Virus record (IMG/VR): IMGVR_UViG_3300024262_006261
Coordinates: 1-55,999 of that record
Origin: a virus
Lineage: Duplodnaviria > Caudoviricetes
DNA: 55,999 nucleotides
Reading direction: 5' to 3' (one strand)
Of the stretch, positions 1 through 55,999 are shown piece by piece; the first letter of the stretch is position 1; the number at the start of each line of letters is the position of its first letter. The notes beneath the pieces were generated by a model. That model was not told the origin of the DNA and made no database searches. It saw only the letters and a list, made by a program, of their open reading frames with translations. A program made the translations under genes and the position numbers.

Positions 1-615
1 GAAAGAAGCAAGTTCGATAAGACTAAAGAGGCCTTACGAAAAGGTAAAGAGGTTGCTGGTGCTTATACAGACGGTAAGGCCAAAAAGAATTCAGCCAATT
101 TGCGTAGGTTGCTCACACCTCTCAAGAAGAGCGGCTCTATCTTGATTATCATAAGCCAAACAAGAGATAGCTTGGGTTTTGGTTTTGAAAAGAAAAATCG
201 TTCTGGTGGTCGAGCTTTGCGTTTCTATGCTGCAATAGAATTATGGTCTTCGGTCAAAAGTTCTATAACAAAAGTAATTAAAGGAAAGAATAGACAATTA
301 GGAACCTTGTGTTCTATTCGAGTCAAAAAAAATCGAGTAACAGGAAGAGATAGAGTAGTAACAATTCCTATCTACCATTCTTTTGGAATAGATGATATAG
401 GATCATGTGTGGACTACTTATCAAAAGAAGAAGGACATTGGACAACATCAGGTGCTTCTATTACAGCTCCAGAATTCGATTTTACAGGCAATAGAGGTAA
501 ACTCATTAGGCATATAGAAAATGAAGGGTTAGAAAAAGACTTGATAGATATTGTAACAGATACCTGGAATGAAATTGAAGAGGCCTGCAGGGTGAAGAGA
601 AAAAAGAGATACTAG
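1..615 (+). CDS. RecA/UvsX-like recombinase, C-terminal part (5' truncated by the window)
   Basis: Frame open from base 1; motifs 'LIIISQTR', 'SGGRALRFYAAIEL' and 'VKKNRV' match RecA family C-terminal motifs. Confidence 0.85.
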   Translation, partial: ERSKFDKTKEALRKGKEVAGAYTDGKAKKNSANLRRLLTPLKKSGSILIIISQTRDSLGFGFEKKNRSGGRALRFYAAIELWSSVKSSITKVIKGKNRQLGTLCSIRVKKNRVTGRDRVVTIPIYHSFGIDDIGSCVDYLSKEEGHWTTSGASITAPEFDFTGNRGKLIRHIENEGLEKDLIDIVTDTWNEIEEACRVKRKKRY

Positions 616-657
616 ACAGGTTTAGATTATAATATTAGAAGATGACTGAGGCATAAA

Positions 658-1512
658 ATGATTAGAAAAACCTGGCTGCTCTTAGACTGCAATTACCTGT
701 GCCACAGGGCTAAACACTCTACTGGTGGATTGAGTTTCGAGAATACCCCTACTGGTGTTATATATGGCTTACTAAAAACAGTTGCCCATTTCCAAGAACT
801 CTTTAATACTCCTCATGTAGCATTCTGTTGGGATTCCAAAACCTCAAAACGGAAAAAGATATTCTCGGCATACAAAGCTCACCGAGCAAGCAAGTACGAA
901 GACATGGATGAGGACACCAATAAACTCGAAGAAGAATTTAGATGGCAAATGCAAATGCTCCGGAGAGAATACCTACCTACCATAGGCTATAAAAATGTCT
1001 TCGTGCAAAGAGGATACGAAGCAGACGACATAATAGCCTCTATTTGTCTTAATCTCTCTATGCTAGATGAAGCTATTATAGTATCATCTGACCAAGATTT
1101 ATATCAACTAATAGAATCTAACATATCTCTTTTCAATCCCACCAAAGGTAAAATGATGACATTGCAAGGATTCAAAGAGAAGTATGGAATAGAACCTTAC
1201 CTATGGAATACAGTGAAGATAATTGCTGGATGTAATACAGATGGTGTCCCAGGAATAGAAGGAGTAGGCGAAAAGACTGTTGTCAAATACCTAAAAAAAG
1301 AATTAAAAGAAACCACAAAAACCTATCAAAAAATCACCAATATGAGCGATAGTATATATAGAAGGAACAAAAGATTGATTACTTTACCTTTCAAAGGAAC
1401 CAAGGTATTTAAACTTCAAGACGATGAAATCACACAAGAAGGTTGGAATACTGTTATTGAAAAATTAGGAATGATATCTTTAAGAGATAAAGCTCCTATA
1501 TTTAGAGAGTAA
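658..1512 (+). CDS. 5'-3' exonuclease / T4 RNase H-like flap endonuclease
   Basis: 'LLDCNYLCHR', 'YKAHR', 'EADDIIA', 'SSDQDLYQL' and 'DGVPGIEGVGEKT' are PIN/H3TH motifs. Confidence 0.9.
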   Translation: MIRKTWLLLDCNYLCHRAKHSTGGLSFENTPTGVIYGLLKTVAHFQELFNTPHVAFCWDSKTSKRKKIFSAYKAHRASKYEDMDEDTNKLEEEFRWQMQMLRREYLPTIGYKNVFVQRGYEADDIIASICLNLSMLDEAIIVSSDQDLYQLIESNISLFNPTKGKMMTLQGFKEKYGIEPYLWNTVKIIAGCNTDGVPGIEGVGEKTVVKYLKKELKETTKTYQKITNMSDSIYRRNKRLITLPFKGTKVFKLQDDEITQEGWNTVIEKLGMISLRDKAPIFRE

Positions 1513-1550
1513 TCAAAGTAAAGAAGCAAAAGCATAATATAAAAGAACGG

Positions 1551-1673
1551 ATGATAACAACCAAAGAAGGGTTACAAATCAAAGTAATAGAATTTGCCCC
1601 GTGCAACAATACTACCGATTTAGAAAACTTTGTTACTCAAAATATTCACAGAGTTTCTGAAAGGAAAGAATGA
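1551..1673 (+). CDS. possible 40-aa hypothetical protein (not in the ORF track)
   Basis: ATG at 1551, MITTKEGLQIKVIEF...; its stop overlaps the next ATG (ATGA). Confidence 0.3.
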   Translation: MITTKEGLQIKVIEFAPCNNTTDLENFVTQNIHRVSERKE

Positions 1674-2257
1674 AATTTATACTCTACATAAAGATATTTA
1701 TGATATCTGTTTTTTTTGTTTTTGGTTGTGAGACTAAAAAAGACTTACTACCGCGTGATACTCTGTTGTCTCAGAGAGTCTCAATGTTAGGATCAGATAC
1801 GCAACAAAGAAGCAGTGTTAAGTCTATTCAAATAGTATTTAATGAAGAAGTAATTATTCCTAACGATGCTCTTTGGATTACAAAAAATGGACAGGCTATA
1901 AATTTGTCCAATGCTACTTTCACCTACGAAAATAGGACAGCTACATGGACATTTATAGAATCTTTGCCAGATGGCCTATATGTAGCAACAGTAAAAGCAG
2001 ATAAGATAACAGACATTGCCGGTAATCATTTGGACGGAGATAAGGATGGTATAGCAGGTGGTGACTTTTTATTATCTTTTTTCCGACTCTATGGCGATAC
2101 CACTGGAGATGGAACGGTAAACAGGGAAGACTTGATTATTATGATTAACAAATGGTTAGAACCGCCAGAACAAACAGGATTAGATTTTAATAGAGATGGT
2201 ATCATAAATTGTATAGATATAGCAGTTTTTGCTAAGAATTGGAATAAATCTATATAA
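1670..2257 (+). CDS. lipoprotein with Ig-like domain and dockerin/EF-hand-like C-terminus
   Basis: Signal with lipobox-like 'VFGC'; beta-rich middle; paired Ca-binding motifs 'GDTTGDGTVNREDL' and 'DFNRDGIINCIDI'. Confidence 0.7.
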   Translation: MKFILYIKIFMISVFFVFGCETKKDLLPRDTLLSQRVSMLGSDTQQRSSVKSIQIVFNEEVIIPNDALWITKNGQAINLSNATFTYENRTATWTFIESLPDGLYVATVKADKITDIAGNHLDGDKDGIAGGDFLLSFFRLYGDTTGDGTVNREDLIIMINKWLEPPEQTGLDFNRDGIINCIDIAVFAKNWNKSI

Positions 2258-2269
2258 AAGGACAGAATA

Positions 2270-2407
2270 ATGGCAAAAGGAAGTTCATTTGAAAGAGAAA
2301 TATGTACTATCCTAAGTAAGTGGTGGACAAACAATGAGAGGGACGATGTGTTTTGGAGAACAGCAGGCAGTGGGGCAAGGGCCACAACCCGAAGCAAAAA
2401 TAATTAA
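2270..2407 (+). pseudogene. stranded 45-codon 5' fragment of a Holliday junction resolvase
   Basis: MAKGSSFEREICTILSKWWTNNERDDVFWRTAGSGARATTRSKNN*; 29 of 43 aligned residues identical to the N-terminus of 3392..3976. Confidence 0.85.
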
Positions 2408-2414
2408 AAAGTAC

Positions 2415-2442
2415 TTGACAATCTCCAATAAAGGTATATAAT
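2415..2442 (+). promoter_or_regulatory. sigma70-type promoter for the endonuclease cassette
   Basis: TTGACA (2415-2420), 16 nt spacer, TATAAT (2437-2442). Confidence 0.75.
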
Positions 2443-2448
2443 AATGGT

Positions 2449-2556
2449 ATGCTATACAGGAATATACAAAAAGCGAACCAGTCAGAGACAGTTCTTAGAC
2501 ATAATAGTCTGCCTGTATAGCAACTCTGACTGGTTCTTATTTTTGGAGATACCATA
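2449..2556 (+). promoter_or_regulatory. structured 5' leader with crossing stems
   Basis: GCTATACAGG 2451-2460 pairs with 2512-2521; GAACCAGTCAGAG 2475-2487 pairs with 2524-2536; T-rich tract, GGAG RBS and ATG follow. Confidence 0.6.
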
Positions 2557-3390
2557 ATGCCAGGTAAGGTTTATATAAAAACAGAAGAAATTAGAAGAAG
2601 AAAAATAAGTGAGGCCCGCAAAGGAACACGCCATTCAGAGGAAACTAAGAGAAAGATAAGTAAAAGTAAAAGAGGAAAACTCAATCATTTTTATGGAAAA
2701 CAACATACAGAACAGTCTAAAAAGAAAATGAGGGAATCTGCAAAAAGAAGACCACCTTGTTCAGAAGAAACAAAAAGGAAATTAGGATTAAAAACAAAGA
2801 ATAGAATATGGACGGAAGAATCAAGAAAGAAATGCAGCATCGCTAAAATAGGAATACTCAATCCTATGTATGGTAAAAAGATGTCAGACGAAGACAAACA
2901 AAAAAGACGGGAATCTAATTTGGGCAAACATTTCCATGTCAAAAGTAAAGAATTGAAAGAGAGAATTAGTAAAACAGGATTAAGACTCTGGCAAAATCCC
3001 GAATATAGAGAAAAACAATTAAAGGCTATATTCAAAGGACTTGATATTAAACCAACCAAACCAGAGAGAAGAATGAGAAATGGTTTGAATAAAATGTTTC
3101 CTGGAGAATATAAATATGTTGGTAATGGTGAGATTTGGATAGCAGGAAAAAATCCTGATTTTATAAATGTAAATGGACAGAAAAAGATTATAGAATTGTT
3201 TGGTAACTTCTGGCACGGAGAAAAATGTAGATTCAAGATATATGGAGATGAATCTTCGAATAAAGAACATGCACAGCAAAGAATAAATCATTTTGCCAAA
3301 TATGGTTATAGAACTTTGATTGTTTGGGAAAGTGAATTAAAGAATATATTTAAATTAAAAAAGAAACTTGTAGAGTTTCAGAAAGGATAA
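2557..3390 (+). CDS. putative homing endonuclease: NUMOD3-like repeats plus Vsr/DUF559-like PD-(D/E)XK nuclease
   Basis: 'HSEETKRKIS' and 'NPMYGK' repeats; C-terminal 'NPDFIN..KKIIELFGNFWH' and 'GYRTLIVWESEL'. Confidence 0.8.
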   Translation: MPGKVYIKTEEIRRRKISEARKGTRHSEETKRKISKSKRGKLNHFYGKQHTEQSKKKMRESAKRRPPCSEETKRKLGLKTKNRIWTEESRKKCSIAKIGILNPMYGKKMSDEDKQKRRESNLGKHFHVKSKELKERISKTGLRLWQNPEYREKQLKAIFKGLDIKPTKPERRMRNGLNKMFPGEYKYVGNGEIWIAGKNPDFINVNGQKKIIELFGNFWHGEKCRFKIYGDESSNKEHAQQRINHFAKYGYRTLIVWESELKNIFKLKKKLVEFQKG

Positions 3391-3391
3391 A

Positions 3392-3976
3392 ATGAAAGGT
3401 TCACATAAAGGAAGTGCATTTGAACGTGATATCTGCAAGCAACTTTCACTCTGGTGGTCCAAAGGTGAGAACGACGATATATTTTGGCGTACTCCAGGTT
3501 CGGGAGCAAGAGCTACAGTAAGAAATAAAAAAAATAAGGAATCAATGGGATTCTCAGATATTCAAGCTACCGACCCTATCGGGCAACCCTTAATAGACCT
3601 TTGTAGCATAGAACTGAAACGGGGCTATTCCAAAACTACCTTTGCTGATGTGATAGATAAACTGGACAAATCCAAAGAACAACTGTTTGAATCCTTTGTC
3701 AAACAAGCTACCTCAGATGGAAATCTCTCTGGATGTTTTTCATGGACATTAATAACCAAAAGGGATAGAAGAAAACCTTTGATTTTTACTACTCTATATC
3801 TCTATGAACACTTGAAATCAGTTGGATGTGATTTTAGCGAGACCACTCATACATTTTTATACTTCAAAAGTAAAGAGGGTTATAACTACAAGATTTTTGG
3901 AGCACCTCTAGAAGATTTTCTTAAAATTGTTAAACCTTCGGACATCAAGAAAATCATAGCAAAATGTGGAATATGA
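3392..3976 (+). CDS. Holliday junction resolvase (Hjc-like PD-(D/E)XK)
   Basis: 'KGSAFER', 'RTPGSGA', 'SDI' and 'IELKRG' motifs. Confidence 0.8.
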   Translation: MKGSHKGSAFERDICKQLSLWWSKGENDDIFWRTPGSGARATVRNKKNKESMGFSDIQATDPIGQPLIDLCSIELKRGYSKTTFADVIDKLDKSKEQLFESFVKQATSDGNLSGCFSWTLITKRDRRKPLIFTTLYLYEHLKSVGCDFSETTHTFLYFKSKEGYNYKIFGAPLEDFLKIVKPSDIKKIIAKCGI

Positions 3977-3979
3977 TAA

Positions 3980-4234
3980 ATGATCTCACCCAATAACATT
4001 AAAAAGTCTCAAGCCAAGCATATCCTCAAATTGATAGAGGAGGCTACCAGAGCAGAGGTGTTGGCTCGCCTTGGTCCCTATAGATTTCCTGAATATGCAA
4101 ATTGGTTTGGAGTAGCACTAGAAAAGCGAGAAGAATTATTAGAATATGTTTTTGGAACATCAAACTTGGTTGAATTGGGACAGCATTGGAAGATATTAGA
4201 TAGAACAGGAAAAGATAGGAAAAAGAAGAAATGA
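3980..4234 (+). CDS. hypothetical protein
   Basis: 84-aa ORF in operon context. Confidence 0.6.
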   Translation: MISPNNIKKSQAKHILKLIEEATRAEVLARLGPYRFPEYANWFGVALEKREELLEYVFGTSNLVELGQHWKILDRTGKDRKKKK

Positions 4235-4278
4235 GAGTACAACACCTGATATATCTCATCCTCAATAAGGTTAATAAT

Positions 4279-4353
4279 AAGTAGGCACGTGGCAACGATA
4301 CACTATGGGTCATGTATCGGGGGTAGGTTTGCCTATTTACCTACCCCAGCCAC
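4279..4353 (+). ncRNA. candidate structured RNA (three-way junction plus pseudoknot)
   Basis: Stems 4289-93/4349-53, 4296-4302/4313-19 and 4320-28/4339-47; loop 4330-38 pairs with 4279-87. Confidence 0.5.
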
Positions 4354-4373
4354 AATATCATAGGAATATAACG

Positions 4374-5402
4374 ATGATAGAAAAAATTCAAATAAGAAAC
4401 TTCCGAACACACAAAAGGTTGGATATAGAATTCTGTCCCTTTGTCAATTCTATTATTGGACGAAATGCTGCTGGTAAAAGCACAGTCATAAGAGCTATAA
4501 AATGGATAGTAAAAAATAAGCCTGCAGGAGATTCTATTATCAATTGGAATGCAGATAAAGCTTCTGTTCGACTTACCATTGATGGAAATAGAATAACTCG
4601 CACTAGAGGCAAAGGTATTAACATCTACAAAATCAATAAGAACGAACCGTATAAAGCCTTTGGTAGTGAGGTTCCTAAAGAAGTCGAGAATATAGTAAAT
4701 CTTTCAGATATCAATTTTCAAGGACAACACGAGGCCCCTTTTTGGTTCTGCAAGACAGCTGGTGAAGTCTCTCGTCAACTAAACTCTATCGTCAATTTGG
4801 AAAGAATAGATAGCACTCTAAAAAATATAGCTTCTTTCTTACACAAATCTCGTACATCCATTGAAATAATAGAAGGTAGATTAAGTAAAATATTGACACG
4901 ACAAGAATCTCTTGCTTATGTAGAAGAAATGGATGAGGAACTAAAAAATGCAGAACAAGAATACAGCGAATATCAAGAGATTAACTCAGAATTGGCTCTC
5001 TTACAAAATACGTTAAAATTGGTGTTATTACATAGGTCGGAGCGAAATATCGCGAGAGGTCTTAGAAGAGACAGTAAATTAGCATTGTCTAAGGGGCAAG
5101 TATACCAAGAAATATCTATTCAAATAGAAGACCTGTCAAAAGTATTGGAAACAGGTAAATCGCTTTTAATATCTATAAATAAAAGGCCCCCTCCATGGAA
5201 TCGATTAGAAATTCTCCAAACAAAACAGGAGGTGGCTTCCAATCAATATAATGCACTTGGTGGACTATTACAAACAATAGAAGAATATGAGGAAATCAAA
5301 TGTCTGAAGAAAGAAGAATTGCAAAAGCTCAAGAAAGACATTCGCAAAGTCGTCGGCGACAGATGCCCCTTATGTGGGACAAAAACGGATCGAAAGTCAT
5401 AG
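4374..5402 (+). CDS. SbcC/Rad50 (gp46-like) N-terminal half
   Basis: Likely start MIEKIQIRNF at 4374; Walker A GRNAAGKS, Q-loop QGQH, coiled coil, ends in zinc hook CPLC. Confidence 0.85.
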   Translation: MIEKIQIRNFRTHKRLDIEFCPFVNSIIGRNAAGKSTVIRAIKWIVKNKPAGDSIINWNADKASVRLTIDGNRITRTRGKGINIYKINKNEPYKAFGSEVPKEVENIVNLSDINFQGQHEAPFWFCKTAGEVSRQLNSIVNLERIDSTLKNIASFLHKSRTSIEIIEGRLSKILTRQESLAYVEEMDEELKNAEQEYSEYQEINSELALLQNTLKLVLLHRSERNIARGLRRDSKLALSKGQVYQEISIQIEDLSKVLETGKSLLISINKRPPPWNRLEILQTKQEVASNQYNALGGLLQTIEEYEEIKCLKKEELQKLKKDIRKVVGDRCPLCGTKTDRKS

Positions 5403-6295
5403 CTATCTTATGCTCGGATTTTCATTTATCTCTCAATCCTCCAATTTTTCGTTCGGTAGAAAAGGATTGGTTCGAGGCTATGAGACGCCCCTTGGATGAA
5501 ATTAAAAGATTACAAAAAAAACATAATTGCCTTGTTCTTTGTGCAGGAGATATATTTGATAAGTGGAATAGTCCTCCCGAATTAATCAATTTTGCATTGG
5601 AGCATCTACCTAACGGAATGATATCTATCCCAGGTCAACATGATTTACCTCTTCACAGGTACGAAGATATAGAAAAAAGTGCATATTGGACTCTAGAAAA
5701 GGCTTGTAAGATAATAGACATAAATAGGAATAAAGACTTGATTGGAACAGATAAATTGGCTCTATATGGATTTCCTTATGGGTGCAAAATAGAGCCCCGT
5801 ACAAAGACAAAAGACGATGTCATAAGAATAGCAATAGCACACGAATATTGTTGTATAGAAGGACACAACTATCCTCAAGCTCCTGATGAAAGTTACCTTC
5901 GTATGAATAAAGAACGATTAGTAGGATATAATGTAATAATGTTCGGGGATAACCACAAGGGTTTTATGCATCCTATCAATCAAAATTCTACAGTATTCAA
6001 CTGTGGGTCGCTTATGAGGAGAAAATCAGACGAAGTGGATTACAAACCTCAAGTAGGAATACTATTTGATTCAGGGCGAGTAAAACCATATCATCTAGAT
6101 ACCTCCGAAGACAAATATTTAGAAGTTCAAGAAGGTATAGATGAAAAAACCTCCCTTGATATGAAAACCTTCGTTGAAGAATTAGAAAAATTGGGGGAAA
6201 CTGATCTAGACTTCCAAGAGGTGATGAAAGAATATCTAGAGAAAAACCGGATAAATGATGCTGTTTGCAAAATAATCTTAAGAGCAATGGAGTAA
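5300..6295 (+). CDS. SbcD/Mre11 (gp47-like) metallophosphoesterase nuclease
   Basis: SDFH, AGDIFD, PGQHD, GDNH and NCGSL motifs. Confidence 0.9.
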   Translation: MSEERRIAKAQERHSQSRRRQMPLMWDKNGSKVIAILCSDFHLSLNPPIFRSVEKDWFEAMRRPLDEIKRLQKKHNCLVLCAGDIFDKWNSPPELINFALEHLPNGMISIPGQHDLPLHRYEDIEKSAYWTLEKACKIIDINRNKDLIGTDKLALYGFPYGCKIEPRTKTKDDVIRIAIAHEYCCIEGHNYPQAPDESYLRMNKERLVGYNVIMFGDNHKGFMHPINQNSTVFNCGSLMRRKSDEVDYKPQVGILFDSGRVKPYHLDTSEDKYLEVQEGIDEKTSLDMKTFVEELEKLGETDLDFQEVMKEYLEKNRINDAVCKIILRAME

Positions 6296-6298
6296 AGA

Positions 6299-6541
6299 AT
6301 GGATGATAATTTAAGAAAGTATATGGAACTAAAGAAAAAAGTGGAGTTGGCTCAACAAAAGGCGGATAGAGCAGAAGGAGCTCTCCAACAAGTTATGAAC
6401 CGACTCGAGGAGGATTTTGAATGTAGTTCCGTAGAAGATGCAGAAAAGAAGTTGAAAATCTTAGAAAAACAAAAGCAAAAAGCAAAAGAAGAATTTGAGA
6501 ATGCTGTAGAAGCATTCGAAGAAAAATGGGGTAACGCCTAG
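6299..6541 (+). CDS. small coiled-coil protein
   Basis: 80 aa, E/K-rich heptad pattern. Confidence 0.65.
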   Translation: MDDNLRKYMELKKKVELAQQKADRAEGALQQVMNRLEEDFECSSVEDAEKKLKILEKQKQKAKEEFENAVEAFEEKWGNA

Positions 6542-6554
6542 AAGGGAGTCTAAA

Positions 6555-6788
6555 ATGCTAGTGCTTAGTAGACATGTAGGACAATCAATAATCATAGGTC
6601 GAGGGCATAAGACAATAAAAGTCAAGATAATCGATATTCAAAAGGGTACTGCTCGACTCGGAATAGAAGCAGACAAATCCATATCCGTTCATAGAGAAGA
6701 GGTTCTTAAATCAATACAAAGAGGAGAAAAACCAAAATCTCTTATGTCTATAGATTATAAAAGAGGGGAGATTAAAGGAATCAAATGA
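6555..6788 (+). CDS. csrA: carbon storage regulator CsrA-like RNA-binding protein
   Basis: MLVLSR..GQSIIIG...ARLGIEA.KSISVHREE signature. Confidence 0.9.
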   Translation: MLVLSRHVGQSIIIGRGHKTIKVKIIDIQKGTARLGIEADKSISVHREEVLKSIQRGEKPKSLMSIDYKRGEIKGIK

Positions 6789-7354
6789 ATATTTTGGAAG
6801 TACGAAAAAGGGTCAATGTTCTCCTTGGCGAATTAAATTCCACTAGCAGACAGCACAAAGAAGAAGAAAAGAGCCTCGAACAAGCAAAAAAAGAATTAGA
6901 GGACATCAAAGAAGCACAAGATATTGCCCAACAGGTATCTCAAATGATACAGCAACAGGCCCATCAAAAGATAGAAGGTGTGGTTAACGAATGCTTAAAA
7001 GTGGTATTTGGAGACACATATAAATTCAAGATAGACTTTCAAAGGAAAAGAGGAAAAACAGAAGCAGATTTACTACTATTAAAAGATGGGTACGAAATAG
7101 GAAATGCAATGGATGCCGACTCCGGTGGGGTAGTAGATTTGTGTAGTTTTGCCTTGAGGTTATCCTGTATTGCTCTATCCAAACCTCATCTAAGAAGAAT
7201 AATTTTATTAGACGAACCCTTCCGAAATTTAGATATGCAAAATCGAGCAAAGGTGGGAATGCTACTAGAACAACTATCCAAAGACTTCAAAATGCAATTC
7301 ATCGTGGTGACTCACGAGTCTGCGTTCAAAATGGGAAAGGTGATTGAAATATAA
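6785..7354 (+). CDS. SbcC/Rad50 C-terminal half
   Basis: Coiled coil, signature DSGG, Walker B/D-loop ILLDEPFRNLD, H-loop VVTHE. Confidence 0.85.
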   Translation: MNILEVRKRVNVLLGELNSTSRQHKEEEKSLEQAKKELEDIKEAQDIAQQVSQMIQQQAHQKIEGVVNECLKVVFGDTYKFKIDFQRKRGKTEADLLLLKDGYEIGNAMDADSGGVVDLCSFALRLSCIALSKPHLRRIILLDEPFRNLDMQNRAKVGMLLEQLSKDFKMQFIVVTHESAFKMGKVIEI

Positions 7355-7379
7355 AAGAGTTTAAAGGAAAGGAATACCA

Positions 7380-7682
7380 ATGGAAGAAAAGAGATGGGCA
7401 TCAAGAAACAAAGACGGGTCTTACAATCTTCACATGATGTCTGAAACAAAGCCTAAAATAGATACATGCGGCAAATTTACTAAAGGAGTTCTGGTAGCAC
7501 TTGACGAAGAGCTATTTCACGAACTTGTAGAAAGTAGAATCAAAAAAGGAGATTGCAAAGAGATAGAAACGATTAATTTTAATTTAGAGCTTCGATTGAA
7601 AGGAGAAGCAAAGAAGAAGCCCAATCCCCAAGCTCCCATTGTAGCAGATATATTAGCAAACGCAGAGCCTCCAATACGGTAA
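7380..7682 (+). CDS. hypothetical protein
   Basis: 100-aa ORF with AGGA RBS. Confidence 0.6.
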   Translation: MEEKRWASRNKDGSYNLHMMSETKPKIDTCGKFTKGVLVALDEELFHELVESRIKKGDCKEIETINFNLELRLKGEAKKKPNPQAPIVADILANAEPPIR

Positions 7683-7693
7683 AAAGTGGAATC

Positions 7694-7749
7694 AAAGAAA
7701 TAAACCCTCCCCAGCAGAAGTAGCGTACACTACCTCCACCAGGGAAGGT
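7694..7749 (-). terminator. intrinsic terminator closing the long minus-strand block
   Basis: On the minus strand a ~20-bp stem with several G-U pairs (ACCTTCCCTGGTGGAGGTAG / CTACTTCTGCTGGGGAGGGT) followed by TTATTTCTTT; lies at the convergence point. Confidence 0.7.
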
Positions 7750-7775
7750 CAAAGGAGAGAGTAGTACATATCTTA

Positions 7776-9227
7776 CTAGGCCCTAGACTTTCTCCTGATA
7801 CTTGCAAGTTTTATACCCCTACGCACACTCCTTTTTAACTTTCTACTAGCTTGATATTGTTTAATAACTGGATTTTCAACACTCTTCATTACATCAAATA
7901 TGGTACAATATTCAGGAGGTAAATTATAAAAACCATCTCCAATTATACCATACAAAATCTTTTGATCCCAAACAGATAAAGGTTGAACATCACATTCTCT
8001 TATCCAAAGGTCTAATATCTTGAAAACCCGCTCATTATTCGCTGCATACACAGTGCCTCCAAGTAATTCATCATCTCTATGAGGCCTACCAAAATCAGCC
8101 CAATGCAATTTATACAAAGCAAAATCAGAGTCAAAGTCATCAAACAAGATAGGAGGAGACATAAATACAGCATCACAATCTACATACAAAACTGGTCTAG
8201 GTGCATACTTTTGCAACATATTCTTTATAAGGCTAGGTTTGTATCTAACATTCTTTTGCCAATTACCTGTATTGTTAATAGGAACAATATCATAATCTAG
8301 ATGCAGTTTATCTAACGATTCTATTAGATTCCTAGCTTCCTTTTCATACTCAGTATCCTTTGTGTAGAAAGAAACAATGACAGGTTTTAATTTCTTATCA
8401 ACACCATTTGAAGGGGTAGGCATAGATATATTCCTTCTCTTTTGCAAGACTTCAGATAATGTGCTATTCTTAAAGCAAGTCAAGGCACTATCAGGAGTAA
8501 GATTAACAACATTTATATTAGCAGCCTCATAACTATCAGCAAATTCCGATATTGTTTTGACATACTTTTTTAATCTAGTAGAAAGAAATTTAGGTGTTAT
8601 ATCAGGATAGCCATTGTGCCAATGCGTTTGTTGACCAGACACCTTCATATCATAACCCAATAGATATATAGGATTTGCTCCCAATGCTGCTGCCAACATT
8701 ATAGCACCAAAACCTGCGTTATTCCCCGCATAAATACCTTTGGATAGATTAAGACAAATTATCCGTTCGCTCAATCTGTTTATAATATGCACATCACTTT
8801 CAAATTGAAATTTATCTGACCCTTCCAAAAAAACCTTTATGCCTCGATAAGCCTTCCACTGCTCGTATAGAAGAGCATCTTCTCCTTGTCTCTTATCATA
8901 TCGAACCAAATAATCATAAAATCGTTGGTCCATAGAATAGTTAATGGTTGTATTAAATTTGGTAAACGATTTATTTATTCCTATAGTAAGCTCGTTTTCT
9001 ATGTCTTGAAAATTAAGATTTGCTAGACTAGGTCCGCCTCCCAAAATGAAACATCTGTGCCCTTTCCATATACCAGATTGCAATACTTCTACTATAGGTT
9101 TAGCCTTCGTTGAGATAGCACTAATATGAGACTTGTACTCCTTGAAATTATCCTTCTTTATGTGAATTGCTCGATTAGGATTATCTATCAACTGAGATAT
9201 TCTACTATGCTTTATTGTATAACCCAT
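7776..9227 (-). CDS. fusion of Maf/DUF115-like transferase and GT-A nucleotide-diphospho-sugar transferase
   Basis: N-terminal 'ILGGGPSL', 'IGINK' and 'LGANPIYLLGYDM'; C-terminal 'VSFYT' and 'YVDCDAVF' DxD. Confidence 0.7.
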   Translation of the reverse strand: MGYTIKHSRISQLIDNPNRAIHIKKDNFKEYKSHISAISTKAKPIVEVLQSGIWKGHRCFILGGGPSLANLNFQDIENELTIGINKSFTKFNTTINYSMDQRFYDYLVRYDKRQGEDALLYEQWKAYRGIKVFLEGSDKFQFESDVHIINRLSERIICLNLSKGIYAGNNAGFGAIMLAAALGANPIYLLGYDMKVSGQQTHWHNGYPDITPKFLSTRLKKYVKTISEFADSYEAANINVVNLTPDSALTCFKNSTLSEVLQKRRNISMPTPSNGVDKKLKPVIVSFYTKDTEYEKEARNLIESLDKLHLDYDIVPINNTGNWQKNVRYKPSLIKNMLQKYAPRPVLYVDCDAVFMSPPILFDDFDSDFALYKLHWADFGRPHRDDELLGGTVYAANNERVFKILDLWIRECDVQPLSVWDQKILYGIIGDGFYNLPPEYCTIFDVMKSVENPVIKQYQASRKLKRSVRRGIKLASIRRKSRA

Positions 9228-9926
9228 TCAATGTTCCTTTAGAATAGAAATAAAATCTCTTAATTTGTTTGCATCTTCTTCTCGCTTTGGAGCTAACTGT
9301 TTATAAAACTCCCACCTACCCTCAGGTGGAGGGTTAATCTTACTCATTTCTCTCCTCTCTATATCCGTTTTATCTCGTTGCGTACTTAATTCGTGCCTTA
9401 TATGCATTTCAGGAAGATATATGCATCGACCAATAAGACGGCTTACATCTGTCAACCACCTATCTCCATTCTCACGCACAAAATAAGGAGGTAAAACATA
9501 CCCTACAACCTCAATCCAATTTTGGTGCATAAAAGGTAAGGTAGCCTTCTTCTCGTGCTTGAACCCATCGTCGCCATATACAATTGCTATTCTATCATCT
9601 ATTTTGTTGAATTCATTTGAGACAAGTTGGTTCCAACCCACAGTCTCGAATCGAATATCATCGCAGCATACCATTATTATTTCACCAGTACAATGTTCGT
9701 ATGCTATATTATATGCCTCCGCAATTATATGAGGCCTAGGCCCTGTAATTACCTTCAGTGAAGAATTATTAAACGATTTACAACATTCTATAGTAGGTAT
9801 ATCATCATCATCTACGTAAACAACAATTTCAACGTCCGGTGTTGTTGCAGTAATAAGAATCGATTTTATAGTCGAAGATAAGGAATCAGGTCTTCCTCGT
9901 GTAGCTATTATTACAGATATTTTCAT
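9228..9926 (-). CDS. GT2-family glycosyltransferase
   Basis: 'ISVIIATRGR', 'VYVDDDD' and 'CCDD'. Confidence 0.8.
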   Translation of the reverse strand: MKISVIIATRGRPDSLSSTIKSILITATTPDVEIVVYVDDDDIPTIECCKSFNNSSLKVITGPRPHIIAEAYNIAYEHCTGEIIMVCCDDIRFETVGWNQLVSNEFNKIDDRIAIVYGDDGFKHEKKATLPFMHQNWIEVVGYVLPPYFVRENGDRWLTDVSRLIGRCIYLPEMHIRHELSTQRDKTDIERREMSKINPPPEGRWEFYKQLAPKREEDANKLRDFISILKEH

Positions 9927-10372
9927 TTCTTTTCCTTACCATTCAATAAACTTATATGCCAATCTTTAAACTCAGAAGCAAGACAATCCGTTTTCCAATC
10001 TAAACGAGAGGCTTGTCCTACTAGAGCAAGAATAAGGTTTTGGGTACTATTTCTAATACCATTCAATCCGTGAGTTAGTCTAAGAAGACTTCCATCTTGA
10101 TCTTTGCCCTTCCGAGCATTACTCTCATTATACCATATATGAGTATTGATTTGTGCTATAATTATAACCGCACGAAGCAGCTCGCCTGTCAACTTCATAT
10201 CCTTTTCCTCAATGAGCATATCCAAATCATGTTCTATCTGTTTCATCTCAGTAGAATATTTATCTTTATGCTCAGGAATAAGAACTTCCTTCAACTGATG
10301 AATTGTCATTCTATCTATCAACTCGCCCATATGGGGTAACCATTGTCTTTCTTCTTTCTTTTTCTTAGTCAT
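9923..10372 (-). CDS. hypothetical helical protein, paralog of 19288..19734
   Basis: Shares 'P.M.ELIDR.T', 'HDLD.LIEE', 'QIN.HIW' and 'H.LNG.RN'. Confidence 0.7.
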   Translation of the reverse strand: MTKKKKEERQWLPHMGELIDRMTIHQLKEVLIPEHKDKYSTEMKQIEHDLDMLIEEKDMKLTGELLRAVIIIAQINTHIWYNESNARKGKDQDGSLLRLTHGLNGIRNSTQNLILALVGQASRLDWKTDCLASEFKDWHISLLNGKEKK

Positions 10373-11345
10373 TATATTTCTCCCTATTCTGTTTGAACCA
10401 ATCTATTGTTAATCTTAACCCCTCCTCCAATTCATAAGACGAAGTAAATCCTATAATCTCCTTTGCAAGAGACACGTCCATTCTTCTAATTGGTATTGTC
10501 GAAGGTTTGGAAGGATCGTATTCTATTTTAGGGTTTGTACCTAAAATATCTATTACAATCTCTATAGCATCCTTTATAGACGTAGAAAGTCCAGAACCTA
10601 TATTTAATGCTGCTCCACAACAAAACTTCTCCATAATAAGAAGCATACCATCTACAATATCTTGAACATAAGCAAAATCACGAATAGCAGAACCATCTCC
10701 CCAAACAGATAATGGATCTTCTCCATCTACCAACCTACGTATTAGAGCAGGGAGGGCATGGGCTGTTTCGAGGTTGAAATCATCCCTAGGACCATAAAAG
10801 TTCGCTGGTCTAATTATGCATGTATTCAAATCGGTACGGTCATGATAAAATTCGCAGAGCTTTTCTACATACCGTTTCATCCAACCTACAGCTTGATAAG
10901 AAGGATGGACATCTCCTTTCCATACATCTCCCTCAGCCATAGGGTCATCCCCGTCAGGATATACCGTCGTGCTACTCATAAACAAGAATCGCTCAACCTT
11001 AGCCAAATTAGCTACCTCTAACAAACGAGAACACATAATTAAATTGGAGGTAATATGCTTGGCTGGGTTATTTACAATATCGTATGCACCCGAAGTTACT
11101 GCAGCACAATGAAAGACATATTCTTGACCCTCAAGTGCTTTCCAACAAAAATCACTATTGCACAAGTCCCCTTCTACAACATAAATATTGGAATGATCTA
11201 TCTTTTTAGAAGTCGTCAAAGTAATAGGTTTCTTATGTAGAACCGTGGTAACAATAGCTCCTTTATTTAGTAGAGCCTCTATGAGATGAGAACCGGCCAA
11301 TCCAGAACCACCCGTAACCAAAACTTTTTTGTCTTTATAAAACAT
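10365..11345 (-). CDS. NAD-dependent epimerase/reductase (GDP-fucose synthase-like extended SDR)
   Basis: Likely start MFYKDKKV; TGGSGLAG, RPANFYGPRD and VWGDGSAIRDF; Tyr of YxxxK replaced (VGWMK). Confidence 0.85.
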   Translation of the reverse strand: MFYKDKKVLVTGGSGLAGSHLIEALLNKGAIVTTVLHKKPITLTTSKKIDHSNIYVVEGDLCNSDFCWKALEGQEYVFHCAAVTSGAYDIVNNPAKHITSNLIMCSRLLEVANLAKVERFLFMSSTTVYPDGDDPMAEGDVWKGDVHPSYQAVGWMKRYVEKLCEFYHDRTDLNTCIIRPANFYGPRDDFNLETAHALPALIRRLVDGEDPLSVWGDGSAIRDFAYVQDIVDGMLLIMEKFCCGAALNIGSGLSTSIKDAIEIVIDILGTNPKIEYDPSKPSTIPIRRMDVSLAKEIIGFTSSYELEEGLRLTIDWFKQNREKYND

Positions 11346-11865
11346 CTGAATCTCTCCTTGAAAGAATAGGATTAGTTGTAGGCCACCACATCTTAAAACG
11401 CGGATCATTATACTTGATTGTAAATTGATTTTCCATACCTTTATAATTGCACGACTGCTTATAATGAAAAATAGCATCTTCACTTAATACCACATATCCA
11501 TGCCCATGATTTGGAGGAATAAGCAATTGGTTTTTATTCCACTCACTAAGGATAAAGCTCTCCCACTGTCCAAACTGTTCACTTCCCTTATCATAATTAA
11601 GAACATTTATAAAATACCTTCCTTTAAGGCATGTAACAAGTTTCCATGTTCTGTCATCCCCATGAAGCCCTCGCAAGACACCTCTTTCGGAAACAGCTAT
11701 ATCATCTTCTAAAAAGGTTATTGTTTCTCCAATAGCTTCCTGTATTGCCTCCGTATATTCCTTTCTATGGTATATCTCCTCATAAGTACCCCTATGATCC
11801 TCAAAGCATTCGTGTTGAAAAAGAAGAACATTCTTCAAACTTGTCGTCTCGATTATAGGTTTCAT
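11335..11865 (-). CDS. rmlC: dTDP-4-dehydrorhamnose 3,5-epimerase-like protein
   Basis: 'FEDHRG', 'GVLRGLH', 'KLVTCLKG', 'GHGY' and 'FHYK'. Confidence 0.85.
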   Translation of the reverse strand: MKPIIETTSLKNVLLFQHECFEDHRGTYEEIYHRKEYTEAIQEAIGETITFLEDDIAVSERGVLRGLHGDDRTWKLVTCLKGRYFINVLNYDKGSEQFGQWESFILSEWNKNQLLIPPNHGHGYVVLSEDAIFHYKQSCNYKGMENQFTIKYNDPRFKMWWPTTNPILSRRDSDVL

Positions 11866-11867
11866 TA

Positions 11868-13241
11868 CTAACCCCCTAATTTGAATATTGTTTTTGTTAT
11901 ACTATATTTATAATACCTGTCGTGAATCCATTCAAATAATTTATTTGGAGGAATATGTTTGATCATCCACATGCCTAATTCATATAGAGGCCAAGGAAGT
12001 TTAGGAACAATAGACCCCAATAGATGTATATTATAGCTTATATTCTTTTCTTTCTGACTGAAACAAGACAGCTTAGATTCTTCAAACAATCCTTGCATGT
12101 CTCCAGCATATATAGCAGGATCTATATATCCTTTCTTAGCACAATACCTATATAATTCAGTACCCTTCATCGGGTCGGCAGTACCGTAGCTTGGATAGGT
12201 TACCTTCGCTTTTTTACAAACCTCGATAGCATTAAGATCGTCTTGTGTAGTAGATTCTGGAATATTAGTTATAAAATTAACCCAGGTGTGTATCCCATAA
12301 GATTTGATTCTCTTCAAAGAATCTATCACATCTACTTCTCTCATATTTCTCTTTAATATCTTTTCTCTAATATATTCAGATGTGCTATCAACTGACAAAT
12401 GAGTAGAAAAACAACCCGCTTCTTTTAGCAGCTTCAATAAATCATCGTCTGCTCTATCAAACCGTAGATAACAATTAAAAGGAACTCCTATTCGTTTCTT
12501 ATACTTATCCACAAATTCTTCCAACCAATCGTCTGCTTTCATAGCAAATAAATCGTCGCCTATCTTAACGAAATCCATACGGTATTTAGACTTAACTCTT
12601 TCCATTTCTTGAATAATTCGTTCTACAGAAAACCTTCTAACCCACGGGCCCTTTCCCTTATAGAGTTCTTGATAGAAACTATTACAGCAATATGTGCATC
12701 GAAAAGGACATCCCCGTGAAGTATAAAAGGTTTTCTTAGGAACATCCTTAAGATAAGAATTGGCTATGGTCAAATCTCTATCTGCAGGAGGTAAATCATC
12801 TAGATGTCTTATTGTGGGTCTAATTGGATTTGTTTTATTCTTTGTAATCAAATTAGGAACATCATCAAAAGATTCTCCATTTTCTACACAAATCAAAAAA
12901 TCTCTAAAAGCCAAATCCCCTTCCCCTATGCAATAAGCATCCATACCCGATTCTATAAATGACTCTGGCGAAACCGTAACTTCTGGTCCTCCCATAATAG
13001 ATACAAAGTTAAGAGAAAGCTTTGCTGTTTTATGTATGTTAATAATAGGCCTAATACTCCAAATATTAGCCGAATAGGCAACAACATCTGGATGAATGTA
13101 ATGCATATCAAAAGAAAAAGAGTTATTCTTCAACACACAAAAATATGTTTTATGTCCCAATTCTTTTGCTATTGCAGATAAATATGGGATAGCTATATGA
13201 TCCGCATAATCTAATTGATGTATAACAAATAATATTTTCAT
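11868..13241 (-). CDS. B12-binding radical SAM protein (class B methyltransferase-like)
   Basis: N-terminal cobalamin-binding region ('MGGP', 'IGEGD'); SRGCPFRCTYC CxxxCxxC. Confidence 0.85.
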   Translation of the reverse strand: MKILFVIHQLDYADHIAIPYLSAIAKELGHKTYFCVLKNNSFSFDMHYIHPDVVAYSANIWSIRPIINIHKTAKLSLNFVSIMGGPEVTVSPESFIESGMDAYCIGEGDLAFRDFLICVENGESFDDVPNLITKNKTNPIRPTIRHLDDLPPADRDLTIANSYLKDVPKKTFYTSRGCPFRCTYCCNSFYQELYKGKGPWVRRFSVERIIQEMERVKSKYRMDFVKIGDDLFAMKADDWLEEFVDKYKKRIGVPFNCYLRFDRADDDLLKLLKEAGCFSTHLSVDSTSEYIREKILKRNMREVDVIDSLKRIKSYGIHTWVNFITNIPESTTQDDLNAIEVCKKAKVTYPSYGTADPMKGTELYRYCAKKGYIDPAIYAGDMQGLFEESKLSCFSQKEKNISYNIHLLGSIVPKLPWPLYELGMWMIKHIPPNKLFEWIHDRYYKYSITKTIFKLGG

Positions 13242-13242
13242 A

Positions 13243-14067
13243 TCACGGCCACCTCTCTTTTGGCCCTTGAGACAAAGTAAGAAGATTTTCTTCTACAAAA
13301 CAATCCACTGGTTTTAGTCTATGTTGCAAAAGTGCTCCAGTAGGATGATTTCCATCCACATACATTACATCATAAGCAGATGGGTTTGCCAAATATGTAC
13401 CTATAGGCATAGTCCACATACTATCTAAATAATGTCGATCATGTTGAGCCCCTGCACACAACCTTGGAGAATTGTCTAATATCTCCTCTGCAATTGCTTC
13501 CTTGCAAAAAAAACATATTCCTCCTATAGAATATAATCGCATAGATAAATCTATATCCCAGTGCGAACGAATAAAATTTTTATCTACACCGCCTAACTTT
13601 CTAACAACACTGGTTTTATATAAACCTCCGATGGGTGTTATAGGACTAGTCCTTTTATGCCCATGAACGTTCGATTCTCCTACAGGAAAAAATCTATAAT
13701 AAGAATCTAAAAGTTCTTTTCCATGCAGATAAGGAGTACAGGAAACAACAAGATCTTCCCTTCCTGTATCCTCAAAAGCCTTCACCAAATTATCTAAGGC
13801 ATGTTCATTAAATACCATATCATCCTGTGCAAAAATACAATACGCCCCTCGACAATGGCGGATTCCTATCTCAGCACATTGTGTAGGCTTAACTGGACTA
13901 TTGATAAATACGATATTATTTGGAAGTTCAAATGTAGGAGGAATATGCCCCACAAAAATAATTTCAAAAGAAGCATCGTTTTTGGACAAAAAATCATACA
14001 TTCTCACCCAATTCTGTGGTCGAATACTAGGAACATAAATACTCACTAAAGGTATATCTATTACCAT
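13243..14067 (-). CDS. GT2-like glycosyltransferase (paralog block A)
   Basis: 'VSIYVPSIRP', 'QCAEIG', 'QDD', 'GGVDKNF', C-terminal SQGPK. Confidence 0.75.
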   Translation of the reverse strand: MVIDIPLVSIYVPSIRPQNWVRMYDFLSKNDASFEIIFVGHIPPTFELPNNIVFINSPVKPTQCAEIGIRHCRGAYCIFAQDDMVFNEHALDNLVKAFEDTGREDLVVSCTPYLHGKELLDSYYRFFPVGESNVHGHKRTSPITPIGGLYKTSVVRKLGGVDKNFIRSHWDIDLSMRLYSIGGICFFCKEAIAEEILDNSPRLCAGAQHDRHYLDSMWTMPIGTYLANPSAYDVMYVDGNHPTGALLQHRLKPVDCFVEENLLTLSQGPKERWP

Positions 14068-14858
14068 TTTCCTTTTGGACCTTGCGATTCTATATATAAT
14101 TTTTCTATTACGAAAGGTTCGAAAGGTTGAAGTCTTTGATTACAAAGTACTCCCTTTTCTTTCTTAGGGGTAGTACAAAGTGCTTTCAATTCTTTACGTT
14201 TCTTGAACTCTTCTTTTGTAAGTGTCCAAAAATAATCTAATGTAGGCCTATCAAGTTTATATCCATAAGAGCACAACCGGTCGATATCTTTAGGAACAAT
14301 TTCATTGGCGACAGTGCCTGGACAAAATATGCCTATTCCACCAGAAACATACAATCGCATAGACAAATCTATATCCCAAAAGGTTGCAATAAAGTTTTTA
14401 TCCACACAACCTAACTTCTCAACAACAGATGTCTTATACAATCCACAGATTGGAGTAATAGGACTATTCTTATGTCTGTCCCAAAATCTGTACCTATTTG
14501 TATTCAAAGGAACATCGTTCAAGTAAGGCAAACAAGAAACAACAGCATCTTCCCTATCCAAACTCTTGAATACTTCAAGTAGAATATCTAATGTACCCGC
14601 CCCAAACATAATGTCGTCCAAGGCAAACATGCAATATTCACCTTTACATGCTCTAAATCCTATCTCAGCACATTGTGCAGGCTTGACTGCAGAGTTGATA
14701 TAATGAACATTTTCTGGCAGATCGTAGGTAGGAGGCTTAGGACCTACAAATATTACTTCAAAAGGTGTTCCGTTTGTGTTTAAAGATCCACAGAATCTTT
14801 CCCAATACCAAGGTCTATTACTTGGTACAAATATACTTATTATTGGTGTTACGTCCAT
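14061..14858 (-). CDS. GT2-like glycosyltransferase (paralog block A)
   Basis: Same motifs: 'QCAEIGFRACKGEY', 'LDD', SQGPKG. Confidence 0.75.
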   Translation of the reverse strand: MDVTPIISIFVPSNRPWYWERFCGSLNTNGTPFEVIFVGPKPPTYDLPENVHYINSAVKPAQCAEIGFRACKGEYCMFALDDIMFGAGTLDILLEVFKSLDREDAVVSCLPYLNDVPLNTNRYRFWDRHKNSPITPICGLYKTSVVEKLGCVDKNFIATFWDIDLSMRLYVSGGIGIFCPGTVANEIVPKDIDRLCSYGYKLDRPTLDYFWTLTKEEFKKRKELKALCTTPKKEKGVLCNQRLQPFEPFVIEKLYIESQGPKGKW

Positions 14859-15622
14859 AATTTTTTCCCTTCCACCCCTTTTGGACCTTGTGATGTGGTT
14901 AATAATCCTTCTTCCACAAAAGGTTCAACAGGGCGTTTTCTAGTAGTTAAAAATCTATTATTTTGCATCCACAAATCCATAGCCAAAGGCCAATCTACAT
15001 CTCTCCCTATCCAATTGAGTCCGGAAGTAACATCAGCAGTAGTAAATCCTGGTACAAGAATTTCTGTAAATATGCAGTTCTCAGCAAAAACAGCAATACC
15101 TCCTTTCTCATAGAAACGCATAGCCATATCGAAATCTTCGTATGTACAAACAAAATTTCTATCTCTAGGACCCAAATCTCTAAACAAATCTGTCTTAAAT
15201 AAAGAACCTATAGGATGAATCGGTGCGTCTGCCCGTCCCGGAATAAATCCACGTCGAGACAATGGAATTATTTCCCCAGTACATACACGATGCATGCAAC
15301 AAACAGTAACATCTTCTCGACCCATAGAATAATATTTTTCTAAAAGAAGGTCTAAACAACCGTCTGAAAATTCCATATCATCAGAAGCATAAAAACAAAA
15401 TTCACCTTTACACGCTCTAAATCCTATCTCAGCACATTGTACTGGTTTGGTTGGACTGTGTATATGATATACATTCTCCGGCAATTCAAAATCTGGAGGA
15501 ACATGCCCCACAAAAATAATTTCAAAAGGTGTTTTATTACTCCTAGCCAAACTATCGTATAACCCTTTCCAAAGAAAAGGTCTAATAGCTTTCATATATA
15601 TACTTACTACCGGTTCACTCAT
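14849..15622 (-). CDS. GT2-like glycosyltransferase (paralog block A)
   Basis: 'QCAEIGFRACKGEF', 'SDD', SQGPKG. Confidence 0.75.
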   Translation of the reverse strand: MSEPVVSIYMKAIRPFLWKGLYDSLARSNKTPFEIIFVGHVPPDFELPENVYHIHSPTKPVQCAEIGFRACKGEFCFYASDDMEFSDGCLDLLLEKYYSMGREDVTVCCMHRVCTGEIIPLSRRGFIPGRADAPIHPIGSLFKTDLFRDLGPRDRNFVCTYEDFDMAMRFYEKGGIAVFAENCIFTEILVPGFTTADVTSGLNWIGRDVDWPLAMDLWMQNNRFLTTRKRPVEPFVEEGLLTTSQGPKGVEGKKLWT

Positions 15623-16443
15623 AACCAGACTCCTTTCGGCCCTTGGGACCTTTTTAATAAATCCACATCGGTAAAAGGTTCTACAGGATACCTTCTACGT
15701 TTCAATGCTATACCATGTGCTCTAGAAGTATTGATAAAATAAATTTCCAATTTGTTTCTTTCTTCTAAAGATAGTGAGTTATACTCTGGTTGACTCATTA
15801 CCCAGTATGCTTCTATCCAAGGCCAATCCAAAGCTAATCCAGTATCAATCAACCTATATTGAGTATTAAGACCGTTAAGTCCGAGATTTTCATTAGCCTC
15901 TGTACCTTCACAAAAAACATTGTAGCCTCCCATTTCATATAATCGCATTGCAATATCTAAATCAGCATATGAAACCATAAAATTCCTATCGCGAGGGCCT
16001 ATCTTTCTCATCGTACTTGTTTTATATAAACCAGCAATAGGAACATGAGGACTTTCTTCTATACCGTCCCAAAACCGATATCTTTTTGTTTCTAATTTTT
16101 CTCCGTATTGATAAGGCATGCAAGATACTACAACAAGTTCATTATTTATAGCCTGCCATTTTTCTAATAGAAGATCCAAAGTATATACACCAAAAAACAC
16201 ATCATCATGTGAATATATACAATACTCACCTTTACATGCTCTAAACCCTATCTCAGCACATTGCACCGGTTTCACCCTGGTTTTGATGAAATGAAAATTA
16301 TTTGGAAGTTTATATTCTGGAGGAACATGCCCCACAGCTATTATCTCAAAAGGTATATTACTCTTTTCTAAAGATTCGTAGATTCCCATCCAAAGATGTG
16401 GACGAACAGCCGGCATATATATACTAATTACTGGGTTATTCAT
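15619..16443 (-). CDS. GT2-like glycosyltransferase (paralog block A)
   Basis: 'QCAEIGFRACKGEY', 'HDD', SQGPKG. Confidence 0.75.
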   Translation of the reverse strand: MNNPVISIYMPAVRPHLWMGIYESLEKSNIPFEIIAVGHVPPEYKLPNNFHFIKTRVKPVQCAEIGFRACKGEYCIYSHDDVFFGVYTLDLLLEKWQAINNELVVVSCMPYQYGEKLETKRYRFWDGIEESPHVPIAGLYKTSTMRKIGPRDRNFMVSYADLDIAMRLYEMGGYNVFCEGTEANENLGLNGLNTQYRLIDTGLALDWPWIEAYWVMSQPEYNSLSLEERNKLEIYFINTSRAHGIALKRRRYPVEPFTDVDLLKRSQGPKGVWL

Positions 16444-17425
16444 TGAAATAATTCTTTCTACCTAGATATTCTTTCCTATTTGATAAAAACCAATCCCACG
16501 TTTTTTGTAATCCATCCAGCAAAGAAGTTGTAGGATTATAGTGTATTTGTTCCTTAGCATAAGATATATCCATTACTCGCTTAGGAAAGCCAGAAGGTTT
16601 TGTCGTGTCAAATTCAAAACCACATTCAGTTACTTGCCGTAGCAATTCAAGAAGTTCTTTAATTGTAGTGCCTGTCCCACTGCCTAGATTAACAAAGCCA
16701 CCATTAGTCCCATAGTAAAGGGCTTGAATAATCCCTTCAGCCACATCCCTACTATAAGCAAAATCGCGTATTGCTGAGCCATCTCCCCACACAACTAACG
16801 GGTCTTCTCCCGAAGCTATTCTTGACATTAATGAAGGTATAACCATCGCATTGTTTGGATCAAAATTATCTCCTGGTCCATAAATATTAGCAGGACGGAC
16901 AATTGCATAGTTAGTCATTCCATACTGAATTCTATATGCCTCTATCTGTTTTTCGGCCATTCGCTTCGCCCAACCAGGAAACATATCCATAGGAGGACCT
17001 TCTAAGTTCTCAGTCTCTTTGAATATTTCGGCACTGGAATAAGCACCAACAGAACTGGTATAGACCACGTCTTTTACATTATTGATTCTACAAGCTTCAA
17101 GTATATTGGTATTCATCATTAACAATGGAACAAAGAAACTAGCAGGCTTTTCTTTAGTAACCTTAACTGAACCTTTAATCCCTGCAACATGAAATACATA
17201 ATCCATTCCTTTAGTTTGTTCTTTACAAAAACTAAAGTCACATAAGTCTCCTTGTATAAATCTTGCTCGACGATCCTTACCAGTATTATTATCTAGAGAA
17301 ACAACTGTAACATCGGCTCCAGCTTTTAGTAATATATTTACTATTTGTCGTCCTATTAAACCAGTCCCACCGGTTACAAGACAATTTTTATTATTCAAAT
17401 AATACAGAATTTCGTTATCTATCAT
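16436..17425 (-). CDS. NAD-dependent epimerase/reductase (GDP-fucose synthase-like)
   Basis: TGGTGLIG, RPANIYGPGDNF and VWGDGSAIRDF; YxxxK replaced by PGWAK. Confidence 0.85.
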   Translation of the reverse strand: MIDNEILYYLNNKNCLVTGGTGLIGRQIVNILLKAGADVTVVSLDNNTGKDRRARFIQGDLCDFSFCKEQTKGMDYVFHVAGIKGSVKVTKEKPASFFVPLLMMNTNILEACRINNVKDVVYTSSVGAYSSAEIFKETENLEGPPMDMFPGWAKRMAEKQIEAYRIQYGMTNYAIVRPANIYGPGDNFDPNNAMVIPSLMSRIASGEDPLVVWGDGSAIRDFAYSRDVAEGIIQALYYGTNGGFVNLGSGTGTTIKELLELLRQVTECGFEFDTTKPSGFPKRVMDISYAKEQIHYNPTTSLLDGLQKTWDWFLSNRKEYLGRKNYFNE

Positions 17426-17429
17426 AATA

Positions 17430-18182
17430 CTACTCCACTATAAAATAAGATAATCTTGCCGTTACAGGCAAACGCTTTAATCGTATATTACTCAAACCGA
17501 AGACTTCGTCTAGAGCCACTGTTTCTCCAGGAGAATCGTGGTCGTTAATCTCATCAAATGCTACCACACTACCTTTTACCAATCTTTTCTTAATGGCTTC
17601 TAGACACTTTTTCGTTGGTTCGTATATATCAAAGTCAAAAAAAGCCAAAGCTACAATAGATTCTGGATACTTCTCAAAATACTTATCTACTTCTATTGTA
17701 GCATCGCCAGCACATATCTCAAACTTTTTAATATGAGACATAGGATTATCGTTTTCTTGAAAATTCATAATCTGTTCGAGATATTGTTCATAATTTTCAG
17801 TACAAGCTAATCCACCTTTATGCATCATAGAACATTTAGGATTATCTTTCTCTCCTATCTCAGGAAAACCGGTGAACGTATCAAAACCTACAATTTTTCG
17901 GTGCCGATGAAATGGCTCGTATATTCCTCTAAGAGCTGCAAATAAAGACAATGTATTTCCCCATCTTGTTCCAAATTCTACAACTATTCCAGGAACATCT
18001 AATATCAACTGATAAATATGATTAAAGAACAATATTCGAGACAAATTCTTAGAATTCAAAAACAACCCTAAATTTTGTAGCATGTGATAAGAAGGAACAG
18101 GACAATTTTTCAAAGCATTTGCCCAATCATCTCGAACAAATTCTTCTACGTCACTGCGATACAACTCACCAGACTTTTCCAT
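17430..18182 (-). CDS. TylF/MycF-like sugar O-methyltransferase
   Basis: 'VPGIVVEFG', 'GFDTFTGFP', 'FDFDIYEPT' and 'FDE'. Confidence 0.75.
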   Translation of the reverse strand: MEKSGELYRSDVEEFVRDDWANALKNCPVPSYHMLQNLGLFLNSKNLSRILFFNHIYQLILDVPGIVVEFGTRWGNTLSLFAALRGIYEPFHRHRKIVGFDTFTGFPEIGEKDNPKCSMMHKGGLACTENYEQYLEQIMNFQENDNPMSHIKKFEICAGDATIEVDKYFEKYPESIVALAFFDFDIYEPTKKCLEAIKKRLVKGSVVAFDEINDHDSPGETVALDEVFGLSNIRLKRLPVTARLSYFIVE

Positions 18183-18197
18183 TATTAAAATCTCCTA

Positions 18198-19310
18198 TTA
18201 TCTTATTATTACAGGAATAGATTTTTGCCCTTCAAAAGCAATTACCCATGCCCAATATCGTATTCTACCTTCTATCAAATTATATTTATACTTACTATTC
18301 TCATCTGTGTTTAGAACAACACTTACAGGTTTCAATAATCCTTCTTCTTTTACCCCTAAGGCAAGCTCTTCGGGACTGGGTGTAAAATTCAAAAGATTCT
18401 GCTTTGCTTCTTCTAAAGTTTGATATGCTTGCCTGTTACACCGACCTTCCAAAATTACCTGTATCTGTTCTACAGGAACTTCTACTGCCTTTGAAGGAAA
18501 AGAATCTTCTATAAGTTTAATATCTATATTCTCTAAAACAAAATCAGTAGATGTTGCATTATCTACCAAATGTCGAGGATTGCCTGTTTTAGGAATTGCT
18601 ACCACATTTTGATGAGTAATCAACCAATTCAAAATTATTTGGGCCGGAGTTTTTTGATACTTCGTAGCTATACTTCTCAAAAGTAATATTTTTTCTTTCT
18701 TTCTTACTAAATCTCCTTGGTCTAAAGGACTATAAGCTACGAATGTTATATCGTTTATTTGACAAAATGGAAGAACCTTTTCCTCCACACCTCGATCTAT
18801 TAGACTATATTCCAATTGTATCGCAGAAATGCCTTTGGAAGTGGCCTTCTTTGCTTCTTTTATTTCTTTTAGAGAAAAATTACTAAGTCCTATATATCTA
18901 ATTTTACCCTCATCTACCAATTGATCCATAGCTTGCATTGTTTGTTCTATAGGAATATTAGGATTGGGCCAATGAATGTAATACAAATCTATATGATCTA
19001 CTTTTAATCTAAACAAGCTATTCTCAACAGCCGACTTCAATTCTTCGGGTTGTAAATGATTGGGAGAGACCTTGGTGCACACACAAAAATTCTTTTTTGC
19101 AATAGGAGATACCTTACCTATTATTTTTTCTGACAAACCATTTCCATATTGTTCAGCAGTATCTATAAAATTGATTCCTAAACAATCGGCAAACTCTATC
19201 ATCAATGCCTGTTTTTCTAATATGCAAGGATCATTGTAAGGATGATGTGCATTGCCCATTCCTATAGCAGATATTTCTAATTCTGTATTACCGAGTTTCT
19301 TTGTTTTCAT
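18198..19310 (-). CDS. aldo/keto reductase with ParB/Srx-like C-terminal extension
   Basis: 'IDTAEQYG', 'DLYYIHWP', 'IGLSNF' and 'AYSPL'; tail 'GLLKPVSV..LIEGRIRY'. Confidence 0.85.
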   Translation of the reverse strand: MKTKKLGNTELEISAIGMGNAHHPYNDPCILEKQALMIEFADCLGINFIDTAEQYGNGLSEKIIGKVSPIAKKNFCVCTKVSPNHLQPEELKSAVENSLFRLKVDHIDLYYIHWPNPNIPIEQTMQAMDQLVDEGKIRYIGLSNFSLKEIKEAKKATSKGISAIQLEYSLIDRGVEEKVLPFCQINDITFVAYSPLDQGDLVRKKEKILLLRSIATKYQKTPAQIILNWLITHQNVVAIPKTGNPRHLVDNATSTDFVLENIDIKLIEDSFPSKAVEVPVEQIQVILEGRCNRQAYQTLEEAKQNLLNFTPSPEELALGVKEEGLLKPVSVVLNTDENSKYKYNLIEGRIRYWAWVIAFEGQKSIPVIIR

Positions 19311-19734
19311 AACCTAGCAAGCCTCCTATCCAATCTTCTAAACCATCGGTTTTATCGTTAGACCATTGTGCTCCCCGTTCCATATCTTGTAGTAGCTCCA
19401 AAAGAAAATTCTTTATACGATTTCTAAAACCATTTAGCTGATGAGCATATCTAAGTCTATCGGCATATTGCTCCGAAGTAGCCTCTTCCAACCTATCTTT
19501 GGTCTCCCAAATATGAAAATTTATTTGAGATAAGACAACCATAGCACATAATAAACGAGCAGATAATTTTATATTTCTTTCCTCTATAAGAATATCCAAA
19601 TCATGTAAAAGCATTTGTATTTCCGACGATACCAATTCTCGATTTAATTCCTTAATCATCTTTATGGTATCTACTGTTGTACGGTCTATAAGTTCGGCCA
19701 TAGAAGGCATTATTTGTCGTTTTTTATTTGTCAT
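19288..19734 (-). CDS. hypothetical helical protein, paralog of 9923..10372
   Basis: Shared motifs with 9923..10372. Confidence 0.7.
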   Translation of the reverse strand: MTNKKRQIMPSMAELIDRTTVDTIKMIKELNRELVSSEIQMLLHDLDILIEERNIKLSARLLCAMVVLSQINFHIWETKDRLEEATSEQYADRLRYAHQLNGFRNRIKNFLLELLQDMERGAQWSNDKTDGLEDWIGGLLGYENKETR

Positions 19735-20698
19735 TTAATTTTTTCCTATTGCAATACCAATCTATTGTTCTACGAATCCCTTCCTCTAATTCTATTTCTA
19801 ATTCAAATCCCAAATACTTTTTAGCTCTGTCCATAGATAGAATACGAACCAAATCCCCCACCGGTTTATTTACACCCCAGTCTACAATAGGAGATTTCTT
19901 TACAACCTTCAAAATAGTGGTTACCAAATCTTTGATGGTGTATCCTATTCCTGAACCTAGGTTGATCGGAAAACAAGGAGGAGCCTTCTCCATTGCTATT
20001 AGCATCCACCTTACCAACTCTTTTGAATATATAAAATCACGAATAGCGGAACCATCTCCCCAAACAACCAATGGATTTTCTCCGTCTATTATTCTACATA
20101 TCAAAGCAGGTATTACATGACCCGTATCAGAATTGAAATTATCATAGGGCCCGTACACTACTGTTGGTCTAACTATTCTAACAGCATCCCATTGATGTTC
20201 TTTCATATAAGTTTCTGCTTGTATCTCGCCTATACGTTTTACCAACCCAATAAAACCATCGTTTTGTGTTGGTTTTCCATCCCACCAACAATCTTCTTCC
20301 CGTGGAGTATTTTTATTAGGGTATCCACAGACGCTGCTAACATATAAAAATCGTTCTATTCTATGGCGAAAAGCCGCTTCCATAAGATGGGTTTGACCCA
20401 CCAATGCCGGATAAAAATAACTGGCTGCCTTTGTTCCTCCTATGCCAACAGAACCCTTTCGACCCAACAAATTAAAGACGTAATCTTGACCAGAAACCAC
20501 TGATAAGCAATTTTCCATATCGGTTAGGTCTAATTGAAAGTGAGACACATTCGAGCCTAATACCTTATGAACATATTCATTAGAGTCCAAAGATACTGTT
20601 GTTACGACAGCCTCCCGTTTCAATAGTTCTTTTACCAAAGGTATTCCTATTGTTCCAGTGCCTCCTGCAACTAATACTTTTTTACCTCTATAAAACAT
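19724..20698 (-). CDS. NAD-dependent epimerase/reductase (GDP-fucose synthase-like)
   Basis: AGGTGTIG, RPTVVYGPYDNF and VWGDGSAIRDF; YxxxK replaced by IGLVK. Confidence 0.85.
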   Translation of the reverse strand: MFYRGKKVLVAGGTGTIGIPLVKELLKREAVVTTVSLDSNEYVHKVLGSNVSHFQLDLTDMENCLSVVSGQDYVFNLLGRKGSVGIGGTKAASYFYPALVGQTHLMEAAFRHRIERFLYVSSVCGYPNKNTPREEDCWWDGKPTQNDGFIGLVKRIGEIQAETYMKEHQWDAVRIVRPTVVYGPYDNFNSDTGHVIPALICRIIDGENPLVVWGDGSAIRDFIYSKELVRWMLIAMEKAPPCFPINLGSGIGYTIKDLVTTILKVVKKSPIVDWGVNKPVGDLVRILSMDRAKKYLGFELEIELEEGIRRTIDWYCNRKKLNDK

Positions 20699-20714
20699 AA
20701 TACGACTTTCCTAT

Positions 20715-21434
20715 TTATAATATAGGTATCTCCTCCGGAGAATAAGGTTGTACTGTGTCTACTCTTGTTCTCCTAAGAGACTTATCTGGATTTCTCCATA
20801 AGGAATTTAATAAAACATGGTCCGGATGGTTAATACATATCAATCGTTTTGCAGGGTCTTCGCACGGTCTCTCCCTAGCAATTGCACCGGGAACAACAAA
20901 TGGATATCCTCCTGCTTCATATATTCGCAAGTGTAAATCATTATCACCATATAGTTGATTAAACCGTTTGTCGTATCCACCTAACTCTTGCCATACAGAT
21001 TTTTTGATAATAGTACATACACCTATCACAGAAGAACATTTATTACTAGGATCAAAGTACATTAAATAATCCTTTGGAGGTCCGTACAAGACATCGCTAA
21101 ATCTAGACATAACTATAGCTTTGTTATCCGTCATTCTTTGTACATATTGATGCATCAATCCTAAAAACCCTACGGAGAACATAAGGTCATCCATAACTGT
21201 CATTACATATTCACCTTTAGCATTTCTACAAGCAGTCTCAAAGCACTGTTGAGGTTTTGCTTCACTATAGATATGACGAAAGTTCTCTGGTAAAGCAAAA
21301 TTTGGTCTAACATTCCCTACAAAGACAAACTCAAACGATACGTTGGCAGCATCATAATTAATTTGATTGTGCATCTCCATCCAATAATGAGGCCTAACAG
21401 CTGAAGAAATAACACTAACAATAGGATTACTCAT
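20715..21434 (-). CDS. GT2-like glycosyltransferase (paralog block B)
   Basis: Likely start MSNPIVSV; 'FEFVFVG', 'ACRNAKGEY', 'MDD', 'GGYDKRF'. Confidence 0.75.
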   Translation of the reverse strand: MSNPIVSVISSAVRPHYWMEMHNQINYDAANVSFEFVFVGNVRPNFALPENFRHIYSEAKPQQCFETACRNAKGEYVMTVMDDLMFSVGFLGLMHQYVQRMTDNKAIVMSRFSDVLYGPPKDYLMYFDPSNKCSSVIGVCTIIKKSVWQELGGYDKRFNQLYGDNDLHLRIYEAGGYPFVVPGAIARERPCEDPAKRLICINHPDHVLLNSLWRNPDKSLRRTRVDTVQPYSPEEIPIL

Positions 21435-21444
21435 AATATATTCC

Positions 21445-22158
21445 TTATGAATCAATAAAAATTTCGTCTTCGGAAAAAGATTGAACAAAATCTAATCTTT
21501 TTTTACTAAAGATACCTTCTTCTTTCCATAGAGAATCGAGAAGAATCCTATCCAACATATACTTGGTAACTAATCGAGGATAGACATGTGGCTTCTCTTT
21601 TACGGTGAATTCTTCAGGAGGCAAAATAAACGGATGTCCTCCTGCTTCAAATATGCGTAATTGTAAATCATCTGTAGAAAATATAAGATTAAACCCTCTA
21701 TCTAATCCACCTAATTCCTGCCAAACACTTTTCCTAATAAGAATAACTGGTGCTACTATAGGAAATTCAGGATAAGGTTCCAAAACCAAAAGGTTATCCA
21801 TAGGACCATGATCTATATTATCTGAAAATCTTGACATGATCACAGCTTTCTCATTCCACATCCTTAGCATATACCCATACAATACATCTATTACTCCAGT
21901 AGGGAATTGTTCATCATCTGCAGCAACCAATACGAATTCCCCTTTGGCATTTCTACAAGCCATTTCCAAACATTGAACTGGTTTTGCTTCGCTATAAATA
22001 TATCGAAAGTTCTCAGGTAAAGCAAAATTGGGCCTATTGGGCCCTACAAAAACAATCTCAAAAGGAGTAATATTTCCATCGGTAACCTCCTTATAAAACT
22101 GCTCCCAAAGTTGGGGTCTAGCTGCTGTAGCTATTATAGATATAATAGGTTTTTCCAT
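21445..22158 (-). CDS. GT2-like glycosyltransferase (paralog block B)
   Basis: 'ACRNAKGEF', 'ADD', 'GGLDRGF'. Confidence 0.75.
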   Translation of the reverse strand: MEKPIISIIATAARPQLWEQFYKEVTDGNITPFEIVFVGPNRPNFALPENFRYIYSEAKPVQCLEMACRNAKGEFVLVAADDEQFPTGVIDVLYGYMLRMWNEKAVIMSRFSDNIDHGPMDNLLVLEPYPEFPIVAPVILIRKSVWQELGGLDRGFNLIFSTDDLQLRIFEAGGHPFILPPEEFTVKEKPHVYPRLVTKYMLDRILLDSLWKEEGIFSKKRLDFVQSFSEDEIFIDS

Positions 22159-22168
22159 AATTTTCTTT

Positions 22169-22882
22169 CTATCTAACTATAGATATATCATCCTCGGTAA
22201 AAGGTTGAAACTCTACTAATCTTTCTTCACCGACAGTACCATCACTTTTCATCCAACATTCTTCAAGAAATGCATAATCATCCAAAGCCTCTTTCGTTGT
22301 AGATAGTCGAGAAGAAGGAAGATTTACTTCTACCCTTTCTTCAACAATAGCACTAGGAACAAGAAAGGGGTACACTCCTGCTTCATAAGCACGCAGTATC
22401 AGATCTAAATCAGAACCTACATTAGTAAATCTTTTATCTAATCCTCCTAATCTGCTCCATAAACAACGAGGCATGATAGGAGTTAATCCTACCAATCCAT
22501 TTCCGTTCCAACAACCTTTTACAGGAGACATACCAGGTAAAGGAATAAATTGACTTGTAACCATAGCAGTCTTGTTTCTAGGTAATCTTTGAATATACCA
22601 ATACATCTCATTTAAGAATTCAGGGCTGTACATGACATCGTCGCCGGTAAACATTATATATTTACCTTTACTATTTCTACGAGCTGTCTCATAGCATTGT
22701 ATAGGATTTGCTTCACTATAAATATAATAAAAATTTTCCGGTAAATCAAATTCTGGTCTAACATTACCAGCAAACACAATTTCAAATGGAACCTTATTGT
22801 TCAACGATAATTGCTCGTACATATCTAACCAAAAGTACGTTTTAACCGCCGATGCAAACAAACTAATAATTGGTTTTTCCAT
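22169..22882 (-). CDS. GT2-like glycosyltransferase (paralog block B)
   Basis: 'ARRNSKGKY', 'GDD', 'GGLDKRF'. Confidence 0.75.
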   Translation of the reverse strand: MEKPIISLFASAVKTYFWLDMYEQLSLNNKVPFEIVFAGNVRPEFDLPENFYYIYSEANPIQCYETARRNSKGKYIMFTGDDVMYSPEFLNEMYWYIQRLPRNKTAMVTSQFIPLPGMSPVKGCWNGNGLVGLTPIMPRCLWSRLGGLDKRFTNVGSDLDLILRAYEAGVYPFLVPSAIVEERVEVNLPSSRLSTTKEALDDYAFLEECWMKSDGTVGEERLVEFQPFTEDDISIVR

Positions 22883-22891
22883 AATATCTTT

Positions 22892-23623
22892 CTATCTAAC
22901 TATAGGTATTTCACTGTCTAAATACGGTTGAACAGGATCTAATCTTTCTCTTCTAGGGCTTCCATCAGGATTAATCCACAAGGAATCTATAAAAGACCTA
23001 TCCTCCATTTTCCCTTTCGACGGATCTTGAATTAAACGAGGATACTCATGAGTCCTTTCTCTAACAATATGATCATCGGAAGGAACAACAAAAGAAAATC
23101 CCCCAGAAGATAAAATACGCATTTGTATATCTGTATCACTCCATAAACGATTAAATCTTCGGTCAACTCCACCTACTTCTTGCCAAACCTTCTTCTTGAT
23201 AAGAACGGCACAAGCTACTACCGCAGATTTAGAGCTATTCAAATCAAAAAACATATCGTAATCGGGAGTACCTGGATTAGGATTATCAGAAAATCTTGCT
23301 CCTATAATTACTCTCTCGTTCCACATCCTTAGCATATACCCATACATCGTATCTATAGTTCCAGGGGGAACAATTAAGTCGTCTGTAAAAATTAGCACAT
23401 ACTCTCCTTTAGCATTCCTACAAGCAATTTCAAAACACCGTGGAGGTATTTCTTCACTATAGATATGACAAAAATTCTCCGGTAAAGCGAAATTAGGTCT
23501 AGCATTCCCAACGAACACAATTTCAAATGGGGTTTTATTTCCATTGCAACACATAGCATAGAACTCTTGCCAAAGCTGGGGTCTTATGGAAGGTGCTATT
23601 ATACTTATTATAGGTGCGATCAT
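22892..23623 (-). CDS. GT2-like glycosyltransferase (paralog block B)
   Basis: Likely start MIAPIISI; 'ACRNAKGEY', 'TDD', 'GGVDRRF'. Confidence 0.75.
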   Translation of the reverse strand: MIAPIISIIAPSIRPQLWQEFYAMCCNGNKTPFEIVFVGNARPNFALPENFCHIYSEEIPPRCFEIACRNAKGEYVLIFTDDLIVPPGTIDTMYGYMLRMWNERVIIGARFSDNPNPGTPDYDMFFDLNSSKSAVVACAVLIKKKVWQEVGGVDRRFNRLWSDTDIQMRILSSGGFSFVVPSDDHIVRERTHEYPRLIQDPSKGKMEDRSFIDSLWINPDGSPRRERLDPVQPYLDSEIPIVR

Positions 23624-23624
23624 A

Positions 23625-24554
23625 CTACAAAACTCTCCATATAGTAAAAGAATATCCAGTATGATATAAACTACCACACGGAACATATTGTGTCTTGATC
23701 ATCTCTATCTTTTTCATTGCATGTAGATAGGACAATCGAGATATATAACCAAAAAGATAATTCCTTACTCTATCGTATTTTAATGCTAAATAATCAGATA
23801 AATTATCTTCCGAATACAATTCTGAATATGTATCCAAATTTATAACAATAGCCGGCTTCTTTTCTAGAATAAACTGAATAAAAGGCTCAAAATCCTTTCC
23901 TAGCTGTTCCAAAGAGCCTACAGTATAAAAAGCACTATTCTCTTTTATTTCTACAGCATAATCAGGATTAAACATATCAAAGACATGGCCAGTTATATTA
24001 TAATCTAATTTTTCGTGTAATAGGTTAAGTATTCGTTTTGTAGACTCTACCCAATCGAACCCGTGGAGTTCTTTATTAGGATACATCTTAGCCATACGTA
24101 CAAGGTCGTATCCTGTGCCACATCCAAACTCGTAAACATGATCAACGTCTTTTAGATAGGTCTCAAATAGCCAATTCTTAAGAACGGTTGTAAAATCTAA
24201 CTCAAAATTCTGATTCTCAGGATTAGCATAATCACCAAATATTCTTATTGGTTGTCCTGAACGAACATATTTAGGAACAAGAGTATCTATTGCGAACCCA
24301 CTATCTATGAACTCTTGTAGATTTTCATCCCAACCTTTTATCCACTTTGCTTTCTCTTCAGGACCAGAAATTGTCAATCCTCCTGAATCTATTTTTTTGA
24401 TGATACCAAGAATGAGATTGGTGTAGTCATCATGTGTAAGACCACTATATCTAAAATCGTGTGAATTAATCTCATCCAAGGTTCGAGGAGAGAACTCACT
24501 TGCATCTATTCCAAGTAGCTCCGCAAAAGAATCGACATCTAAATTATGAGACAT
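23625..24554 (-). CDS. class I SAM-dependent methyltransferase
   Basis: 'VYEFGCGTG' and 'LHGFDW'. Confidence 0.75.
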   Translation of the reverse strand: MSHNLDVDSFAELLGIDASEFSPRTLDEINSHDFRYSGLTHDDYTNLILGIIKKIDSGGLTISGPEEKAKWIKGWDENLQEFIDSGFAIDTLVPKYVRSGQPIRIFGDYANPENQNFELDFTTVLKNWLFETYLKDVDHVYEFGCGTGYDLVRMAKMYPNKELHGFDWVESTKRILNLLHEKLDYNITGHVFDMFNPDYAVEIKENSAFYTVGSLEQLGKDFEPFIQFILEKKPAIVINLDTYSELYSEDNLSDYLALKYDRVRNYLFGYISRLSYLHAMKKIEMIKTQYVPCGSLYHTGYSFTIWRVL

Positions 24555-25464
24555 TATTATTACCTCTCTCTATTGCACTAATAATACTTTCTTTATCTAA
24601 ATGATTTTGTTTATGTATCCATTCTCTACTACCTATCATTGTCGAATAATCCTCTTTTAACGCTAATCTTTTCAAAGGAATATTCAAATTATTGTCTGCT
24701 ATGATTTCACTAACTAAAGAACCTATGCCTCCTATTATAGAATGTTCTTCTAATGTTATTATCTGTTTTGCTTTCTTAATCTCGTCTAATATAAGAATAC
24801 TATACGGTTTGATCAAAAACAAGTCTATAATCCGCACATCGGATATTTCCTTTTGTACTTCTAAAGCCCTATGCACCAATGTTCCTGTTGTTATTATCAA
24901 TGTGGAGCCTTCTCCATGAACCATATACCCTTTAGCAAAATTCTGAGTATCTTGATATAGATTAGAATACTCCCCCTTATCTAATCTAACATAATTTACC
25001 CCGTCTAAAGTACCTTGAAAAAGACACCCTTTTACCACATTCCTAGCAATTGTTTCGTCCGACACGCTATAGATTCTTATATTAGGTAAAACTCTCATAT
25101 TAGCAATATCTTGAATACAATGATGTGTAGGACCATCTGCCCCATACATTACACCAGGACCCATACCTATAATTGTAACAGGAAGATTCATATAGGATAG
25201 ACTTACTTTTATTTGTTCATAACATCTCTGTACGATGAAAGGAGCTATTGCATAAACAAATACGTACTTTCCTTCTAATGCTAACCCTGCTGCGACATTT
25301 ATAAGATTCTGTTCTGATACCCCTACATTTATGTACTGCTGTGGAAGATCTTTCTTGAATTTCCTCAGACTAAAAGCATCCATATCTGCAGTTAGAAAAA
25401 GAACATTCGAGTCTTTATTGGCTATCTCATATAATTCATCAAAAAAAGTATCTCTTAAATCCAC
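24544..25464 (-). CDS. transketolase C-terminal subunit
   Basis: 'NVGVSEQN', 'DGPTHH' and 'LEEHSIIGGIGS'. Confidence 0.9.
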   Translation of the reverse strand: MDLRDTFFDELYEIANKDSNVLFLTADMDAFSLRKFKKDLPQQYINVGVSEQNLINVAAGLALEGKYVFVYAIAPFIVQRCYEQIKVSLSYMNLPVTIIGMGPGVMYGADGPTHHCIQDIANMRVLPNIRIYSVSDETIARNVVKGCLFQGTLDGVNYVRLDKGEYSNLYQDTQNFAKGYMVHGEGSTLIITTGTLVHRALEVQKEISDVRIIDLFLIKPYSILILDEIKKAKQIITLEEHSIIGGIGSLVSEIIADNNLNIPLKRLALKEDYSTMIGSREWIHKQNHLDKESIISAIERGNNNVS

Positions 25465-26267
25465 GGCAACTCCTTCTCTATTATAGATAACTCCTGCTCA
25501 GTAGGAATACCATGATGCCAATTCAATTGCTTTTCCATAAAAGATACACCCTTACCTTTAATTGTATTGGCTATAACAACTAAAGGCTTGTTTGAAACAT
25601 TTTTTATAGACAAGATATCATCAAAAGAATGACCATCTATAACCATAGTCTCCCAATTAAAGGCTTTCCATTTGTCCTCAAACGGTTCTAAACAATTACA
25701 ATCGTAGGTAAAATCAGTCACGCATTGTTTATTTCTATCTACTATTGCTATTAAATTATTTAATTTACAATGACCTGCAAATTGGGCAGCTTCCCAAACC
25801 ACTCCTTCATAGCACTCTCCATCTCCTAAAAGAACAATAGTCTTATAAGACCTCCTATCCATCTTACCGGCCAATGCTATGCCAACACCTACTCCAAAAC
25901 CATTACCTAAAGAACCAGTGCTAACTTCTATTCCTCGTATAGCATTATCTGGATGATTAAATAATCTACTACCATCGGAACAAAAAGAGTTCAACTCCTC
26001 AATAGAAATAAACCCTAAATCTTTTAATATAGGATATAAAGCTATGCACGCATGGCCTTTACTCAAAATGAATCTATCTCTATGTGGATAAGACCAAGAA
26101 GGTTCTTTAGAATTTAATCTAAACAACCCTCCATAATACAAACCTACTAATATATCTGTGCATGAGAAAGCACCGCCTATATGACCCTTCTTGGTTTTCA
26201 TAACAAGATCGACTGCTTGTCTTCTTACCCAATTAGCTTTCTGTTGTAATTTATGATTATCTACCAT
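25455..26267 (-). CDS. transketolase N-terminal (TPP-binding) subunit
   Basis: 'GHIGGAFS', 'DRFILSKGH', 'STGSLG', 'GDGECYEG' and 'TIKGKG'. Confidence 0.9.
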   Translation of the reverse strand: MVDNHKLQQKANWVRRQAVDLVMKTKKGHIGGAFSCTDILVGLYYGGLFRLNSKEPSWSYPHRDRFILSKGHACIALYPILKDLGFISIEELNSFCSDGSRLFNHPDNAIRGIEVSTGSLGNGFGVGVGIALAGKMDRRSYKTIVLLGDGECYEGVVWEAAQFAGHCKLNNLIAIVDRNKQCVTDFTYDCNCLEPFEDKWKAFNWETMVIDGHSFDDILSIKNVSNKPLVVIANTIKGKGVSFMEKQLNWHHGIPTEQELSIIEKELPWI

Positions 26268-26625
26268 ACTTTTCTAATAGTTCCTGAAATTGTTGAGATT
26301 CACAAAAACCACTGGCATTTGTCCTATAACTATCCTCATCCTCATGGTGTGTTGAAAATTCTACTATCTTACTTTTTTCTAAACCAGTAAACCTATGTTT
26401 TGCTCCCACGGGTATATCTATAGATTGAAAAGGAAGTATCTCTGCAAAGACTCCTTCTAGTTCTAATAAGACCCTACCTTCTATCACCAAAAAAGTCTCT
26501 AACTTTTTCTTATGATAATGCATACTACAATGAGCACTACGATATAAATTAAGCACCTTACCACAATACTTATCATTATTCACGTAGATATGTTCACTTC
26601 CCCAAACTTTTTCAACTACTCTCAT
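26257..26625 (-). CDS. cupin, sugar isomerase-like (mannose-6-P isomerase / lyxose isomerase type)
   Basis: 'KVWGSE', 'SMHYHKKKLETF', 'HRF' and 'EFST'. Confidence 0.75.
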   Translation of the reverse strand: MRVVEKVWGSEHIYVNNDKYCGKVLNLYRSAHCSMHYHKKKLETFLVIEGRVLLELEGVFAEILPFQSIDIPVGAKHRFTGLEKSKIVEFSTHHEDEDSYRTNASGFCESQQFQELLEKYGR

Positions 26626-27668
26626 TAAAAAGGTCCCTTAAACTTATTTTCATAACTATAAAACTCCTCCTTAGACAAATCTATAGTAGGTATCTCCAAC
26701 ATATCCTCTATCTCTCGTATTATATTGACAGCATTAGGGTAAAACTCATTCTCCAAATGCCTAGCAGTAGGACACGGTGTAGCAGCAAATCCTATTCTCC
26801 TAACAGCAATATCTAAATGATGAAAACAATGTTCGCTAACGGTTGCCGACAGCTCTGCACCAAATCCACAAAATGTCCAATCGTTATCTGCCACAAGACA
26901 TCTTTTAGTTTTTTTCACAGATTCGACTATTGTTTCTGTATCCAAAGGACATACCGTTCTTGGGTCTACAATCTCGACGTCTATACCTTCTCTTGCCAAT
27001 ATCTCTGCTGCCTTCAATGCTTCTACATTCATCCAAGACGTAGCAATTATCGTTATATCTTTTCCTTCTCTTAATACATTCGCCTTTCCAATAGGAGTCA
27101 AATAATAATTAGGCTGCACAACACCCTTTTGCCAATATAACCATCTATGCTCAAAGCAAATAACAGGATTATCATCTTCTATTGCCGACAACAATAATCC
27201 TTTTGCGTCGCAGGGTGTGGTCGGCATAATCACCTTTAATCCCGGAAAATGAGCAAAAACAGAATGACACGATTTACTATGTTGACACCCTTGTCCCCAA
27301 CCTCTTCCTACTATGGCTCTAATTACAATAGGAACATTCAATTGACCTCCTGTATTGTAATGATAAGTAGATATCATATTAGCTATTTGATTCATTGTCA
27401 ACAAAAGAAAATCTACTCTACTGTGAATATAGATAGGACGAAGTCCTTTTATTGCTGCTCCCAAACCAAATCCTGCTAGAGCATCTTCCGACAAAGGAGT
27501 ATCTATGCAAGTATCCTTTCCAAACCTCTCTGGAACCCGTTGCATACTGCCAAATATCCTCGTATGATCAGACACCCCTATTCCATAATTAAATATACTA
27601 TGGTTGTTTTCCATAGCTTGTACTGTGGCTTCATTCAACGCTTCACAATATGTTATCTTTCTATCCAT
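26625..27668 (-). CDS. TPP-dependent dehydrogenase E1 beta-like subunit
   Basis: Likely start MDRKITY; 'DTPLSE', 'GLRP', 'QHS' and 'NPVICFEHRWLY'. Confidence 0.9.
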   Translation of the reverse strand: MDRKITYCEALNEATVQAMENNHSIFNYGIGVSDHTRIFGSMQRVPERFGKDTCIDTPLSEDALAGFGLGAAIKGLRPIYIHSRVDFLLLTMNQIANMISTYHYNTGGQLNVPIVIRAIVGRGWGQGCQHSKSCHSVFAHFPGLKVIMPTTPCDAKGLLLSAIEDDNPVICFEHRWLYWQKGVVQPNYYLTPIGKANVLREGKDITIIATSWMNVEALKAAEILAREGIDVEIVDPRTVCPLDTETIVESVKKTKRCLVADNDWTFCGFGAELSATVSEHCFHHLDIAVRRIGFAATPCPTARHLENEFYPNAVNIIREIEDMLEIPTIDLSKEEFYSYENKFKGPF

Positions 27669-28656
27669 GAAATACATCCTCGTATAATTCTGAAGTATCT
27701 GCAAACGAAGATTCTTTAGCCAATTGTATGCTAGCAGCTATCTTTGTCTTGATTAGATTTTCCATTAGTTGAATTCGAATCTCCTCAACGTCCAAATTCC
27801 TTAGTGTTCTCCTTGTAATAACTAATGGATCATCCTCAAGAGCTTTTTTGTAGTCTGCTTCTGAACGGTAACCTCTATCAAAATCTTTATTTACTCCTAC
27901 ATGCTCTAAATATCTATAATATCTCGTATAAAGAAAACCAGGTTTGTGCTCTTTTTTAATTCTCTTATTTAGGAAAGAAGCAGCAGTATGAACACGAGTA
28001 GCATCTGTACTTTCGATACTCGTAGTTATACAATTAAACTTCTCTACTATCTTTTTTATATTTTCATAACCACGCCTATCGCTACTCGACGTGTGCATAG
28101 CCAACCCATTATCTTCACAAACAAACAAAATAGGAAGTTTTTGAACACAGGCTAGATTAATACTCTCCCAAAACACACCTTCTTCTGTTGCCCCGTCCCC
28201 AAAAAATACAACGGTTATATCATCTTCTCCTAAGAACTTCTGTCCAAATGCATGTCCCACAGCAACAGGAATAATACTACCAACTATTGCAGAAGCTCCC
28301 ATAAAGCCATATTCTGGATTGCACAAGTGCATAGAACCAGCCTTTCCTTTTGCTATCCCATTAGCTTTACCATACATCTCACAGAAAAACTTATCTGTCT
28401 CCTCCGTCTTAGATAGATATAATGCGTGAGAACGATATGTTCCAAATACCACATCGTCTTCTCCTAGTGCTTGACAGACTCCTGCAGATATATGCTCGCT
28501 TCCCATAGACATGTGCATAGGAGTTTTCATATCATCCTCAGAGTAATGCTCCTGTATTGCTATCTCTGCTTGCCTAGCAAGATACATCTTCTTGTATAAT
28601 GCCATATTCAACGCAATTTCTTCTTCCTGCATAAACCTCATAGCTTCTCTCTCCAA
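27661..28656 (-). CDS. TPP-dependent dehydrogenase E1 alpha-like subunit
   Basis: 'HMSMGSE', 'TYRSH', 'GSMH' and TPP motif GDGATEEG...EDN. Confidence 0.9.
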   Translation of the reverse strand: MEREAMRFMQEEEIALNMALYKKMYLARQAEIAIQEHYSEDDMKTPMHMSMGSEHISAGVCQALGEDDVVFGTYRSHALYLSKTEETDKFFCEMYGKANGIAKGKAGSMHLCNPEYGFMGASAIVGSIIPVAVGHAFGQKFLGEDDITVVFFGDGATEEGVFWESINLACVQKLPILFVCEDNGLAMHTSSSDRRGYENIKKIVEKFNCITTSIESTDATRVHTAASFLNKRIKKEHKPGFLYTRYYRYLEHVGVNKDFDRGYRSEADYKKALEDDPLVITRRTLRNLDVEEIRIQLMENLIKTKIAASIQLAKESSFADTSELYEDVFHG

Positions 28657-29612
28657 TAGGATAGAGTATCTTGTAGGGTGGTATCAAAATCTATCATAGG
28701 TTCCCATCCCGTTGCTTCTTTGAATTTATCTATACAAGGTATTTGAAGGGTCGCATCTGAAGGACGCATCCTAGACTTAACCATTTGTATTCGTATATCT
28801 TTCTTCACAGAAAAAGATATTAGTCTTTGTAGCATCTCGCCTACGGTCATAGTTGTAGAACCACCTATGTTATAGACTTCTCCCGGAGGGCACTTATTTA
28901 CGAGCAACCAATAAGCCTTAACCGTATCTCTAACATCGGCAAAAGTTCTGATGCTGGTCAAATTACCTACACTTACTATAGATTTTCTGTATCCCCGTTC
29001 TATATCTACTATCTGCTTAGCAAAATTAGATACAACAAATACTTCTCCCCTTCTCGGACCAGTATGTGTGAACATCCTTGTTCTTATTGTCTTGATTCCA
29101 TACGAAATCCAATATTGTAGTCCTAGCATATCTTCTGTTACTTTAGAAACAGCATAAGGAGACACGGGATTAAAAGGACAGTCTTCTTTGATAGGAACAT
29201 TTTTTGGATCTACCTGACCGTACACCTCTGAAGAAGAACAAATATGAACAATCGGGTCGTAATTCTCCGAAGACCTTAGCTGATTAACACATTCTAGCAG
29301 ATTAAGTGTACCCAACCCATTTACATCTAAGGTAGAAGCGGGAACTTGAAAACTGTATGGAACGTAAGACTGAGCAGCCAAATGAAATATGATATCTGGA
29401 TGCAATAAACTCAAGCATTTATATATAGAATGGCTATCTAAAAGGTCTCCATAGACCAAATGAATCTTATCCTCTATATGTTTTATGTTATCCCTAGGCG
29501 AACGCCATCGCGACAAACCATAGATATCTATCTCTTCTTCTAAATCTAATAGATAGTCGGCCAAATGACTACCTACAAATCCTGTTATGCCTGTTATTAA
29601 AACCTTTCTCAT
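28638..29612 (-). CDS. GDP-mannose 4,6-dehydratase-like SDR
   Basis: TGITGFVG, HLAAQSYV, SSSEVYG, intact SPYAVSK and GNL..IRTF.DVRD. Confidence 0.85.
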   Translation of the reverse strand: MRKVLITGITGFVGSHLADYLLDLEEEIDIYGLSRWRSPRDNIKHIEDKIHLVYGDLLDSHSIYKCLSLLHPDIIFHLAAQSYVPYSFQVPASTLDVNGLGTLNLLECVNQLRSSENYDPIVHICSSSEVYGQVDPKNVPIKEDCPFNPVSPYAVSKVTEDMLGLQYWISYGIKTIRTRMFTHTGPRRGEVFVVSNFAKQIVDIERGYRKSIVSVGNLTSIRTFADVRDTVKAYWLLVNKCPPGEVYNIGGSTTMTVGEMLQRLISFSVKKDIRIQMVKSRMRPSDATLQIPCIDKFKEATGWEPMIDFDTTLQDTLSYWREKL

Positions 29613-29626
29613 AAATACTCTCCTTA

Positions 29627-30289
29627 TTAAATATTACTATCTCCCCAAATCTCTCCACTCTTTCTCCTTGCTGACGATAAAGCTCTATCTTCTGCACGAT
29701 GCACCCTAGCATCCCTATGAGTCTGGTCCATTTCTTCCTTTATATATGCTGGATGATAATGAGTTATAAGTAAATCATTAGAAGTAACAAATACATTCTT
29801 TTCTAATTTCTCGCATAATCGAGATACTTCTTGAGCACAAAAATGATAATATTTAGGATAGAACATATTTCTCTTTGGATATCTCTTGATAAATTCCTTT
29901 CCTACCAAAGCTACTCCTGTAGGACAATCCTTACTACTCCTATTTTGCTTGAATCCAACTACACCATCATCGTCAGGAAATGTGTTATTGAACAATTCAA
30001 ATGCTTTTTGAATAGAACTCTCACTGAATGTTATATCGTCTGTAGCATAGAGTACACCGTCGATAGAGTCCTTTATTATAACATTTCTACAAAACACCGA
30101 CCCCATATGTATAGGAACTAATCGTATTGTAATATCTCTCCTGTAATTCTTAAAATGCTCAAAAGTCTTTTCATCCCCATCGCAAACAAGAACAATGGTT
30201 TGGTAATCTAATTCTGGAACAGAACTTAGAGTTCTTTCTAACTTCGCTATTCTGTTTCTCGTTGCTATGACTAACTGAAAGCTATTCAC
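29627..30289 (-). CDS. GT2-family glycosyltransferase
   Basis: 'VIATRNR', 'VCDG' and 'TDD'. Confidence 0.7.
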   Translation of the reverse strand: MNSFQLVIATRNRIAKLERTLSSVPELDYQTIVLVCDGDEKTFEHFKNYRRDITIRLVPIHMGSVFCRNVIIKDSIDGVLYATDDITFSESSIQKAFELFNNTFPDDDGVVGFKQNRSSKDCPTGVALVGKEFIKRYPKRNMFYPKYYHFCAQEVSRLCEKLEKNVFVTSNDLLITHYHPAYIKEEMDQTHRDARVHRAEDRALSSARRKSGEIWGDSNI

Positions 30290-30933
30290 AACAACTCCTT
30301 TATATCCACAAATTTTATATGTTGATTAAGACGACTTATACTAGAACATGATTGGACCTCTACTTGAGATTTGAATTCTTTCAACTCTCTCAACCCTATT
30401 ATATATTCTTCGTAGTATTCGTCAAGTTTATTATTAAAATAATTTGCACTCTTTCCGTACCCTTCATGAAAGTGCGTTTGTTCTCCTTGGCAAACCAAGT
30501 CTAGTCCCAACAAATATATCTTCTCATACCCTAAAACAACAGCTAATTGAAAAGCACAATAAGCACTATTCTCACCGTTTCTAAATTCATTAAAGGTCAA
30601 TCCTATGCCACTTCGTTTCCAACTCTTAATCAATAAATCGAAGTCGCCTAATTTATATACAAGAGGTAGTCTTACATCCATAATCCGACCATTGACCTCT
30701 TGTAAGTAATCGTAACTTCTATTTATAACGAAACACTTCGTCGTCTTTATGCTTCGAAATGCAACCATATCTATCTTCTTCAAAAAGGTGTAATCACTAG
30801 TAATAAAATAATTAGGATTAGGTGTATAGAATATAGACCGATTCACTGTGATTGTATCTTCGTCCTTCAATAAGGAGAAGTCAAATCCTTTCAGAGAAGG
30901 GCCTCCAGCTACTATGAACACTCTATTTTTCAT
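30286..30933 (-). CDS. Maf/DUF115-like glycosyltransferase domain protein
   Basis: Likely start MKNRV; 'IVAGGPSL', 'TVNR' and 'LGYEKIYLLGLD'; paralog of the N-terminal domain of 7776..9227. Confidence 0.7.
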   Translation of the reverse strand: MKNRVFIVAGGPSLKGFDFSLLKDEDTITVNRSIFYTPNPNYFITSDYTFLKKIDMVAFRSIKTTKCFVINRSYDYLQEVNGRIMDVRLPLVYKLGDFDLLIKSWKRSGIGLTFNEFRNGENSAYCAFQLAVVLGYEKIYLLGLDLVCQGEQTHFHEGYGKSANYFNNKLDEYYEEYIIGLRELKEFKSQVEVQSCSSISRLNQHIKFVDIKELL

Positions 30934-31858
30934 TTCTATATAACTCCAACAAATCCACACCGTGGTTAGAATAGACTTCTTGTAGAGTCAACTTTGCATT
31001 CTTTTCTACAAACGCCTTATCTTCCTTCCCTTCCTCCTTTACTTGAGAACAAATCCTCTCTAAACCATCGAGATATGATTGTACTCCATTACATCTTTTT
31101 CTATATTGGTTAACCAAAAAATCAAAGTATGTATCATCTCCTAAAATATATGCACCTAATAGGAAATTATGCCAAAGGTCGTCATTATTCCAATAGTAAT
31201 CTCGTTTATCCACAAAATGAGCTATCTTCGCATTTGGATGCACATAGTTACGGTAACCAAACATCTCCATTTTGAAACCTACATAGGGTTCACTTCCTCC
31301 ATAGATGCCCAATGAGGGGTGAAAATTACCTACTTCCAAAAGTATGTTTCGAGATACGGCAGCCCCTGCCAACCCACTCATAAGACAAGGCCAAGGCTTA
31401 CTATCCTTATATTCATGTGTCCAATTACCCCAAAACTTTCTTGGATGTAAGGTATAACCATACGCATATTTTCTTTCCAATAGATATCTAACAGCAAACC
31501 AACATATACCCGCACTCTCATTACTATTCAATAACTCGATAGCTGCCCTAAAAGAACCAGACTCCACAAGTACATGAGCATCTAAAAAGAATAGATACCT
31601 TCCTTTTGCTTGTTCGGCTCCAAATCTTCTACTTTGGGCAATACTTCCTTTTTCTAATTCAAATAGACGTATGAATTTTTGTTTGGTTCTACCAAATTCT
31701 ACACCCCTATCTGTATTTTCATTAAATACCACAATAATCTCATGTGGAATTTCTAAAAGCTCCTCTTGAATACTGTCTATGGTAAACCACAATTGAGGAT
31801 GTTCGTTCCTTACAGGAATAATAACCGAAACTTCAGGAGTCAATATACCACCTCCCAT
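30923..31858 (-). CDS. GT-A glycosyltransferase with polypeptide GalNAc-transferase-like motifs
   Basis: 'VSVIIPVRNE', DxH motif 'FLDAHV' and 'IYGGSE..GFKMEMFG...IAHF'. Confidence 0.7.
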   Translation of the reverse strand: MGGGILTPEVSVIIPVRNEHPQLWFTIDSIQEELLEIPHEIIVVFNENTDRGVEFGRTKQKFIRLFELEKGSIAQSRRFGAEQAKGRYLFFLDAHVLVESGSFRAAIELLNSNESAGICWFAVRYLLERKYAYGYTLHPRKFWGNWTHEYKDSKPWPCLMSGLAGAAVSRNILLEVGNFHPSLGIYGGSEPYVGFKMEMFGYRNYVHPNAKIAHFVDKRDYYWNNDDLWHNFLLGAYILGDDTYFDFLVNQYRKRCNGVQSYLDGLERICSQVKEEGKEDKAFVEKNAKLTLQEVYSNHGVDLLELYRNEK

Positions 31859-32274
31859 TCAAAGCCACCTTCCCAAGGAAATTCTACAGATTTCTCACAA
31901 GATATTTTTATACTGTAGGGCCGAAAACGTCGAGCAACGAACAGCAATTTATTATTCTCTACGAATATAAACCAACGATGATCCCCCCTTCCAAATAATA
32001 ATTCTGCCTGCGGTGTAGGAAACCATAATGTTCCTTTTTTGCTCACCCTTATTAATTCTTTACACGCACAATCTGGATTAGAAACATGTTCTATTACATG
32101 ATGACATCTAGAATAAGCAAACTCCTTGTCAGCAAAGGGCATATTTTCCATAGAACACAAAACAAAATTGCCTTCTATCGAAGTATTTGGTTGATATATA
32201 TCCGTATAGGTATTGTATCCTACATGAGGACGTTCTCCACAACCCACATCTATTTTCTTACCATTCGTACTCAA
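31840..32274 (-). CDS. SAM-dependent methyltransferase (type 11-like)
   Basis: 'DVGCG', 'MPFAD', 'HVIEHV' and 'ELIRVSK'. Confidence 0.8.
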   Translation of the reverse strand: MSTNGKKIDVGCGERPHVGYNTYTDIYQPNTSIEGNFVLCSMENMPFADKEFAYSRCHHVIEHVSNPDCACKELIRVSKKGTLWFPTPQAELLFGRGDHRWFIFVENNKLLFVARRFRPYSIKISCEKSVEFPWEGGFEWEVVY

Positions 32275-33117
32275 CTACTTCTCACTTGAAAAATCTTTTC
32301 CATAATACTTCTCAAAATATTCAAATAATTCAGATACATCTTTTGTTTGCCTGGGCCACTGTTTCTTATAGGTTATCTGACGAATTTGTTCATACGTTTC
32401 ATCTATCTCCTTAGGATCCAAAGAATATTCAGGTTGTATATCCTTAGAATTTTGACCCTTAAAAAGATGAGCACAGACAACATCGGTGTGAAGTAAAACC
32501 TTTCCTCCCGATAACCACATCTTCAAAGCCCATTCTGGTCCATCCCCTCCGTAGAAATACAAATTGATATTATATCCTCGATAATAGAAATAAGTATTTC
32601 TTGTTATCATCCAAGCACAACCGGTAAATCCCATCATCTCTTGCACTGTTTGATTTTTTACTTCTTCTGGTAATTGATTGGAATTCAACCATTTTTCAAC
32701 AAGATCTCTATTCAAATAAACTTGCTTATGGGCAGCATTACAAGGTTTCCATGTCAATTCATCAATCATATCTATACAAGACACCACAATAGTCTTGTCT
32801 TTACATTGTTCTTTTAATTTGGTATCCCAACCTTGCGACATGGTGCAATGCCCATCTATAATAAATAGAAAACTACCCGTAGATTTCTGAGCCAAAAAAT
32901 TGAATATATGTCTCCGACCTACGATATCGTGGAATTGAACTTCTATATAAGGTTCCTTGGTTGGCTCTACCCCAGGCTCTTTCTGAGGACCGTCCAAACC
33001 TACAAGAATTTCTAAAGGTCCTTCTGCAGATTCCCTCAAACAATTAATCGTTCTTTGCAAATAAGCCTCTTCTCTTGAAGCTATTAGAACCGATACCACT
33101 TCTTCTTTACTACTCAT
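32275..33117 (-). CDS. GT-A glycosyltransferase with polypeptide GalNAc-transferase (GT27)-like motifs
   Basis: 'IIDGHCTMSQGW', 'VVSCIDMID' and 'YGGDGPEWALKMWLSGG...CAHLFK'. Confidence 0.7.
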   Translation of the reverse strand: MSSKEEVVSVLIASREEAYLQRTINCLRESAEGPLEILVGLDGPQKEPGVEPTKEPYIEVQFHDIVGRRHIFNFLAQKSTGSFLFIIDGHCTMSQGWDTKLKEQCKDKTIVVSCIDMIDELTWKPCNAAHKQVYLNRDLVEKWLNSNQLPEEVKNQTVQEMMGFTGCAWMITRNTYFYYRGYNINLYFYGGDGPEWALKMWLSGGKVLLHTDVVCAHLFKGQNSKDIQPEYSLDPKEIDETYEQIRQITYKKQWPRQTKDVSELFEYFEKYYGKDFSSEK

Positions 33118-33144
33118 AACAATCTCCTTTAATCATAACTACTC

Positions 33145-34302
33145 TCATGCAGACCTTAATAGCAAATTAGAATTCACTATATCCTTTTTTATTTCGTCTA
33201 ATTTTTCGTTTGTATAGTTCAAGTAAAAATAATTCGTATCTATGCACAATTCTTGATAATAAATAGACTTATAGGCCTCATCTTCTTTTAACCGTTTACA
33301 AGATCCACAAGGCTTGTTAAAAATGGTTTTGTACATCCCAACTTTATAACCATTATCCCATACCTTTACACCAAATAGCAAATCATGAAATATACTGGGC
33401 TTGCCGACTTTATGTATAATCTCAAAGCCACCCAATTCTATGTAAGAAGATCTTCTTACAAAATAAGGCCCTACAATTGCTGCCATGATATAAGTAAAAG
33501 GTATTTTATTAACCGTCAAGCTACTTACCTCTAAAGAACCTCTAGCAAAACGGTCTTCCCTTATAAACCTCTCTGGACAAACAACCTTATGAATATTTAT
33601 AGAAGCCATCCCACCCAAAACCACAAGAATAGGTAGTACTTCTAGCAATTCTTTTCCTTGTTCGAACCATATTCCTTTATCGTCTGGAATAATATCATCC
33701 CCTTGGAATAAGCAACACACATCAGAAGAGGCTTCTCTTATAGCAAAATCAAAACACCTCAGTTCGTGGATATTACGACTATACCTGATTTTAATTCTCT
33801 TGTCTTTTTGGGAGTATTCTTCCCATTTTTCCTTAGATCCGTCCGAAGATCCATCCTCACAAATAATGATCTCATCAAAATCTATATCTTGTAAACCATT
33901 ATAGAGTTGGTCTATGTTCTTTCTATTGTTAAATGAATGAATAATACAACCAATTGTCAACGATTGTGCCTTTGGTAAATCTATATTTACCTTTTCCAAT
34001 TTCTGTAATTCCGAAAACATCGAATTGTCATAATCTCGTCTTACGGTATGCTTCAAAATCTTGTGTGCTCTACTGTTCTTTGGGGATAATAATCCTAACT
34101 CTACTTTATGTTTATCAATAAGAAGATTTGAATATACCTTAATTTTTTTCTCTGTACAACTTTCACAAGTACTACTTTTTACCAAACACGAACTTTCTGG
34201 CAAAGGATAGGTTTTATTTGCTTCTTTGAATATTTCCAAACAAGCAAAAATATCCTCTTCGTCTGTTGGCTTTTGACATTCCTTTAATTCTATAATATTC
34301 AT
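33145..34302 (-). CDS. GT2-family glycosyltransferase with N-terminal extension
   Basis: 'IIICEDGSSDGS', 'QGDD' and 'ELGGF'. Confidence 0.8.
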   Translation of the reverse strand: MNIIELKECQKPTDEEDIFACLEIFKEANKTYPLPESSCLVKSSTCESCTEKKIKVYSNLLIDKHKVELGLLSPKNSRAHKILKHTVRRDYDNSMFSELQKLEKVNIDLPKAQSLTIGCIIHSFNNRKNIDQLYNGLQDIDFDEIIICEDGSSDGSKEKWEEYSQKDKRIKIRYSRNIHELRCFDFAIREASSDVCCLFQGDDIIPDDKGIWFEQGKELLEVLPILVVLGGMASINIHKVVCPERFIREDRFARGSLEVSSLTVNKIPFTYIMAAIVGPYFVRRSSYIELGGFEIIHKVGKPSIFHDLLFGVKVWDNGYKVGMYKTIFNKPCGSCKRLKEDEAYKSIYYQELCIDTNYFYLNYTNEKLDEIKKDIVNSNLLLRSA

Positions 34303-34305
34303 AAT

Positions 34306-34881
34306 TTAAGGTGTACAAACTTCTAAAGGTGATTTCATCCTATAGTAGCACGTACAAATTCCATAAGTACCTTGATCTTCCCAAGTATAATAATTAGGTG
34401 TATCCGGTTCATACCATATCCAAACAAATTCTTCAGGCGACAGGCATTTATCACCCGTACAATTACTTATACAATCTTCCTCAGTTTGGGGCGAAGAACT
34501 AAAAGACAAAGTCCCATACTGAGTCGTAGTCGTAGTCGTAGTCGTAGTCGTAGTCGTAGTCGTAGTTGTGGTCGTAGTTGTGGTCGTTGTTGTCGTAGTT
34601 GTGGTCGTTGTTGTGGTCGTTGTTGTCGTAGTCGTTGTAGTGGTTGTAGTGGTTGTAGTGGTTGTAGTCGTAGTGGTTGTTGTCGTGGTAGTCGTAGTCG
34701 TCGTTGTCGTAGTTGTGGTAGTGGTTGTGGTAGTGGTTGTAGTCGTGGTAGTCGTAGTCGTGGTTGTCGTTGTAGTCGTCGTTGTCGTAGTAGTCGTAGT
34801 CGTAGTCGTGGTTGTCGTGGTAGTTACAGGAGTAATAGTGTACTCTATCTCTTCTTCCATTATCAATTCTATATCTGTCAT
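34306..34881 (-). CDS. poly-threonine (mucin-like) protein with 6-Cys C-terminal domain
   Basis: 19-aa acidic leader, 101 consecutive Thr, 71-aa tail with 6 Cys; 6 nt downstream of the fibre gene and 3 nt upstream of the next GT. Confidence 0.85.
   Translation of the reverse strand: MTDIELIMEEEIEYTITPVTTTTTTTTTTTTTTTTTTTTTTTTTTTTTTTTTTTTTTTTTTTTTTTTTTTTTTTTTTTTTTTTTTTTTTTTTTTTTTTTTTTTTTTTTTTTTTTTTTTTTQYGTLSFSSSPQTEEDCISNCTGDKCLSPEEFVWIWYEPDTPNYYTWEDQGTYGICTCYYRMKSPLEVCTP
34522..34824 (-). repeat. ACN codon run encoding Thr x101, with (ACGACT)7 at its 3' end
   Basis: All four Thr codons are used; perfect hexamer array at 34522-34563. Confidence 0.95.
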
Positions 34882-34887
34882 GATTTA

Positions 34888-35931
34888 TTACGAGGGATCT
34901 ATATTATATCCACCGCCGTAGGCAATGTAATAGAAAGTAGCATTCGTTTCATTACCACGATCTTGATTACCAGGAAATGTTATTGTTTTGGTTGCAGTAT
35001 TCACAGTAAAAGAACGATCACCGGTTATTGTATTACCACTAACACCTGATTTATTGAAAGGCTGTGGAGGATCATGCTCCGCTATTTTATCTACTTGATT
35101 ATAATACCAAAATTGATCGCCATGAGTTTGGGTATTATTCCATACATGAACATATATAGGAGTGAAAGGAAGAACAACAGTTTTATCTACTTCACCCCCT
35201 GCTGCCGAACCGGAAGCAAATTGTGTTTGATGATGGTCCATATTGATAAACGGACGAAGGTCTGTTATATCGTCTGTCGATATATCTGCACTTGCTGCTA
35301 CGGATGCTATCACTAACTTCCCATCAAAGGCCGTACTGGTTGTTATTCCTACAACCCCGGTATAGGTATCTATATAAATATAAACAGTACTACCAGAATA
35401 AGCACTCAATTCTATCTGTTGGTCGTATATGGTATAAATAGTAGAGGGAGATTGCACTACACCTCTTCTAATAAATACCTTCGTACTGGTTCCTCTATTA
35501 TCTTCTACCACTTTTAAGTACAGGTCCATCGTATTAGGTGTACTTCTCGTATTGTAATCTATACCACCAGCAGTATATCTCCCCAATATCAAATCATTAT
35601 CAAGCGGAGTAGCTACACTCTTCAACTCCATATAATCTGCAGTTGCACTACCTGTATATGTCCACCTTGCTACAATATAATGATTCAATGTTACAGAAGA
35701 AATGGTGTAAGCAACCGCAGTTTCTACACGAACTTGGTGACTTCCATCTGTCGAATGTTTTATTTCACATACGAGAGGAGACACGGTTATATTAGAACCG
35801 GACCGCGATAGCCAACCTCCTTTGTATATTCCTGTTAAACGAATATCCTTGAACCGCTTATTTACGACAGTAGAATCTACCCTATCATAATATTTTATGG
35901 TTACGGTTTGAGAACCTACATTGCTTGCCAT
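34888..35931 (-). CDS. putative tail fibre / baseplate-attached protein
   Basis: Follows baseplate genes; beta-rich T/S/G composition; 'ITDLRPF' motif typical of fibre N-terminal domains. Confidence 0.55.
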   Translation of the reverse strand: MASNVGSQTVTIKYYDRVDSTVVNKRFKDIRLTGIYKGGWLSRSGSNITVSPLVCEIKHSTDGSHQVRVETAVAYTISSVTLNHYIVARWTYTGSATADYMELKSVATPLDNDLILGRYTAGGIDYNTRSTPNTMDLYLKVVEDNRGTSTKVFIRRGVVQSPSTIYTIYDQQIELSAYSGSTVYIYIDTYTGVVGITTSTAFDGKLVIASVAASADISTDDITDLRPFINMDHHQTQFASGSAAGGEVDKTVVLPFTPIYVHVWNNTQTHGDQFWYYNQVDKIAEHDPPQPFNKSGVSGNTITGDRSFTVNTATKTITFPGNQDRGNETNATFYYIAYGGGYNIDPS

Positions 35932-35957
35932 AATAAACTCTCCTTATATATAATAAA

Positions 35958-37142
35958 TTAATCTGTGCTAACATATACATATATCCACAATTCCAATCCA
36001 GTATCCTTATAAATCTCTGGGAATAGGGCTACATAGGTTATAGCCGACCCTTCATACAAAGCTAATTCTGTCACTCCTGATAATACGGTAGCAGCCGGTA
36101 TCCTAATAGTGTATAGAACTCCAGAAGCATAGCTTGTCGTATCCACAGTTATATCAGTTCCAGTCTCAACTATATTTTCTAAGTCCCACCCTACAGTATT
36201 CAAAGATGCTTCTGCTATTTCTAATCTCTCGGCCAATGTATAGCATTTATTACCTGTTCCTAACTTCCATGTATCTATATCAAATTGCTCTGTTCCCACA
36301 CCTTGATCAAAATACCATGTCTCTGCTGGATCATCAAAGTAAATATCAGCCCCTCCCTCATCTGCACGAGAATCAAAGTATATGATAGTCGTAGTAGGAT
36401 CACGCAATCTCCAAGTAACCCAACCCGATTCGACATTTTGAGTAATTCCACCTCCCTCTTGTCCAGAATCTAGCAACGAAGTAGACAATAATGTAGTACC
36501 ATTTATTATCAAACTCAACTGAATAATTCTCGTCGGAACTGTATGAGCAGGCCTTATCCTTTCTATATAATCAAATATATCTTCATTTTGAGAATCGGAC
36601 CAAAGATAAGGATAATCGGTAGAATCTTCGCCTTCATACACAACATCTAACGATACATTGAAACCAAAATGAGGACTCTTATAATATGTAGAATCTAGAC
36701 CAGGGGGATTCTCATCCTCACCTCCAACAAACCATTCTTTTGGAACAAAAGTTTCGTAGTCATCTGTATAAAGGTCATAAATATCTATTGTCTTTCCTAT
36801 AATACCAGCCACAATATTCATTGCTTGGTAGGTTCCCTTCATTTTATACCAATCAACAGCATTGGTTATTTCTCGGCGGGATTCTACCTCAGTTCTTGCA
36901 TCTGTATCCAACAATTTGACATCGACCAAGGTTGCTAGATGTTTAAGATACTCCTCCCTAACCTTGTAAGGATCTACAATAAGATTAAGGTCTTCTATGT
37001 CCTGTAACCAACCACCTACAAGCAGGCTGAGTTCCTCTACAAGCTGAACAAGAATAGGAGAATCTCTAAACTTCTCAGGAATATATTGGAGCAAGTCTAG
37101 GTCGTATTTCTTACTCAATATTATATCGAACTCTATACGCAT
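35958..37142 (-). CDS. baseplate wedge protein (P2 gpI/T4 gp7-like)
   Basis: 'YLKHLA', 'YKMKGT' and 'IRPAHT' motifs. Confidence 0.7.
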   Translation of the reverse strand: MRIEFDIILSKKYDLDLLQYIPEKFRDSPILVQLVEELSLLVGGWLQDIEDLNLIVDPYKVREEYLKHLATLVDVKLLDTDARTEVESRREITNAVDWYKMKGTYQAMNIVAGIIGKTIDIYDLYTDDYETFVPKEWFVGGEDENPPGLDSTYYKSPHFGFNVSLDVVYEGEDSTDYPYLWSDSQNEDIFDYIERIRPAHTVPTRIIQLSLIINGTTLLSTSLLDSGQEGGGITQNVESGWVTWRLRDPTTTIIYFDSRADEGGADIYFDDPAETWYFDQGVGTEQFDIDTWKLGTGNKCYTLAERLEIAEASLNTVGWDLENIVETGTDITVDTTSYASGVLYTIRIPAATVLSGVTELALYEGSAITYVALFPEIYKDTGLELWIYVYVSTD

Positions 37143-37143
37143 A

Positions 37144-37653
37144 TCACATAGCCTTAATCTTTATAGAAAACGTCAAATCTTCCCCATCTTGTATAGTAAT
37201 CGTGGTGGGTAGAGAAAGAAAACTCAATAAATAACCTACATCTGTCGCTGATGTAGCCATAAAAGCCTTATTCAAAGGTCCTATCAAACCTCCCGAAGCT
37301 GTTATAGTCATTTCCTTCGATGTTATTTGATAGTCCCCCTCGTTCAATTCCAAGGTAGGAAAACTGACTTCACTCCTGGGTAACTCTGCTCTAGCATATC
37401 CATTAACACCACTATCTGGTTCGTTTGGAATATGAACCAATTGTGAGTCTTCGTTTATCTCCCCATAGCAAAATCCTATATAGAAAGAAGTAGGAACATT
37501 GCTCCCTCTAAAAAAGGCATCCAGTACTATCATCTCCCCTTCGTTCACAAGAGCATTTCGCTTTGTTATCTCCCAAAGCACCTTCCCTTTACGTATTTGC
37601 TTGATATTCCAAATGCCTTCAAAAAATTTATGTTTGCCCATTATAATCTCCAT
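37144..37653 (-). CDS. putative baseplate/tail structural protein
   Basis: 'NALVNEG' and 'GYAR' motifs; baseplate context. Confidence 0.55.
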   Translation of the reverse strand: MEIIMGKHKFFEGIWNIKQIRKGKVLWEITKRNALVNEGEMIVLDAFFRGSNVPTSFYIGFCYGEINEDSQLVHIPNEPDSGVNGYARAELPRSEVSFPTLELNEGDYQITSKEMTITASGGLIGPLNKAFMATSATDVGYLLSFLSLPTTITIQDGEDLTFSIKIKAM

Positions 37654-37657
37654 TTTC

Positions 37658-39442
37658 TTAACTATCTAATGCAATAGAAGTCATATCTACCGTACTATTA
37701 TACATCCGACAAACCTGCCGATTAGATACTATTATATCTCCATCTTCGTCCTGTTGATAACGAACATAAACGGTATCCGATGGTGTAGAATCAAAGCTCA
37801 AAGTTATAACTCCAGTGGTATAATTAATTGTTCCTGTAAAATTATATGCAGCTTCCAACACAGTAAATGCTTCGGAGCCGTCATCTATACCAACCTGAGT
37901 ATCTCCTACATAAACCTTGACAGACTCTTCTAATACCTCTGTTGCCTCTAATGTATCGCTGTAACTGGTACCGGAACCATCTATTTCCTGTCTTATTTCT
38001 AGTGTCATGTGATGATATTTTACTGCAGACAAACTATCCACAACATCTACCAAATTAGAATGATACTTAGGTGTTCCTAATTTTGTGGTAGTTCCTAACT
38101 GAAATCTAGCCAATAAAGCTGCAATGATATTAGCTTGGGTTTCTGTTAGGGATTCTCCTTGGTTAACCACTACCTCTAATACTGGAACGATATCCAAAAT
38201 TACAGGGTCTATAAACTCATATTTGACTGTGATAACAGATTGATTATATAGAGCAGTAGCTATTTCTCCCTCCCTTGTTGTAGTCAAGCCTTCCCAACTC
38301 TTCCTTAAGATACATAATCTAACAGTATTGAACAAATCATAGTTAGGAGGAGACTCTTCATTTTCTCCCCAAACATTAGCATTAGCTACATCGCTCATAT
38401 TTTCTAAGATAGCTATAAAATCATTTCTTGTTACTGCTCTATCTCCTGTAGCAAAGACTCTAGGAGCTTCTGATTTAATTTCTTCTATACTCTCTTCGGA
38501 ATCGCCGCCTTCAAACCCAAAAATAGTAGTATCATCACTATCCGAATCGTCTTCTGGATTGGTTACAGATATATTAGTAACCACATCTGTATTAGCATCG
38601 AATATAGTAGATTCTATCGTTGTTATCTTATCGGGTAGGAATATATTACCTTTCTCTCCTACAGTCTTAACATAGGTTATCCTTATCTTGGAATTAAGAG
38701 GAGGGGCCTTACCCTGCGTTCCGTTGCCAAATCGTAAGGTTAAAGAATTATCTAACTCCTGTATCAATGTAAAGTGTTCGTCGTCGGTCTCAGAAGCAAT
38801 AAAAGACGATACCTTCTCCCATTCATCCCAATTCCCCTCAGGATTATCAACATCTCTTATCTCGTCTATTTCTACCTGGAATATGTCGTTTTCCGTATCT
38901 GTATCAGAAATAAAATATACCTGATTAGCAGCACCATTAGACGTGATTTCTTTTACAACCATCTTTCCTTGTATTGCTTTGAGGTCTACACTTGTATCAC
39001 CTACAGCAATAGCCCCTCCTCCTCTAATCACACCGGGTCTTTCCGGATCAGTACTCTTTTCACCCACAAAGTATTCTGTCCCATCCGACGAAGAACATAT
39101 CACACCTATAGGGATACCCACACTAACAGAAGACTTCGTTGCTATAGTAAATCTTAGTGTGCCTGTAGCAGACGTCTTTCTCTTGACTGAATAATTTATG
39201 AGTTTGACTAAATTGACAACACTAGAATAATTTTGTGCTGTGTCTAGATAGCATTCTTCCGCTCTTCTCTCTAAATAATAAAGAACAAGATTAGCCACGA
39301 ATGCGTAAAATTCGATAAGCATCTCTCCCGTAGAAGAAACGTAAGCATCTTTCCATGCATCCCTTAATTTAAGTCTATCTTGTAACTGCGATACAAGATT
39401 ATCAAAATCGTAATCTGTATAATTAAGCAAATTGGTAGCCAT
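37658..39442 (-). CDS. baseplate wedge subunit (T4 gp6 / baseplate J-like)
   Basis: 'YTDYDFD', 'FGNGTQGK.P', 'GGDSEESIEEIK' and 'RAVT..DF'. Confidence 0.85.
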   Translation of the reverse strand: MATNLLNYTDYDFDNLVSQLQDRLKLRDAWKDAYVSSTGEMLIEFYAFVANLVLYYLERRAEECYLDTAQNYSSVVNLVKLINYSVKRKTSATGTLRFTIATKSSVSVGIPIGVICSSSDGTEYFVGEKSTDPERPGVIRGGGAIAVGDTSVDLKAIQGKMVVKEITSNGAANQVYFISDTDTENDIFQVEIDEIRDVDNPEGNWDEWEKVSSFIASETDDEHFTLIQELDNSLTLRFGNGTQGKAPPLNSKIRITYVKTVGEKGNIFLPDKITTIESTIFDANTDVVTNISVTNPEDDSDSDDTTIFGFEGGDSEESIEEIKSEAPRVFATGDRAVTRNDFIAILENMSDVANANVWGENEESPPNYDLFNTVRLCILRKSWEGLTTTREGEIATALYNQSVITVKYEFIDPVILDIVPVLEVVVNQGESLTETQANIIAALLARFQLGTTTKLGTPKYHSNLVDVVDSLSAVKYHHMTLEIRQEIDGSGTSYSDTLEATEVLEESVKVYVGDTQVGIDDGSEAFTVLEAAYNFTGTINYTTGVITLSFDSTPSDTVYVRYQQDEDGDIIVSNRQVCRMYNSTVDMTSIALDS

Positions 39443-39864
39443 TATTGCACTCCTGAGGCGAATACTGAATTATGCTGAAATATTTGGTCATATCCTCTAA
39501 TAGAAAAAGATACCGTAATATTTACCTGATGCCGTTCCGGCATTCTTGTTATATCTATTCCATTAACTATAACTCTATCATCATAACGAGTTATCTTTGT
39601 CATACATTCTTCCCTAATTAAATCTTCTAAATCCTCCGATAAGGGATTGAATACCAATCGTTGTATATGAGAAGCAAAACCAGGTCTCATCACCCTTTCC
39701 ATTGGATACGTTCTAAGTATATTATCTATAGAAGTCCGAACAGCCTCTACATTTATCACCTTCTTTATACCACCCTCTTTATCGGGTATTAGCTCGTGGT
39801 GCAAATCGCTCCACACCTCTCCCACAGTTCTATATATACCTTCTACATGCTTTTGTCTTTGCAT
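39442..39864 (-). CDS. baseplate wedge / sheath initiator (T4 gp25-like)
   Basis: 'SIDNILRT..MERVMRPGF' and 'YDDRV'. Confidence 0.85.
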   Translation of the reverse strand: MQRQKHVEGIYRTVGEVWSDLHHELIPDKEGGIKKVINVEAVRTSIDNILRTYPMERVMRPGFASHIQRLVFNPLSEDLEDLIREECMTKITRYDDRVIVNGIDITRMPERHQVNITVSFSIRGYDQIFQHNSVFASGVQ

Positions 39865-39867
39865 AAT

Positions 39868-40149
39868 TTATTCCGCCGAGACCGAGCGTCCTGTTGCCAA
39901 AATTGTAGCTCCACAAGAGGTCCTGGCTCCTTCTGTAATTATCAATTTACCATTAATGAAACTCTTTGTTGTAACAGCAGTACTAACAATTTTACTACCG
40001 TGTTCACTACAATGATAAGAAGCTCCCACAACAGCTATCTCTACCCCTTCAGCCTTTACCGAGCCGTCCTGTCCTGAACCCGTTATGGTTCCAGGATGAG
40101 AAGAACCATGTTTTCCAACATCTCCAACACATGCTACACTCTTTGTCAT
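39868..40149 (-). CDS. PAAR-like spike tip protein
   Basis: 'ACVGD', 'HPG', 'CSEHG' and 'SCGA' metal-binding pattern next to the spike gene. Confidence 0.75.
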   Translation of the reverse strand: MTKSVACVGDVGKHGSSHPGTITGSGQDGSVKAEGVEIAVVGASYHCSEHGSKIVSTAVTTKSFINGKLIITEGARTSCGATILATGRSVSAE

Positions 40150-40169
40150 AATTTCCTCTTTACTAATCC

Positions 40170-40661
40170 TTATGGATTAATACTTACAGAACCACCACTA
40201 ATTATTATCTCTCCTGAAGAGCTCATTCTAATATACGATCCACTAGGATGTTCTACAAGCACTAATTCAGAACCATTTGTATCATCTATGGTTATTTCTA
40301 TACCGTTCTCAGTCTTCCAAACCTTCCTATTTGGATAATTTGTAGATACTCCGGAAGGAATACCATAAGTCTTTGTTTGAGCTTCTGCAAAATATACAGG
40401 CTGGTAAACATCCCCAGCCTCGAAAAATACAAATACAAATGAGCCTTCTTTAGGTATAGCCAAAGCTCCAAACCCATCTCCAGCCCCATCAAATAAAGGC
40501 ATTGCAGGAACTGCCCAAGGTAGATATTCAGTATCTATACCGTCAAACATAGGATAGACTTTTACTCGTATCCGGCCCTGTTTCAATGGATCTTCATTAT
40601 CCATAACCAATCCACGGTATATGCCGTGATACTTCAAACTGGTTTTGTTAAAACTTATCAT
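40170..40661 (-). CDS. baseplate spike (gp5/gpV OB-fold)
   Basis: 'YRGLV.DNEDPLKQGRIRV', 'PWA' and 'VFVFFEAGD'. Confidence 0.85.
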   Translation of the reverse strand: MISFNKTSLKYHGIYRGLVMDNEDPLKQGRIRVKVYPMFDGIDTEYLPWAVPAMPLFDGAGDGFGALAIPKEGSFVFVFFEAGDVYQPVYFAEAQTKTYGIPSGVSTNYPNRKVWKTENGIEITIDDTNGSELVLVEHPSGSYIRMSSSGEIIISGGSVSINP

Positions 40662-40677
40662 AACATAATCTCAAAAC

Positions 40678-40715
40678 GTAGCTTGCGAGCCTACATCTAT
40701 CAACCCGCAAGCTAC
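40678..40715 (-). promoter_or_regulatory. intergenic hairpin (attenuator or processing site candidate)
   Basis: GTAGCTTGCG / CGCAAGCTAC perfect 10-bp stem, followed by GTTTT on the minus strand. Confidence 0.45.
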
Positions 40716-40751
40716 TAGGAGGAGGAGAATAAAAAATCATTTAAATTATAA

Positions 40752-42059
40752 TCATGTCAAACCTGGGATATCTATCCCATCTGTATCTCCTATAACCCTA
40801 CCCACACTGGACTCTCCTAACGATTGAATAGGTGCCCCTTTCGCTGGAACATCCTGAGCATTTCTCTTAACAAAATTAGCAGCGGCGTACAGAGTGTTTC
40901 TTGCATCCGTATCGACACCAGAACGAATCAATAATAATCTCGTTAGGAACTCTCCACCAAAGGCATGAATAACTCTTTTAATCATCCAATAGCCATTGTA
41001 AGGCATCCCCGTCACACTACTTTCATTTATACTTTGTGGAAAAAAAACTAGAACAATATCTCCTGGTTGAGCCCCTGGTAGTCCTCTAGATGTTATCCAC
41101 AATTGGACCAGATTAGTCGTCCTTTCATAATACTCTCTTCCTACCCTCCCTTTGAAATCAGAGGAAAAACTATTACCCCGTCCTAATGTATAAAATGCTG
41201 TATCGTCTACTTCTCCTTGGATATCCTTATCTTCTAATAAAAAGTATTGGCTCAATGATGGATATGCGTCTATACTTATCGAAGAATCATTGACATACCC
41301 ATCATTGTCATAATCAAAATATCCATAGTTCTGCGACTTTCCTCCAAACATCCCTAGCACCTGCATATTATTATAAATTTTATAATCCAAAATAGGCTCT
41401 ACATTTTTTATTGGGACGTCTCCATGTACAAAGGTGTACTTGGTTTCTTCCATGACAAAGTCGTGCAAGGACCTAAATACAAAAACAGACTTTCCAAGAT
41501 TCCTTTCTATGAAGCAAGAATAATAAAACTCCCAGAGTAGAAATCCCTTGATATTTCTCTTCAAATATCTCAACAAATCGATATTAGACCAAGCAGGTTG
41601 TATCAATGTTTTTCTAATTTCTTCTAGAGTAGGCGACACCTCTGTGCTATCTACATTGAACTCATCATTAGCAATATCTTCCAAAATAGTCTTTACTGAA
41701 CCGTTAAACCCCCGAGACTTCAACGGAGAAAATAAATTATCTACCTTTAGATAACCAGTAACTCTATATGCATTATCATCAGGAAAACTTCTGTACAATT
41801 CAAAATCATAGGTATTATATTCTGAAGCAGAAAGGTCCCTTGCCATTTCCAATCTAATATCATTTAATCGTCTATCAGGAGGTATAGACTGATGAACCAA
41901 ACCGTGTTCGCTCTTCAAGGTGAGATCTAATATAGGAACAAAATAATCTAGATCCGAGGTTATCGTACAACCTAAGAGTATATCTGGAGAATGAACTACT
42001 TCTGTATCGTCTCCAAATACAATTCGCAATACATAACTATCTCTAAGTTCTACAGCCAT
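40752..42059 (-). CDS. putative baseplate hub (gp27/gpD-like)
   Basis: Position before the spike; 'GLPGAQPGD' and 'NGYWMIKRVIH' patterns. Confidence 0.65.
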   Translation of the reverse strand: MAVELRDSYVLRIVFGDDTEVVHSPDILLGCTITSDLDYFVPILDLTLKSEHGLVHQSIPPDRRLNDIRLEMARDLSASEYNTYDFELYRSFPDDNAYRVTGYLKVDNLFSPLKSRGFNGSVKTILEDIANDEFNVDSTEVSPTLEEIRKTLIQPAWSNIDLLRYLKRNIKGFLLWEFYYSCFIERNLGKSVFVFRSLHDFVMEETKYTFVHGDVPIKNVEPILDYKIYNNMQVLGMFGGKSQNYGYFDYDNDGYVNDSSISIDAYPSLSQYFLLEDKDIQGEVDDTAFYTLGRGNSFSSDFKGRVGREYYERTTNLVQLWITSRGLPGAQPGDIVLVFFPQSINESSVTGMPYNGYWMIKRVIHAFGGEFLTRLLLIRSGVDTDARNTLYAAANFVKRNAQDVPAKGAPIQSLGESSVGRVIGDTDGIDIPGLT

Positions 42060-42364
42060 TATCTATACATATATGTCCTATAAAAATCATAAACATCCAA
42101 AAGGTTGACTATGGTTACTATTCTTCCTATAGTCAAATCAAAAAACGGGTCTTCTATTCCACTTACCAAGCAAATTATCCACCAGTAGTTTACAGTATTA
42201 TAATTCTTGTAGCTAATAATATCCGGTCTTTTTCTATCAATAGAATTCAATCGATAGTAACTGGGGGTTCGTGTTATACTGAGTTTGGTTAGATTATTGT
42301 CTAAAAAATCTAACTCAGCAGTTCCGTCTACCTTTACTTTCTTAAAAAATTTGGTTCTATTCAT
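42059..42364 (-). CDS. baseplate wedge protein (T4 gp53-like)
   Basis: 'RPDIISYKNY...YWWII...DPF'. Confidence 0.8.
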   Translation of the reverse strand: MNRTKFFKKVKVDGTAELDFLDNNLTKLSITRTPSYYRLNSIDRKRPDIISYKNYNTVNYWWIICLVSGIEDPFFDLTIGRIVTIVNLLDVYDFYRTYMYR

Positions 42365-42368
42365 AATT

Positions 42369-43214
42369 CTAATATGCCGAACGAGGGCCCTCTATATATT
42401 CTCCCATTTTAGACTCCCAATCCTTAGAAACACGACTAGACGGTTCTACTTTTGCCTCCTCTTTTTTTACCCTCTTCCTTCGAAAGACATTATTATAAAT
42501 ACTATACAACTCGTCTTTTGTAACAATTTGGTATGTCTCAAATTGAAGATCGATAGAAGAACTAATAGGTTTACCTCTAGTCGTAAATTTAGGTGCATAT
42601 CTCACAGCAGCTTCTTTTACCACCACACTTTCAAATGTCAAAAAGTTTCCTATTTTGATTGTGATAATCTCTCTCCCACCAAGATTAAACGGACTGGGCC
42701 CTGGCGGATACATCTTATATAATTTATCACCCGTCCCAAATCCTTTAACCACTAATTTGCTCAACCAATTACCTCCCTCAAAAAGAACCCCTCTACCAGG
42801 AAGAACCAACTGTTGAAGAGCCAGTGTAGGTTTTACCACTTCTTCTATCTCATCATCTTCTGCTTCAAATTTTAGATTCAAATTGATTGTTATAGGAGAA
42901 GTACCCTGCCATAATCTTCTAGATCCCCAAGCAAAAACAGTAGAAGCTCCCCAAACTTCCTGAATAGCAGCTTCCACCTTTCCTCCAAAGAAAGAACTTC
43001 GACCAACAGGCTCCCAACGACTGCTAACCCTCATCTGTATGTCCTCTTGCATTACAGCTTTTACAATCAATATATTCTCATAACTTCTATCATGACTACG
43101 AATAGTTACAATGTAAGGATTTCCTACACGATCTCCCTTATATCCTAATACGATCATAGGAGGGGCCATTTCTAAGGAGTAATGATCGACTTCATAAGGT
43201 GCTTTTATGCTCAT
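42369..43214 (-). CDS. putative tail tube initiator / baseplate-tube junction protein
   Basis: Position and tube-like 'IKIGN' and 'P.....IDLQFET' patterns. Confidence 0.5.
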   Translation of the reverse strand: MSIKAPYEVDHYSLEMAPPMIVLGYKGDRVGNPYIVTIRSHDRSYENILIVKAVMQEDIQMRVSSRWEPVGRSSFFGGKVEAAIQEVWGASTVFAWGSRRLWQGTSPITINLNLKFEAEDDEIEEVVKPTLALQQLVLPGRGVLFEGGNWLSKLVVKGFGTGDKLYKMYPPGPSPFNLGGREIITIKIGNFLTFESVVVKEAAVRYAPKFTTRGKPISSSIDLQFETYQIVTKDELYSIYNNVFRRKRVKKEEAKVEPSSRVSKDWESKMGEYIEGPRSAY

Positions 43215-43222
43215 AATTTCTC

Positions 43223-44863
43223 CTATTCGGTTCCCACTGCCAAACCTGAACTTACCTCTATTCTTAATATATCATCAAGACCCTTAAAGAAATATTCTTG
43301 AGGTGTTGTCGGTACTGCTATATTACGAGATTTCATAAGTTCCTCTCTTATCTTAGACAATTCCTGACTAGGTTTTTCCATTAGACGTTCTATATCCTTT
43401 ATCATATCAAAGGTTGGAATTTGAGATATAGGTACAATTTCACCAGTAGGAAGTACGACAGAGCCTTTTCTCACTTCAAGAAACGAATCTTCCCCACCAA
43501 CGGTCTCAGGACGCTCTCTTCCTCCGGGAACAAATGTCCAAGCAGGCCTCTTCTCCCATTTCTTAACCGCCCCTGGATGTCTTTCCCCTGCCAAACGTAT
43601 TGCTCTAGCCTTATACGCTTCTTCTTCACTTAATATAGCTTCCTCTGGTAAGAAACCTGTCTCTGTCTTCCCTAAAAAAACATTTTTAAAGGCATTAGCC
43701 AGTATCGTACTAAGGTCTGTATGCTTGTCTATCCAACTACCCAACTTCCAACCAAGACCAGCAGCAAGCGATATAGCCACTCCTTTCCCCAAAACACCAA
43801 CAATAGGCCCTCCTTTCCCTAACAATCCACTTATCTTCCCAAGAGTCGTTTTAATCCCAATCCATACCAATACAGCCCCTCCCAAACTTTCCAACGATTC
43901 AAGAGCTTTTCCTCCTAACCCCATAGTTACCTCTGTACCCTCCACACCTCCTATAGTCTTTCCCTTTAATAATCTAAGAACATCTCTCGTCCATTTAGCT
44001 TTGTGTGCTAGATGATGGAAAAAATACCACATAGGCATTGCTTCATATCTTAAATCCCTCTTACCATAAGCCCCTCCACGAGCAACTGGAGTCTGTATTC
44101 CAGGAAGACCTGTAATAGGAGCCGCAGCAGGAGGAATGGTTGCAAGAGTCGCCGCAGGAGGTACTCCCAAACCTACCTCTCCCCTACCCACACCATAACC
44201 AGGAAGAGCTTCTTCAAATAAGGTCCTCTTTCGAATACGAGAACCCTCTGAGATTCCGCGGACAATTCCCCCAAAAGTAGCACCAACTCCTGCAAGTGCT
44301 GTTGTGGTGCCATATCCTAATGATCTATAATATGCTCGCTTAGCAGTAGACACACCTATCTGCCAAAAAGGAGCCCCCAAAGCTCTCATCCATCCCCTAT
44401 GCCCTGGTCCCTTTTTAGTTCTAACACCCTTAAGATATCCAGAGACCGTTTCATGTGCTGATTTAAGATCTTCTGTAGTCGTATCTAGACTTTCTTGAGC
44501 TTTTACCATCCTTTCTCGCAAGTCTGCATAATCATCTGCTAATTCACTGAGTTGGTTTATTTGTGGATTTATTCTCTCCATAGCTGAGAATAGCTTATCT
44601 AACTCTTCTTTTTTAGCCCGCCGACCAGCACTTGACGCAACCCTTCCTATCAACCCTATGACAATTAAAAGATTTTTCTTTAACTCCCCTAGAAGTTTTC
44701 CTGCATCTGTGTTGGAAGGAAAAGATTGCTCTAATTGTTCGACAAAAGGCAAATGAACTGTCTTGTACAATGCCTTAACATTTAGCAGGTCATTTATCGT
44801 TAGATTGTCTAACGCTCTCATACCTTCCTTCAAATACCTTTTTTGCCATTTATATTCTTCCAT
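43223..44863 (-). CDS. putative tape measure protein
   Basis: Helical N-terminus and Gly/Ala-rich hydrophobic segments; lies after the chaperone genes. Confidence 0.5.
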   Translation of the reverse strand: MEEYKWQKRYLKEGMRALDNLTINDLLNVKALYKTVHLPFVEQLEQSFPSNTDAGKLLGELKKNLLIVIGLIGRVASSAGRRAKKEELDKLFSAMERINPQINQLSELADDYADLRERMVKAQESLDTTTEDLKSAHETVSGYLKGVRTKKGPGHRGWMRALGAPFWQIGVSTAKRAYYRSLGYGTTTALAGVGATFGGIVRGISEGSRIRKRTLFEEALPGYGVGRGEVGLGVPPAATLATIPPAAAPITGLPGIQTPVARGGAYGKRDLRYEAMPMWYFFHHLAHKAKWTRDVLRLLKGKTIGGVEGTEVTMGLGGKALESLESLGGAVLVWIGIKTTLGKISGLLGKGGPIVGVLGKGVAISLAAGLGWKLGSWIDKHTDLSTILANAFKNVFLGKTETGFLPEEAILSEEEAYKARAIRLAGERHPGAVKKWEKRPAWTFVPGGRERPETVGGEDSFLEVRKGSVVLPTGEIVPISQIPTFDMIKDIERLMEKPSQELSKIREELMKSRNIAVPTTPQEYFFKGLDDILRIEVSSGLAVGTE

Positions 44864-45031
44864 TTATTTCTTCTTATATAAAGAGTTGTATGACTCATGC
44901 TCTTTCTTTTTTCTTTCTACCAACTTAGAATACATCCAATTTATCTTACAAATAGAACTATTGAGTACATCTTCCAACGACATAGATGTATTATAAGTCA
45001 ACTCAAATTGTATCTCCCATAATTCTTGCAA
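44864..45031 (-). CDS. small tail/baseplate assembly protein (T4 gp51-like); start uncertain
   Basis: 'EIQFELTY...SLEDV...INWMYSKL' pattern; possible TTG start with AAGGT upstream. Confidence 0.5.
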   Translation of the reverse strand: MQELWEIQFELTYNTSMSLEDVLNSSICKINWMYSKLVERKKKEHESYNSLYKKK

Positions 45032-45731
45032 GGGCCGGACCTTGTGGAACAAGAATGTCCAAGAGGCAAAAGGGTAAGGAAATCTCACCCTCCTTCCCGC
45101 ATTTAGAACAAATATAAGGTGCTTCTAACTGAGGTCCGTGATAAAACCGTTCATGAAATGCTCTTACCTTTGCCACATCGATAGCAGGAAGATTGGATAA
45201 AAACAGCATTCGTTTCATTGCATCCAATTCGGGATCTACGATACTTGCTGCATACCTATAGAGCCAAGATGAACCAGTAGAATTCTTGGTAAAATTAATA
45301 ATGTCTATTTCATCCTGCACCCGTAGCAATCTAAGTTTTATCTTATTCCCTGAAGATAAGGCTACTTCATAAGGCTCATTGTAATCTTCCGGCAAGTCTA
45401 TAATTTCCAATTCGCCCAAATCTATATCTGCTACAATATTACTACCGCAAAATTCACAGGTGTTTTCTACAGCAGTTAGATTAGAATAAGAATTGATGAC
45501 TTCCCATATCAATATAAATAAGTGATCTCCTGAAGTCAACTGCTCTATTTCCACACCTCTTACCACCTCTTTAAGAACAGCAGGAAGTTTTCGTTCAAAG
45601 TTCTCCGCAGACAATTGAGCGAGTATTTCTTCCTCCTTTCCTAAAAGAGGTCTTAATTGAACATCTTCGGGTTTAATTCCTTCGTATAATTTACACCCAG
45701 ACGGTAAATTAACCTGTACAAACTCTGACAT
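45003..45731 (-). CDS. baseplate hub assembly chaperone (T4 gp26-like)
   Basis: 'LPSG', 'RPL..KEEEIL', two CxxC pairs and 'LRLLRV.DE'. Confidence 0.75.
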   Translation of the reverse strand: MSEFVQVNLPSGCKLYEGIKPEDVQLRPLLGKEEEILAQLSAENFERKLPAVLKEVVRGVEIEQLTSGDHLFILIWEVINSYSNLTAVENTCEFCGSNIVADIDLGELEIIDLPEDYNEPYEVALSSGNKIKLRLLRVQDEIDIINFTKNSTGSSWLYRYAASIVDPELDAMKRMLFLSNLPAIDVAKVRAFHERFYHGPQLEAPYICSKCGKEGEISLPFCLLDILVPQGPALARIMGDTI

Positions 45732-45742
45732 AACTACTCTCC

Positions 45743-45898
45743 TTAATCATTCATATATGTAAGCCAACGAACTATTCCTTGAAAAGTTTTTACCAAAACA
45801 TACCCCAAACCATACCCCAGCCCTCCTAATATTAAAAAAGCCACAATAGGACCAACGATTGTCATAAATAACAAAAATACCCCAAAAGCCATATCCAT
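45743..45898 (-). CDS. small membrane protein (51 aa, not in the ORF track)
   Basis: MDMAFGVFLLFMTIVGPIVAFLILGGLGYGLGYVLVKTFQGIVRWLTYMND with strong GAGGAG RBS. Confidence 0.7.
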   Translation of the reverse strand: MDMAFGVFLLFMTIVGPIVAFLILGGLGYGLGYVLVKTFQGIVRWLTYMND

Positions 45899-45924
45899 AT
45901 CTCTACTCTCCTCAATTCAAAAAA

Positions 45925-46074
45925 TTAGTATTCATTTATCAACCATTTCACCAAACTAACCACTCCATAAACACTCAAAGAAAATGCCACAATACCCACA
46001 ATGGGGTGAATCCATCCTGCCAACAGTATAAAAGGAATTACAATAAACAACAAAATACCCGCTACAATCTCCAT
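45925..46074 (-). CDS. small membrane protein (49 aa, not in the ORF track)
   Basis: MEIVAGILLFIVIPFILLAGWIHPIVGIVAFSLSVYGVVSLVKWLINEY; same 21-nt RBS/start block as its neighbour. Confidence 0.7.
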   Translation of the reverse strand: MEIVAGILLFIVIPFILLAGWIHPIVGIVAFSLSVYGVVSLVKWLINEY

Positions 46075-46324
46075 ATCTCTACTCTCCTCAGCTTGGTATC
46101 ATTAAACTCCATATCTTATTATCGTCCTTTTTGTTCATAATATGAAGACTTTTTTCATTCTATTATCTCTATAGCATTTCTTCTATTCTCATCTCCAAAA
46201 ACCCTATATTCTTTCTCATCTCTACTTTATACAGGACTGTACGTGCTATTTAATTATCTTGATTTAGCAGAGAAAACAGAATAAAAAAATAAATTCAGAT
46301 TTTTCTAAAAACCAAAAAACACAT

Positions 46325-46650
46325 ACAGTTCTCTACGATTCCACCAGCAAACGTATCAAAAAGACTCTATCCTGTCCTGCCCAGGTTGAGAGAATTTCTG
46401 CTCAGAGCCTGGATTATAAATAAATGAGATAGGAGTGAACTTGATACCTGCCCTACAGGACACATCTGTATTAGATGCCCGAACATCTGAAGTTCGGATG
46501 CACCGTTCGTCGGTGCTAGGACGCTCAGTATAGAGCTTTTTATAGGATAAAGCTCCATGTGTGGAAACCTCTTTTCTGGAGGATATAGGCAACGACACAA
46601 GTTTCTTTCCACCAGAAAAGAGACCTATGCCGCCACCCTTTATTCTATTC
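46325..46650 (-). ncRNA. candidate ~320-nt multi-stem structured RNA
   Basis: GC-enriched intergenic stretch with at least 8 stems, including a crossing pair, directly downstream of a consensus promoter. Confidence 0.6.
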
Positions 46651-46656
46651 ATTATA

Positions 46657-46685
46657 ATTATAGTACCTTTTTTCACTTTTGTCAA
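46657..46685 (-). promoter_or_regulatory. consensus sigma70 promoter
   Basis: TTGACA (46685-46680), 17 nt spacer, TATAAT (46662-46657). Confidence 0.85.
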
Positions 46686-46702
46686 ATACATAATAAAAAA
46701 GT

Positions 46703-47356
46703 CTATTCTATTCTATCTACACTCAGTTCTATGGAAAGTCTTACAATGTCTTCGTCTGCATATTTCAAATCATATGTAGGTAAAGACTTCGGGAATACTT
46801 TAGCTAACTTGAACTCTTTAACCTGTATTCCCCCTCGATCTAAAAGACTGACATACATAGACATAGCATAATGATTCTTTGGAGAATAATAACCTGCAGG
46901 GCTTATCACCATATTTCGCCAACCATAAAAAAAGCTGCTAACACAATCTTTCAAAGGTTTGACAAATACCAAAGTTACTGTGCTAATACTTAATTTACCT
47001 GGAAAGAATGCTTGGTAAGGACCATATCGTAACTGGGATAAATCTCCTATGGTATAATCTCCAAACCTAACCTCTTGACAAAGAGTCGATATATCCAAAC
47101 CATCGACCCCTCCCATCTCAAAAGGCATACGCACTTCCCAATTATATGTCCTTTGCAAACTTCCGGTTTGAACCCCCGGAGGTCCTGAAAGAAATTTATA
47201 AGCCTTGGTGCCTATATCAAAAAATCGTTTATACTTGGCAACTTCAGAAACATCGTCCTTGAGTGCATACCTAGCCACGGTAAGTCCTACATCTGAAACC
47301 CTCTTTTTTCCTCCAAAAATTCTATCAACAATAGATGTATCTTTCATGCACCGCAT
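46703..47356 (-). CDS. tail tube-like protein (gp19/gp54 fold)
   Basis: 'RTYNWEV', 'FYGWRN' and 'VFPKS' tube motifs. Confidence 0.7.
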   Translation of the reverse strand: MRCMKDTSIVDRIFGGKKRVSDVGLTVARYALKDDVSEVAKYKRFFDIGTKAYKFLSGPPGVQTGSLQRTYNWEVRMPFEMGGVDGLDISTLCQEVRFGDYTIGDLSQLRYGPYQAFFPGKLSISTVTLVFVKPLKDCVSSFFYGWRNMVISPAGYYSPKNHYAMSMYVSLLDRGGIQVKEFKLAKVFPKSLPTYDLKYADEDIVRLSIELSVDRIE

Positions 47357-47359
47357 ACT

Positions 47360-47872
47360 TTAATACTTCTCCCAGTGGTCAAAGCTCCAAGTAACAGGAA
47401 GAACCACATTACCTTCTGAATCGTAAGCCAAAGCAATATCTGCTATAGATTCAGGGTAGCATCCAACCAATCGTATAGTCAATGTATTTGAATTATCTCG
47501 TGACACCATCTTAAGATATATATCGGTCTTGACATTTATATCGTCGTCTCCAGTGTTATCATAATCATCTACAAGTCGTTGGAGCCAAGCATAAAGATCC
47601 GAAAATATAGCAGCATCTTCGCCTTCTATAAAAGCACAATCCCACGTATGACTATAGGTTAGTTTCCCTGGATATTTAATACCTGCACTCTGCTTATAAG
47701 GAATTAAAATAGAACCCACAGATCTACCAGGTATGTTAGCAGACGTGCACCGAAGATTCAACGTATTAGAATCTCCTCCTCCCACCGGTAAGGGGATAAT
47801 TACCTCCCACAAATAATCACGCATAAGATTAGACAGATTTCGTCTTAATCCTTCAGATGACATAGTACTCAT
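47360..47872 (-). CDS. tail tube protein (gp19-like)
   Basis: 'SANIPG', 'YPGK', 'GCYP' and 'VTWSFDHW'; follows the sheath. Confidence 0.85.
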   Translation of the reverse strand: MSTMSSEGLRRNLSNLMRDYLWEVIIPLPVGGGDSNTLNLRCTSANIPGRSVGSILIPYKQSAGIKYPGKLTYSHTWDCAFIEGEDAAIFSDLYAWLQRLVDDYDNTGDDDINVKTDIYLKMVSRDNSNTLTIRLVGCYPESIADIALAYDSEGNVVLPVTWSFDHWEKY

Positions 47873-47906
47873 AATAAAACTCCTTACTATTCAATTTACT
47901 AATAGA

Positions 47907-49541
47907 TTAAAAAAGTACACCCTTCGTTATAAGTTCGTTAAATGACACACCTGTTGTCGTAATAATAGTCTGCAACTGTATAAACTCAGCTGATCTTATA
48001 GGTTTAACAAATATATCTACATGCAATTCATTTCTGTCTATCACAGCAGGAGTGTTATTTGTCGTACTACAAACATTAAGGTATCCTTTATCTCCTAACT
48101 CAGTTTGAAAGGCTCCCTTAGCAGACAAATTATCCATATACTCATCTAGCATTGCTGTTATTCTAAATCTTGTCAACTCACTATTAGGCTCAAACAAAAA
48201 TGTCTGCAGTGAAGTAGACACTTCTTTTTCCAACACAATAAGCAATCGTCGAACATTCACTCTATCCAAAGCAGATGGTTTAACCTGTAAAGTCTTTTGG
48301 CCCCAAATAACATTCCCTTGTCCTCTAAATGTTTGCAATGGATTAACCTGATATTTATACAGCGTATCTCTTTCGCCTTTTGTAAAGATATCAGACAAAG
48401 CCAACACATTAAGCAACCCGCGATTAAATCCTGCAGGTGCCCACCAAGCCTCTTCTACGCTGTCGTTATAAGCATACTGAGAAGCAACAAATCCTGATGG
48501 AGGCACCGTAACTACCTTATCATTGTAAGGGTCATTTATCTTGACCCAAGGAGCATACAAAGCAGCATAACTTGAGTTGATGTTTAAATCGTCTCGTCTC
48601 CAATCTGTAATTGTTTGAGCAGAAGCCAAATTAGAATAAGAGGTGTCCAAGACAGCAATACAATCTTTTCTCGCTTCTGCTATTGCTACTATTGCACTGG
48701 CTACCGTCGCAGTAGTATATCCACCGGCAATCAGTATCCTTACATCTATATCACTTGGATTTTCAAAATCACTCCAAGCTGCTGCTATTTGAGAAGCAGT
48801 AGCTTCACTCCCATTTACACCTCCAGTAGCTTGTATGTAGGTAGATGCATTTTCTTTAGGCAGCACAGTATCAGCAACATCTGTATTATCTGCGACACGA
48901 ATGTAGCTACTATAACCGTTAATTACATCTTCAAGATACACCTGCTTATTATATCCGTCAGTCTTAGTCTTACGCGACACCTTCCAAGACTCTACTAAAC
49001 TATAATTACCATCGTTATCAGGATAATAGACTTCTATTACAAATGTATATTGGTCTGCTACCTCGCAAGCATGTTCATCATCTTCATCATAATAAAGATT
49101 ATTTACATCCTTTATTATAATCTTAATATTATTTCCCCAAAGCCCCTGATTCTCAGCAAAAATACTAAATATCTCATCAGAAACAGTAGAATCATCGTAG
49201 AAGTCTGCTGCAGACTGTCCTACTGCAAACCCTGCATTATCATCACTGGAATCTTCGTTTACAATACTAATACCTGCGTATAAGGCTCCGTTGATAACAC
49301 GCTTGCAATACAATATATTACCATTTTCCAAGAAAGCCAATGCAGAATAATGGAAATAATTATTGAGCACAGGCTCTCCGTACTTGCTAATAAATTGTTG
49401 AGAATTGGTTATCAACGTCGCATCAGTTGGACCTTTCACTGAATAACCTACAATAGCCGCTGAGCTCGTAGCTATCGCAGGAACTATTGTGGACAAGTCC
49501 TTTTCCTGACTATACACACCTGCTGAAATATAATTACCCAT
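47907..49541 (-). CDS. tail sheath protein (gp18-like)
   Basis: 'GVY..EKDLS', 'WWAPAGFNRG', 'WGQKTL', 'RVNVRRL' and 'FEPN'. Confidence 0.95.
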   Translation of the reverse strand: MGNYISAGVYSQEKDLSTIVPAIATSSAAIVGYSVKGPTDATLITNSQQFISKYGEPVLNNYFHYSALAFLENGNILYCKRVINGALYAGISIVNEDSSDDNAGFAVGQSAADFYDDSTVSDEIFSIFAENQGLWGNNIKIIIKDVNNLYYDEDDEHACEVADQYTFVIEVYYPDNDGNYSLVESWKVSRKTKTDGYNKQVYLEDVINGYSSYIRVADNTDVADTVLPKENASTYIQATGGVNGSEATASQIAAAWSDFENPSDIDVRILIAGGYTTATVASAIVAIAEARKDCIAVLDTSYSNLASAQTITDWRRDDLNINSSYAALYAPWVKINDPYNDKVVTVPPSGFVASQYAYNDSVEEAWWAPAGFNRGLLNVLALSDIFTKGERDTLYKYQVNPLQTFRGQGNVIWGQKTLQVKPSALDRVNVRRLLIVLEKEVSTSLQTFLFEPNSELTRFRITAMLDEYMDNLSAKGAFQTELGDKGYLNVCSTTNNTPAVIDRNELHVDIFVKPIRSAEFIQLQTIITTTGVSFNELITKGVLF

Positions 49542-49558
49542 GATATTACTCCTTATAT

Positions 49559-50290
49559 TTACAAATCATCTTCTGTTATTGTATCACTACACAATAACAA
49601 ATCTTCATTAGGTTCGTCAATAAAATCTTCTATATCCTCATCTTCTATTTCGTCTCGGTCGTAAACCTTAAGATAGATTGTTTTGATAGTCTTAATCTGA
49701 GCATCACTAAATGTCCAACCTTCTACTTCTACGGGCACCCTAGAAACGTAATAAGTACCCCGCTTGTACAAATCATCCAAAGGAGACTCATCAAATATCT
49801 CTCCTGTTATTCTTACGTTAAGATCAACAGGATATGTCTCATCAAAATACAATCTAACATAAGGTGTATTATGCTCCCAAAACAAGCATTCTTCCGCTAT
49901 ACTATTTAGCTTATCCCTATCCAAACTCCAAAACCATAGGTTATAGGACATGATTGTAGGAACAGCTTTTATTCTCACAACACCGGTATGCTCTGATACC
50001 TCTCCACTATCGTCCAAACTGTCTGTATAAGAAACAAGGATTCCTCTACGAGCAGCCGGCATTGTCAATCGTTTACGGTCAAGAACAGTTGACTCTCTCC
50101 AAAGATTCATAAAGTCCATTCTTGTCCGTTCTCTCATATCAGATATCTTTCTAAAAGCAACTGGCTTAGGGTAAAGAACAATATTCTCCCGCAGCACATC
50201 CAACGCAGTAAAGCCCATTATAGAATAGAACTTAGACCAAATAGCTGCTCGCACCCCTTCATCAATTATCTTTAAGAATGTTTCTGCCAT
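49559..50290 (-). CDS. putative tail terminator / sheath stabilizer (gp15-like)
   Basis: Position just upstream of the sheath; 'AVP...SYNL' pattern. Confidence 0.5.
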   Translation of the reverse strand: MAETFLKIIDEGVRAAIWSKFYSIMGFTALDVLRENIVLYPKPVAFRKISDMRERTRMDFMNLWRESTVLDRKRLTMPAARRGILVSYTDSLDDSGEVSEHTGVVRIKAVPTIMSYNLWFWSLDRDKLNSIAEECLFWEHNTPYVRLYFDETYPVDLNVRITGEIFDESPLDDLYKRGTYYVSRVPVEVEGWTFSDAQIKTIKTIYLKVYDRDEIEDEDIEDFIDEPNEDLLLCSDTITEDDL

Positions 50291-50931
50291 TATCTATACT
50301 TATCCAAATCTGAACCTGGTATCGCACCTATTCCTAATTTACCTGCTATAGGATTACCCTTAAAATAAAAACCCCCTCCTACACTCTCCGGTGCTCCTTC
50401 TAAAGTTTCTAATTTATTATAATAACAATAAAAATTCCTTCCTACCTTCTTTGGTGCTCCTTCTAAAGTCTCTAATTTATTATTAGAACAACTAAAATCC
50501 CCTCCTACCTTCTCCGGTGCTCCTTCTAAAGTTTCTAAATTATTATTAGAACAACCAAAATGCCCTCCTACTATCTTAGGACCTCCTTCTAAGGTTTCTA
50601 ATTTATTATAATAACAATAGAAATGCCCTCCTACCTTCTCCGGTGCTCCGTCTAAAGTTTCTAAATTATTAGAACAATAAAAACCCCCTTTAACTTCCTT
50701 AAATCTAACAGGAATCTTAGTCAATCCCATATCACTAATATCTACATTTCCTTCGCAACTATAACTACCATCTGTATTTAATGTACATTTACCTTCTTTT
50801 AATTTATCTTCAATCTTCTCCCTATCTCTTTTTTTCATTTCTTCTCTAGATATAGGTTTGAAGACGTCACTAAATCTGTCTTGTTCTTTTATTTTATTGT
50901 ATAGTTCGTTTAACATATTATCAAAAAACAC
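50290..50931 (-). CDS. LRR-like repeat protein with shared N-terminal leader
   Basis: Five ~22-aa repeats 'LETLEGAPEKVGGxFxCxxN'. Confidence 0.75.
   Translation of the reverse strand: MFFDNMLNELYNKIKEQDRFSDVFKPISREEMKKRDREKIEDKLKEGKCTLNTDGSYSCEGNVDISDMGLTKIPVRFKEVKGGFYCSNNLETLDGAPEKVGGHFYCYYNKLETLEGGPKIVGGHFGCSNNNLETLEGAPEKVGGDFSCSNNKLETLEGAPKKVGRNFYCYYNKLETLEGAPESVGGGFYFKGNPIAGKLGIGAIPGSDLDKYR
50365..50690 (-). repeat. ~66-nt coding tandem repeat (about 5 copies)
   Basis: Recurring GGTGCTCCTTCTAAAGTTTCTAA units on the + strand. Confidence 0.85.
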
Positions 50932-51637
50932 TCTTATCTATTCCAAATTTCTCCCTCATATAATCCAAATCATGAGGCTTATCATTTTCATCCCAAGCCG
51001 TTGATTTTCCATTAGGCTCGACTTGCACATTAAATTTTATTCTTGTCTCCTTTTGCACAATAATATAGAACATATTATTTTGATAATAAAAATCTTTCCA
51101 ATGCAGTACACCTCTTTCTCCCTCATAAGATACACACCAAGAGATTTTTCCTTTACGCTCTCCTTTGGTACATACAGCATCTACTGCCACAGCAATAGCA
51201 TGAGAAGCCTCATAAGTCAAAGGTTGAACTATCAAAAATTCATCATCGTCGCGGTGAACAATCATCTGACTTTTTAGACCCTTACCAGAAGACTTTGACT
51301 TTAATCGCTCCCCAGGTTCCATCACACTCAAAGCTTGTTCTAATTCCTCACGATTAGCATATTGATAAATATCTACACCTTCTCCTGTTATTCTCTTACG
51401 CATTACTGCTTGGTCGAATAACCTTATATCATCTACCGTATGTTCTGGTCGGGTAGGGTCGTTTGCATACTCCCTGGCCATCCATTCTACATACTTCTTC
51501 TTTCGAGAAGGGTCTCCCCTAACAAACATATCGAAGACGTCTTCAGGCACCTTACCAGTATCTACATATTTAGCCCTAGCAGAGGAAACACCTTCTTTTA
51601 CCATATCATATAATTCATCTAACATAATATTCCTCAT
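50921..51637 (-). CDS. hypothetical protein (possible internal head protein)
   Basis: N-terminus 'MLDELYDMVKE' resembles neighbours; 'DPSRKKKYVEW' and 'SWCVS'. Confidence 0.65.
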   Translation of the reverse strand: MRNIMLDELYDMVKEGVSSARAKYVDTGKVPEDVFDMFVRGDPSRKKKYVEWMAREYANDPTRPEHTVDDIRLFDQAVMRKRITGEGVDIYQYANREELEQALSVMEPGERLKSKSSGKGLKSQMIVHRDDDEFLIVQPLTYEASHAIAVAVDAVCTKGERKGKISWCVSYEGERGVLHWKDFYYQNNMFYIIVQKETRIKFNVQVEPNGKSTAWDENDKPHDLDYMREKFGIDKSVF

Positions 51638-52200
51638 AACCTCCCCACAAAAAAAGGAGACACTCTAGATATATCCTCTTCGCCTAATTCTTCTAGCTCA
51701 CTAATTTGCACGTTGCTAATCTCTAATGCACCTTCCTTATGCATATCCTCCTCTCCACTCTCTACATAACTAATAATTGTATTTTTCACATCGCTTTCGT
51801 CAAACTCTTCATAAGATATAATACATACAACACCTGAAAATGTTCCTGTTGTGTTATAATTCCAAACAGCCTCCTCGTCAGATACCATCGTCTTCCGCAA
51901 ATTAGACGTAGATACATCTAAAATCACCTTGTCTCCTTCGTCATCTAAAGCATCATTGATTGTCATCTCTAAAACGCCTGCAAGGCCTTCAGCTTCCTCA
52001 TATTCATCATATGTCCAACTAACCTCTCCTGCTATACGACTAATATAAAGAAAATCGTCTTCTAATCTTTTCTTCAACTTCAACTCTGTCTCTATTCTTC
52101 TTTCTTCCTCTCTCTTCGTCATCTCTTCCCGAGATATAGGTTTAAAGACATCACTAAATCTATTCTCTTCTCTTATTTGATTGTATAAATCGTTTAGCAT
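51634..52200 (-). CDS. acidic hypothetical protein with shared leader
   Basis: 'MLNDLYNQIREENRFSDVFKPISREE'. Confidence 0.7.
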   Translation of the reverse strand: MLNDLYNQIREENRFSDVFKPISREEMTKREEERRIETELKLKKRLEDDFLYISRIAGEVSWTYDEYEEAEGLAGVLEMTINDALDDEGDKVILDVSTSNLRKTMVSDEEAVWNYNTTGTFSGVVCIISYEEFDESDVKNTIISYVESGEEDMHKEGALEISNVQISELEELGEEDISRVSPFFVGRL

Positions 52201-52203
52201 GTC

Positions 52204-52806
52204 TTACTCACCTTTTCTTACTTCCTTCAAGTCCATAATCTTAACATCAGATAATTCCATCATACCCAATGAAGACTCTGCATATATACGAGTACCAAAA
52301 ATATTAGCTACGGTAACTTCGTCTAATTTCTTATAAGAAAGAATAGTAAAATTTCCTAGAAATAAGCAAACAAAACACTCTTCATCCTCATCTTCCAAAT
52401 CCTTCTCTGATCGAACATCTATTATTTCTATATCCCATTCTAAATCTATATTTGCATCTTTTCCACCAATACTCATTATTAATTCATCAGCAAGCTTTTC
52501 GGGGTCTGGTTCAAAATCCTCTCCCCAAGTAATCTCCCCTTCTATATCTCCCGTATAAAGAAAACCATAATCAGAATCTTCTAATTTTTTCTTTTCCCTC
52601 TTCTCCATTTCCTCTCTTCCCCTCTCTTTTTCATCTCTTCTTTCCTTCTTCCTCTTCTCCATTTCCTCTTTTCTTTTCTCGAATCTTTTCTTTTCCTCCT
52701 CCGCATACTCCCTATTTCTTTTATCTCTCTCTTCTCTAGAAATAGGTTTAAAGACATCACTAAATCTGTCCTGTTCTCTTATTTTGTTGTATAGTTCAAT
52801 CAACAT
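52204..52806 (-). CDS. acidic/charged hypothetical protein with shared leader
   Basis: 'MLIELYNKIREQDRFSDVFKPISREE'. Confidence 0.7.
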   Translation of the reverse strand: MLIELYNKIREQDRFSDVFKPISREERDKRNREYAEEEKKRFEKRKEEMEKRKKERRDEKERGREEMEKREKKKLEDSDYGFLYTGDIEGEITWGEDFEPDPEKLADELIMSIGGKDANIDLEWDIEIIDVRSEKDLEDEDEECFVCLFLGNFTILSYKKLDEVTVANIFGTRIYAESSLGMMELSDVKIMDLKEVRKGE

Positions 52807-52874
52807 ACCTAAGCCTTAGATTCTTCTACCAAATCCTAACGACATCTGACAAACTCACATAAACCTATACCCTA

Positions 52875-53108
52875 TTACCCATTGATAACAGAGCCCCGTT
52901 TTATCGTAATCTCGCTAAGGTCACTCTTATCCACAGCAGTCATGACTTCTGTAAGATTCTCCGTTACCTTGACTCTTTCTCCTAAATCTTTTAGATTAGT
53001 AACATCTCCTCTTTCTACACTCTTATTAGGTGAAAGGGTTCGACTACCACCACCGCCTAACCTAAGCTCTACATTTTTCGCCGAGACATTTTTTATAATA
53101 CTCATCAC
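52875..53108 (-). CDS. hypothetical protein
   Basis: 77 aa; start abuts the endonuclease stop. Confidence 0.55.
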   Translation of the reverse strand: MMSIIKNVSAKNVELRLGGGGSRTLSPNKSVERGDVTNLKDLGERVKVTENLTEVMTAVDKSDLSEITIKRGSVING

Positions 53109-53851
53109 TAAATCTCCCTATGAAAAACTCGTAACTTCTTTTTTAATTGAGGTGTATTTTTTAATTCTTCTTGCCAGACAATCAAAGTTTTAAATCCATA
53201 CCTTGCAAAATGTGCTATTCTTTGATTTTCCTCTTGTTCTTTTGTTCTCCCTGTTTTTTCTTTAGAATGCCAATAATTTCCAAACATTTCTATAATCTTC
53301 TTCTGACCATTTACATTTATAAAATCAGGATTCTTACCTACTATCCAAACCTTTCCATCTCCAACGTATTTGTATTCACCCGGAAACATCTTATTCAAAC
53401 CGTTTCTTAATCTCCGTTCTGGTTTAGTTGGTTTCATATCAAAAGATTTAATCATCCTTTTAGCAAATTCGGGGTTTTGCCAATTCTTTAGTGCTATTTT
53501 ACTCTTCTTTTTCTTGATTTCTTCAGATTGACGATGCCCCAAACTATTTTTAAGTCCTATATGGGATATACTCATTTTTCTTTTCGTTTCTTTTGATAAA
53601 GGTTTTCTTTTACGACCTTTATGAGACTCACTTATTTTTTTCTTAGCTTCCTCAGAGTGACGATATCCCAAAGCATTTTGGTTTCCTATATGAGAAATAC
53701 TCATTTTTTTCTTGGCTTCTTCAGAATGTCTTTTTCCCAAATGGGATTCACGCATTTTCTTTAAGGTCTCCTTAGAAAGATTTTCTCTTTTCGAAGATAG
53801 ACTCATTTTTTTCTTGGCTTCTTCTGTTCTTATATAAACGCCACTTGGCAA
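53108..53851 (-). CDS. putative homing endonuclease (NUMOD3-like repeats plus Vsr-like nuclease), paralog of 2557..3390
   Basis: 'HSEEAKKKMS' repeats; nuclease domain nearly identical to that of 2557..3390. Confidence 0.8.
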   Translation of the reverse strand: MPSGVYIRTEEAKKKMSLSSKRENLSKETLKKMRESHLGKRHSEEAKKKMSISHIGNQNALGYRHSEEAKKKISESHKGRKRKPLSKETKRKMSISHIGLKNSLGHRQSEEIKKKKSKIALKNWQNPEFAKRMIKSFDMKPTKPERRLRNGLNKMFPGEYKYVGDGKVWIVGKNPDFINVNGQKKIIEMFGNYWHSKEKTGRTKEQEENQRIAHFARYGFKTLIVWQEELKNTPQLKKKLRVFHREI

Positions 53852-53854
53852 TTT

Positions 53855-54331
53855 TCAGATCTCCACTCTACGAGGAGCAATAATATATTGCTTGTTCGTT
53901 ACAGCATCGTGAATATGCCCTAACATAATATCTATTATACTAAACTCCTCTATCCCATCATAGGAAAATGTTTCAGGAACATAATTCATCCCTATTTTAA
54001 TATAACTACCCTTCAATATATTTACTGCACTATTAGAACCACTATCGTTCTTAGCAGTCCTGGCAAACCTAGCCAAAATAGGCAACTCATCTTCCACGTG
54101 CATCCCTAGAGCACGAAGTCTATATATATTAGGTGTCCATTCTATCCAAACCTTAGTCGTATAATGCTCAAAGGTTGCATCAGTAGGCTTAGCATATATA
54201 TCTAACGCATCTACTGCAACAGGATTGCTAATTATATACAAATCACAATCTATACCATAATTATCTACAGATACATCGCCCATCTTTCTCAGGGCTTCCA
54301 CAGTCTCATCTGGTATCATGTTAGACATCAA
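53855..54331 (-). CDS. putative neck / head-completion protein
   Basis: 'YGIDCDLY' and 'LRALG...ED.LP' resemble gp14-like proteins; position. Confidence 0.45.
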   Translation of the reverse strand: MMSNMIPDETVEALRKMGDVSVDNYGIDCDLYIISNPVAVDALDIYAKPTDATFEHYTTKVWIEWTPNIYRLRALGMHVEDELPILARFARTAKNDSGSNSAVNILKGSYIKIGMNYVPETFSYDGIEEFSIIDIMLGHIHDAVTNKQYIIAPRRVEI

Positions 54332-55698
54332 TAACCACCTAATAGTCCTTGAATTATCTCAACTTCCTCAGGATTAATACTATCGTCTTCCATCATTGCT
54401 TCCAAGTCTTTAATCAACCGCATATAATTATACCTATCCAAAAACTTGAATAGAGCATTTTTATCTTTCCATTTCTTAGCTAACTCTATATCATCCAATG
54501 CTTGTTGAGGAGAAGTAGGAGTCGAAGCAGCTTTCCGCATATCTATCCAACCTTGTTTTGTAGACATCAATTTACTTATATCGTCTTCTATTTCCTTCAA
54601 CTTCTCCTGTGAACGAGTGAGTAAATTGTTCTTTTCCTCCTTGCTCATCCCACTCACTGCCTTTTTAATAACACCATAGTCTATAACATCCCTCTTCAAT
54701 TCGCCAAAGAGCAAGTCAGCATTCTTCGCCTCTGCTTTTACATCATCTAGAATATTACCAAACTCTTCATAGGGGTCGTAATCAGCAGGGTGAATTGTAG
54801 GTCCCTTAATCCAATCATCTGTTGTTATATTATAAACAGCATCGCTGAGCAACTCTTGTTCTTCGTCGAGTTGGATATAGACTTCTACAGGATGCTCTCC
54901 TATATAGATGTTTAAATCATCTCGACTTGCCTTATACCACTTGAACACCTCTTTCTGAAAAGCATTCATATCTCCTATGCTATCTTCTATACCCTCCTTA
55001 GGTATAATATGAATATCTATATCAGCATCTGATTGATAAGTATTCGTTCCTATAGAACCCGTTATATGTATTGCTTTTGCAAGGTCCATCAAATCCACTG
55101 GTTTATATAAAGCCAAGGTTGAATATATATGGTCCTTTACCTCAGGCTTCAAAGAATATACACCATTGGATTCATCCCAAATAGCAGGGTCCAAAGACTT
55201 CTGAGGAAAGTCTATTGTAGATTCTGTAACTGGTTTTACCATTTTATACTTTCTTATATTGCCCATAAATTCTTGCCAAGAAGAACCTTTTGCAAATATT
55301 AAAGAAGATTCATCCTCTAACTTCATTAAACCATCTATATTTGAAACATCCACCTTAGCTAATTCATAATGTACATCGTCAACATTCTGACTATATTCTC
55401 TTAGAACCTTCAACTGGGAAGAAGTTAAACTGTTACATATATTAAAAGACATTACAGTCTCTAACGCGTCTTCAAATACCTGTATTCTCACCAAATCAAA
55501 TAATGCAGTATATAACCAAAAAGCCACAAGAGGATCTATGCCACGGTATTCGTCTGATGTCTTTCTAAAATAATCCGTTGCAATACCAACGTGTCCTGAA
55601 GAAGTAAAATCTTCAACGTAACCATCAGGATATATCCAGCCGGTAAAGTTCTTATAATCCTCATTAAGAACAACCAAATTATCGTATAGTTCTCGCAT
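54328..55698 (-). CDS. nucleotidyltransferase (Pol beta superfamily) domain protein
   Basis: 'ITGSIGTNTYQSDADIDIHI' (GS..DxD) and 'HPVEVYIQ'. Confidence 0.8.
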   Translation of the reverse strand: MRELYDNLVVLNEDYKNFTGWIYPDGYVEDFTSSGHVGIATDYFRKTSDEYRGIDPLVAFWLYTALFDLVRIQVFEDALETVMSFNICNSLTSSQLKVLREYSQNVDDVHYELAKVDVSNIDGLMKLEDESSLIFAKGSSWQEFMGNIRKYKMVKPVTESTIDFPQKSLDPAIWDESNGVYSLKPEVKDHIYSTLALYKPVDLMDLAKAIHITGSIGTNTYQSDADIDIHIIPKEGIEDSIGDMNAFQKEVFKWYKASRDDLNIYIGEHPVEVYIQLDEEQELLSDAVYNITTDDWIKGPTIHPADYDPYEEFGNILDDVKAEAKNADLLFGELKRDVIDYGVIKKAVSGMSKEEKNNLLTRSQEKLKEIEDDISKLMSTKQGWIDMRKAASTPTSPQQALDDIELAKKWKDKNALFKFLDRYNYMRLIKDLEAMMEDDSINPEEVEIIQGLLGGY

Positions 55699-55999
55699 TA
55701 TACTTCCAAATATAATCTTTCGTCTCAGTAGGAATATGTTCTATCCATTTAGAATCATACTTCTTATAAGTCTTATTCAACTTGCCTATTCCCCAATTAT
55801 ACGCAGCTATTCTCGTCTCTATATTATCTGGGATTTTATATGTTTTTAACATCTCGGGAATTCTCGTGTTAGTGTAGTAGGTTCCCACTGCCAAATTCTT
55901 CTTAGGATCAAAAGCATCGTCCCAAGTCCAATCGGAATGACCCATACGCTTCACACATTCTTCCCACGTGCCTTTCATTATTTGGGTAAGGCCTCTAGC
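55679..55999 (-). CDS. lytic transglycosylase (SLT), 5' truncated by the window
   Basis: Frame open to the window end, giving 'ARGLTQIM'; also 'DPKKN..VG', 'AAYNWG' and 'ET..Y'. Confidence 0.85.
   Translation of the reverse strand, partial: ARGLTQIMKGTWEECVKRMGHSDWTWDDAFDPKKNLAVGTYYTNTRIPEMLKTYKIPDNIETRIAAYNWGIGKLNKTYKKYDSKWIEHIPTETKDYIWKYNARTIR

Follow-up and report, generated by a model that had tools for sequence, protein, structure and literature searches.

Organization of the Locus

The window, meaning the whole 56-kb stretch of DNA analysed here, comes from a contractile-tailed phage. Two of its genes, designated GT-1 and GT-2, are flanked by tail/baseplate genes, the gene for a poly-Thr protein, and approximately 27 kb of sugar-biosynthesis genes (Table 1). 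An earlier reading made from the sequence alone had proposed these two genes as glycosyltransferases (GTs) with motifs of the polypeptide GalNAc-transferases (ppGalNAc-Ts, family GT27). Both ORFs exist as that reading described, and the motif strings it quoted are present in their translations. GT-2 is a distant paralogue of GT-1. The methyltransferase-like gene that lies between them recurs beside GT27-like genes in a subset of the related loci.

Table 1. Features of the window discussed in the text.
Feature	Position	Strand	Description
Sugar-nucleotide modification and glycosyltransferase cluster	7776..29612	-	Composition given in the text
Transferase-like gene	29627-30289	-	GT64-like
Transferase-like gene	30286-30960	-	MptE-like; PHROG 'alpha-2,3-sialyltransferase'
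GT-2	30923..31858	-	311 aa; soluble GT-A glycosyltransferase, GT27-catalytic-domain-like
Methyltransferase-like protein	31840..32274	-	144 aa; between GT-1 and GT-2
GT-1	32275..33117	-	280 aa; soluble GT-A glycosyltransferase, GT27-catalytic-domain-like; no lectin domain, no TM segment
GT-3	33145..34302	-	385 aa; GT2-type glycosyltransferase; next gene downstream of the poly-Thr ORF
Poly-Thr protein	34306..34881	-	191 aa; proposed acceptor
Thr tract	34522..34824	-	101 codons
Tail/baseplate genes	34888..39864	-	Directly upstream of the poly-Thr gene
347-aa ORF	34888-35931	-	Unannotated
Tail protein	35958-37142	-	
Baseplate wedge subunits	37658-39442 and 39442-39864	-	
169-aa ORF		-	Within the tail/baseplate block

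The sequence-only reading placed the two enzymes beside the poly-Thr gene, which is correct only approximately. The gene in direct contact with the poly-Thr ORF is GT-3, which separates GT-1 from it. GT-2 is two genes further downstream than GT-1, counted from the same ORF.

The sugar cluster contains SDR dehydratases/epimerases, an RmlC-like epimerase, two pairs of TPP enzymes, a cupin, an aldo-keto reductase, a B12-radical SAM enzyme, methyltransferases, and several GT-like ORFs. At least eight GT-like ORFs are present in the cluster in addition to GT-1, GT-2, and GT-3. No Pfam match to flippase, polymerase, or lipid-carrier enzyme families was found among the cluster ORFs scanned.

The Poly-Thr Protein

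The poly-Thr protein is composed of a 19-aa acidic N-terminus, 101 consecutive Thr residues, and a 71-aa C-terminal domain with six Cys. A hydropathy scan found no TM-like segment in it. The tract uses all four Thr codons (ACG 31, ACT 30, ACA 23, and ACC 17), and the same codon never occurs more than twice in a row. Because the 101 Thr residues are written in scrambled codons, the tract is under protein-level selection. The scrambling also rules out an assembly or slippage artefact as its source. Contigs of one DNA run tile the tract with no alternative joints; this run is possibly the source sample, so its contigs are not independent support. An Atlas search with the C-terminal 72 residues gave low-score leads only, to small beta-sandwich phage-tail proteins.

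Sequence Similarity to GT27 Enzymes

The metal motif of GT-1 is FIIDGHCTMSQGW (D88-G-H90, nucleotides 32848-32856). It is followed by VVSCIDMID, starting at residue 111, and by the distal block YGGDGPEWALKMWLSGG...CAHLFK (H217, nucleotides 32467-32469). GT-2 contains the metal motif FFLDAHV (D93-A-H95, nucleotides 31574-31582) and the distal block YGGSEPYVGFKMEMFG...IAHF (H214, nucleotides 31217-31219). The HMMER alignment with GT27 enzymes places the D-x-H, VV.(P/C).ID.ID, (W/Y)GG...E, and distal His elements where the initial proposal had them.

When GT-1 was compared with all PDB sequences using phmmer (E≤10), all 15 matches were ppGalNAc-Ts, the best with an E-value of 5.2e-7. For GT-2, ppGalNAc-Ts accounted for 14 of the 26 matches, including the top one (GalNAc-T4, 1.2e-5), and their alignments cover the whole domain. 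Family profiles were also used, built from the closer alignments of the GT-2 family (A3) and the GT-1 family (A4). On the question of whether the two proteins group with GT27 or with ordinary GT2 enzymes, the profiles favour GT27. The A4 profile finds 16 GT27 sequences among 18 PDB matches (E 6e-17 to 1e-11); the best match outside GT27 is 3.2e-6. The A3 profile matches GT27 over positions 4-250 and GT2 enzymes only over about 3-128. GT27 is thus the best and sole full-length match of GT-2, yet the N-terminal halves of GT2 enzymes score similarly. Sequence identity of the two proteins to GT27 enzymes is only 15-21%. The similarity is absent in two other GT2-type ORFs of the cluster (GT-3 and 9228-9926), so the GT27 signal is specific to GT-1 and GT-2.

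Pfam assigns both proteins only to the broad family Glycos_transf_2 (PF00535), with 59.8 bits for GT-2 and 25.4 bits for GT-1 (gathering cut-off 23.3). The PF00535 model spans the GT27 catalytic domains as well, and membership therefore cannot separate GT2 from GT27. NCBIfam gave only weak, sub-threshold matches, to polysaccharide GTs. Both results would fit enzymes that act on a non-protein acceptor, such as a host cell-envelope polysaccharide, a teichoic-acid-like polymer, a lipid-linked glycan, or a small molecule, with the poly-Thr tract left unglycosylated as a flexible spacer within a tail protein. Excerpts of PMC11032452 apply the database label 'polypeptide N-acetylgalactosaminyltransferase' to a bacterial enzyme likened there to the wall-teichoic-acid GalNAc transferase TagN, and GT27-likeness alone is accordingly no proof of a peptide acceptor. 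Against a non-protein acceptor stand the lack of flippase, polymerase, and lipid-carrier families among the cluster ORFs scanned, a hydropathy scan (one-window maximum) that singled out no strongly hydrophobic ORF, and a sequence and fold nearest to those of peptide-glycosylating enzymes. Together with the locus comparisons below, we judge this alternative improbable.

Predicted Structure and Metal Site

The structures of GT-1 and GT-2 were modelled with AF2 (pLDDT 85.1 and 91.8, respectively). Among the Foldseek matches listed, every PDB entry for either protein is a ppGalNAc-T. Superposition with VIA-align against 48,161 chains, a check suggested together with the original proposal, bore out the GT27 likeness. 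The GT-1 model aligns with GalNAc-T1 at Z 26.4 (269 aligned residues, rmsd 3.1) and with TgGalNAc-T3 at Z 24.6, and the best non-GT27 chain is at Z 18.2. For the GT-2 model, the values are 28.5 (287 aligned residues, rmsd 2.9), 27.7, and 20.3, respectively. With both models, GalNAc-T1 exceeds all other GT-A chains by 6-8 Z units. Both in sequence and in predicted structure, no other solved glycosyltransferase comes as close to GT-1 and GT-2 as the GT27 polypeptide GalNAc-transferases. They are read here as a sister family of GT27, short of proven membership.

The D-x-H and distal His of both proteins align in HMMER with the D-x-H and GH.F positions of GT27 enzymes, which we take to be the Mn2+ ligands. 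D88, H90, and H217 are present in all 156 domains of the GT-1 family alignment. In the GT-2 family (A3), D93, H95, and H214 are invariant, and YGGSE is conserved. The GT-1 model has a low-confidence loop after the distal His (residues 222-230), at the site where the mobile catalytic loop of GT27 enzymes is located.

Two departures from GT27 that had been pointed out from the sequence are real. The WGGE Glu is altered: the corresponding strings are YGGDGPE in GT-1 and YGGSEPY in GT-2, and neither contains a WGGENxE with both acidic residues. In the GT-1 family, E195, the second Glu of WGGENxE, is kept in 154 of 156 domains; at the site matching the first Glu, the residues vary (E 39, Q 29, M 18, V 17, and D 16). 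The lectin domain is also absent. The 280 and 311 residues comprise a catalytic domain only, with no lectin Pfam match, and both models superpose on the catalytic part of GT27 chains only. Neither protein contains a hydrophobic segment, the maximum Kyte-Doolittle mean over 19 residues being 0.94 for GT-1 and 1.26 for GT-2.

Relatives in Other Phages

Relatives of GT-1 and GT-2 occur in many uncultured phages. Used as single-protein queries, the two proteins found nothing in viral contigs, and viral loci were gathered by searching these contigs with the A3 and A4 alignments. At E≤1e-10, the family runs to at least 4,939 protein clusters; it is mostly virus-borne and is frequently fused to sugar O-methyltransferases. 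Among genome contigs, the A4 search hit a single short MAG contig plus one fragment, too little to infer a host. In deposited phage genomes, tblastn gave no match for GT-1 and two weak matches for GT-2. One isolated soil phage, the Tunturiibacter phage Tunturi_4, carries a member of the GT-2 family (gp2), whose gene neighbours that of a portal protein rich in P/S/T at its C-terminus.

An ORF was scored as Thr/Ser-rich if at least 21 of 30 residues were Thr or Ser. Controls were random viral loci drawn by an arbitrary 14-mer and generic-GT2 loci from a metagenome scan; the dehydratase at 28638-29612, used as a control query, found no loci. A Thr/Ser-rich ORF is present in 47 of the 76 viral family loci. 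None of the 119 random viral loci contains one, nor does any of the 74 generic-GT2 loci from the metagenome scan. The other 29 family loci (flanks fetched) have none, including 12 of the 38 with full 20-kb stretches. Because the loci share descent, these counts cannot be treated as independent; when the set was dereplicated at 60% identity, a Thr/Ser-rich ORF remained in 25 of 47 clusters. The two families each show the association (18 of 32 A3-only clusters and 5 of 12 A4-only clusters). Permutation showed that immediate adjacency (≤100 bp) is enriched, with 12 of 47 loci observed versus a random mean of 2.1. Enrichment does not extend beyond immediate neighbours (≤2000 bp, 16 observed versus 18.8 expected).

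The Thr/Ser tracts tied to the family are 60-270 residues in length. At other loci, tail genes are again neighbours, and the tracts lie in proteins with tail-fibre or lectin-like domains. The reciprocal association is weak: when 119 viral loci were chosen for a run of at least 20 consecutive ACN codons, only 2 contained a family member (score ≥100), which indicates that poly-Thr tracts occur much more widely than the enzyme family and independently of it. Some of these ACN loci are giant-virus MAGs, mostly without the family. That most poly-Thr loci lack a GT27-like gene would suit a tract acting as a bare spacer; the excess of Thr/Ser-rich ORFs over both controls does not, nor does the conservation of synteny with a poly-Thr gene at 45-61% protein identity.

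This synteny is found in the nearest relative, L203. Its gene order is a poly-Thr protein (T23-P-T71), a GT-1 homologue (45%), a small methyltransferase-like gene, and a GT-2 homologue (61%); no GT-3 separates the first two. BLASTP gave no alignment between the poly-Thr proteins of the window and L203, and likewise none between the upstream ORFs. By eye only, the N-termini of the two poly-Thr proteins are alike (IELIMEEE..TIT and IELVMEEQ..TIT).

The L203 arrangement bears on a further alternative, in which the poly-Thr protein does carry glycans, yet GT-1 and GT-2 serve to extend the chains, the first sugar being added by another enzyme of the cluster such as GT-3. The contact of GT-3 with the poly-Thr gene and the abundance of other GT-like ORFs in the cluster fit this alternative, as does the poor conservation of the sugar-contacting Glu of WGGE; in addition, two paralogues are present, and both need not initiate. 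It is made unlikely by the absence of an intervening GT-3 in L203 and by locus L013, where the GT27-like gene is the sole GT found around the Thr/Ser-rich gene (10 ORFs scanned, nine of them from L013). The separate association of A3-only and A4-only clusters with Thr/Ser-rich ORFs also argues against it, and the nearest solved relatives are all peptide-initiating enzymes.

Excerpts of PMC12619734, citing Pyle et al. 2024, state that phage glycosyltransferases are known to glycosylate DNA. Decoration of hypermodified bases as a defence against restriction was considered for the present enzymes and was rejected as extremely improbable on gene context and co-occurrence. The genes are located in a tail module, the family tracks Thr/Ser-rich proteins, and no DNA-base hydroxymethylase or related gene was found among the ORFs scanned. 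The best 50 VIA-align matches show no likeness to T4-type DNA glucosyltransferases, which is not in itself an exclusion.

Comparison with Known Systems

GT27 enzymes are generally seen as having arisen in eukaryotes, in connection with the Golgi. Eukaryotic GT27 structures (for example, PDB 8v9q, 2ffu, 6pxu, and 8uhv) are the best match to GT-1 and GT-2, in sequence and structure, across the whole catalytic domain. Aligned elements are the D-x-H with the distal His, VV.x.ID.ID, and the (W/Y)GG...E...W..GG...H.F(K/R) block, and, like mucins, the presumed phage acceptor presents a homopolymeric Thr tract. The phage enzymes differ in that they lack the ricin-type lectin domain, the signal anchor, and the secretory-pathway setting. 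They are encoded by a phage and would act in the bacterial cytoplasm, and the first WGGE Glu is not conserved.

Serine-rich repeat adhesins of Gram-positive bacteria are glycosylated in the cytoplasm by GtfA/GtfB, which have a GT-B fold (GT4), and are exported by accessory Sec. They resemble the present system in the long Ser/Thr tract, the bacterial cytoplasm, the dedicated enzymes encoded beside the substrate gene, and the fibre-like glycoprotein. In contrast, the enzymes of the window are GT-A/GT27-like, and the poly-Thr protein has no signal peptide. Giant viruses, as in the fibrils of Mimivirus and in chloroviruses, decorate virion proteins independently of the host with their own sugar-nucleotide pathways and GTs. 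These are eukaryotic viruses with other GT families, whereas the window belongs to a tailed bacteriophage.

To our knowledge, glycosylation of phage virions was first reported only in 2023, for short C-terminal tails, reportedly those of capsid and tail-tube subunits. The target in the window would instead be a dedicated 101-Thr protein of the tail module, accompanied by GT27-like enzymes and by a sugar cluster of 27 kb. As in the mycobacteriophages of that report (Freeman et al. 2023, as described in excerpts of PMC12619734), glycosyltransferases encoded by the phage would act within the host cell on structural proteins of the phage itself; in the window, the genes in question directly follow baseplate and tail genes. 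A literature search (supplements outside its range) found no account of phage GT27-like enzymes or of phage poly-Thr glycoproteins.

Proposed Function

Protein O-glycosylation of the poly-Thr tract is the best reading of the locus, because of the GT27-likeness, the tail context, the co-occurrence of the family with Thr/Ser-rich ORFs, and the L203 synteny. The last two support a peptide acceptor indirectly; the activity of GT-1 and GT-2 and their initiating role are predicted. Specifically, GT-1 and GT-2 are probably cytoplasmic, lectin-less relatives of GT27, at least one of which glycosylates the Thr tract to yield a mucin-like virion protein. In each, a Mn2+ ion coordinated by the D-x-H motif and the distal His would mediate binding of a nucleotide sugar. 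During infection, one or both would place a sugar on Thr hydroxyls of the tract, with the adjacent 191-aa tail-module protein as acceptor. Other glycosyltransferases and methyltransferases of the cluster would then extend and decorate the glycans, drawing on unusual deoxy, branched, or methylated sugars that the cluster itself produces. The end product would be a mucin-like bottle-brush protein borne on the virion. We infer a peptide acceptor whose glycans are initiated by these enzymes with retaining chemistry, a donor sugar that is probably not always GalNAc, and incorporation of the product into the virion.

A bolder version, which we offer tentatively and hold to be somewhat doubtful, is that tailed phages build true mucin-type glycoproteins whose glycans are started by a viral sister family of GT27, possibly the evolutionary source of GT27 itself. 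The 191-aa protein would then be a tail fibre with a short N-terminal anchor (seemingly conserved, as judged by eye), a shaft formed by the homopolymeric 101-Thr rod, to which dense O-glycans would give stiffness, and, at the distal tip, a Cys-rich knob that evolves fast. Its glycans would be begun in the bacterial cytoplasm by a large, unnamed prokaryotic/viral counterpart of GT27, the family whose members start mucin O-glycosylation in animals.

The soluble GT27-like enzymes and the nearby 101-Thr protein suggest that phages build their own mucin-like, sugar-coated fibres. Part of this reading is open to bench testing in the soil phage Tunturi_4. If it is true, a GT27-like family that lacks lectin domains and acts in the cytoplasm is carried by many uncultured phages and would provide compact, soluble enzymes for the bacterial production of densely O-glycosylated polypeptides. 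Given the genomic link of the family to long Thr/Ser tracts in tail modules, phages would have adopted mucin-like bottle-brush fibres repeatedly as a structural solution, and mucin-type O-glycosylation would acquire a prokaryotic/viral outgroup against which its origin could be tested.

Sequence and Structural Likeness to GT27

The two glycosyltransferases under study, GT-1 and GT-2, are almost certainly GT27-like, resembling the polypeptide GalNAc-transferases (ppGalNAc-Ts) that start mucin O-glycosylation in animals. All motif strings quoted in the sequence-only reading are present in their translations, and phmmer aligns the D-x-H, VV.x.ID.ID, (W/Y)GG..E block, and distal His opposite their GT27 counterparts. 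Against all PDB sequences (phmmer, E ≤ 10), GT-1 has 15 matches, all to ppGalNAc-Ts (best 5.2e-7). GT-2 has 26, of which 14, including the best (1.2e-5), are ppGalNAc-Ts, with alignments covering residues 8-236. Sequence identities to GT27 are 15-21%. The GT2-type gene GT-3 and a further glycosyltransferase at 9228-9926 gave no GT27 match against the PDB; the GT27 signal is therefore specific to GT-1 and GT-2.

Profile searches, which that reading had proposed for telling GT27 from GT2, also favour GT27. The GT-1 family profile matches 16 GT27 PDB sequences at 6e-17 to 1e-11, with the first non-GT27 sequence at 3.2e-6. The GT-2 family profile matches GT27 over the whole domain, whereas ordinary GT2 is matched only over the N-terminal nucleotide-binding half.

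The proposed superposition on a GalNAc-T catalytic domain agrees. AlphaFold2 models of GT-1 and GT-2 have mean pLDDT values of 85.1 and 91.8, and Foldseek against the PDB returned only ppGalNAc-Ts for both among the matches listed. With VIA-align, the GT-1 model superposes on GalNAc-T1 with a Z of 26.4 (269 residues, rmsd 3.1), followed among the representatives by Toxoplasma GalNAc-T3 (24.6) and WrtF (18.2). The best Z for GT-2 is 28.5 (287 residues, rmsd 2.9), followed by 27.7 and 20.3. This ranking places GT27 6-8 Z units over every other GT-A family. Residues 222-230 of the GT-1 model, right after the distal His, have pLDDT below 50; GT27 enzymes have a mobile catalytic loop at this position. 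Among viral proteins, the best structural matches are to unnamed GT-A proteins from uncultured tailed phages.

Size and Conservation of the GT Families

Close relatives of GT-1 are few (10 matches in a word-indexed search). An exhaustive profile search reached many more: 492 representative clusters at E ≤ 1e-30, or 3,963 when the cut-off is relaxed to 1e-10. With a broader profile, 4,939 clusters (90% identity) among 8,000 candidates scored passed E ≤ 1e-10, nearly all of them unnamed metagenomic proteins. Across 156 domains aligned from the 147 best representatives, D88, H90, and H217 never vary, and E195 is kept in 154. The consensus is W-G-x-x-G-x-E ... W..GG ... (A/G)-H-(L/W)-F-(R/K), and different residues occur opposite the first Glu of the GT27 WGGE. 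The GT-2 family (20 matches) keeps D93, H95, YGG.E, and H214. An hhalign comparison shows the GT-1 and GT-2 families to be distant paralogues (probability 98.5%, E 1.9e-15).

GT-1 family proteins (P0031-P0038, P0191-P0292) are very often fused to CmcI/Methyltransf_24 domains, and some of 900-1,350 aa have two to three tandem GT domains. An N-terminal CxxC...CxxC motif, absent from GT-1 itself, occurs in 56 of the 147 top representatives. One GT-2 family member (25.5% identity) is gp2 of the isolated soil phage Tunturiibacter phage Tunturi_4 (L283, PP885687.1; 1567-2565), which has the motifs LDNHC and YAGEEPY...H and is flanked by the terminase gene on one side and the portal gene on the other. 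A P/S/T-rich tail with Thr+Ser at 13 of 30 residues closes the portal protein (2574-4307). Tunturi_4 is a possible bench system.

Gene Order in the Window

All genes from 7776 to the end of the window are on the minus strand. Against deposited phages, the best matches reach only 22-24% identity, which marks the window as a novel contractile-tailed phage. The poly-Thr ORF directly follows the tail genes, and downstream are GT-3, GT-1, a small methyltransferase-like gene, and GT-2, in that order. Past GT-2 are two more transferase-like genes and then approximately 22 kb of sugar-modifying genes.

Features of the window discussed in the text
Feature	Position	Strand	Remark
Tail sheath	47907-49541	-	Phage tail gene assignment
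Baseplate hub	45003-45731	-	Phage tail gene assignment
Baseplate wedge subunits	39442-39864 and 37658-39442	-	
Tail protein	35958-37142	-	
Poly-Thr ORF	34306-34881	-	
GT-3, GT2-type	33145-34302	-	
GT-1	32275-33117	-	
Methyltransferase-like gene	31840-32274	-	144 aa; Pfam Methyltransf_11, E 2.7e-7
GT-2	30923-31858	-	
Thiamine-diphosphate enzymes	24544-28656	-	Two separate pairs, cupin between them
E1_dh alpha/beta-like pair	26625-28656	-	
Split transketolase	24544-26267	-	
Four consecutive ORFs	20715-23686	-	237-264 aa; without Pfam family
ORF	22892-23686	-	Hydrophobic segment at N-terminus
ORF	22169-22882	-	Weak match to PHROG glycosyltransferase
ORF	14061-14858	-	265 aa; without Pfam family
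B12-radical SAM enzyme	11868-13241	-	
SbcC/SbcD-like nuclease genes	4305-7354	+	AAA_23/SMC_N and Metallophos domains; edge of sugar cluster

The sugar cluster also contains SDR dehydratases/epimerases, an RmlC-like epimerase, an aldo-keto reductase, methyltransferases, and further GT-like ORFs. No Pfam match to flippase, polymerase, or lipid-carrier families was found among its scanned ORFs. The two thiamine-diphosphate pairs and the B12-radical SAM enzyme suggest two-carbon-branched and C-methylated deoxysugars.

The Poly-Thr Protein and Its Nearest Relative

The poly-Thr protein (191 aa) has an acidic N-terminus of 19 residues, 101 consecutive Thr, and a C-terminal domain of 71 residues with six Cys. 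No hydrophobic segment was found in it, in GT-1, or in GT-2. The tract uses all four Thr codons (ACG 31, ACT 30, ACA 23, ACC 17) in scrambled order, none more than twice in a row, which argues for selection at the protein level and against slippage or an assembly artefact as its source. The tract is also covered, with no alternative joints, by contigs from a single DNA run; this run is possibly the source sample and hence not independent.

The nearest relative, a 3.4-kb metagenome contig (L203), encodes homologues of GT-1 (45% identity) and GT-2 (61%). Its order is a 257-aa Thr protein, the GT-1 homologue, a 153-aa small methyltransferase-like homologue, and the GT-2 homologue, with no GT-3 between the poly-Thr and GT genes. 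The 257-aa protein has a T23-P-T71 tract and a Cys-rich C-terminus. The tract has thus kept a length of about 95-101 residues despite substantial divergence. Between the two poly-Thr proteins, the C-terminal domains do not align.

A homologue of the 144-aa methyltransferase-like protein is found no more than 600 bp away from a GT27-like gene at 7 of 83 family loci, and at 0 of 119 random and 0 of 74 generic-GT2 loci, using an HMM whose alignment included one unrelated 73-aa ORF. Besides the window, the loci named for this gene are L003, L004, L005, L006, L008, L013, and L203.

Co-occurrence with Thr/Ser-Rich ORFs

A Thr/Ser-rich ORF was defined as a stop-to-stop ORF of at least 50 aa with a 30-residue window holding at least 21 Thr+Ser. 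The test set comprised 81 viral loci encoding GT-2 or GT-1 relatives.

Thr/Ser-rich ORFs at family and control loci
Loci	With Thr/Ser-rich ORF	Sequence
Viral, clear family member (HMM score ≥ 100)	47/76 (73 ORFs)	1,336 kb
Viral, weak matches only	0/5	64 kb
Viral, random (drawn by arbitrary 14-mer)	0/119	1,013 kb
Metagenome, only generic GT2 N-terminal match	0/74	602 kb
Metagenome, family member	2/6	33 kb

Clear family loci differ from random viral loci with a Fisher p of 2e-25. Clustering the 83 family loci at 60% GT identity gives 47 clusters, 25 of them with such an ORF (GT-2 family alone 18/32, GT-1 family alone 5/12, both 2/3). Of the 65 Thr/Ser-rich ORFs at the 64 strongest GT-2-family loci, every one is on the strand of the GT. 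The two genes lie within 100 bp at 12 of 47 loci, compared with 2.1 expected from random non-overlapping placement, a count reached in 0 of 1,000 permutations. There is no enrichment within 2 kb (16 observed, 18.8 expected). Tracts in the relatives are 60-270 residues long. The proteins that contain them have domains of tail-fibre, tailspike-like, or ConA-like lectin type, and their gene neighbours are tape-measure, tail-fibre, portal, and capsid genes, in tailed phages that differ considerably from one another. Proteins of 1,000-1,650 aa at L205 (9612-12614), L016/L017 (14975-19927), and L022 (10981-14871) consist almost entirely of Thr/Ser tracts, with single runs up to 270 residues and short conserved spacers between.

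Against a peptide acceptor, a Thr/Ser-rich ORF is absent from 29 of the 76 clear family loci, including 12 of 38 with full-length flanks. The reciprocal association is also weak. Runs of 20 or more ACN codons are easily found in viral contigs: at least 119 loci have one (L284-L402, in stretches averaging approximately 8.7 kb), several of them giant-virus MAGs. An in-frame Thr/Ser-rich ORF is present in 104 of the 119 listed, and a family member in two at a score of at least 100 and four at a score of at least 50. Poly-Thr tracts are thus far commoner than the enzyme family, and most are either unglycosylated or handled by other enzymes. In the available text of PMC11032452, a bacterial gene labelled polypeptide N-acetylgalactosaminyltransferase is likened to a teichoic-acid GalNAc transferase, so a name of this kind is by itself no proof that the acceptor is a peptide. 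The unconserved first WGGE Glu, the absence of a lectin domain, and the low identity to GT27 also weigh against the reading. Weighing both sides, we lean moderately towards the view that GT-1, GT-2, or both would O-glycosylate the poly-Thr tract.

Comparison with Known Systems

In predicted working, GT-1 and GT-2 are most like GT27. They have no lectin domain, and the first WGGE Glu is not conserved; the sequence-only reading had noted the missing lectin domain and an altered Glu. Because the lectin domain, the membrane/secretory setting, and an intact WGGENxE are all missing, they are filed as a GT27-like sister family and not as members. The nearest bacterial analogue is the serine-rich repeat adhesins, which differ in being glycosylated by GT-B enzymes. 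A full-text literature search turned up neither phage GT27-like enzymes nor phage poly-Thr glycoproteins, and the available portions of PMC12801897, PMC3417536, and PMC13738210 describe neither. In PMC3417536, mucin-type glycosylation is presented as belonging to animals, with apicomplexans having gained it by lateral transfer. Among phages, the closest functional parallel comes from mycobacteriophages, in which capsid and tail-tube C-termini are reported to be glycosylated (PMC12619734). The system of the window would be virus-encoded protein glycosylation by GT27-like enzymes.
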